The notes beneath the pieces are model-generated. The model did not search any database. It was not told where the DNA came from and saw only the letters and a list, made by a program, of their open reading frames with translations. A stretch of 63,554 nucleotides of DNA, filler included, from Dugesia japonica (taxonomy: Eukaryota), in NCBI GenBank assembly GCA_001938525.1. It is 5 parts of 5 records of this genome, joined end to end, with 100 filler letters (N's around TTAATTAATTAA, not from the genome) between each part and the next. Parts side by side here need not be neighbours in the genome. Positions count along the whole stretch, not along the records: positions 42,994 to 54,555 come from MQRL01636265.1; 4 more parts are not named here. One strand, written 5' to 3'. Below are positions 1-63,554 of the stretch, one piece after another. The position numbers and the translations under genes were made by a program. Within the stretch, counting starts at the first letter, position 1; every line of letters starts with the position of its first letter.

Positions 1-175
1 GAACAATTAGGTGGAACAATTAGGTTGAACAATTAGGTTGAACAATTAGGGGGAACAATTAGGTGAAACAATTAGGTGGAACAATTAGGTTGAACAATTA
101 GGTGGAACATTTAGGTGGAACTATTAGGTTGAACAATTAGGTTGAACAATTAGGTTGAACAATTAGGTGGAACAA
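1..175. repeat. 13-bp tandem minisatellite (GAACAATTAGGTK)n, 13 full units, running off the window edge
   Basis: Units counted directly at 1, 14, 27 ... 157; few substitutions; each unit contains TTAGG. Confidence 0.95.
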
Positions 176-699
176 CAATGTTTATTAAAAAATCAGTGGT
201 TATCAAATAATTTGTGAATTCAGTGCTGAGTTGATTTCTGTTTCTTCGATGAACTGAAGTTTTTGTTTCACTGTGAAATTTTTCTGTCTTGTTTTTATGA
301 AGACGAATTAGTACTGAGCTCATTGTAAATTAATTAAAATTAGAGAATAATTTACTTACCTAGTGAAATATTCAGAAAGAAATATAAAATAGAGAGATAA
401 TACTGTAATTGAGATTGCAAATTATATATTGCAAATTAAAATACACCAAAATCTCGCTTGGCATTGTAGATATGTTCCAAAGAAACACGATACAAAGTGA
501 ATTTATATTTTCTAATAAATTAAACAGAAAACTTTATTTATATACATAAAAACAAAACAACTAATTGAATTTCAAATAAAATAATAAAAATTAATAATAA
601 AAAACAATAAATATGTGAGAAAACTAATCGGAATTTGTAGAAGAGTCTACTGGTACCTCTATCTCAATAATTTGTCCAAAGTCTACTGAACTGAATTCT

Positions 700-1720
700 T
701 TTTCATTTCTACAAAATTTCTTTGTAACAGTTAATGTCGGTTGCTACCGCATGAGACATTTTTGAACTTCGTTCGTTGTCGGAATCATTTATTGAAAAAA
801 TCTCCATAGCTTCATTAATCAAACTCATGGAAGTTCATTGCTCATATATTTCTACCTGGGTGTCTTCTTCGTCCACATATTATATCTTCAGTTGTATTAA
901 TTCCTCGTTCTCCAGTTTGTAGTTATTGGCGGTTAGCATTTCGTCTATGCCAGTCTCATCATCTGTTTTCTTGTGAACAGATTCTGTTCACAATTTGCGA
1001 TAAACACCGTTTATCCAAGATGATTTAATCCAGTGTTAAGCACTCTATCAGATCGCGGCTCAATGAGCCAATAAAAAATTTTTCGTGGCTCACTCATGTA
1101 AAACTGATAATTTCGTACACGTGAAAGAAATTTTATTAACAAATTTTAAATCTATTATAAGTAAAACTCTATTTTTGATTTATGCAAACGTTGAGAATGT
1201 TTTTCAGCGCAAATAAGATTGATACTGGTTCAATTTTTGAAAGACAAATACGTAGTTCCTCGTCCACCATTTGAAGTCACGCGCTTTTTTGACTTCGATT
1301 CTGTGAGTGCTGAAAATCCAATCTTGGAAAGATAAGAACTTCCAAATGAAAACAAAAATTGTATTTCTTTGCTGCTCAATTTTAGAGGAAAATGTTAGAG
1401 GGAATTTTAAACAATTTGAAAACTTTCTCGCGGTGTATCGGTTTCCAGACACTAATTTAACATCAGCCCACAAATCGGAAATAATTTCTATTGCCTTTAT
1501 AAGGTTAAATATTTTCCAATATTCTTGCATTGTAGGCTTACCTGGTCTGTCAGTTTCACTTAAAATCAGCTTACATGTTCGTTGTAAATAATTACTTTAC
1601 ATTACTCCCTGATCCATAGGCTGGAGGAGTGATGTGGTGCTCGACGGTATAAATACAAATTTGATATTTTTTGACAAATCATCAATGTATGAAGGGTGAA
1701 CCTAAGGCTATGAAGTTCAA
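700..1720 (-). mobile_element. Decayed pogo/Tigger (DDE_1) transposase, C-terminal half, interrupted by an insertion
   Basis: Minus-strand translation gives HPSYIDDLSKNIKFVFIPSSTTSLLQPMDQGVM* (Tigger PxxTTSLLQPMDQGVI motif) and QEYWKIFNLIKAIEIISDLWADVK. Removing 1023-1454 restores WADVKSSWINGVYRKL. Confidence 0.85.
1031..1454. mobile_element. Non-autonomous hAT-like insertion inside the Tigger remnant
   Basis: Ends CAGTGTT...AGACACTA; degenerate 8-bp TSD ATTTAATC (1023-1030) / ATTTAACA (1455-1462); removal restores the Tigger reading frame. Confidence 0.7.
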
Positions 1721-2335
1721 ATTTTCTTCATTGCATTACACTTTTTTTCATGAATGGCACACGTACATACCCAATCTTTATGGCGTCAACCACGCTTTTT
1801 TATTAGATCTCCAGTGGACAAAAATTCGATCCTATGAATAGCTCTTCATAGGTCTCGATTGGTAAATCAGAAACGGTTAAAATCTAAAAAATATTTAAAT
1901 ACCATAAAACAAGTTAATCAAAAATAAAAATTTTGAAAAAACAATGCAAGTTAGAAAATATTAGGCCGCACAACAAAAATTATTGGTAATTCAGTAACGA
2001 CAACCTCGAAAATACTCCAAATAAAACGACGCAAAGTGAGGTATTGTCATCATAAATTTACAAATATTCGACTTCAATAATTAATATTATTTGATTATGA
2101 ATATTTGATAGGATATTTTCCTTGTTCTTCCAAAAATTTACTGCTTGATGAAAGTTGTTTTTCTGTTGCCTTGCTTTATCGATATTTCCGTTTTAATGTA
2201 TACTACTGTCGTACTTTAAACCGATCTACGCAGTATAATGAAAATCTTTATTTTATTTTATTATAAAATCTTAAAGAAACTTTAAGAAAAGTTGTATTGA
2301 AAAATTTGAATAATTTGAATAATCATACTTTAAAC

Positions 2336-2569
2336 CAGTGATGGGCAAATGGTGTTTAGCGAAAAATTTTAAAAATTAAAAAACAACGTCAAACCCATGC
2401 ATCTCATTGATTTTCAATCTTACATAAAGAATAATAAGATTTTATATTTATGCTTTCTGTCATTTCCTAGGTTTTTTCTAAATTTCTCAAAAATAATTTA
2501 AATTTATGATTTTGGCACCCCTTTAAATTACGAAAAAAAATTTACTTTGACAAAGTTGGCCCATCTCTA
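2336..2569. mobile_element. hAT-type MITE
   Basis: Imperfect TIRs CAGTGATGGGCAAA / TTGGCCCATCTCTA; 8-bp TSD CTTTAAAC / ATTTAAAC; inserted into the second copy of a ~115-bp local duplication (TTTAAACCGATCTACG near 2215 and 2571). Confidence 0.75.
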
Positions 2570-2880
2570 ATTTAAACCGATCTACGTAGTTTTATGCAAT
2601 TGTTTATTTTTGGTATTAGAAAATTTTAAAGAAATTTTTTTTAAAATTTTTAATAATTTGCGCGCGCAAACTATTCGGGAAAGACTGGAGAGCTAATAAT
2701 TCCATTTTAGTTAAAACAATTTTTTAATAGGATTCTCAATCGCCAATGGTTATTCAACACATAACACAAAGAATAATTTCCCAAATCAAAAATGTGTTGT
2801 ATTTTATTATTTATATAAATTTTACAATTTACAATTTAAGTAAATTTAAATCCGGGTGTTGAGAAATATCCGATTTCTAG

Positions 2881-5800
2881 AAAAGTGCATTTATCATCAA
2901 AGAAACCTGATTCGAATAATACATTCAATTTTATGAAATCTTCAGTAAATACCAAACATAAAATAAAGTTAAAATCAGATGATACTAAAACCGATTCGAA
3001 GATAAGGCAGCACAATCAAAGTTTATCAGCATTATTAAATAAAATTTAATTATCTGAAACCATTTAGAGAATATTAAGCGAGTAGAAACATTTTTAGGAG
3101 ATTATAATCCACTTAAACAAAATCGTTCTTTATCGAATACCGGGATATTAAAAAATAATGAAAGTATTTTAAAAACACATTCTAAAGACGAGAGAAAAAT
3201 TAAAGAATATATGGAAATTAAAAAACGTGATTTAAAGAAAAGAGAACATGAAAGCAAATTAATTGAAAAACAGAGAAAAGAAAAAATTGAGGAACGACTG
3301 AAATTATTATCAGAAAAAGTAAAAAATCAAGAAAAAATTCCAAAACCGTATTATCAAACTAGAGATGTAATTTCGATAAATGTTGAGGATAAAGGCGAAA
3401 CTTGTTCTAGTGTACATTCTAAAGTTTACGAAAGTTCTACTGAAGATACGAAATCAGATAACTCCTCTAGTTCTGTGAGTAAGTCATCAGTTAATTGTTT
3501 TCTGTTTCAAAAACATTTGTCAACAGAGAAAAAGCTAGCAAAATGGACTCCAATGTCGAATGAAGAATTAGAAATACATCGGTTGGCTAGTAAAAACTAT
3601 ATGACTAAAGCTATCAATAACAATCAGAAAGCAGATAACATTCTTACAGACATTATTAATATTTCAGATAAAATAGCTTTAGCAAAACAAGAACTCCTAA
3701 CATCTGGGAAATATCCAGGTAAAATTATTTTGTAAAATTGTAGTTCGCAATTTCGTAATTCGATACCAATAATTAACATTTTATTAATTAAACATTAATT
3801 ACATAAAATATTACGAATAAATGATATGAAAATTATCTTCATTATTTTAAAACTAGGCGGTTTATGAGCGGCAAGCCGTCTCGTGATCAACGAATGCGCC
3901 TAGTAAAATATTTTTGCAGAATTATTTTTGAATAAAATTATATTTATTTATGCATCATTATCATTACATTTTTTACTAAAGATAATATAGATAAGAAGAT
4001 ACATACTTACCGTCGATATGGCATGCGAATGAGGTCTGCTAAAAGCGACGGGCAGGGACGTAATCAGCGCAAGCTAGTGAATTGCGCTTACTAGGAATTC
4101 CTCGTTCATAGGAAATAATTACAATTCACAATCCCTGTTACGACAGTGTTTCACTAGATTGCCCAACTATTTCTAGTAAGGTATACTCGTTGGAACTGCC
4201 ATTGTAGCGNNNNNNNNNNNNNNNNNNNNNNNNNNNNNNNNNNNNNNNNNNNNNNNNNNNNNNNTCATTTAGCTAGACGCTATTTATTCTTCTAAGAAGT
4301 GATTATTTACGAGTTAAAATAAATACACTATTTAGCAACTACCCTCATTTTTGTCTTATTCGCTTATTTGCCCAGTACTTGCTCAAGAGATCTTATTTTG
4401 CTCGACATCAGTGCCTTTCGCCTGCTCTTTGGCACTAAGTCAATAAATAAGCGTTGGTGTCCCCTAAATGAAGAGTATTCTGATAGAACATGCACCAAAT
4501 TTCTTCTGTTTCTCTTTTTGTTATGTTTTACAGTTATTAGCTGGTCAAACCAAGTACTTAGTGTCTTGGAGAGGGGTTTCCGGCTTGCAAGACATCCTTT
4601 GTTAATCTTGGCGTATATTGCGCTTAGTTCAATATTTACCTTATTTTGCACATCAATTTCTTGCCTGTGCAACTGAAGAAAGTTGTTGTTCACGTGTTTT
4701 TCTGGTCACGTAAAATTGATTTCTAGGTATTTCTAGCGTCTATCTTTAAAAATAACGAAGTTCTAGGTCATTTATAGTCACTATTGAATTACACCTCAAA
4801 TATTTAACAACTTTTTTCTTGATAAACATTTTGTACCAATTTCAATTTTAGTCGTAACTACATGTAGGCGATTAACCGAAAATAGCTGTAGTCGGAATTA
4901 CACTTAACATTGGGAATCTGCAGGTTAAGCATGCTTGATTTAATTTATTAGAACAGGGATTCTTAACCTTTTATACTGAAATCTCTATTAAAATTTAGTT
5001 TATTTTGTCCACCTCGCATTTACACTCAAAATAAAAATAAATCGAAATATATTTAATGGATATTATTTTACTTTAGACATTAATACATCACATAAGAAAG
5101 AACACATTATTTTTAAAGATAACTAGGCTTGTATTAATGAGATGACTCTTGCTGCTTACCATCAGTAAGGTAAGAAATTCGTGGTAAAGTTTTGGATAAT
5201 GCTAAACGCAAGTCATGTCTAACAACCAATCGATTTCTATTTTTCTTTTAATTTAAACCTCCCTGCAAAATTAACACACCTCCCCCAGGGCAGGTGCACC
5301 TTACCAGTTAAGATCACCTGCATTAGGATATTTGTAACTATCGCATCCCTTTACAATATTACAAACAGCTACTTCGAGGATTAGTTTACTGAGATACAGT
5401 CATAATCTGTATTTTAATATTTAAATATGAAATTATGATATGCAGATAATCGAGGTACTCATCAAACGAAAAAGGATGTTTCTGTAGAAATCCATAGTTC
5501 TTCTAGTTTTTCCGATGAATTTGAAGATGATGAAGAAGAATTAAATTCTATTTCTTCGTAATTCGATTTTACATTTATTTATACATGAAAATATTTACTT
5601 TAGAAAAGACTATCCTGGTAATAATAATATAAAAAATGGCTTTAAAGAAATAAAACCGATAATTTTGGCTAATCGCGCTCGTAGGAAACTTAATATGGAC
5701 ACTGAAGTAAAGGTAATAACAATGAATTTTTATGTTAAATTATTGTTAAAAATAAAATAAATCAAACGAAAATTCAAGTATTAAAGTAAAAATTTTGAAT

Positions 5801-7664
5801 AATCTTTTTATTAAATTATTTTACAATTTCGATTATTTAATTGGAAATTTTTATGTCTTCTAACAAAAATTAATTTTTTTAAAAAAAAATTCATTCTAAC
5901 TTTAAATTTTAAATTATATAAATTTTTAAAATTAATTTATAGCAATCTAACTAATTTTTATATAAAATCTACTTTTGTCAGTAAAAATCCTCCGCGATCT
6001 ACTTTTTCTAAAAATTATGGATAAGAGAAGTTTTTTTAATAAAAATATTGTAACTATAACCTTTTCAAGCTGTACATAATGTTTTACACAGTATTTTTTG
6101 ATAATGTTGTACAAAAGTATTGACTAACATAATTTCTATGTATTAATGACCTCTGTTATCATATTTTTATCATATTGTTATCATATCGTCATCATATTGT
6201 TATCATATCTTCATCATATTGTTATCATATCGCCATCATATTGTTACCATATTATTATCACATAGTCATCATATTGTTATCATATTGTTATCATATCGTC
6301 ATCATATTGTTATCATATCTTCATATTGTTATCATATCGTCATCATATTGTTATCATATTGTTATCATATCTTCATCATATTGTTATCATATCGTCATCA
6401 TATTGTTACCATATTGTTATCATATTGTCATAATATTGTTATCATATTGTTATCATATCGTCATCATATTCTTATCATATTGTTATCATATCGTCATCAT
6501 ATTGTTATCATATTGTTATTATATTGCACAGCTTCACAATTAAGTGAAATGTTACGTAATAAATAAATAAAAATTGTTTGCATAAACTTAATTTGAGCAA
6601 AAAGATAAGTTTTTGCCAAAAGAAATTTAATCAGATTTTTTTCATTACACAGTAAACTTCAGTTAATCCAGATAAAGCAAATATTCAAATAAAATAAATT
6701 TTTATTAGATTGTCTGACTCACATGTTAAATTACTGTTTATCACTCGTGTTTTGCAATTTGCTTAAATTAACCAAAGTTTATTGTATTTGATTATTTCTG
6801 GCATTACTACAATTTGTTAGTTATTAGTTTTTTATAGGGACATCTGTTCATATGTACAATCCATGTACATCTCATTTTATGGTGTTAATTATGGAAATTG
6901 GAAAAGATAAGTCAAATATTATATTTTTTTGGCGATCGAAAAAGTCTTTATACGATCGAACGGTAGACCGCGATCGACGTTATTGACACCCCTGATCTAT
7001 AGGGTCTAAGATATTTTCCTGCCCCGGAAATCTCCTCCTCCGATATTTCCCCTCAACTTTACTGTGTCAACTTTGTGTATTAAATCGAACTAAAAACCAT
7101 TAAATATTAAAATTAAATATTCTAAATGTTTAATTTTAATTGGAGTTTTTTAATTTTATTAGCATTATGATTTTTGTAGAAAATTTGCTCACCATCGTTG
7201 CGTTTGATGGAATTTAGTCTATTTTGGGAAAATATGTTAATCGAAATCAACAAAAAATTCTCTATCGAATAGTGGGGTAGATAATCAAATTTGAGATAGT
7301 TGTTATTTCTTCGAAAATTTTTTTCTTGTTAGAAATGATCCGGAGGTCAATTGGTGTAATAATAACCAGTGTTAAAGAATTATTTTTGAAAATTTTCGAA
7401 ATTTGGATTGAAAATTTGAATTACAAATTAAAATATTTAAACAAAATGGACTTTCCCCGAATTCCATAAAAATTAAATTATTTTTAATAAACTGGACATT
7501 GCAGAGGAAAGTTTTAATCAAAATCGACCATCCCGAGAATTTTTTTACCAAAACTTATCAAAGTCAACTAAATTCGACCATTCCGAGGAAACGTTGGATA
7601 ATTTAAACCAAAATCAACCATTTAGTATTGCACACACACTATTAAACTATTAAATATAATTTCG

Positions 7665-7704
<40 letters not shown>

Positions 7705-10700
7705 TAGTCTTTTAAAATTTTGTAGAAGCTTTTCTCGAAAAAATACTTATGAAAAAAATACTTTGACAGAAAAAATACTTATTACAATATTAGGTTGTTC
7801 GGAAAGTAACTTCAGTTTTTTAGTAAAAGATAAGACTAAAATTTTTATTAATAAAACAATTTTTAATCGACAATGGATTGCTCATTTTAATCCGACACCT
7901 TTTGCGATCCACCAAGTGATTTTAAAATTTCATCCGCTTAGAAGTTCTTGTGCTTATTTACGAAAAACTGAGTCAAGTGAGTATTGATACCTTCAACTCA
8001 GTCAGATCCGACTGAGTTTTAATCCGTCACCTTTTGCGATCCACCAAGTGATTTTCAAATTTCATCCGCTTAGAAGTTCTTGTGCTTATTTGCGAAAAAC
8101 TGAGTCAAGTGAGTATTGATACATTCAACTCAGTCAGATATTCTGCAATCCAAAGAATGTTGCAGGTAGTGAAATAAATGAAAATCAGATGGAACTAGAT
8201 AGGGTGAGTATGGTGAAGATCCAATAGTTTTTGCTAAGTTATCAAACTGCTGTGAGGTCTGGCATTGTCATATACTATTTGTGATATATTATTTTCTTAT
8301 TTTACCAATGCCGGCCTCTTTATTTGGATGCATTCATTCAATGTGTCCAGTTGGTGACATTAAACCTCGGAATTAATAATTTGTATGCTTGATAGCATCT
8401 CGAAAGAAATTTCTCTTTGCCAGTCCCATCGAATAGAGAGCATAACTTTCCTGTAAAGTAGTGACCTTGAAACATGTTATTTTTGGAAATAGAAGCTGAA
8501 ATTATTATTTTAAGTCGAAGCACTACTTCTTAATTCCCTATTTGATAAATCAGCTAAAAATAAACGACTATTCCAGAAATTTGTCAACAAAATGTATTTT
8601 TTAAATTCAATTTTATTAAATTAATAAATTTTTCAAAATGCCCACAATTCAATTCTAAACATTTCTGTTTTTCCTTTCTAAATACAATGAAACCGTTTCG
8701 AATTCACATTCCATAATATTAATAATAAATGTAATTGTTTGTCAAAACTTTGCAGTATAAATTGATATTTTATTTATTCATATTTTAATATGGTATACCG
8801 CTAGGATAATGATGTAAATAATTGTATGCATATTTCGGAAGAGCTTCTAGCAAAGATCTATTTAATGCTTGCAGATAGATAGATTGGTTGAGGCAGTTCT
8901 GTCTTTTTATGTGCCCGATCACTTGATTTAATGTTGATGGAGTTTTATTTATGGGGTAAAGTGACAGCTTATTTTTAGCAGCCTGATAACATTAAAGTAT
9001 TAAAAGAGAAATATAATTATTGTGTGGAAAGCGAATTCAAAACGGTTCCATTGAATTTAGAAAGACAAAGACAGAAATATTTAGAAGTAAATTGTGAAAA
9101 TTTTAAAACTTATATTAAATTAATAAAATTGAATTCACGACTGATTCCCCGACAACTTTTTTTAGGTAAAAATTGTTTATTTTTAATTGCTCGAATAAAT
9201 AACGGATTCAGATATAGAGCTTGTTATTTGAAAAAAAGGTATTTCTAGCTTCTATCTTTAAAAATAAGGAAGTTATAGGTAATTTATGGTCACTATTGAA
9301 TTACACCCCAAATATTTAACAACTGTTATATAATAAGTAATTTTCTTTGATCACGTACCATTTTTGAGAAAGTTTCGTGGAATTTTCTTAAAGACTCATC
9401 CTGTATAAGAAAAATTTATAAATAATTATCACATCACAAAATTTTTAAAGAAATTGCTGATATCCTTAATATGAGATCAAATCTAGTAGATAATATTGGT
9501 ATAAATTTTCATGGCACACTTGTTAATGTATTCCAATGTTCCATGGAACAATTTAAAACAATGAGTTATTCTTTCCTCATAAATAAGATATTAATCAGCG
9601 AGGAATATATCAGCGAATAACCTGATGCAGTTAGTGTAAATAAATTGTTAATTAAAAAAATTATTAAAGTGAATTGATATGAATATAAATAATTACCTAG
9701 TATTGAGTCTAAAATCATATCTTCTGCATAATTAACAGTAAACAAGGCACATGGTTTCATGAGTACATGGATCGATATAAGAATAAAGTGACATATTGAT
9801 TGACTCTTTGGTCAATAATGGTCGATAAAATAGTACAAAGGGTTATATTAAACGAATGTGCTATTATAAGTTAATAATAATTTACAAGATTAATTATATT
9901 TATCTATTTAGCAAGATAAATATTTGGATGATGAAAGTTATAGTTCTGCTTCTGCGTATGATGATTTTGTAATTCGTTTAATTGAAGAAAATCAGGTTGT
10001 TAAATAAAGCTATTAGATTAATTTTTAAAATTTATTATCAGAGACGATATGAAAGATCAGTTGAAGTCCATCAAACTTTACTGTTACCTCATAAAATATT
10101 CCCTATACCTATTTCTAATATTAAAAAGAACCAAATAACACGACACCATGAAATTATTAAAACAACCAAAACAGACTCACTTACATTTATGAGAACGTAT
10201 CTTAAATGCAAACATAAAACCAATATTTCAAGGTCTTCAACAGTAAATACTAATAATTCTCGTAATTCAAACGAAACAGTCTATGTGAATAATCTAAATA
10301 GCTATAATAATCATTCTTCTCACGACAGAGATAATGATGACATAGGTAATGAATTCATTAAAAGAAGGGATAGTTCTACGAGAAATTCAATTATCCGCAG
10401 TAATGAAAATACTGAAAGTGAAATTAAAAAGTCATCTTTAGTGGAAAATGTTAATGAAAGTTTTCGTGATTCAAATGCTTTCTCAGAAGTTGAAGTGACA
10501 ATAGAAAATTCATCTTTCACTGAACAAGTTATCAGTCAACGCTCAACACGTAAACATTCTGATAGGTTTACAAATTATAGGAATCTTGAAGATCGATTGT
10601 CTCCTAATTCTTTAGAGAGAAAACTATTTGCTGAGCTTCATTATTATGATGGCTTACAAGCAGGTATGGAACAATTATTGCAGTCAGATAGATTCCAAGG

Positions 10701-10979
10701 CGTTGGATTTGCACAACAAGAAACAGTTAGTTTAGCCCAAATACTAAAAGCACGGCAATGGAAAGATGCTCAAGACAGTGAAACTAAACAATGTTTGCAA
10801 CAATTTACCAGTGCAATAGCCAATTTTAATGTAAGTTTAAGGGTATGAATAAACTTAAATTTTATTAAAATGAAAACAGAATCATATCCCTCGTCAACAC
10901 AAAAGGTCTGAAGTTATATCCAGTTCAAGTTCATACAGTTCTGAAACCATGTCTTCAAGTTCCTTACTTCATAAAAATG
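2881..10979 (+). CDS. CEP350: CEP350/CCDC187-like centriolar coiled-coil protein (partial; 5' end uncertain, 3' end cut by contig boundary)
   Basis: Phase-consistent GT-AG exons 2881-3020 (tentative), 3068-3718, 5446-5557, 5604-5712, 9912-9995, 10042-10830 (possible in-frame 36-nt intron at 10197-10232), 10880-10979. LSPNSLERKLFAELHYYDGLQAGMEQLLQSDRFQGVGFAQQETVSLAQILKARQ resembles, from recall, the conserved CEP350 block SPxxL...AEL...AQQE(S/T)VSLAQIIKAQQ. Confidence 0.78.
4041..4337 (-). pseudogene. 18S rRNA 3'-region fragment (dispersed rDNA pseudogene in a CEP350 intron)
   Basis: Reverse complement has 18S hallmarks TGCTAAATAG, CTTCTTAGA, GCTACAATGG, GAACGAGGAATTCCTAGTAAGCGC, GATTACGTCCCTGCCC, CGTCGCT. 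Only ~300 nt long and missing the universal TTTGTACACACCGCCC segment. Confidence 0.9.
4338..4700 (-). mobile_element. Ty3/gypsy pol fragment (region leading into the integrase zinc-binding domain)
   Basis: ORF 4364-4693 reads ...LSTWFDQLITVKH...LVPKSRRKALM...LGK*ANKTKMR, like the gypsy pattern W.QL....LVVPKSLR..VL...HLG.NKT. Abuts the 18S fragment. Confidence 0.5.
4954..5320. mobile_element. hAT-type MITE
   Basis: TIRs CAGGGATTCTTAAC / GTTAAGATCACCTG; degenerate 8-bp TSD TATTAGAA / CATTAGGA. Confidence 0.7.
6156..6525. repeat. 11-bp tandem minisatellite (GTTATCATATT / GTCATCATATC variants), roughly 33 units
   Basis: Directly visible periodicity; accounts for the spurious ORFs 6175-6543 and 6219-6566. 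Confidence 0.95.
7190..7630. repeat. Dispersed modular repeat, same family as 55060-56530
   Basis: Shares AAAATTCTCTATCGAATAG, ATTCCATAAAA and AAATTCGACC...CGAGGAAA modules with the contig-5 array. Confidence 0.55.
7668..7700. repeat. (TA)n microsatellite
   Basis: Direct; similar tracts at about 36345-36376 and 40680-40704. Confidence 0.95.
7788..8345 (-). mobile_element. Mariner (DD34D) 3'-end remnant
   Basis: TIR-like TATTAGGTTGTTCGGAAAGT; minus strand gives DNARPH and SSPYSPYLVPSDFHLFHYLQHSL (YSPDLAPSDYHLF motif); contains a 132-bp-period tandem duplication. Confidence 0.85.
8790..9405 (+). mobile_element. Tc1/mariner-superfamily transposase C-terminal remnant with right end
   Basis: Degenerate DR.IG.GS...ARSLDLMLMEFYLWG (WPPRSPDLxPxDFFLWG motif); ends GACTCATCCTG-TA. 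About 85 bp (9238-9323) has a near-identical copy at 4726-4812. Confidence 0.65.
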
Positions 10980-11023
10980 GTTATTGATAATTTATTTGTT
11001 TATAATTAAATTTTAATTTATTA

Positions 11024-11123
11024 NNNNNNNNNNNNNNNNNNNNNNNNNNNNNNNNNNNNNNNNNNNNTTAATTAATTAANNNNNNNNNNNNNNNNNNNNN
11101 NNNNNNNNNNNNNNNNNNNNNNN
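11024..11123. other. Artificial contig linker (44 N + TTAATTAATTAA + 44 N)
   Basis: Six-frame stop spacer; the same 100-nt structure occurs four times. Confidence 0.95.
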
Positions 11124-11149
11124 TTTCCTAATAAATTTAATTTAGAACC

Positions 11150-11830
11150 ATTTATGGAGTCCAATACATTACAAGAGCATGTTTTTGTAACAAAAAAACA
11201 TTAACCGCGTTTCTCTTCAATTGTTCCTATCACTTCTGCTTTGTTAACTTCCGCATCATTGAAACTTTGTCTTTTTAGGAATCTTTAAACTTTTTCTCTC
11301 ACTTTACTCGTCACATNNNATTTCTCGGCCTCTTGAAGATATTAAAGCGATATCTCGTTTAATGAATGGCCCTGACCAACTCATCTACAGATGGAGCCCT
11401 GCCTTTTGGGTATTCTCTTCTTAGATTTTCATTTACTACTATGCTCTCAGAAAATATCTCGTCATTTTCATCACTATCCTCATTTACATCTACCGCATAC
11501 AATTTCTGTGCACATCCTTCTGATATGACCAATTTTACCACATCCAAAACATTTTGTTGGCATCTTGTCAGGACGATTTCTACTTAAATGTCCTTTCTTG
11601 TGGCAAGTCCACATTTCACTTTTGAACTTTTTGGACTCTTTTTTGTGTTCTCATAACTCTGGCATGTCCAACACTGTGTTTCTGTTCTTTTCGTAACCCT
11701 CTCGATATTTTGTCTCCTCTCTCCGGAACGTTCTCCACGTGTTACACCCACGTAACTCTTTACTACGTTAATAGGTTCTCTTCTTTCTATAATTTCAACT
11801 AATGAGTGTTTCTTTTATATCTTCTACTTT
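11150..11830 (-). mobile_element. Decayed LTR-retrotransposon gag/protease-like remnant
   Basis: Purine-rich coding-like minus strand broken by stops; degenerate CWTCQ zinc-knuckle-like word near 11660-11675; composition like the gypsy copy at 25776-27571. Confidence 0.4.
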
Positions 11831-11922
11831 CTCCAATTTTCGTACGTTTTTCTCGTCTTCTAAATTTTTACTATCTGCACAAATTGGTAGCATTTTTGAC
11901 AATAACAAAGTATAAAAAAGTC

Positions 11923-11956
11923 AATTCCTGACGAAGACTAAGTCGATTTTCAAAAT
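11923..11956 (+). ncRNA. Degenerate minimal hammerhead motif (copy A) in a Penelope-type pseudo-LTR repeat (about 11915-12000)
   Basis: AATTC-CTGACGA-A-GAC TAA GTC-GA(TT), followed by the family tail ATCGAAGCTTTTATTTAATGAAATCT; GAAA box mutated. Confidence 0.5.
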
Positions 11957-41215: not shown

Positions 41216-42893
41216 TTTTTTACAAATACGTTTTATTTTGATCGAAGCTTTTTCTTTATTTTAATGAAATCTTAATCATGTTTAATAAACTAAGATAAAT
41301 TATGTTTAAATTTGCATATTTTAAAAATCATGCTGCTAAATATAGAGATGTCATTAATTAGAACAGGGCACTTAAATTAGTCTAAGCACATTTGATTGCT
41401 CAAGCAGATCAACAACTCACATGTGGGGTGATAGTTGCAGGCTAATCAAAATATTCAATATTTTGAACATTTGAAAAACTTCTCTTTTAAGTGTATTTAA
41501 CAAGGGTGTTAAAAAAATATTTCTCCATAAAATTTGAATGGAAATGATGGTAGACTGTATATATACTTAGAAGTATGTATTGAAAGTAGTATACTTGTAT
41601 ATTATTTGAGCATCATATTAGAAACTATTCTTTTCTAAAAATGGATTTATAAATGGATAAAAACCTATTTTATCAGTATTTAAGATGCCCCGATTAAAAG
41701 ATTACACTTTACGCAACCAACAGATAATAATTAAAACTCAAAGTAAGCTTAAATAATATATTTTTATACTATTTTGTAGTTAAAATGCTCGCGACGAATT
41801 ATTCAATTGCGCTTAATTCAAGAAAATGTCACATTTGGCGAAAGAATTATGAATAAATTGATCATTAATGAATTTGTTATCATTATACAATCTAGCTAGC
41901 ACCGAATATGAGGACAGTTATGTTCGAGAATTACACTGACCGATTATTGACATAAATGTGAAAATTGATAAACACTTTGTCCAAAATTAATTATAATATG
42001 GAAACAAAATCAAAATAATACAGGTATTTCTAATAATAATACTTAAATTAGTTACGGGTTATATTTTGATTTTGAAACTTTATTATCCATATTATTCAAG
42101 ATCTTATAATCAAATTGGTTTATATTAAATTGTTATTTTAAGGCATAACATGATGATCAAAGTTTATGACAAATTAAAAAATAAATCATTTTTCTCTCTG
42201 ATAAAAATGAAAATCGATAGTTTCAATCCAGAAAATCAATAAATATTAAAAATTTTAATGGATTAAGTTAAATTTAAAAATTATCAATAATTGTTTTTAG
42301 GATAAGTAATCTAAAATTGAGTTCTCCGTTGATAAATACGTTTCAGGTTTTGCTTTTAAATATAATATAAAAAAGATATAAACTGATTATACTGAAGTTT
42401 AATTATTGATTTCATTTCCTTTTATGCATTTCACATAAAATTATATGATTTTAAAATTTAAAAATTCCAAAAACAATAACAAGATAATCACTATTATTTC
42501 AATGTCTTTGATATTGATACAGTAACTTTGATTTATTGTTATCATTTAATAAATTACAGATTAAATTACAGATCTACCTTACTACTATTTTTATGTCATA
42601 ATTCTAATTCATTTTATTTTTAGCAAACGTTCTCAGATTTCAAACATTCAATAAGCATGATAAAATGATAAATTGGCTAATAAAATCGATGGAAATAACT
42701 ACTCGCTATAGATATTATAATTGCCAAATTATTATTCATTCAACTGCACATCAAAAATCAATCCAATTAACTATATCGCTCTTACAAATAATATGTTGAT
42801 AAATATCAATAATGAGCAAATGAGAATAGAAAATATTCATTAAATTTTATGCTCTCGAAAAGTAATATTAACATAAAAATAATGATAAAAAAA

Positions 42894-42993
42894 NNNNNNN
42901 NNNNNNNNNNNNNNNNNNNNNNNNNNNNNNNNNNNNNTTAATTAATTAANNNNNNNNNNNNNNNNNNNNNNNNNNNNNNNNNNNNNNNNNNNN
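42894..42993. other. Artificial contig linker
   Basis: 44 N + TTAATTAATTAA + 44 N. Confidence 0.95.
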
Positions 42994-43612
42994 AAGAAGA
43001 AGAAGAATTTTCAATATAGATAAAACGTAACCATGATCAGGTTCGAAATTTGAATAATAAAAAAATAAAGAAAATATAAGATTTTAATTAATGCTTTATA
43101 CTTTTATTTAAAATTAAAATGGATAGGTTTAACAGTTAGAAAAAACTGTGATAGTAGGAAATACTAATAATAGTAGCAATAATTTAGCAGGGTCAGGCAT
43201 GATCAATTTTGGGTCGTAGACATTTCTATTGGGTCTACACAGAAAAAAGACCATATCAAAAGATACTCCACAAAAAAGTAAAAACAAATATAAATAAATA
43301 ATATTCTTGGCGTATTTAAAAACTAGGGCATATCTTATCTTAATATTACAATAATTTTTTAAAAAAAGTTTTATAAATCCAAATTAATTGATTAAATGAA
43401 TTTTGATTAGGATTCAATTATTCCAGGCAACATTCAATTATGATGAAAACGCTGTAATTTTTATGAAAACAAAAACTAATTATAACTATTGAATTTCAAA
43501 AAAATTACAATAACATTATTTATTTTACAATTACAATTATTTTGAGAATAATATTTCATTAAAATAATAACTTCGATCAAAATGTTGTTTTGTTTTTTTC
43601 TTTTTTGGTAGA

Positions 43613-43648
43613 TATTCGAATTTTTTACTACTGTCTTCTTCAGGAATA
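43613..43648 (-). ncRNA. Minimal hammerhead motif (copy D), degenerate, in repeat about 43525-43650
   Basis: Minus strand TATTC-CTGAAGA-A-GAC AGTA GTA-AAAA-AT-TC-GAATA; stem I TATTC/GAATA; G12 mutated. Confidence 0.55.
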
Positions 43649-44359
43649 ACATTATTTTTATCAGAAATAAATAAATAAATAGAAATTGTGTGACACAAAT
43701 ACCTTGGAATTCGCTAAATGTTCATAAAACATAACTGACAAAATTATTTAAAAAAATTTATTAAATTAAAATTATTATTCAATGATTTTACAAATCTTAT
43801 NNNNNNNNNNNNNNNNNNNNNNNNNNNNNNNNNNNNNNNNNNNNNNNNNNNNNNNNNNNNNNNNNNNNNNNNNNNNNNNNNNNNNNNNNNNNNNNNNNNN
43901 NNNNNNNNNNNNNNNNNNNNNNNNNNNNNNNNNNNCTGAAAGTGAATTGCTGTTTCAGATTTTCCACTGTTCTACAATTATTCTGCTAAAATCCACTTCG
44001 AATAATTTTCTTTGCTTATAATACTTGTTAAACTAAAGAACCTTGTTCACAAAATTACGATGTTGAAAACTGAGACAATTTATTTATTACTTTCCTTGAA
44101 TTCTTGGATTCTAATTTTTTTCTTTAAAACTATATCTATGTGAATTGAAATCTATTTGTTTCAAAAAACTTTTATATATTACTTTTCTTTGTTTATTACT
44201 AATTTCCTGTGGAAATTTTAACAATAATTTATTGAACGTCAAGCGTTCCGCAAAACACTGATTAGGAAAATATAATTTAGTGATTCTGTAATCACTTTAA
44301 TATAATTTTATTTATTGAATTATTTGATCTTTAATTTTATAGTGATAATTTATTTGTAG

Positions 44360-47300
44360 AACCACCACAGTTTAAAAATTTACCTCAGTCTGATAACTGT
44401 ACTACATATTGTTCAAGTAAACAGCCTCATTTATTTCGATGTGAATTGAGTTCTGATTATTACACAACAAGAGATGTTTTAGTTGAAAAGTTTTGGCTGG
44501 TTAACAATATTAGACTTGATTCACTACCATACCACAGTTTATATTTTAAGGATGACACAGTATGTAAATTTTATGATATTGATTATTGAAAATAAATAAC
44601 TTTTTTAGATAGGTCTTAATCTAATGCCAGTAAAATCAAATATATCAGAATACGATGTTGCTTTGAAATTGTTGTTGAAAAATGCAAAACTAATTTGTCG
44701 AGTTAGATTATTATATCCTGGGTCAACAGACATGACCGATACTATATTGATTCGTGAAAATCGAATAATCTACGATACCTTTTCTGATTCATCAATAATG
44801 AATCATTTTGCTGCAGAAATAAAACTTGATTGGGAACCAGTTATTGGTATTAGATTTTTAATAATTTAAATTAATTAATAATGATAAATAAAATTAATTG
44901 TGTATGCATGTGTGTATAGAAAGACCTATACATTTTAAAAATTGAAATAAAAAATGAAAACCTTTTTAATCGATAAATTTAAAATAAAAAGAGAAAATAT
45001 TCGGTTGTAACATAATTTGCTATGATTTTTTAATAAAAATTTGTACATTTAAAAATAATTGTTATTTAGAACAATTATTTTTACAATAATAAAAAGTTAA
45101 TCAATAATATAACTTCCATCAGTGAATTGCTGTTTATCTTTTTAGCTAATTTTCTGCCTGCTTGACTATCATTTTTTGGAGTAGCCAGTACCTTGAAGGT
45201 CGAATGTGCCATTTCGAAACTTGCTGAATAAGTATTTATAGATACATGTAGTGATATTGATTAAAATATTCCAACGCCAACGAGCGTTTTTCCTAACAGT
45301 GTGAAATTGCTTAGCAGTACTCCAGGCCATTGCACCTTATCCGTATTCAGCATAAATATCTCGGACCATTTCTGCAACTTTTAGACCACAATTAGAAACG
45401 AACAAAAGTAGATGTCTAAAATGCTGTTTTTTTTATCTACTTGGCGTTGCATTTTTAATATCTCTAAGATTTAAATAAAATTTACTGATATAAAGTTACT
45501 GAGATTTCGTAGAGCAGAAAAAGGATTTCAAATAAATGTTAGTATTCAAAAAAATAGTGTGGTTAAACAAACTACAATTTACAATAAAAAAATCAAATCA
45601 CAGAAAAATAAATCCTACCGCTAAAATCAATTTTTACTGACTACTGTCTTAGAGCTCACTTTCGGAGCAATATGGCATTTATTTTTTAATCGGAGCTTGC
45701 ATATTTAATTTGATATCAATTTAACTACTTCAGCTATTTTATCTGATAAATAAAAGTCTGGAAAAGACGAAGCAAACTATTTTAGATTAAGAGGTTATGT
45801 AACACGTTTGTATTGATTTTCTAACTTTTTTATATGACTTTCTATAATCATCTTAATAGTGTAGTACGAAAAACTTTAGAAAATGCTTATCGTTAATTAT
45901 TGTAAATTTGTTAATACTGTTGGGGTTCCACCTGAGTTGAGTATCGAAAACCGGACGGCTGGAGAAAAACAACCCTCAGAGGACCCTTTCAAGAATTTAA
46001 CCTAAAGCCCCTAGTTTAGGTATTCAGCGTAGAGTGGTTGACCTCCTACTTCATGGGAGGTGCACACTCGTACACCTTTAGTTTGGGTTCATCGATTTCC
46101 CTTATAATCATAATAAATAAATTGAACAAAATTTAGTAAAGAATGTCTATTGAAATAACATTTACAGTTCCTCCAGAACACCAGGGTCTAACCACTGGGT
46201 AGGTTCTTCTAATATAAAATCGAAAACAGCATTATCGTCATTGTTATCCCATTTAAGCCAAGATGCGTTTCCTAGTTGCTGGGACAAGTCAGCTATGTAG
46301 TGTTTCAGAAAATTAATCTTATGCTGCAAGAGTCGCTGGGTTTGTTCTGCTAAACCTTGGGTTTGTTTGGCCAGATCGCTCTGTTTCTTTATAATTAAGT
46401 CAATTTTTGTAATCAATCTATTCCGCTGAGATAGGTGTTTTAAAAGGGCACGCTCTGTCTGACGTTGAGCGTGTCGTTCTATTAGTAGTTTCTGGATGAG
46501 ACGGTGACAGCGCCGGAAACTGATTGGTAGGTGAATACGGTGCACTAAATAATAAAGCATTAAAAAGTTTAACTCTGTTATGGAATTAATTCTTTTACCA
46601 GAAGACAACCCGAGGTATATTTATTTAAGACATGAAAACAATTTATTAATTAAAACAATAAATATGATATCACGGCCGCAGAGTTTGAGTCTCCTTATCT
46701 ATCATAAGTGGCTCTAAAGGCATTTTCCCCTTAGCCTGAGGATGTCATCTACCAGTTTATTCTCTCGGTCATGGAAAGACTGGATAACTTCAGCGAAAGA
46801 TTCGAGCTGGGACTTCCATATGCGTTCTTGTGCGTGCGATGCCTCAGCTTCCTTACGGATGGCAGTGCACTTTGCTCGGTAGCGTTTTACNNNNNNNNNN
46901 NNNNNNNNNNNNNNNNNNNNNNNNNNNNNNNNNNNNNNNNNNNNNNNNNNNNNNNNNNNNTGGGTATCCTCACTGGATTCCCTCATTTTCTTGGTGGGAG
47001 CTATGTTTCGATTTAACGAAGAGTGCACTAAAAAGAAATATTACGATTAGATTTCGATTAACTCTTCATGACAAGACAATATTAACTGATACACAATCAC
47101 ACCAAATAAGGCTGACACTGAACAGAAATGTATGACCATATAAAGCAATGACTATTAAAAAAACAATATATAAACCGACCAAATGATTTAACAAGCAATA
47201 TTTATTTGTGATAACTAAAATCACTAAATGGCAGAATAGAGTAAAACAGAGATCCTCATTCTTTGTCAATATATACCTTAGAAACTAATGGAAACATCTC

Positions 47301-50300
47301 GACGAAACAGCTCGGGTCCGTCTCGTCGAGATGTTCGATTTTCCCTTTTATTAAGACATGAGCCAGCAGTTGTCTCAACTTGGCCGCTCTCCTTTCTTTG
47401 CGGATTAATCTTAGAGTATGGATGAATCCGGGCGTCATTATCTAAACTAGGCAATTATTATAAACAAATAAAAATATCACTCGTCATGGATACTTGACTG
47501 AGGGCACTGAAATGCAGAATGACAAACTAGTTCCATAAAGAAAATAAAGGGATACAGAAAATCTCCATAAATCTATGCTGTGATAATACCACGAGATTTA
47601 CCCACCATCCCTTTTTCAAAAGGAAACAGAATAATAATAATTTAACAGAAGAATAAAATCGAACTATATCAACTTATTATTAAAACACACATAAGATCAA
47701 TTTCAAGAATAGAGCAACAGTAATTAGTTTCGACCATTATTGCTCGGGTTCCGTGTTGGTCGTGAGATCTCGATTATCAGTGTTTTCCACACCCGTGGGT
47801 TCCTTAACACCCCAGAGCAAGTTTGTAATAAAAGCTTGCACTGCTGGGGGTGAGGCCAAAGGTTGATAACTGAAGGGGGTTACGTGGTTACGAACCTGCC
47901 CAGTCCAATTTTGGTGATTCTGTCTTTCCCCAAAAGTTTGGGCCTCTACGGGGGGCAAATTGGATCGGTCTAAAAGGATACCCGCATCTCGATGGTATGG
48001 ATTGATGTGGCGTCGAAAAATCATGCGACACGTCCGTCGATCGTAAACTCGTTCCCATATGACATCCACTAAAATTATAATACAAATAGACAATAATTAA
48101 AATGTTCACCCAATCTTAGCAAAGAGAATTAGATTAAAATCATAAAATTTATATTTTAATTCATTTAGATTTATAATGCAACAGCATATCCTCCGGGAGG
48201 TCAAGGACTCCATAATCTGGATAACCGAGGGGGGACATCCCCGAGATACACTGTAAATCCGTCTCATCTGGATGTTCCACCAACTCGGGGAAGAAAACAT
48301 GACCGGTCAGTCGCCGACAGCGTATGCGTTCTCGTAATTCAAATACACAACACAACACGGTCCGTAATTCCAGGACTAATATTTAATTTATTACCTAATA
48401 AAAATTAATAAATAGATTGAATCTTTCGAATAGGTTCAAAGTCAGAACAACCGCAACCAAGCAAAATATGTTTCACTATGATGTAACCCATTTAATCGCG
48501 TTACTGACCTAGCCATTAAGCCCAGTAGTATTTAGCAACAAAATATTCATTAAAATTAGAGTTGTCGATGGGGTGTGGTTTTGGNNNNNNNNNNNNNNNN
48601 NNNNNNNNNNNNNNNNNNNNNNNNNNNNNNNNNNNNNNNNNNNNNNNNNNNNNNNNNCTTTGTGCTGAAACGTCGTGTTTAAGCTACTTGTACTATTATT
48701 AACCAATTCGTTGAATTTAAAAACGGAATTTATCATTCCCTGTTCTTTAATAATATATACCATCTAGTATATGTTAATAACATTGCAGTGGTTGGTTTAA
48801 TAATTTAGTTAAATTTTAACTAATAATCGGGAGTATTTAATTTACCGCTCACATCGGTTGCTGAGTGATTTTACAACACGATCTTGAGCTGAATAAAGAT
48901 GATGTTAATTCACTTACATACACACACAAGGCAGAAAATACAACGAACTGGTATGCAATGACGATAGATAGCATATAGTTGACTAGTTGAACCGTATGGT
49001 TAATTTCCCGTTTAACATGCATGGCGAACAAAACAGATTTTGTTGTTGATTTGTGAGTGATATTTATGGTTGCGAAAACCCTTATTGGATTTTCTTTTTC
49101 CTTAATAGAGATCACACCTCTGCATTGTTTAGCCTACAACAATCTCGGTGTGTACTTTAATCTCGATAAATTATCATTTGACATATGCGGCTCAAATTTC
49201 ACTGTATCCATGTTATGAGAATGACATTGGTTTTATTTATTTGGTGACAGAATTCAGTAATCATTAAATAAAATAAATTGTGATAAAATTTCTATTACTA
49301 TAAATTAACATTTCATTCTTAATTTATACTAAAAATTATTTGCCAAAAGTTTTACTTANTGTGGAATATAGAATTACTGCAACGGTTTTGTAGACAAACA
49401 ATTGAATTCCTCTGATAGTCAGCTGATTTTCTTCCTTCCTTTTCTTGGCGGTATTTCTCGATTTATTTCTTCACTACTAGCTGATTATATTCCGTGAGTT
49501 AATCGACACACAATGTAATCTTACCAATTGGGTTTCCTTTAAAATAATAGTATGAATTGATTCTAACTGTGCGGAGTCACTAAGTCCAAATAAAAAATTC
49601 TTTGATGATTCTTTCGCTGAGTTTTATAGATCTTTATATAGGATTATTTCTGCATCCTCACTTCTTCCGGATTGGGTGTTTATTTTTAATTGAAATCATG
49701 GATTTCTGATTGAATCTCATGTCGACTTCTAGATTATTTCTACAATTTTCTGTGCTTCTAGTGGCAGCTATTTTTGGATCGTCAGGTGAGTTTTAGTTCT
49801 TTGTTTTATTTTTTAATTTTAGATTGCTATTGGAACAATCTTAAAATCTTTGCGAAGATCCTCTGGATGGTGGTAATATTCTCTAGTGTCAAAATTCTAA
49901 TGACCCAATCCAAATCCTTTCCAAATTTTCTTTAACCCAGCTCCGATGACTTCCCAACGCAAAGTTATTCGTATAAAACGAATTTTTTTTCTAATTTTAA
50001 TTTAGTTTTTTTCCAAATTAATTAACATTTTTTTTCTTGTAATTAGTTATTTTGATTAATGATTTTCTTCATTTTATTATTGATTTTGATAATTTCTTCT
50101 AATTAATGCGATCGACGTGAATCATCTTCATCCACCCAATTTTTCTATAACCATCTTTTCTGTTAATGGTACACCCCTTTAAGAGTTTGTACATAGTGTC
50201 TTGTTTATGATCGTAATTGTTTTCTTTCTCAGAGTGCCAGTTGTGATGCTCTTAATGTTCTTCTTTATGGATTGGAACTTTTGTGGCTTGACTTCATTAA

Positions 50301-52735
50301 CTGGGTGTTTCACCCCAACAATACTATAAATGAATTAATATAATTTTGTAAAATAAAACTAAAGAGTTGAATAAATTTTAAAAAATCACTGTTTTGTTTT
50401 CAATAACTATGCCCTCTACAAAGAAATTGTATTTCTACTTTGAATTTTGTTAATTTCACTATAAATTTCCTTTGATACAACATTAACTTATGTTGATCGT
50501 GTATTTGAACATTAGCAATTTCTATCAAAATTTTAAAAAATTAAACGTTTTAAAATGAAAAACTGGTTGTTTTATTTACAGTAACAAATTTTTAAAATAA
50601 ATTATTTATTTTAATTAAATAAATAAATATTTTATTAAAAAATTTATTTTTCTACGATTAAAATTTTTTATCTAGGTTAAAATTTATAAATGAAATAAAA
50701 CAAAATTAATAGCATCTAACTTTCTTAAGCTTTTAATAAAATATTCAAAAATTTTTACTCAAATAGAAGTAACAGCTAAAAAGAATAATTTTCTCAATAA
50801 TTTCAACGACATTATTATCGACAAGTAAATTATTTTTAAATAAGATATTTTAATTTATTAGGTCGGTGTATAAATTCGTGTGGTTATTTCAAGCCATAAT
50901 ACATTTTTATTTGTATTATTCAAAGTTAATCAGTTATATATTATTCTCAATTGCGCACTACTTATTCCCATTTGAAATAATCAAAGGATTTTGAAGCGAA
51001 GAATTCATCAAGCTAATTTTAAACCTCTGTTTTACTTTTGAAGGAAATCCCTGAAAGAGAATGCTTAAGGTTCCGGCAGAGATGATAATCCGATGTAACA
51101 AGATTGAAAGTGTAGGGCGGATGTGAGAGAGTCTACCAATGCAGCTCTTGAACTCCCGTTTTCGTTCGGTTTGTCATGCAAGAGAATGATTTGGTGTTTT
51201 AGACTCGTTAGTTTGAGCTGTATTGCTTTTTTTAGGCGTTGNNNNNNNNNNNNNNNNNNNNNNNNNNNNNNNNNNNNNNNNNNNNNNNNNNNNNNNNNNN
51301 NNNNNNNNNNNNNACATTCAATCATATGCACTGCATTGTCTGCCGCGAATGAAGATATGGCTTTGTTCAAAGTTTTGATTGCTTGCCAGGGCTAAGCTGT
51401 TGCTTCTTTTTTTTAAATTGACATATCATCGATGATTATATGAGATAGAAAGGATTGATGTTGCTACTGAGTATTGTGTTGTCATGTAAGTAAATAAGCA
51501 AAACAGTTGACAAGTTGAAATTTGTAGATGTTGGAAAAAATAATGTGCTATCTATACTCCCAGTTTCTGCACTTTGGTATAGATTTCATATGTCTGACAA
51601 TTTTTGAGTGATTCAATTCCATCTCTCTAGCCAACTCTCGAGTTGTTTGGTAAATATTTACATGAATTTATTCATTCAATCGATCTTCATCCAAGTCGGA
51701 AAGCCGTCTAGTGCGGGAAGTATTGCGCAGATCAAAATTGCTCTGCTTAACGCGTGAATACTACTTTTGCGCCGTCTTTTCAACAACAGAGTCTTTACCA
51801 TACACAGCACAAATGTTTTTTGGCGGCTTCAGTCGTTTTGCGATCTCGGTTGAATTCATAGAGAACGAAAAATGTACTGTTTTTTTTCAATCTGGCATTC
51901 AATCAGATTTGTCACAAAATTTTGTTATATTTTTATTTCCTAGATTTCTAATAAAAGAAACATGAGTCATAAGGTACATAACTTAATATTTGGTACTTGA
52001 AAATAATTTCAGACACTCAATTTCGAAATAGTTTTATTTTTTTACAAAAACCGCACAAATTTATGCACAAACCCAATGTTTAAAAATTTAGCCAGAATCG
52101 AAAAATTGTGTCCCTGTACATACAATGTAACCGGGAAAATCTTCAAGAAACAGTGAGAAATGTTATTGTTGATGATTATGACAAAGAAATCAACATATTA
52201 TAATTATTTATTTATAATTATTTGTGCTGCAACTATTGTAATTTTGTGATTAATTGTAATTAATAATATGGTTAATAGAAAATTTATTATTTTGTGAATT
52301 TTAAAAATTTTTATTAATTTAATTTTAATTATTTTTATTTTAATTCTTTTTATTTTTACAGTTGAAGGCAGTTATACGTGGATTATATTTCTAGCCATTG
52401 CTATTCTATTAATTGTAATGTTTATATTTTTACTAGTGAAATTCACATTAAAAGGTCAAGGAAAATCTTACCAAAGTAAGAAAATATAAAAGGAAATTAA
52501 TTGCTGTTTTTTTCATAATATTTATAATTACTGTTTGTTTATCGATATTAATATTTTTTTCATAATGATTAGTGATAAAGATGACAATTAACAGTTGATA
52601 TTTTGAGTAAACATAATAATAACTAACTTATTTTCAGTTGAAAAGCTGGAAATCGCTAAAGGATATAATCGAGATGAAGAAATTATTGAAAATGAAACAA
52701 TTAAGCCATATCTTCGATCGTTAGTTCTTAAATAA
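44360..52735 (+). CDS. Ig-domain single-pass membrane protein with L1CAM/neuroglian-like cytoplasmic tail (5'-partial; last exon uncertain)
   Basis: Phase-consistent exons 44360-44559, 44609-44846, 52362-52475, 52638-52719 (or read-through to TAA at 52735). Ig-like PPQF...LFRCEL...KFWLVNN...LICRV; TM WIIFLAIAILLIVMFIFLLV; tail GQGKSYQIEKLEIAKGYNRDEEIIENETIKPYLRS resembles L1-family GGKYxVxxKE...ETFGEYRS. Confidence 0.72.
45110..45450 (-). mobile_element. Mariner N-terminal HTH remnant
   Basis: GLKVAEMVRDIYAEYG*GAMAWSTAK and FSKFRNGTFDL. Confidence 0.7.
46162..46544 (-). CDS. Cassette ORF1, ~127 aa, coiled-coil-like hypothetical protein
   Basis: Body begins after TTATTTAG|TG CAC; a 29-nt intron (46545-46573) would create ATG; heptad-like LIIKKQSDLAKQTQGLAEQTQRLL; acidic Trp-containing tail; no internal stop. 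Confidence 0.6.
46714..47069 (-). CDS. Cassette ORF2, ~106 aa, coiled-coil-like hypothetical protein
   Basis: Micro-exon ATGAAGA (47069-47063), 35-nt GT-AG intron, body 47027-46714 in frame; frame holds across a 70-nt N run. Confidence 0.6.
47256..47438 (-). CDS. Cassette ORF3, 60 aa, EHxDETDxxC-family small protein
   Basis: LRQLLAHVLIKGKIEHLDETDPSCFVEMFPL aligns without gaps to ORF5; upstream micro-exon-like ATGACGA|GT at 47487-47481. Confidence 0.6.
   Translation of the reverse strand: MTPGFIHTLRLIRKERRAAKLRQLLAHVLIKGKIEHLDETDPSCFVEMFPLVSKVYIDKE
47737..48068 (-). CDS. Cassette ORF4, ~110 aa hypothetical protein
   Basis: GC-rich open body beginning after ATTTTAG|TG GAT (DVIWERVYDRRTCRMIFRRHINPYH...); a shorter overlapping frame is also open, so the frame is not certain. 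Confidence 0.5.
48161..48375 (-). CDS. Cassette ORF5, ~71 aa, EHxDETDxxC-family small protein
   Basis: Body after ATATTAG|; CRRLTGHVFFPELVEHPDETDLQCISGMSPL aligns to ORF3, with synonymous GAT/GAC differences at both Asp codons. Confidence 0.6.
49380..49960 (-). mobile_element. Possible RTE-like LINE AP-endonuclease remnant nested in the 4.4-kb element
   Basis: Highly decayed; SEDAEIILYKDL*NSAKESSKNFLFGL loosely recalls APE (APTxxSEDEEIEEFYEDL...IMGD). Confidence 0.3.
50858..52076 (-). mobile_element. Full-length decayed mariner (about 1.2 kb)
   Basis: TIRs TTAGGTCGGTGTATAAATTCGTGTGGTT / AACCGCACAAATTTATGCACAAACCCAA; NICAVYGKDSVVEKTAQK, QTTRELAREM, IILLHDK; many stops. Confidence 0.88.
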
Positions 52736-53699
52736 TTATTTGTTTGAAAATTCTTCACTTTAAAAAATCACAAATCGATAAATTTTATTAAGCTTTTAAT
52801 TTTTAAATAATTTCTAGGAAATTAATTTTTTCATAAATCTAATTACTTTCTTATAAAATGTACTGGTTAATAAATTTTTATAAAAAACTTTTTTCATGAA
52901 TATTTTCTATTTGTAGACAAAATGATTTTTAATTTAATTAAAGTATACCATGACGTTTTATATGATATTGCGATATCATTCGTCAAAATGTTTAATTTAT
53001 GATGATATTTTTATGAAATTTGTTTTTGGTAGAATTCTTTCCACTATTTAAAAATTTTTGTTTCTGTTTTAATAAGGATTCAATAAATATTGATGGTTTT
53101 AAACAACAAAATGAAACTTAACATTATCCCCAGTCAGCTTATCGAAACAAGCATGTTGGTATAAATTAAACATACCCTCTTTTTACCACAAACCCTGTTA
53201 ACGTCAAAAAAGGAAAGATTTTAATGTGGCAGTGTAAAGAGATTTTACTGTATTTTAGTATTTTCTTTATTTTTAATTTTTCTAAATTTCAACAGTAATT
53301 TTCCAAAAACTTCGATTATTTTAAAAAAAGTCATTAAGGCAATTAATTCATAAAATTTCCGTTATTTTCTATTTTAAATATTAACATTTAGATACAATAA
53401 CGTTTGTCAATTGAAATTTAAATACTGTTGTGTTATTTCAAACATTTGGTATTCTTTTATATTTGGCGAAATATTTTTAATAATGATTATCCATTTTATA
53501 GGTGATTATAAAGTTGTATTGAGCTTTATGTATAATTTAATTGACAATTATTAAATTTTGTTTAAATGTAACAATTAGTAACATGGATTTTCTTTTTGTT
53601 CTTATTATTCGTTTAAATAAAAATCAGCTTAGTTTATAAACTACAGAATGATTGATTTTTATTTTTGTTAATAACATAATAGTTTTCTTTGAAATTATG

Positions 53700-54230
53700 T
53701 ATTTTATTGGTTACAAATGAAAATAATGAATCCAGATCAAACATCAGAACAAATAAAGAACTTTCAAGACAAATAGTTCAAATGAAAAACTTTAATACGA
53801 TATATATCGAGAGAAAAAACCCAAAAAAGCTATAAAATTGAACTTTAAAGAAACGCATTTCTGGAAACGAACTAAAATAACCAACAATTATGTTTCATTA
53901 ACCAGAAAAAGAATTTAGAGGTTTTCAGAGAACTTTTTAGAAAAAATATAAACTATGATAGCAGTCGTGATTGAACAAACACGCGATAATGTCGTTGAAG
54001 TCAAAAATAACTATGAATTAGTTGGAAAGGAAAAACTAGGGGTTAGAATTTCTTATGATGTAGTTATTCAACGTGTACCCCAACCACTGGAACTGAAACC
54101 TGATATCAATTTACTACATGAGAATGCATTGCATATCCGTGGATTTGAATGAGGACAATCTATAAAATATTGTAATTTTAGACAAAAACCTTATGCCATG
54201 TTAACTGACTTTAAACCAATCAACCTCCAA
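53700..54230 (+). mobile_element. Possible L1/Tx1-type LINE ORF1 remnant
   Basis: Decayed coding-like stretch ...YELVGKEKLGVRISYDVVIQRVPQPLEL...; family assignment from recall only. Confidence 0.3.
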
Positions 54231-54555
54231 ACCTTCAAAATTTTTAATATATTATATTAGTATTTATTATTATTATGACTATTATTATACATATTTTTAA
54301 AATTCCAAATTCAATGTAAAAATCAATTTTTAAATTTCTTTTATAAATCCTTTTTATTTTTGCTGTGGGAAATTATGCGGTAGTTAGTAAAAGATAAATC
54401 AGAAAACTGTTTTTCCACACACGTTTTTATTTTACAATTATAAACAATTTCATTTTTAACACTGATTTATAGAAGCCAGTTTAAAAATATCATTTTCAAA
54501 CAATATTTACTTTTTTATTTTAATCCAAATTAGATGTTTTTGGAATAAAATTGAT

Positions 54556-54655
54556 NNNNNNNNNNNNNNNNNNNNNNNNNNNNNNNNNNNNNNNNNNNNT
54601 TAATTAATTAANNNNNNNNNNNNNNNNNNNNNNNNNNNNNNNNNNNNNNNNNNNN
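54556..54655. other. Artificial contig linker
   Basis: 44 N + TTAATTAATTAA + 44 N. Confidence 0.95.
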
Positions 54656-55059
54656 AAATTTTTTAATTTCTTATAAAAAATTATTTTAAAACCTAATACA
54701 GTCAAACTTTGAATTTTTGCAAAATTGAATTTGGACAAGTAAGCTTTATTTTAATTTAGGGTTTATTAGGATATTTATTTAAATTTAAATAATTTGTTTC
54801 AGCTAACTGTCTTGTAATTTTTATTTAAATTTAAATCCCAAATTGAAATGAATCTGATTCAAGCTACGAAGAAATGATAACATAAAATATGATCGACTAT
54901 TCATCATATTTATTTTATTCAATCACATTAAATATTAAAATACATTAATTAATGAAAATTTATTAAGTTTTAAAATTAATCAAACAGTGAAACTTTTAAG
55001 GAAGTAAATTAAAGATGATTAATTAAATAATTACAATTTTAATTTTATCAATTTCAATT

Positions 55060-56530
55060 TTCATATGATGACTTTACAAATTTATGTGTTGACTTGGAAT
55101 TTTAATGTTCTTCAAGAGGAGTTTCTATTATTAAGTACTTATTTTTCGATTTAAATTATCATGGATACAGATTGATGATTTTTAACCATGTTTTTCTTAC
55201 TCAGCGTAAAATTCTCTATTTAATAGATACGTTGATGTTCAAAATTGAATTACCTTTTATTTTTTCAAAATTCAATGGAGGCTCGGTGGATACTCCAATT
55301 ATCCAGGAGAGTAACCCATAATAAGTACTTGTTTTCCTATTTATTTCATCATAGATAAAGTTTGATGATTTTAGGTGATGTTATTCTTAATCAGCGAAAA
55401 ATTCTCTATCGAATAGAAGGTTTAATTATAAATTCTGATATACTTTTTACTTGTATAATTAAAATTTTTGAAATTTTAATTAATTATTAAGAAATAAAAT
55501 ATGTAAAATCTTTTCAAAGTAATTTGATTTGACAACTTTAACCGCATAAATTCTTGATCAGTGAAAAATTTTCTATCGAATAATACATGTGTTATTAAAT
55601 TTGGATGAAATTATAAAAAGAAATTTATTTTATGTCGGTTAGAAATTCTCGGGATTTTTGACTATGTTTTTTAGATTTTCTCTGTCAAAATTAAATTTGC
55701 TGATTTTAATTGATGTTTTTCTTGATCAATGAAAAGTTCTCTCTCGAATGATGTATGTTTCAATACGATTAAAAAAGAAAGCTCCTTAAAAATTATCGAA
55801 AAGTTTTCATGTTAGATAGGATTTGACGATTTTTAATCATGTTTTCCTTACTCAGCGTAAAGTTCTCTATTAAATAGACATGTTGATTGCAAGTTTTGGA
55901 AAAAAAATATTTTTCGAAAATTTTTTTTCTAGCTAGAAATGATCTGAATCGATTAATGTAAAAATCTCGATAAGAAATTTTTTGAAAATTTTTTCAACCA
56001 GATTCCATAAAAAATTTAATTAATTAATGTTAAATATTCTAACAAATTTGACTATTTCCCTCGAATTTTCGTAAAACATTATACCCAAACTGACAAGTTC
56101 GAGGAAATATTTGACCAAATTTCTCAAAATGAACCAAATTCGCAGAGCCCGAGGAAATCATTACCCAAAAATTACCTTAATCCGATCAATATTATCTANA
56201 TTCGACCTTACAGAGCAAATCGTCACATAAAACCAACCAAGATTGCCCAGATTCGGCCTCACAGAGCAAATTATCAACTGAGATTCTCTAAAACCACTCA
56301 AAATTAGACCTGATTCAACCTCATTAAGTAAAAATTCGTCCAAATTCACCTAATACAAAAATTCGACTGAATCGACTTAAAAAAATCACCCGAAATGAGC
56401 CAAATTCAAGCATCCTGAGGAAATTTTTGACAGAATCGATTGAAACCGAGGAAAGATTTTTTCAAAAGTTTGAGTTGTTCTCTCGAATTCCCCTAAAAAA
56501 TATCTAAGAAAAAGTTTTTCCCAACTAAAA
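55060..56530. repeat. Modular degenerate repeat array (foldback/MITE-like)
   Basis: About five diverged units containing TTCTT(A/G)(C/A)TCAG(C/T)G(T/A)AAA(A/G)TTCTCTAT near 55195, 55384, 55551, 55720, 55845, then AAATTCGACC/CGAGGAAA modules; related to 7190-7630. Confidence 0.65.
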
Positions 56531-56654
56531 AGCTTAAAAATATTTTTTCCGAACTAAAATTATTGGAATTAAGTTTCATTACATCATTCATCCTGAGGGA
56601 GCTTCGCACACAAGGTGGTATAGTGCGCTAATATCTATCTTCTGTAAATGTATA

Positions 56655-56850
56655 CATACAACAATTAAGGAACTTCTTACACAAAAAGGAAGTGAAGTCT
56701 TCAAACTCTTTCAACACAAACATATCATTTCACCAGAACATCATCACATAACATGGAAAACACTAAGAAGAAGTAAAATTTCCATATTTATCAAGAAGAA
56801 ACCTGAAGAATTACTAATTAAAGAAAATAGACTTAAAATCCATGTGATTT
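56655..56850 (+). mobile_element. Penelope-like element GIY-YIG endonuclease C-terminal fragment
   Basis: TIKELLTQKGSEVFKLFQHKH...ITWKTL...EELLIKENRLKIH fits the PLE pattern RIKEH...SAVxKH...H...W.IL...LEALxIK...IN; directly followed by the hammerhead repeat. Confidence 0.62.
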
Positions 56851-56857
56851 ATAATTT

Positions 56858-57085
56858 TACAATTGCAATTATTGCGAGAATAATTGTTGGACATAACTAT
56901 TGATCGTTTTTCAGAATTCATTTAAAATAAAAGCTTCGATCAAAATTGGTTTTTTTTGGTTTTTGATAATATTTCTACATTTTTTGACTTTGTCTTCTTC
57001 AGGAACTTATCAAAAGTCAATTCCTGAAGAAGACAAAAACCAAAAAAAAACAAATTTTGATCGAATGTTTTAGTTTAGTGATTTA
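56858..57085. ncRNA. Inverted pair of hammerhead-bearing pseudo-LTRs (copy E: minus-strand motif 56972-57006, truncated plus-strand motif from 57019)
   Basis: TTTGTCTTCTTCAGGAA...TTCCTGAAGAAGACAAA perfect 17-bp inverted repeat, plus outer arms TTCGATCAAAATT / AATTTTGATCGAA. Confidence 0.65.
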
Positions 57086-57188
57086 TAATAATTAAAAAAA
57101 AATAAACCAATTAAAATTCAATAAAATAAAATAAATTTTTATATATATTTTATTTTACAATAAAAAAACTTGAATAAATCAAAAAGTT

Positions 57189-57224
57189 AATTCCTGAAAA
57201 AGACAAAAGTCCGAAATTCGAAAT
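57189..57224 (+). ncRNA. Degenerate hammerhead motif (copy F) in repeat about 57181-57297
   Basis: AATTC-CTGAAAA-A-GAC AAAA GTC-CGAA-AT-TC-GAAAT, followed by the family tail GATCAAAGTTTTAATTTAATGAAATCT. Confidence 0.5.
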
Positions 57225-58264
57225 ACTAAGAAAAACTAGAAAAAAATATTTAAAAAATATTAACATTTCGATCAAAGTTTTAATTTAATGAAATCTCTAT
57301 TAATTATTTATATTAAAATCATAAACAAAAGTCCATAGTATCTGATAACAAAAGTTCGATAATAAATAAAGAATCAATAATGATTTCCGATCATATATGA
57401 GAAATGACGTGAAAACTTCCTTCAGATCAAGCTGCAATTGATACTAAAATAAAATCTTTTATTTTAAGAATAAAAAACCGTCTAAACAACTATTTCAAAA
57501 TCAACAAAATATATGTTGGTGCCTTAAATATACATCGTTTTTTTGCAAGACTGATTTTCCAACAGATTTTTTATTGATCTATTTTACTTATTTTTTTATT
57601 TATTGTATTCATTTTTTTATTGTTTATATACTAAACAAAAATCCTCAACGTAATATTAAATATGTTAAATACTGACAAATTTATTATTTCCGGTTCCTGA
57701 TTGGTCAATAAGTATTATCATAATATCAAACATACTTGATAACACATCTAAACAAAACATTTGTTAATCAATCGATATTAAAAATAAAAATCAATATTTA
57801 CTGCAAAAAACCCTCATTCTCATAATAAGAATCCAGAACAGAAAAATTCTTGATCAAAGCACAAACAGAAGAACTGTAGTTCCGAAAGTTTGACATTTTG
57901 TTTGTAAAATTTGTCTGTGTTTCAAAATTTACGTTTTGTGATACATGTAAAAAAAAGTTGTTTATTTTTTGACAGATTTTTTCAATGAGATTTTCAAAGG
58001 GAACATGAAATAAGTTTTCTGTTTTTGTTTTGAAGATTTAAAATGAAATAGATAACTTAATTAATCATGTGATGTAAAACAATCCAATATTTATCATGTA
58101 GTTATCAGACATGTTATACATCCGGTATCATTTGTGTGTAAGCCTGTTGAGTAGATGAAAGGTTTGTATGTATTTTACTTGAAATATATGTGTTCGAACA
58201 AAATAGAAAAAATAGTTTTTTTTATGAATGATATTTTATGAAAAATGATGTTTTAAATTTATAA

Positions 58265-58265
<1 letters not shown>

Positions 58266-58327
<62 letters not shown>

Positions 58328-58377
58328 NNNNNNNNNNNNNNNNNNNNNNNNNNNNNNNNNNNNNNNNNNNNNNNNNN

Positions 58378-58440
<63 letters not shown>
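58266..58440. repeat. (TTA)n microsatellite with internal N run
   Basis: Direct; accounts for the poly-I/poly-N ORFs. Shorter tracts near 25748-25773 and 39377-39411. Confidence 0.95.
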
Positions 58441-58441
<1 letters not shown>

Positions 58442-60255
58442 AAACAAAATAAATCCACTTTTCTTCGCTTTGTGTGTTTTCAAAATTTTGAAATATATAA
58501 CGATAGCTCATATTTTAAAAAAGATCGAAATTTTGTTTAAAAAACATCGTACCATGACTTAACGAAGTATTCTTTATGTGATTTTAAATATATTAACTAA
58601 TAATTTAAAATAATTTGGCATCAGATAGCTATTTTCTTAAAAATGCCAAACAGCCTTACACATGCCGTGATCTTAATTTTAAATTTTGTCAAGTCAATCG
58701 AATGTTATTTTTTAGGTATACTTTGTATGATATTAAAAGTCTTAATCTGCTTGACTATTTAAACGCGAGAGCATTTATAGGCCCCCTCTATAATTATTTT
58801 CTTCTGGATAATATACAACTACTGGTATATTTTGTAGATTTTTACATTTCTTTGGTGAGTCTCGAATATTTTTGAAACGATTCTGTTATACTCCCAAGAA
58901 ACAAAAATATTGCATAATACAACTCTAGAATTCTCGNNNNNNNNNNNNNNNNNNNNNNNNNNNNNNNNNNNNNNNNNNNNNNNNNNNNNNNNNNNNNNNN
59001 NNNNNNNNNNNNNNNNNNNNNNNNNNNNNNNNNNNNNNNNNATATGATTTACAGCTTTACCAGTTGTTGAAAGAGATTAGAATTTAATGAATTTTTGTGA
59101 TATCATTTTATCAGTAATATTTGTCAAAAAATCATTTTAATTCGTCATACAATATATTGATATTCTAACAGATCTTATAAGTACAAACAAAGATCGATAC
59201 AAGTCTATTTAAGGATATAATTTTTTAAAATTATATTAGATGAACATGTTGACGGCTATTTTATTCATTTATTTTATTATTTTTTTTTCAAAAATAATTA
59301 ACACCATTTAAAATAAAACTTTATTGCGATATTTCATTAAAAGAAAGATTCGATCCAATTTGTTTTAGTATTTGATATAAATTCTAATTTTTTTTTTTTT
59401 TGAAATTTTAAGCAATCATATTGAATATTAGATGGCTATAATAAAAATTCAAAATTTTTTAAAAATTTTTTTGTTAATAAAATTTTTTAAAAATTTTTTT
59501 GCTAATAAAATTTTATGAAATTTTAGCTTATTAAAAGGTATTAATTCTCTTCTTTTACAAAAGAATGAAAAAAATTTAAGCTTATTGAAATTTTAAAATC
59601 TATAAAAAATCAAAAAATTTTCTTTTTTAAATTTTTTTTTTACTTTTATAATAATGATGTTTAATAGATTTAAAATATGTATTGAAATTTTAAAACCTAT
59701 AATAAAAATTCAAAATTTTGTGAAATTTCATTAAAACATGAAAACCTATAAAAAAAACCTTCTTTTTATTTATTTTATTATTTATGATTACTCGGCGCCT
59801 GACAATAATAAATATTTTACGAGATACATAACTTCACATAATAATAAATCATAATTATAGTAACTATAATAATGAAAAAAAANNNNNNNNNNNNNNNNNN
59901 NNNNNNNNNNNNNNNNNNNNNNNNNNNNNNNNNNNNNNNNNNNNNNNNNNNNNNNNNNNNNNNNNNNNNNNNNNNNNNNNNNNNNNNNNNNNNNNNNNNN
60001 NNNNNNNNNNNNNNNNNNNNNNNNNNNNNNNNNNNNNNNNNNNNNNNNNNNNNNNNNAATAATGAAAATTATTATGTTGTTATTATTATATTAAAAATGG
60101 TATTATATTAGATCTTTGAATAAGCTCATTCCGTTGTTTATACAGAAATCAAAGAATAATTTCATATAAAACTAATTATATTTCATCAATGTAATATTGG
60201 CCGTTCTGTTGGATTACTTATCTCTATCTATATAGCTATATAATGCCCAACTCAT

Positions 60256-61130
60256 AAAAAACCCCACTTTTCTGGCCGACGAATTGATTCAAGTGACTTT
60301 TTTTATCTTCCAAGAAGAAAGGGTTTTTATCATGTAAGTAAACAATAGTCGGAGGCCGCATAATCTAGCGAGTACCCTGAATGAATCAAAATATCCCAGG
60401 TCCGTTGCAGAAGTTTCTGTTGGGTGTCCAAAGACAAGTGGGATCTAGCATTATTTTGATGAAACCTGATACTTTTTTTAGTCCACGTTTGGTTTATTGC
60501 TTCCTTTAAATAACTTGAACTATATCTCCAAATCAATAGTTTGGTTTTCAGACAAAGGCTCATAGTAAATGAATTTCTTGAAATTCCACCAAATGCATAA
60601 CATTTTCTTTCTAGGTTGTATACTGGCTTTAGCAACGGTTAATGGAAAATCTCCTGGCTTACACTGTAATCTCTTACGCTTAACATTATTACGTCATATC
60701 TATTTTTTGTTCCCGGTTACCATTTGCTATTCTTTATTATAGAATCGCAAGCAGAAATTTTGTCTGATATTTTTTCTCCGTTAATTCATGCGGCACCCAG
60801 ATATCGGCTTTGGAAGTAATTCCAAAATAACTGAATACTGTTGAATAATTAATATAAATTATTTCTCTAATCTCTTCAGTTGTTCTATGGAGATCCCTTT
60901 CAATTAGCACCAATGTTTTGTTACTTATCTTAATAAATTGTCTTGAACGTGTTTCATCGGTAATATTAAAGGTTTTCTGGAAAAAATCTATGAACCACTT
61001 ACGACACTTAGAATCATCAACATCACTCTCACCGCACACAGAATATATCTTTTTTATTGTTCTGAGAAGGAATTTTGCTCTTCCGCAAATAATAAAGCAT
61101 GATGTGCATAAAATCTTCTTTTCCATTTAA
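60256..61130 (-). mobile_element. Decayed mariner transposase
   Basis: KIYSVCGESDVDDSKCRKWF, DIWVPHELTEK (WVPHEL), FHQNNARSH, HSGYSLDYAASDYCL. Confidence 0.88.
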
Positions 61131-61756
61131 AATTCTACCAAAATTGAAAGGACTCAGTTTTTTTGAAATATTTTTGTTATTGTTGGTTCATGTAAACAAC
61201 ATTAAAATTTTACTTGTGCTATCTTTTAATATTTTAATAAATATTATAATAATGTCAATTAAATAAGATATTTATACAATAACGAGATGAACCTAAACAC
61301 AAACATAATATATTAAGTATTATGAATTTTATAAATTCTTTTACATCGCGGTAGTATAAATGGGTAAAAAGAAAGGGTAAGATTGATTATAGTTGTTATT
61401 CAATTAATATTGCATTGGATTAATCATTGTTAATTTTATGAATGTCAATATGTGGATGTTATGTTTTGGTAGGTATATTTNNNNNNNNNNNNNNNNNNNN
61501 NNNNNNNNNNNNNNNNNNNNNNNNNNNNNNNNNNNNNNNNNNNNNNNNNNNNNNNNNNNNNNNNNNNNNNNNNNNNNNNNNNNNNNNNNNNTAAATACCG
61601 AATTAATAGAAAATATCACATATCGATTTTTTCGTTCGCTAAAAATTTACAGTGGGTAGCATATTCATATTGTTTATGTTTTAAAGCCAAAAATAATTAA
61701 ACTGTTAACGAAATATTTACACATATATATGATTTATTTGAGTGTCTATTCCAGAA

Positions 61757-62775
61757 TGTATCATGGTCAAAGAAAACTGTCCGGTTACCAGTACAAAGAA
61801 AAAAGCTGAAAAAGGAAACCGTAAGACAAAAACAAGCTGATGCGTTTAAAAATTATATCCAGAGTTGTACCAAAACAAATGACGACTCTGAGAATCCAAC
61901 ATCAAAACTGGTTATAAAATAAAATACGGAATCGTCCGGAGACGATGATGACAAACAAATGCACGAAGTTTTTAAAAAAAATTGGAACCAATGTGACACC
62001 AACAGAAGGCGTTCTAGAAACTTTGAGTATAGATTCAGCAATGTTACCAAGAATTTTAGGAGACGCTGAAAGAAGTTTTTTAATTAGCCAATATCCACTT
62101 AAACCATTGCATAATTACACATTTTCTTCCTATGACACTGATCAACATATATTAGGGAAAATTATTATACACGAGTTCTAAGCAATGGAGAGAAAGTATT
62201 ATGAGACTGGTTAGTATACTTTTTTCAACAGAACTTTGTTTACGGCTTCTATTGCAAAATCTTCGGCTGTTAAGTAAACTCTCTTTCAAAGAAGGGTTTT
62301 AAAAGTTGGAAGCACCTCTGTGAAACTTTAAAAGACCATGCAATTTCCAAAAATCATATTCATGCCCTTGAATAATGGCTAGAAATGAATCAAAGGTTAA
62401 AGTGTTGTAAAACTATAGATGCGGCAGCTCAAAGAAGTAATTATGCCGAAAAAAATTATTGGAACGAGGTGTTTCTAAGAATCGTAGCAATTACTAAAAT
62501 GCTTTGTAAAAGTGGTTTGGCTTTTCAAGGTACAAACGACAAGTTGTTTGAGTATAATAACGGTAATTTCTTAAAAATAGTTGAGTTGCTATCTGATTTT
62601 TATCCGATTCTGGAAGAGCACATCCGCAGAGTACTCAAAAAGAAGAGATAAAATCTCACTATTACAGGAAAAATATACAAAACGAGATAATAGATCTGCT
62701 GCACCCAAGTGTAAAGTCACAAATTATTGATGAAATAAAAAAATCCAAATATTTTCCCATAATTTTAGACTGTAC
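61757..62775 (+). pseudogene. ZMYM1-like (TTF zinc finger/DUF4371) hAT transposase, N-terminal half, decayed
   Basis: SNGEKVL*DWLVY, GFKSWKHL...HAISKNHI, YWNEVFLRIV...GLAFQG...[33 protein letters not shown]; truncated after the first catalytic Asp. Confidence 0.88.
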
Positions 62776-63554
62776 AGTACTACTTATTATCACTAAATAA
62801 TGTGTATATAGATTAAATCCCATGTCAAAAATTTCTGGAGATGGTTTTTCCTTTATTCGGTAAGATTTAATGGTTTGAAATGGAAATTAAAAGCTAGGAT
62901 AAATTTTTCTTTTAAGTCTGAATCGGTTTTGGATTGTTTATGATTGCAACGATATTTCATAACAGACCAATTTAACCTTAAAGCATATTTTTTTATTTGA
63001 TTAGCCTAATAAAACATACCGATACAATTCCATAACTTGCCAAGTTTAAATTTTGAGAAACAAACTCATAGCATTACTTATTTTTTACATATTTTTAGAA
63101 AATATGTTTAGTTTCTAATTAATGTTTCTATTAAAATAAAAAAAAAATAATTTGATTTATCAATAAAAAATATCTTAATTAACTATCATTCAAATACTTA
63201 ATTAGTAAAGTAGGGAAATCTCTACTATTTGTCTTCCCTTCTTGGAATATTCTTGAAATTAAAAATTTCAAAGAAAATAAATCAATATAAAAAAACGTTT
63301 TATTAACAAAAATTATTTTTTAACTGTTTTGAAATTTTTTAATGAACAAAATTTGCTAATCATACAAACCTTGATATGCTAGGAAGTTTTAGAACTTGTG
63401 TTGTGACCAATTTTTTGCTTTACCCTATTTTTTTTATCAAGATTAATAAATTCGATATTTTAAACATTTTTTGAATTTTATTCTATTTGTTCTTTTTAAA
63501 AATTTATTCATAATAATAATAATAATTTAATTTTCACCGCTAAAATTATTATTA

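Follow-up and report, generated by a model that had tools for sequence, protein, structure and literature searches.

A 4.4-kb TG...CA element of Dugesia japonica as a candidate giant solo LTR with small ORFs resembling alternative last exons

Solo long terminal repeats (LTRs) are usually viewed as spent promoters, and TG...CA termini with short inverted ends and a 4-bp target-site duplication (TSD) constitute the LTR pattern. Among the closest described systems, the Burro (GYPSM1) elements of planarians are over 30 kb long, have internal regions of up to 25 kb, and occur in thousands of copies, as given in the available portion of PMC6431247; because of these two lengths, the Burro LTRs are expected to be of multi-kilobase size. 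The same portion of that source lists LTRs of 1.9-6.5 kb for the Ogre elements (PMC6431247). Antisense ORFs, for which a regulatory role has been proposed or shown, were described in the plant elements Retand, Grande, and RIRE2 and in HTLV-1 (HBZ) (PMC11963269, in its accessible part). A planarian giant element was reported to aid the host stem cells via an acquired domain (cited in the accessible text of PMC13465017), and therefore the accessory proteins encoded by elements of this type can be of consequence for the host.

In this study, a 4.4-kb element was analyzed within a 63,554-nt stretch of D. japonica DNA (hereafter, the window), using the genome sequence together with contigs and reads of other sequencing runs. 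It is already known that planarians contain thousands of copies of giant LTR elements and that the springer env gene has a splice-made start codon. What is new here is a set of small ORFs that, as judged from the sequence, look like alternative last exons with splice-made starts. The coordinates of all features are collected in Table 1.

Table 1. Features of the element and its immediate flanks, in window coordinates
Feature	Position	Strand	Basis
Left target-site duplication, ATAC	45914..45917	.	sequence
Left terminus, 9-bp inverted repeat TGTTGGGGT	45918..45926	+	sequence; other left end in an X3 contig
Block found across a far wider range of diverged relatives	45973..46020	.	contig depth
ORF f, 127 codons from a TTTAG/TG acceptor, phase 1	46162..46544	-	sequence and fold prediction
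ORF e, 104 codons from a TTTAG/TG acceptor, phase 1	46714..47027	-	sequence
ORF d, 52 codons from a TTTAG/TG acceptor, phase 1	47066..47223	-	sequence
ORF c, 60 aa, own ATG at 47438	47256..47441	-	sequence
ORF b, 110 codons from a TTTAG/TG acceptor, phase 1	47737..48068	-	sequence
ORF a, 71 codons from an acceptor-like ATTAG, phase 1	48161..48375	-	sequence
Candidate leader exon (about 49620-49360) and donor-like site	49354..49620	-	sequence
Promoter-like pair: CCAAT 49675, TATA-like boxes 49640 and 49628	49621..49676	-	motif match only
Block common to many relatives, plus-strand donor consensus at 49786	49762..49833	.	bin depth 3,800-5,600
Outward-facing promoter-like pair: CCAAT 49905, TATA-like box 49972	49904..49979	+	motif match only
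Right terminus ACCCCAACA	50312..50320	+	sequence; three X1 contigs exit at 50320
Right target-site duplication, ATAC	50321..50324	.	sequence

Termini of the element and its diverged family

The element spans 4403 bp, from TG at 45918 to CA at 50320, and its termini and ATAC flanks are exactly those given in a preliminary description of this locus. The terminal inverted repeat stops after 9 bp, and no longer inverted match was found between the terminal 300-bp arms. Taken alone, the signature of TG...CA ends with a 4-bp flank beats chance only modestly: the window contains 476 TG-started 9-bp inverted pairs with a spacing of 0.5-10 kb, 6 of which have a 4-bp direct flank, and among the five pairs with at least five G/C the element is the only one that has it. 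The GC content of the element is 0.36, compared with 0.26 in the rest of the window. Two stretches inside it are masked (46891-46960 and 48585-48657), and base 49359 is an N. Searches by blastn and tblastx detected no second copy in the window, a search of Rfam gave no match, and the end regions of the element fold no better than shuffled sequences (for 45918-46100, no significant fold on either strand; z of -0.72 and -0.42). The left-end motif had no match in viral contigs and one in metagenomes; the latter sequence (L001), which has just those 21 bases in common with the element, was rejected as a chance match. In the host sequence flanking the element, the exon at 9982-10848, which we take to be CEP350-like, matches a centrosome-associated protein (sole named match from Capitella teleta, E of 2.6e-5), and the homologue search with the host exon at 37360-37845 was empty. 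By themselves, this one weak match and the AT-richness would suggest an invertebrate host, possibly a planarian.

Part of the element sequence is present in 20 of the 24 listed sequencing runs (8 studies of one organism), and four runs, X1, X3, X4, and X23 included, were compared with the element at 86% likeness. Contig depth in X3 and X4 is 9-22 in the unique flanks versus 53-19,469 per bin inside the element; this depth is not a copy number and is read here as "many relatives" only. The 4113 X3 contigs, counted over the whole compared stretch with its flanking repeats, fall into likeness classes of 99% and above (364), 95-99% (911), 90-95% (1756), and below 90% (1082). Three X1 contigs exit the element exactly at 50320 into differing flanks (agreement 0.65), and in one X3 contig the left end is preceded by a different AT-rich flank. 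At the 45918 locus itself, the left junction is spanned in X3 and X4 and the right junction in X3; no single contig of X1, X3, or X4 contains a whole copy. The element is thus a member of a large, diverged mobile family, the ends of which are confirmed in other copies. The integrase-type insertion with a multicopy family that the preliminary description had proposed is borne out by the other flanks at both ends and by the high depth in X1, X3, and X4; the lack of any copy sharing both termini had been named there as a ground for abandoning the proposal, and both ends do recur with other flanks, though in separate contigs. An empty site with one ATAC is absent from the best 15 of 85 joints. The comparison covers the best-supported entries (40 of 590 differences and 12 of 63 indels), and absences there carry little weight.

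Some parts of the element are common to far more relatives than others. Depth reaches approximately 36,000-42,000 at 45980 and 46006, compared with 700-2,050 at 45951-45963, and further peaks are located in the 3' part of ORF e (about 46741-46790), which is common to very many relatives, and at the ORF c motif near 47310.

We consider it likely that the element is a solo giant LTR, in either orientation. A 4.4-kb LTR lies within the known range, since Burro exceeds 30 kb and the LTRs of Ogre reach 6.5 kb. No paired direct copy, primer-binding site (PBS), polypurine tract (PPT), or gag-pol was found in the window or in the contigs seen. Alternatively, the element could be a non-autonomous, integrase-mobilised DNA element with a short terminal inverted repeat (TIR), using Ginger-like chemistry without being a Ginger member, so that the 4.4-kb unit moves in trans with the spliced cassette as its cargo; we regard this as unlikely. 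Such an element would agree with the AT-rich flanks of the few other ends seen, none of which is PBS- or PPT-like (among the best 24 of 1481 loose ends), and with the similar depth at both termini (about 700-2,050 at the left and 720-830 at the right). It would also agree with two X4 contigs of single-copy depth, in which a right end is joined to a left end across approximately 7-13 AT-rich bases, an arrangement not expected of a simple solo LTR. Furthermore, Ginger1 and Ginger2/Tdd have TGTNR ends (here, TGTTG at both ends), 4-bp TSDs, lengths of 2.6-7 kb, and known non-autonomous copies, as stated in the available part of PMC2836005. However, the Ginger TIRs in that part of the source measure about 40-300 bp (44-297 bp in the accessible table rows), compared with 9 bp here, and the described targets are CCGG/CCGT for Ginger1 and RTATAY for Ginger2, whereas the target of this element is AATACT and the other flanks seen are AT-rich (PMC2836005). 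On these two counts, the first of them a defining feature of Ginger, the Ginger-like option of the preliminary description fails. In addition, neither a gypsy-integrase-like transposase of the Ginger kind nor a remnant of one was recognised in the 45918..50320 copy by Pfam and six-frame translation, and an LTR more readily accommodates the promoter-like pair that faces outward close to one end.

Coding evidence for the small ORFs

The preliminary description reported five stop-free, GC-richer ORF bodies of 60-127 aa on the minus strand as five free-standing genes. The five bodies are present, but their stop-free status is uncheckable in the 70 masked nucleotides of ORF e (46891-46960), and the count of five is probably incomplete, since a sixth, hydrophobic ORF of 52 codons (ORF d) is probably also present. 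ORF d is AT-rich and net neutral, with a maximum Kyte-Doolittle value of 2.51 over 19 residues, and it is the least certain of the six.

Several properties of the sequence argue for coding. The GC content of the five ORF bodies is 0.46 versus 0.28 in the spacers; in ORFs a, b, e, and f it is highest at the first and lowest at the second codon position, and the second position is also the lowest in ORF c. The minus strand between 46162 and 48382 contains seven stop-free frames of at least 60 codons versus a mean of 2.5 in shuffled sequences (p=0.004); plus-strand shadow frames of 60-115 codons are also present. ORFs a and c are paralogous: they agree at 15 of 36 residues (z=11.8; none of 2000 shuffles as good) and share the motif HV..EHxDETD..C...MxPL; no similarity was found among the remaining 14 ORF pairs. 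Their identities at the three codon positions number 20, 19, and 14, the third position being the most diverged, and different codons encode 7 of the 15 identical residues. By these measures, we judge that the small ORFs are truly coding and that ORFs a and c are conserved at the protein level. Among relatives, the best 40 of 590 differences include seven in the ORFs, four synonymous and three not, which are too few to demonstrate selection.

The 45918..50320 copy is not pristine. It shows signs of decay: a second acceptor in frame with ORF c is cut off from this ORF, and a one-base length difference occurs in some relatives near 46722, the end of ORF e. The ATG of ORF c comes three bases past a TTTAG acceptor; an extra TTCAG/TG acceptor at 47506 is in frame with this ORF, with two stops between them.

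Reverse transcriptase, integrase, and gag, for which the preliminary description had seen no sign, were likewise not detected by Pfam searches with the six ORFs or by reading of the six-frame translation. None of the six ORFs matched a Pfam family at the cut-off, the only matches being coiled-coil ones below it. No homologues were found among 5.8 billion proteins, and none that was credible among 1.84 billion representatives. For ORF f, none of three candidates (lengths of 69-223 only) proved to be a homologue, and the Atlas gave no usable match; a further candidate, P0001 (E of 8e-5), was rejected as a 980-aa repeat protein of another kind that matches 30 acidic residues. The 3' part of ORF e was associated with unnamed Atlas clusters at 0.90-0.92, where recognition is below the threshold, and this serves as a lead only. 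Viral contigs contained no match for ORFs f and b, the 3' part of ORF e, or ORFs a and c, and the best hit of the a+c profile among PDB sequences had an E of 1.5. The predicted fold of ORF f, a single 86-residue helix (or coiled coil) with an acidic tail (pTM of 0.43), had no match among viral and solved structures at E values up to 0.001; the a+c model (pLDDT of 58) was too poor for a structure search. The assignment of the ORFs to no known family has thus held at the level of homologues, Pfam families, and folds. The predicted products are two coiled coils (ORF e being coiled-coil-like), two His/Cys/acidic paralogues, one small membrane protein, and one protein of low structure. Purely by analogy with the accessory genes of retroviruses and errantiviruses, these proteins would most likely regulate the expression or spread of the element, or counter host silencing.

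A candidate leader exon and predicted splice-made start codons

Acceptor-like sites were defined as T-rich, G-poor sequences that end in TYAG; this fixed filter was set after the pattern had been spotted by eye. In the element, TG follows 7 of the 11 such sites on the minus strand but none of the five plus-strand ones; outside the element, it follows 15 of 287 sites in the window (Fisher p=1.2e-6). The acceptors at 48068, 47223, 47027, and 46544 open 110, 52, 104, and 127 codons, respectively, in phase 1. Sites of this kind opening 50 or more phase-1 codons numbered at most two in 5000 block shuffles and zero in 115 kb of flanking strands. The other three AG/TG sites (49579, 47506, and 47117) open just 5-23 codons. 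The TG-start rule fits four of the six ORFs: ORF a, in which the first ATG does not appear before codon 46, breaks the rule in this copy, and ORF c has its own ATG; the acceptors of these two ORFs fail the filter. Branch-point-like motifs, present at 4 of 7 acceptors versus 135 of 281 controls, are uninformative.

Donor consensus sites on the minus strand number three (49524, 49359, and 48917), all of them upstream of the ORFs. At 49359, the first base is the N and the next five are TAAGT. The candidate leader preceding this site comprises 261 nt without ATG (p=0.006 by shuffle; elsewhere, 113 of 5076 windows are ATG-free), starts immediately past the TATA-like boxes and the CCAAT of the minus strand, and ends with A. 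Since a leader ending in A joined to an exon starting with TG creates ATG, we infer one leader followed by a row of alternative last exons. Each ORF closes with its own stop, and there is no consensus donor among the ORFs, which argues against their being exons of one nested host gene, the outcome that the preliminary description had named as fatal to its proposal. In place of the five free-standing genes of that description, they look like alternative 3' exons behind one leader. On these strong sequence statistics, a shared-leader mechanism with splice-made start codons is quite likely. ORFs b, e, and f could also start without splicing, because in-frame ATGs lie nearby: within the first 16 codons in ORFs b and e, and 16 nt upstream of the acceptor, at 46560, in ORF f, which contains no ATG downstream of it.

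The explanation that we favour, with confidence evenly balanced between acceptance and doubt, combines the two proposals: a solo LTR of a giant gypsy-type element would carry the ORFs as alternative last exons behind a shared, A-ending leader. A promoter near 49640 would drive minus-strand RNA. In this RNA, the donor-like site at 49359 would join the ATG-free leader to any one of the acceptors downstream, with predicted junctions from 49360 to 48068, 47223, 47027, and 46544. Because the start codon would arise at the A/TG joint, each mRNA would encode a single small protein, and no A/TG protein would be made from unspliced RNA. The genomic RNA would come from a second promoter, facing outward near 49972, and therefore the cassette would lie antisense within a U3 of roughly 4 kb. 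The present copy would be what remained after a full-length element had recombined between its two LTRs. Both CCAAT boxes fall within CCCAATCC, a sequence that does not occur in the remaining 115 kb of strands and was chosen post hoc; by chance, a CCAAT plus TATA pair arises about once per 8 kb (7 times in 57 kb of each strand). The block at 49762..49833, common to many relatives, sits midway between the two outward-facing promoter-like pairs.

The LTR could be read on either strand, because no plus-strand AATAAA or ATTAAA is present downstream of 49972. With the minus strand as the sense strand, the solo LTR would consist of a U3 of about 700 bp (50320-49620), a short R that ends past the AATAAA at 49467, and a 3.5-kb U5 holding the ORFs before the PBS. 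We find this decidedly unlikely, as it needs a 3.7-kb strong-stop cDNA and, by inference, the suppression of a poly(A) site that would be present in both LTRs. It is consistent with the best TATA boxes being on the minus strand (49640 and 49628), with AATAAA 160-170 nt downstream, and with sense small ORFs upstream of gag being known in the MDG1 group (available part of PMC11952523). The RNA run X23, about a quarter of which was read (13.6 million reads), bears on the same point: of its 113 reads on the element, none had an identity of at least 99%, and the reads of relatives near the left end were one-sided (15:0 at 45980 and 14:0 at 46006). In a stranded library, this one-sidedness would agree with RNA of the minus strand, but the reads come from diverged copies. 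Among the best 15 of 85 joints, no splice joint had X23 support. The listed holders of the sequence include zero RNA records, a count that says nothing on expression.

The arrangement of the ORFs could also reflect an operon-like cassette resolved by host spliced-leader (SL) trans-splicing instead of cis-splicing to its own leader, which we consider very improbable. According to the title of Cheng 2006, cited in PMC12582326, the flatworm SL ends in AUG, and its terminal AUG therefore demands phase 0, which is closed after 15, 0, 4, and 20 codons in ORFs b, d, e, and f, respectively; the TG bias would be left unexplained as well. In favour of it, the ORFs are spaced 40-370 nt apart, each behind a strong acceptor, much as in the operons of flatworms, and planarians do use SL trans-splicing (accessible text of PMC12582326). 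That the ORFs are decayed leftovers or captured host-gene exons with an incidental acceptor pattern is scarcely credible: the lack of homologues, the lack of observed expression of this copy, and the signs of decay would fit, but the TG and phase statistics, the protein-level conservation of ORFs a and c, the family depth peaks on the 3' part of ORF e and the a/c motif, and the closure of every ORF by its own stop, with no donor, speak against it.

Implications and comparison with described elements

If a solo LTR holds the full spliced cassette, the genome would contain many unannotated copies of protein genes, and such genes would escape ATG-based ORF finders and protein databases. In that case, accessory genes would be dispersed through the genome as independent cassettes, one in every solo LTR, with the protein selected by splice choice as in complex animal viruses, and the design of complex retroviruses, with one leader and many acceptors, would be extended to an invertebrate retroelement. 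With some reserve, leaning slightly toward doubt, we suggest that the terminal repeat of an invertebrate retroelement may be a whole multi-gene transcription unit, with a divergent promoter, a single non-coding leader, and five or six accessory genes in a row that are expressed only once splicing has completed their start codons, or else that a new integrase-mobilised element may move without an internal region. Outside the primary Burro papers, Repbase, and Dfam, the literature covered gives no description of a terminal repeat that contains a spliced cassette of several ORFs; the available parts of PMC8532177, PMC11410931, PMC13524379, PMC13465017, and PMC13238120 contain no LTR anatomy.

Burro resembles the present element in scale, copy number, possession of accessory ORFs, and AT-rich animal host (PMC6431247, in part). 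In contrast, the BIR, BCL2-like, MATH, and ankyrin domains of Burro are placed in or just before the internal polyprotein in the available text of that source, and a spliced multi-ORF cassette inside the LTR is not part of the Burro description there, the comparison being by description only (PMC6431247). In the MDG1 group, sORF1 and sORF2 are likewise small accessory ORFs of gypsy elements, one of them encoding a short membrane protein, but these precede gag in sense orientation, and an MGxxxS/T motif together with a basic patch is found in most sORF2s (PMC11952523, accessible part). At 52 codons, ORF d is shorter than MDG1 sORF2; it is net neutral and lacks both MGxxxS/T and a basic patch.

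Antisense accessory genes with their own promoter are a point of likeness to Retand, Grande, RIRE2, and HTLV-1 HBZ (PMC11963269, available sections). According to the same sections, the antisense ORFs of the Retand and HBZ type are located between pol and the 3' LTR, and those of Retand mostly encode TRP28 (PMC11963269). ORFs in that position would be lost on reduction to a solo LTR; unlike them, the five or six small ORFs of the 4.4-kb unit lie inside the terminal unit itself. A parallel for the start codons is env of the springer subclade of Drosophila errantiviruses, where the start codon is likewise completed by splicing of a short upstream exon (10.1101/2023.08.03.551782, in the part available). 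There, the junction is AU/G and serves one gene in the internal region (10.1101/2023.08.03.551782), whereas the 4.4-kb unit would use A/UG for four or more small non-env ORFs between its termini.

A deleted copy and joins in the element family

One contig from sequencing run X4 is a deleted copy of the family of the 4.4-kb element, and the 929 bases that it lacks (48516-49446) include the inferred leader donor, the donor-like site in the minus strand at which the shared leader exon would end. In contigs from both runs X3 and X4, position 47307 is joined to about 48255-48270, a join between the two paralogous ORFs.

Additional sites and frames within the element

Within a block common to many relatives, the plus strand has a donor consensus with a strong acceptor 37 nt away from it (49786-49822); the pair may mark a mini-intron, or may be where a plus-strand RNA is spliced. 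An additional ATG-started frame of 57 aa at 48852-49022 (-), containing a hydrophobic stretch and C-terminal cysteines, had no match in a Pfam search and is a possible seventh small gene of the element.

Repeats and host exons around the element

Other high-copy repeats are located within 250 bp of the element on either side (45300-45673 and 50536-50722), with a contig depth of 700-13,900, which is not a copy number. The five decayed transposon remnants, as judged by eye, appear to include mariner-like, hAT-like and gypsy-integrase-like types; those fragments of them that were tested gave no Pfam match at the cut-off. Neither exon-like ORF was assigned to a Pfam family at the cut-off, and a homologue search with the longer one found none. 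Separately, 9982-10848 (+) is a host exon of a centrosome-associated protein, presumably CEP350-like, whose named match is from Capitella teleta (47% identity, covering 60% of a 91-residue region); 3058-3735 (+) probably belongs with this exon.

Remnants, tandem arrays and exon-like ORFs in the window
Feature	Position	Strand	Remark
Tandem array	1-175		13-bp unit GAACAATTAGGTG, 13.5 copies
Tandem array	6154-6526		11-bp unit TGTTATCATAT, 34 copies
Decayed transposon remnant	19500-21065	+	translation read by eye
Decayed transposon remnant	26259-27283	+	translation read by eye
Long exon-like ORF, 98 aa	30937-31233	-	one gene with 37360-37881
Long exon-like ORF, 173 aa	37360-37881	-	one gene with 30937-31233
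Decayed transposon remnant	39554-40157		translation read by eye
Decayed transposon remnant	50961-51900	-	translation read by eye
Decayed transposon remnant	60333-61126	-	translation read by eye

Follow-up and report, generated by a model that had tools for sequence, protein, structure and literature searches.

Two micro-proteins share a motif within one stretch of planarian DNA: are they genes maintained as proteins, and if so, what carries them? The window, the whole stretch that was analysed, comprises 63,554 nucleotides of the Dugesia japonica assembly GCA_001938525.1 joined from five parts, and the locus lies in the part from MQRL01636265.1. A sequence-only reading had described two peptides, ORF3 and ORF5, sharing HV-x6-EHxDETDxxC-x3-MxPL, and had proposed an old duplication kept by protein-level selection. 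The motif reads exactly as described in both, and the two align without gaps over 36 residues with a Smith-Waterman score of 71. This alignment is significant, since 0 of 20,000 shuffled controls reach that score (mean 22.6, maximum 59). Among 810,720 non-overlapping stop-to-stop peptide pairs of the window, 20 score above 71 and 3 others tie; most of these pairs lie in DNA repeats, as judged by coordinates rather than pair by pair. No third copy of the motif was found within the window. In register over 51 codons the peptides share 16 identical residues, 8 of them via different synonymous codons. The DNA is diverged: among the 51 first, second and third codon bases, 25, 24 and 18, respectively, are identical, and both Asp codons indeed differ synonymously (GAC versus GAT).

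A full HMMER search returned two hits, P0001 and P0002. The latter was dropped as a translated repeat that matches one short stretch five times. P0001, a 60-residue protein from outside the window, aligns with ORF3 gaplessly from end to end (28/60 identical, equal length, both Met-started) and with ORF5 gaplessly in the same register (14/50 identical, pairwise E 2e-6). Moreover, when P0001 was the query against all six-frame peptides of the window, ORF3 ranked first (E 1e-12) and ORF5 second (0.029). Because P0001 matches ORF3 end to end and ORF5 in register, the pair belongs to a protein family, and by homology ORF3, ORF5 and P0001 are one family of three members only. In other copies of ORF3, Pro at 47314 is replaced by Leu (1,692 of 1,981 depth units, 32 contigs), in agreement with ORF5 and P0001. 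The common register and these copies support the proposed duplication under protein-level selection.

The three proteins have a common design: a helix at the N terminus, which is basic in ORF3 and P0001, precedes an acidic H(P/L)DE(T/L)D..PL tail. Net charges of the N- and C-terminal parts are +8/-5, +2/-6 and +10/-7 for ORF3, ORF5 and P0001, so that the N-terminal part of ORF5 is barely basic. An AlphaFold model, weak overall (pLDDT 67, pTM 0.34), predicts helices at residues 3-31 and 42-48, with pLDDT 76-87 in the first 30 residues; a viral fold search (BFVD) with this model gave nothing under E 5. The family had no match in Pfam (3 members), PDB sequences, ESM Atlas clusters or BFVD, and these searches found no homologue with known function. 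A J-domain (HPD motif) was considered and rejected, as 0 of 3 members match Pfam DnaJ at E up to 10.

The ORFs lie inside a bounded, multi-copy mobile element, which the earlier reading had overlooked, as it had a hairpin overlapping the ORF3 motif. The element (Table 1) sits in a 7.5-kb host intron, is 4,403 bp long, starts TGTTGGGGT and ends ACCCCAACA, giving TG...CA termini, and is flanked by a 4-bp target-site duplication, ATAC; among lengths 3-7 only 4 matches. It belongs to a dispersed family, with 3,785 matching contigs from one run, presumably DNA, mostly less than 95% alike. The end blocks are conserved among copies. Depth in sequencing-run contigs reaches 24,091 in bin 45956-46111 against 35-700 across most of the element body, and loose contig ends begin behind 46090/46091, the edge of the terminal block. 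Within the window there is no second copy, and no tRNA genes were found. TG...CA ends with short inverted repeats, a target duplication of 4-6 bp and dispersed multiple copies are features of a Gypsy-type solo LTR, and all three are present here. The most likely identity is a solo LTR, left either by a large Gypsy-type retrotransposon or by an endogenous relative resembling a provirus. As the element could be tied to no gag-pol, primer-binding site or polypurine tract of an internal region, we infer its LTR identity from the ends and target duplication only, and its orientation is likewise provisional. We found no description of it in the literature, although subscription papers, Repbase entries and supplements may contain one.

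Table 1. Features of the element and its flanks, in window coordinates (a slash within a site marks the acceptor-like cut; strand "." means unassigned).
Feature	Positions	Strand	Evidence or remark
Target-site duplication ATAC, left copy	45914..45917	+	Sequence of flank
Element, probably solo LTR	45918..50320	.	30/30 bins covered by presumed DNA run; contig joints at 45915-45920 and 50323
Terminal block common to many diverged relatives, sharp edge at 46090	45918..46090	.	Contig depth, loose ends
ORF1, 132 aa from own ATG	46162..46560	-	TTTAG/TG site at 46544 opens 126 codons
ORF2, 104 codons, partly masked	46714..47028	-	Core 46741-46787 common to many relatives
Hydrophobic 52-codon frame without Met, GC 0.28; uncertain array member	47066..47224	-	After TTTAG/TG site
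ORF3, 60 aa, ATG start; basic helix (residues 3-31) and acidic motif tail	47256..47438	-	Follows TTTAG/ATA
Hairpin, 19-bp perfect stem, 7-nt loop, over codons EHLDETDPSCFVEMF	47292..47336	-	Fold z-score, synonymous controls
ORF4, 110 codons, family not found	47737..48069	-	After TTTAG/TG
ORF5 frame, 71 codons, ORF3 paralogue	48161..48376	-	No ATG before motif in window copy
Conserved block with CCAAT-like site; candidate promoter of minus-strand cassette	49762..49835	.	Depth; function putative
Conserved block with TATAAAA at 49972, then T-rich stretch; candidate LTR TATA box or poly(A) signal	49959..49986	+	Function putative
Target-site duplication ATAC, right copy	50321..50324	+	Sequence of flank

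The minus strand of the element carries five to six short frames, which are probably accessory genes of the retroelement. GC content is 0.42-0.49 in ORF1-ORF5 versus 0.16-0.30 in the spacers. The divergence of ORF2 keeps its frame: relatives differ in the core by synonymous, frame-keeping changes, and in one loose-end consensus (X5), read by eye against the window, 8 of 9 full codons differ, 7 synonymously. Relatives of ORF4 show 31 differences with 0 gaps and also an in-frame 15-nt insertion, whilst relatives rejoin the element at 46163-46179, the last codons of ORF1. Only 4 of the 10 substitutions listed in the ORFs are synonymous, and the frame is broken in some other copies: two runs show ORF4 shortened by a net 82 nt, one ORF3/ORF5 joint falls 1 nt short, and the last codons of ORF2 carry an insertion. 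Thirteen window proteins gave only sub-threshold matches in Pfam, among them weak coiled-coil-type matches of ORF1. An exact look-up of six window proteins in a protein collection gave no match, and word-index protein searches, covering near lengths only, gave nothing for ORF3, ORF5 or the C-terminal part of ORF2. Viral contigs contained no locus for ORF2 or alignment A2, metagenomes none for ORF2 or a 20-nt conserved stretch, and the ESM Atlas no usable match for ORF4 or P0001.

We give about even odds (roughly 0.5) to the reading that this is a solo Gypsy-type LTR with a minus-strand accessory-gene array, in which ORF3 and ORF5 are a duplicated family regulating the element. A large Gypsy-type retrotransposon would have left the LTR in the intron of this AT-rich animal, with the short genes running antisense within its long U3 part. 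An old duplication inside the array would have produced ORF3 and ORF5, one family of proteins of about 60-70 residues. Nucleic-acid binding or nuclear targeting is the probable role of their N-terminal helix, which in ORF3 and P0001 is strongly basic, and a host protein would probably dock at the acidic H(P/L)DE(T/L)D(L)xxx-hydrophobic-xx-hydrophobic-xPL tail. The proteins most likely regulate transcription or RNA handling of the element that carries them, in the manner of Tat/Rev/HBZ-type proteins, and the genes are probably produced as alternative last exons off one upstream leader.

By analogy with complex retroviruses, ORF3 and ORF5 may be the element's own regulatory proteins. MMTV sag and HIV nef are located in U3. 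Complex retroviruses share with the arrangement proposed here regulatory proteins that are small and basic, a common leader spliced to alternative 3' acceptors, and coding sequence in U3; however, no sequence or fold match links them to the element, whose five to six frames lie wholly inside one LTR-like unit and include an internal duplication. HTLV antisense genes, Tat and Rev are accessory genes of such viruses (PMC11963269, in part). The planarian Burro elements exceed 30 kb, with internal parts of up to 25 kb and accessory ORFs (PMC6431247, in part). Compared by description only, these giant Gypsy-like LTR retrotransposons (Burro/GYPSM1) resemble the element in several ways: the host is an animal with an AT-rich genome, copies are very numerous, the LTRs must reach several kb in length and accessory ORFs are reported. 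Unlike the array, the accessory domains reported for Burro (MATH, BIR, BCL2, SUMO-like, env) are situated within the polyprotein or directly ahead of it, and the relevant passage of PMC6431247 does not describe a micro-gene array in the LTR. The TRP28 antisense ORFs of plant Retand Gypsy elements are likewise extra ORFs and proposed regulators, with a likeness that includes the antisense strand only if the orientation adopted here is right; they lie between pol and the 3' LTR rather than within the LTR, and in plants rather than animals (PMC11963269, in part). None of the 13 window proteins matched TRP28 in Pfam.

A more elaborate version, which we consider possible but would not favour, has the whole antisense array in the LTR yielding five to six micro-proteins from one leader via alternative 3' splice sites, with splice-made starts and with ORF3 and ORF5 as two copies of a Tat/TAR-like module. 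The start codon of several would arise where a leader-final A joins exons beginning with TG, and the ORF3/ORF5 coding sequence would fold into a stem that its own protein regulates. Alternative last exons, which both versions propose, are hinted at by the acceptor-like sites at which frames start. All four TTTAG/TG sites in the element open 51-126 codons, all in phase 1; of the 11 such sites in the rest of the window, 1 opens at least 50 codons in that phase, as do 10% of random positions. ORF5 follows a weaker site, TTAG, that is likewise in phase 1. ORF1 and ORF3 could start at an ATG of their own without any splicing. The window copy showed no strong phase-1 donor preceded by an ATG, and none of the 15 joints listed, of 38, has intron-type ends, in contigs from runs whose RNA status is a guess. 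One presumed RNA contig crosses the ORF5-ORF4 spacer unspliced. The sequencing runs listed as containing the sequence included no RNA run. Since the presumed RNA runs mirror the DNA depth profile over the element, and the element lies in a host intron, these runs carry no information on expression; both splicing and expression of the array are what we infer.

A reading we consider unlikely is that conservation of the motif mainly serves a hairpin in RNA or single-stranded DNA, for example a small-RNA precursor or a TAR-like protein-binding stem, the peptides resembling each other partly as a side effect. On neither strand does the element have a better local fold than the ORF3 stem (z -4.28, 0/200 shuffles), whose 19/19 pairing exceeds what the peptide forces, being reached by 2 of 3,000 synonymous-codon controls. 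Of the 19 pairs, 12 persist in ORF5 at corresponding positions (3% of shuffled arms), with a single two-sided change, and the listed ORF3 variants in other copies fall within or beside the loop. However, the ORF5 fold is ordinary (z +0.39; 304/3,000 synonymous controls), the indels of the loop variants add up to zero and leave the frame intact, and the identity to P0001 runs along all 60 residues, far beyond the stem. Rfam gave no family at gathering score, the best E values being 1.6 and 4.9, far under the cut-offs.

We also think it improbable that, instead of being an LTR, the 4.4-kb unit represents a complete Ginger-like DNA element of the non-autonomous kind or an integrated DNA virus fragment, with separate small genes. 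Ginger-type elements have TGT...ACA ends and a 4-bp duplication, which also fit here, and some contigs join the right end of the element to its left end. Against this, the inverted ends span just 9 bp (TGTTGGGGT / ACCCCAACA), Pfam shows no transposase or viral gene and the viral contigs gave nothing.

Quite doubtful, in turn, is that the same proteins of the same element use the motif for host counter-defence or cell-cycle docking, as the LxCxE-like pRb binder or His/Cys metal site that the sequence-only reading had suggested. LxCxE is the pRb-binding motif of E7, E1A and large T, and most element copies share an acidic run followed by D-L-x-C. However, the Glu two residues past the Cys is absent, and LxCxE, which the sequence-only reading had already found in neither copy, occurs in 0 of 3 proteins. 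P0001 lacks Cys and the first His, with Tyr for His27 and Leu for Cys44, leaving only His36 invariant over the three proteins. For these reasons both the metal-site and the pRb ideas lose support, and a zinc-binding mini-domain and an LxCxE pRb-binding protein were rejected as candidates. Burro elements do carry apoptosis- and ubiquitin-related domains, which speaks for this reading (PMC6431247, in part). Lastly, a reading in which spliced-leader trans-splicing separates the frames into individual genes and the leader supplies the AUG start codon is very improbable: flatworm leaders contain AUG (PMC9851317, in part) and the ORF3 acceptor-like site opens 61 codons in phase 0, but phase 0 at the four TTTAG/TG sites closes after just 15, 0, 4 and 20 codons.

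The ORF3/ORF5/P0001 family offers a concrete motif for testing. Solo LTRs are usually regarded as non-coding promoters; that of the element seems to hold several selected micro-genes common to many diverged copies. If expressed, they would give an invertebrate retroelement the regulatory complexity of complex retroviruses, and leftover LTRs could provide the host with small proteins. Were the whole antisense array real, each solo LTR would stay a multi-gene regulatory unit, in very many copies across the host genome.

Two conserved blocks are candidate control regions. Depth in bin 49700-49855 is 11,025 in sequencing-run contigs, and all four loose ends listed behind 49813 contain CCAAT. CCAAT-like sites lie close to the TATAAAA, a proximity whose reading depends on the orientation of the element. 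The first block also contains a plus-strand CAG/GTGAGT, a donor look-alike.

The minus strand of the window carries both motif peptides, ORF3 and ORF5, and the sequence-only reading's observation of this pair is confirmed: the gapless alignment that it described scores 71, against a maximum of 59 in 20,000 shuffles. Across 51 in-register codons there are 16 identical residues, half of them via synonymous codons, and base identity is 25/51, 24/51 and then 18/51 at codon positions 1, 2 and 3. The two-peptide profile that had been suggested was searched against 1.84 billion representatives and returned two matches, P0001 and P0002, the latter being dropped as a translated repeat. P0001, a 60-aa protein from a single 1,041-base Logan contig, is identical to ORF3 at 28/60 residues, without gaps, from first to last residue; 50 residues of ORF5 align to it in the same register. 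Moreover, when P0001 alone was compared with all six-frame peptides of the window, ORF3 ranked first and ORF5 second. P0001 is not fully independent of ORF5, because both peptides went into the profile that detected it; the match to ORF3, which runs the full length and so extends beyond the motif, is independent. We put the probability that ORF3, ORF5 and P0001 form a protein-coding family at about 90%.

Residues L9, R16, L24, H36, D38, E39, D41, P50 and L51 are invariant across the three proteins. Of the His, Glu, Asp and Cys residues previously singled out as conserved, H36, D38, E39 and D41 therefore stand, whereas His27 and Cys44 are not kept; a true LxCxE, already said to be lacking from both copies, is absent from P0001 also. 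Net charge is +8, +2 and +10 in the N-part and -5, -6 and -7 in the C-part (ORF3, ORF5, P0001), and a shallow AlphaFold model predicts helices at 3-31 and 42-48, with low confidence past residue 30. Such proteins would most likely be accessory regulators of the element, the basic helix serving nucleic acid binding or nuclear import and the acidic tail, with its short amphipathic helix, docking a host factor, as with Tat, Rev or HTLV antisense proteins. This regulatory role, argued by analogy, is tentative; PMC11963269 makes a similar guess for Retand antisense ORFs.

The motif codons of ORF3 also form a perfect 19-bp stem (z -4.28) that beats 2,998 of 3,000 synonymous versions, and thus a structure overlaps the motif. 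It may have been selected as RNA or, speculatively, perfected late in this subfamily via template switching. ORF5 keeps 12/19 stem pairs, with unremarkable stability, and the hairpin cannot account for the end-to-end match between ORF3 and P0001.

Other copies bear on coding across the cassette, where ORF1-5 have a GC content of 0.42-0.49 vs 0.16-0.30 in the spacers. Reading by eye shows the ORF2 frame preserved in loose ends next to the core: the X5 consensus has WKDQLESFAE where the window has WKSQLESFAE (over 9 full codons, 7 synonymous changes, 1 residue change and 1 the same), and X1/X6 have WKAQVESFSE. One ORF4 relative shows 31 differences and zero gaps, two contigs carry a 15-nt insertion there, and an ORF5 contig has 15 differences with two mutually cancelling gaps. 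In the ORF3 loop most depth has Leu where the window has Pro42, giving DLQC or DLDC as in ORF5, and one DNA contig fuses an ORF5-like first half in frame to an ORF3-like second half (21-letter side). Against coding, only 4 of the 10 ORF substitutions listed (from 40 of 509 rows) are synonymous, and some copies carry frame-breaking changes, as expected of dead insertions, though without proving it. We read the cassette as coding and judge the find real. Extra and antisense ORFs of Gypsy elements and coding U3 regions of retroviruses are already known; in the paper listings searched, we found no description of five to six micro-genes lined up entirely within a single LTR-like unit and including an internal duplication, and PMC13238120 added nothing on this.

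A start Met is absent from ORF2, ORF4, ORF5 and the hydrophobic frame. All four minus-strand TTTAG/TG sites lead into phase-1 openings (109, 51, 103 and 126 codons), compared with 1/11 such sites in the rest of the window and 10% of randomly chosen positions, in a test devised post hoc from the pattern. Met-less starts and these sites are explicable by a shared leader spliced onto alternative last exons; if that leader ended in A, an ATG would be formed at its junction with the TG sites. We rate such an array just short of an even chance. Against it, ORF1 and ORF3 each possess an ATG, no intron-type joint occurs among the 15 joints listed out of 38, one contig from a presumed RNA run passes unspliced through a spacer, and no strong donor in phase 1 preceded by an ATG was found in the window copy.

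Two exon-like frames, one at 44609-44846 and the other starting at 52362, meet in phase 1 across the element, which therefore probably lies within an intron of a plus-strand gene, apparently encoding a single-pass membrane protein.

Features of the window
Feature	Position	Strand	Remarks
Tandem array	1-208		13-nt units, each with TTAGG
Tandem array	6100-6596		11-nt units
Decayed gag-like frame, presumed	11362-11814	-	zinc knuckle
Decayed hAT-like frame, presumed	19500-21065	+	
Decayed integrase-like frame, presumed	26398-27283	+	
RasGAP-like exon, presumed	33257-33514	-	
Host-gene exon-like frames	44335-44846 and 52362-52486	+	short intron near 44563-44612
Mariner-like transposase remains, presumed	45172-45336; 51065-51370	-	either side of element
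Mariner-like remains, presumed	60330-61126		
Element	45918-50320		4,403 bp
ORF1	46162-46560	-	
ORF2	46714-47028	-	
Hydrophobic frame	47066-47224	-	
ORF3	47256-47438	-	60 aa
ORF4	47737-48069	-	
ORF5	48161-48376	-	71 codons
Open frame upstream of ORF5	48509-48763	-	84 codons
Open frame upstream of ORF5	48849-49133	-	94 codons; a hydrophobic stretch runs up to strong TAT/GTAAGT donor (48917, phase 0)
Candidate first donor	49661		could belong to shared leader
Conserved block with CCAAT	49762-49835		could be promoter of shared leader
CAG/GTGAGT, T-rich TTTTAG 38 nt on	49776-49830	+	resembles tiny intron or U1 site in LTR R region

Overall, the window has the AT-rich character of animal-type DNA (GC 0.26) and contains microsatellites and transposon remains. 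The element starts with TGTTGGGGT, ends with an inverted copy of it and has a copy of ATAC on each side; part of it is present in 20 of 24 listed sequencing runs of one organism. In one presumed DNA run, with 3,785 contigs placed, depth is 35-700 across most of the body and peaks in the left-end (24,091), ORF2-core (6,573) and 49762-49813 (11,025) bins, depth not being copy number. Such features mark a solo LTR belonging to a large clade rich in subfamilies, and we consider a solo LTR likely. Given a TATAAAA block close to the right end, the LTR would read along the plus strand, its U3 spanning 4 kb and the cassette being antisense; the reverse orientation may also apply. A planarian host with Burro elements would match the AT content, the short introns and the size of the LTR, an assignment that we modestly favour. 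PMC6431247 and PMC11410931 give Burro elements a total above 30 kb and internal regions as long as 25 kb, and PMC8532177 describes planarian LTR elements including BURRO1 as PIWI-silenced and tissue-specific, which hints at where element transcripts might occur if the host is a planarian. Lastly, some contigs of runs X1 and X4 pass from the right end (50323) via 1-10 AT-rich letters into the left end (45915/45920), and 46653 is also joined to 45918; such joints may reflect neighbours lying head to tail, nested insertions or circle junctions.
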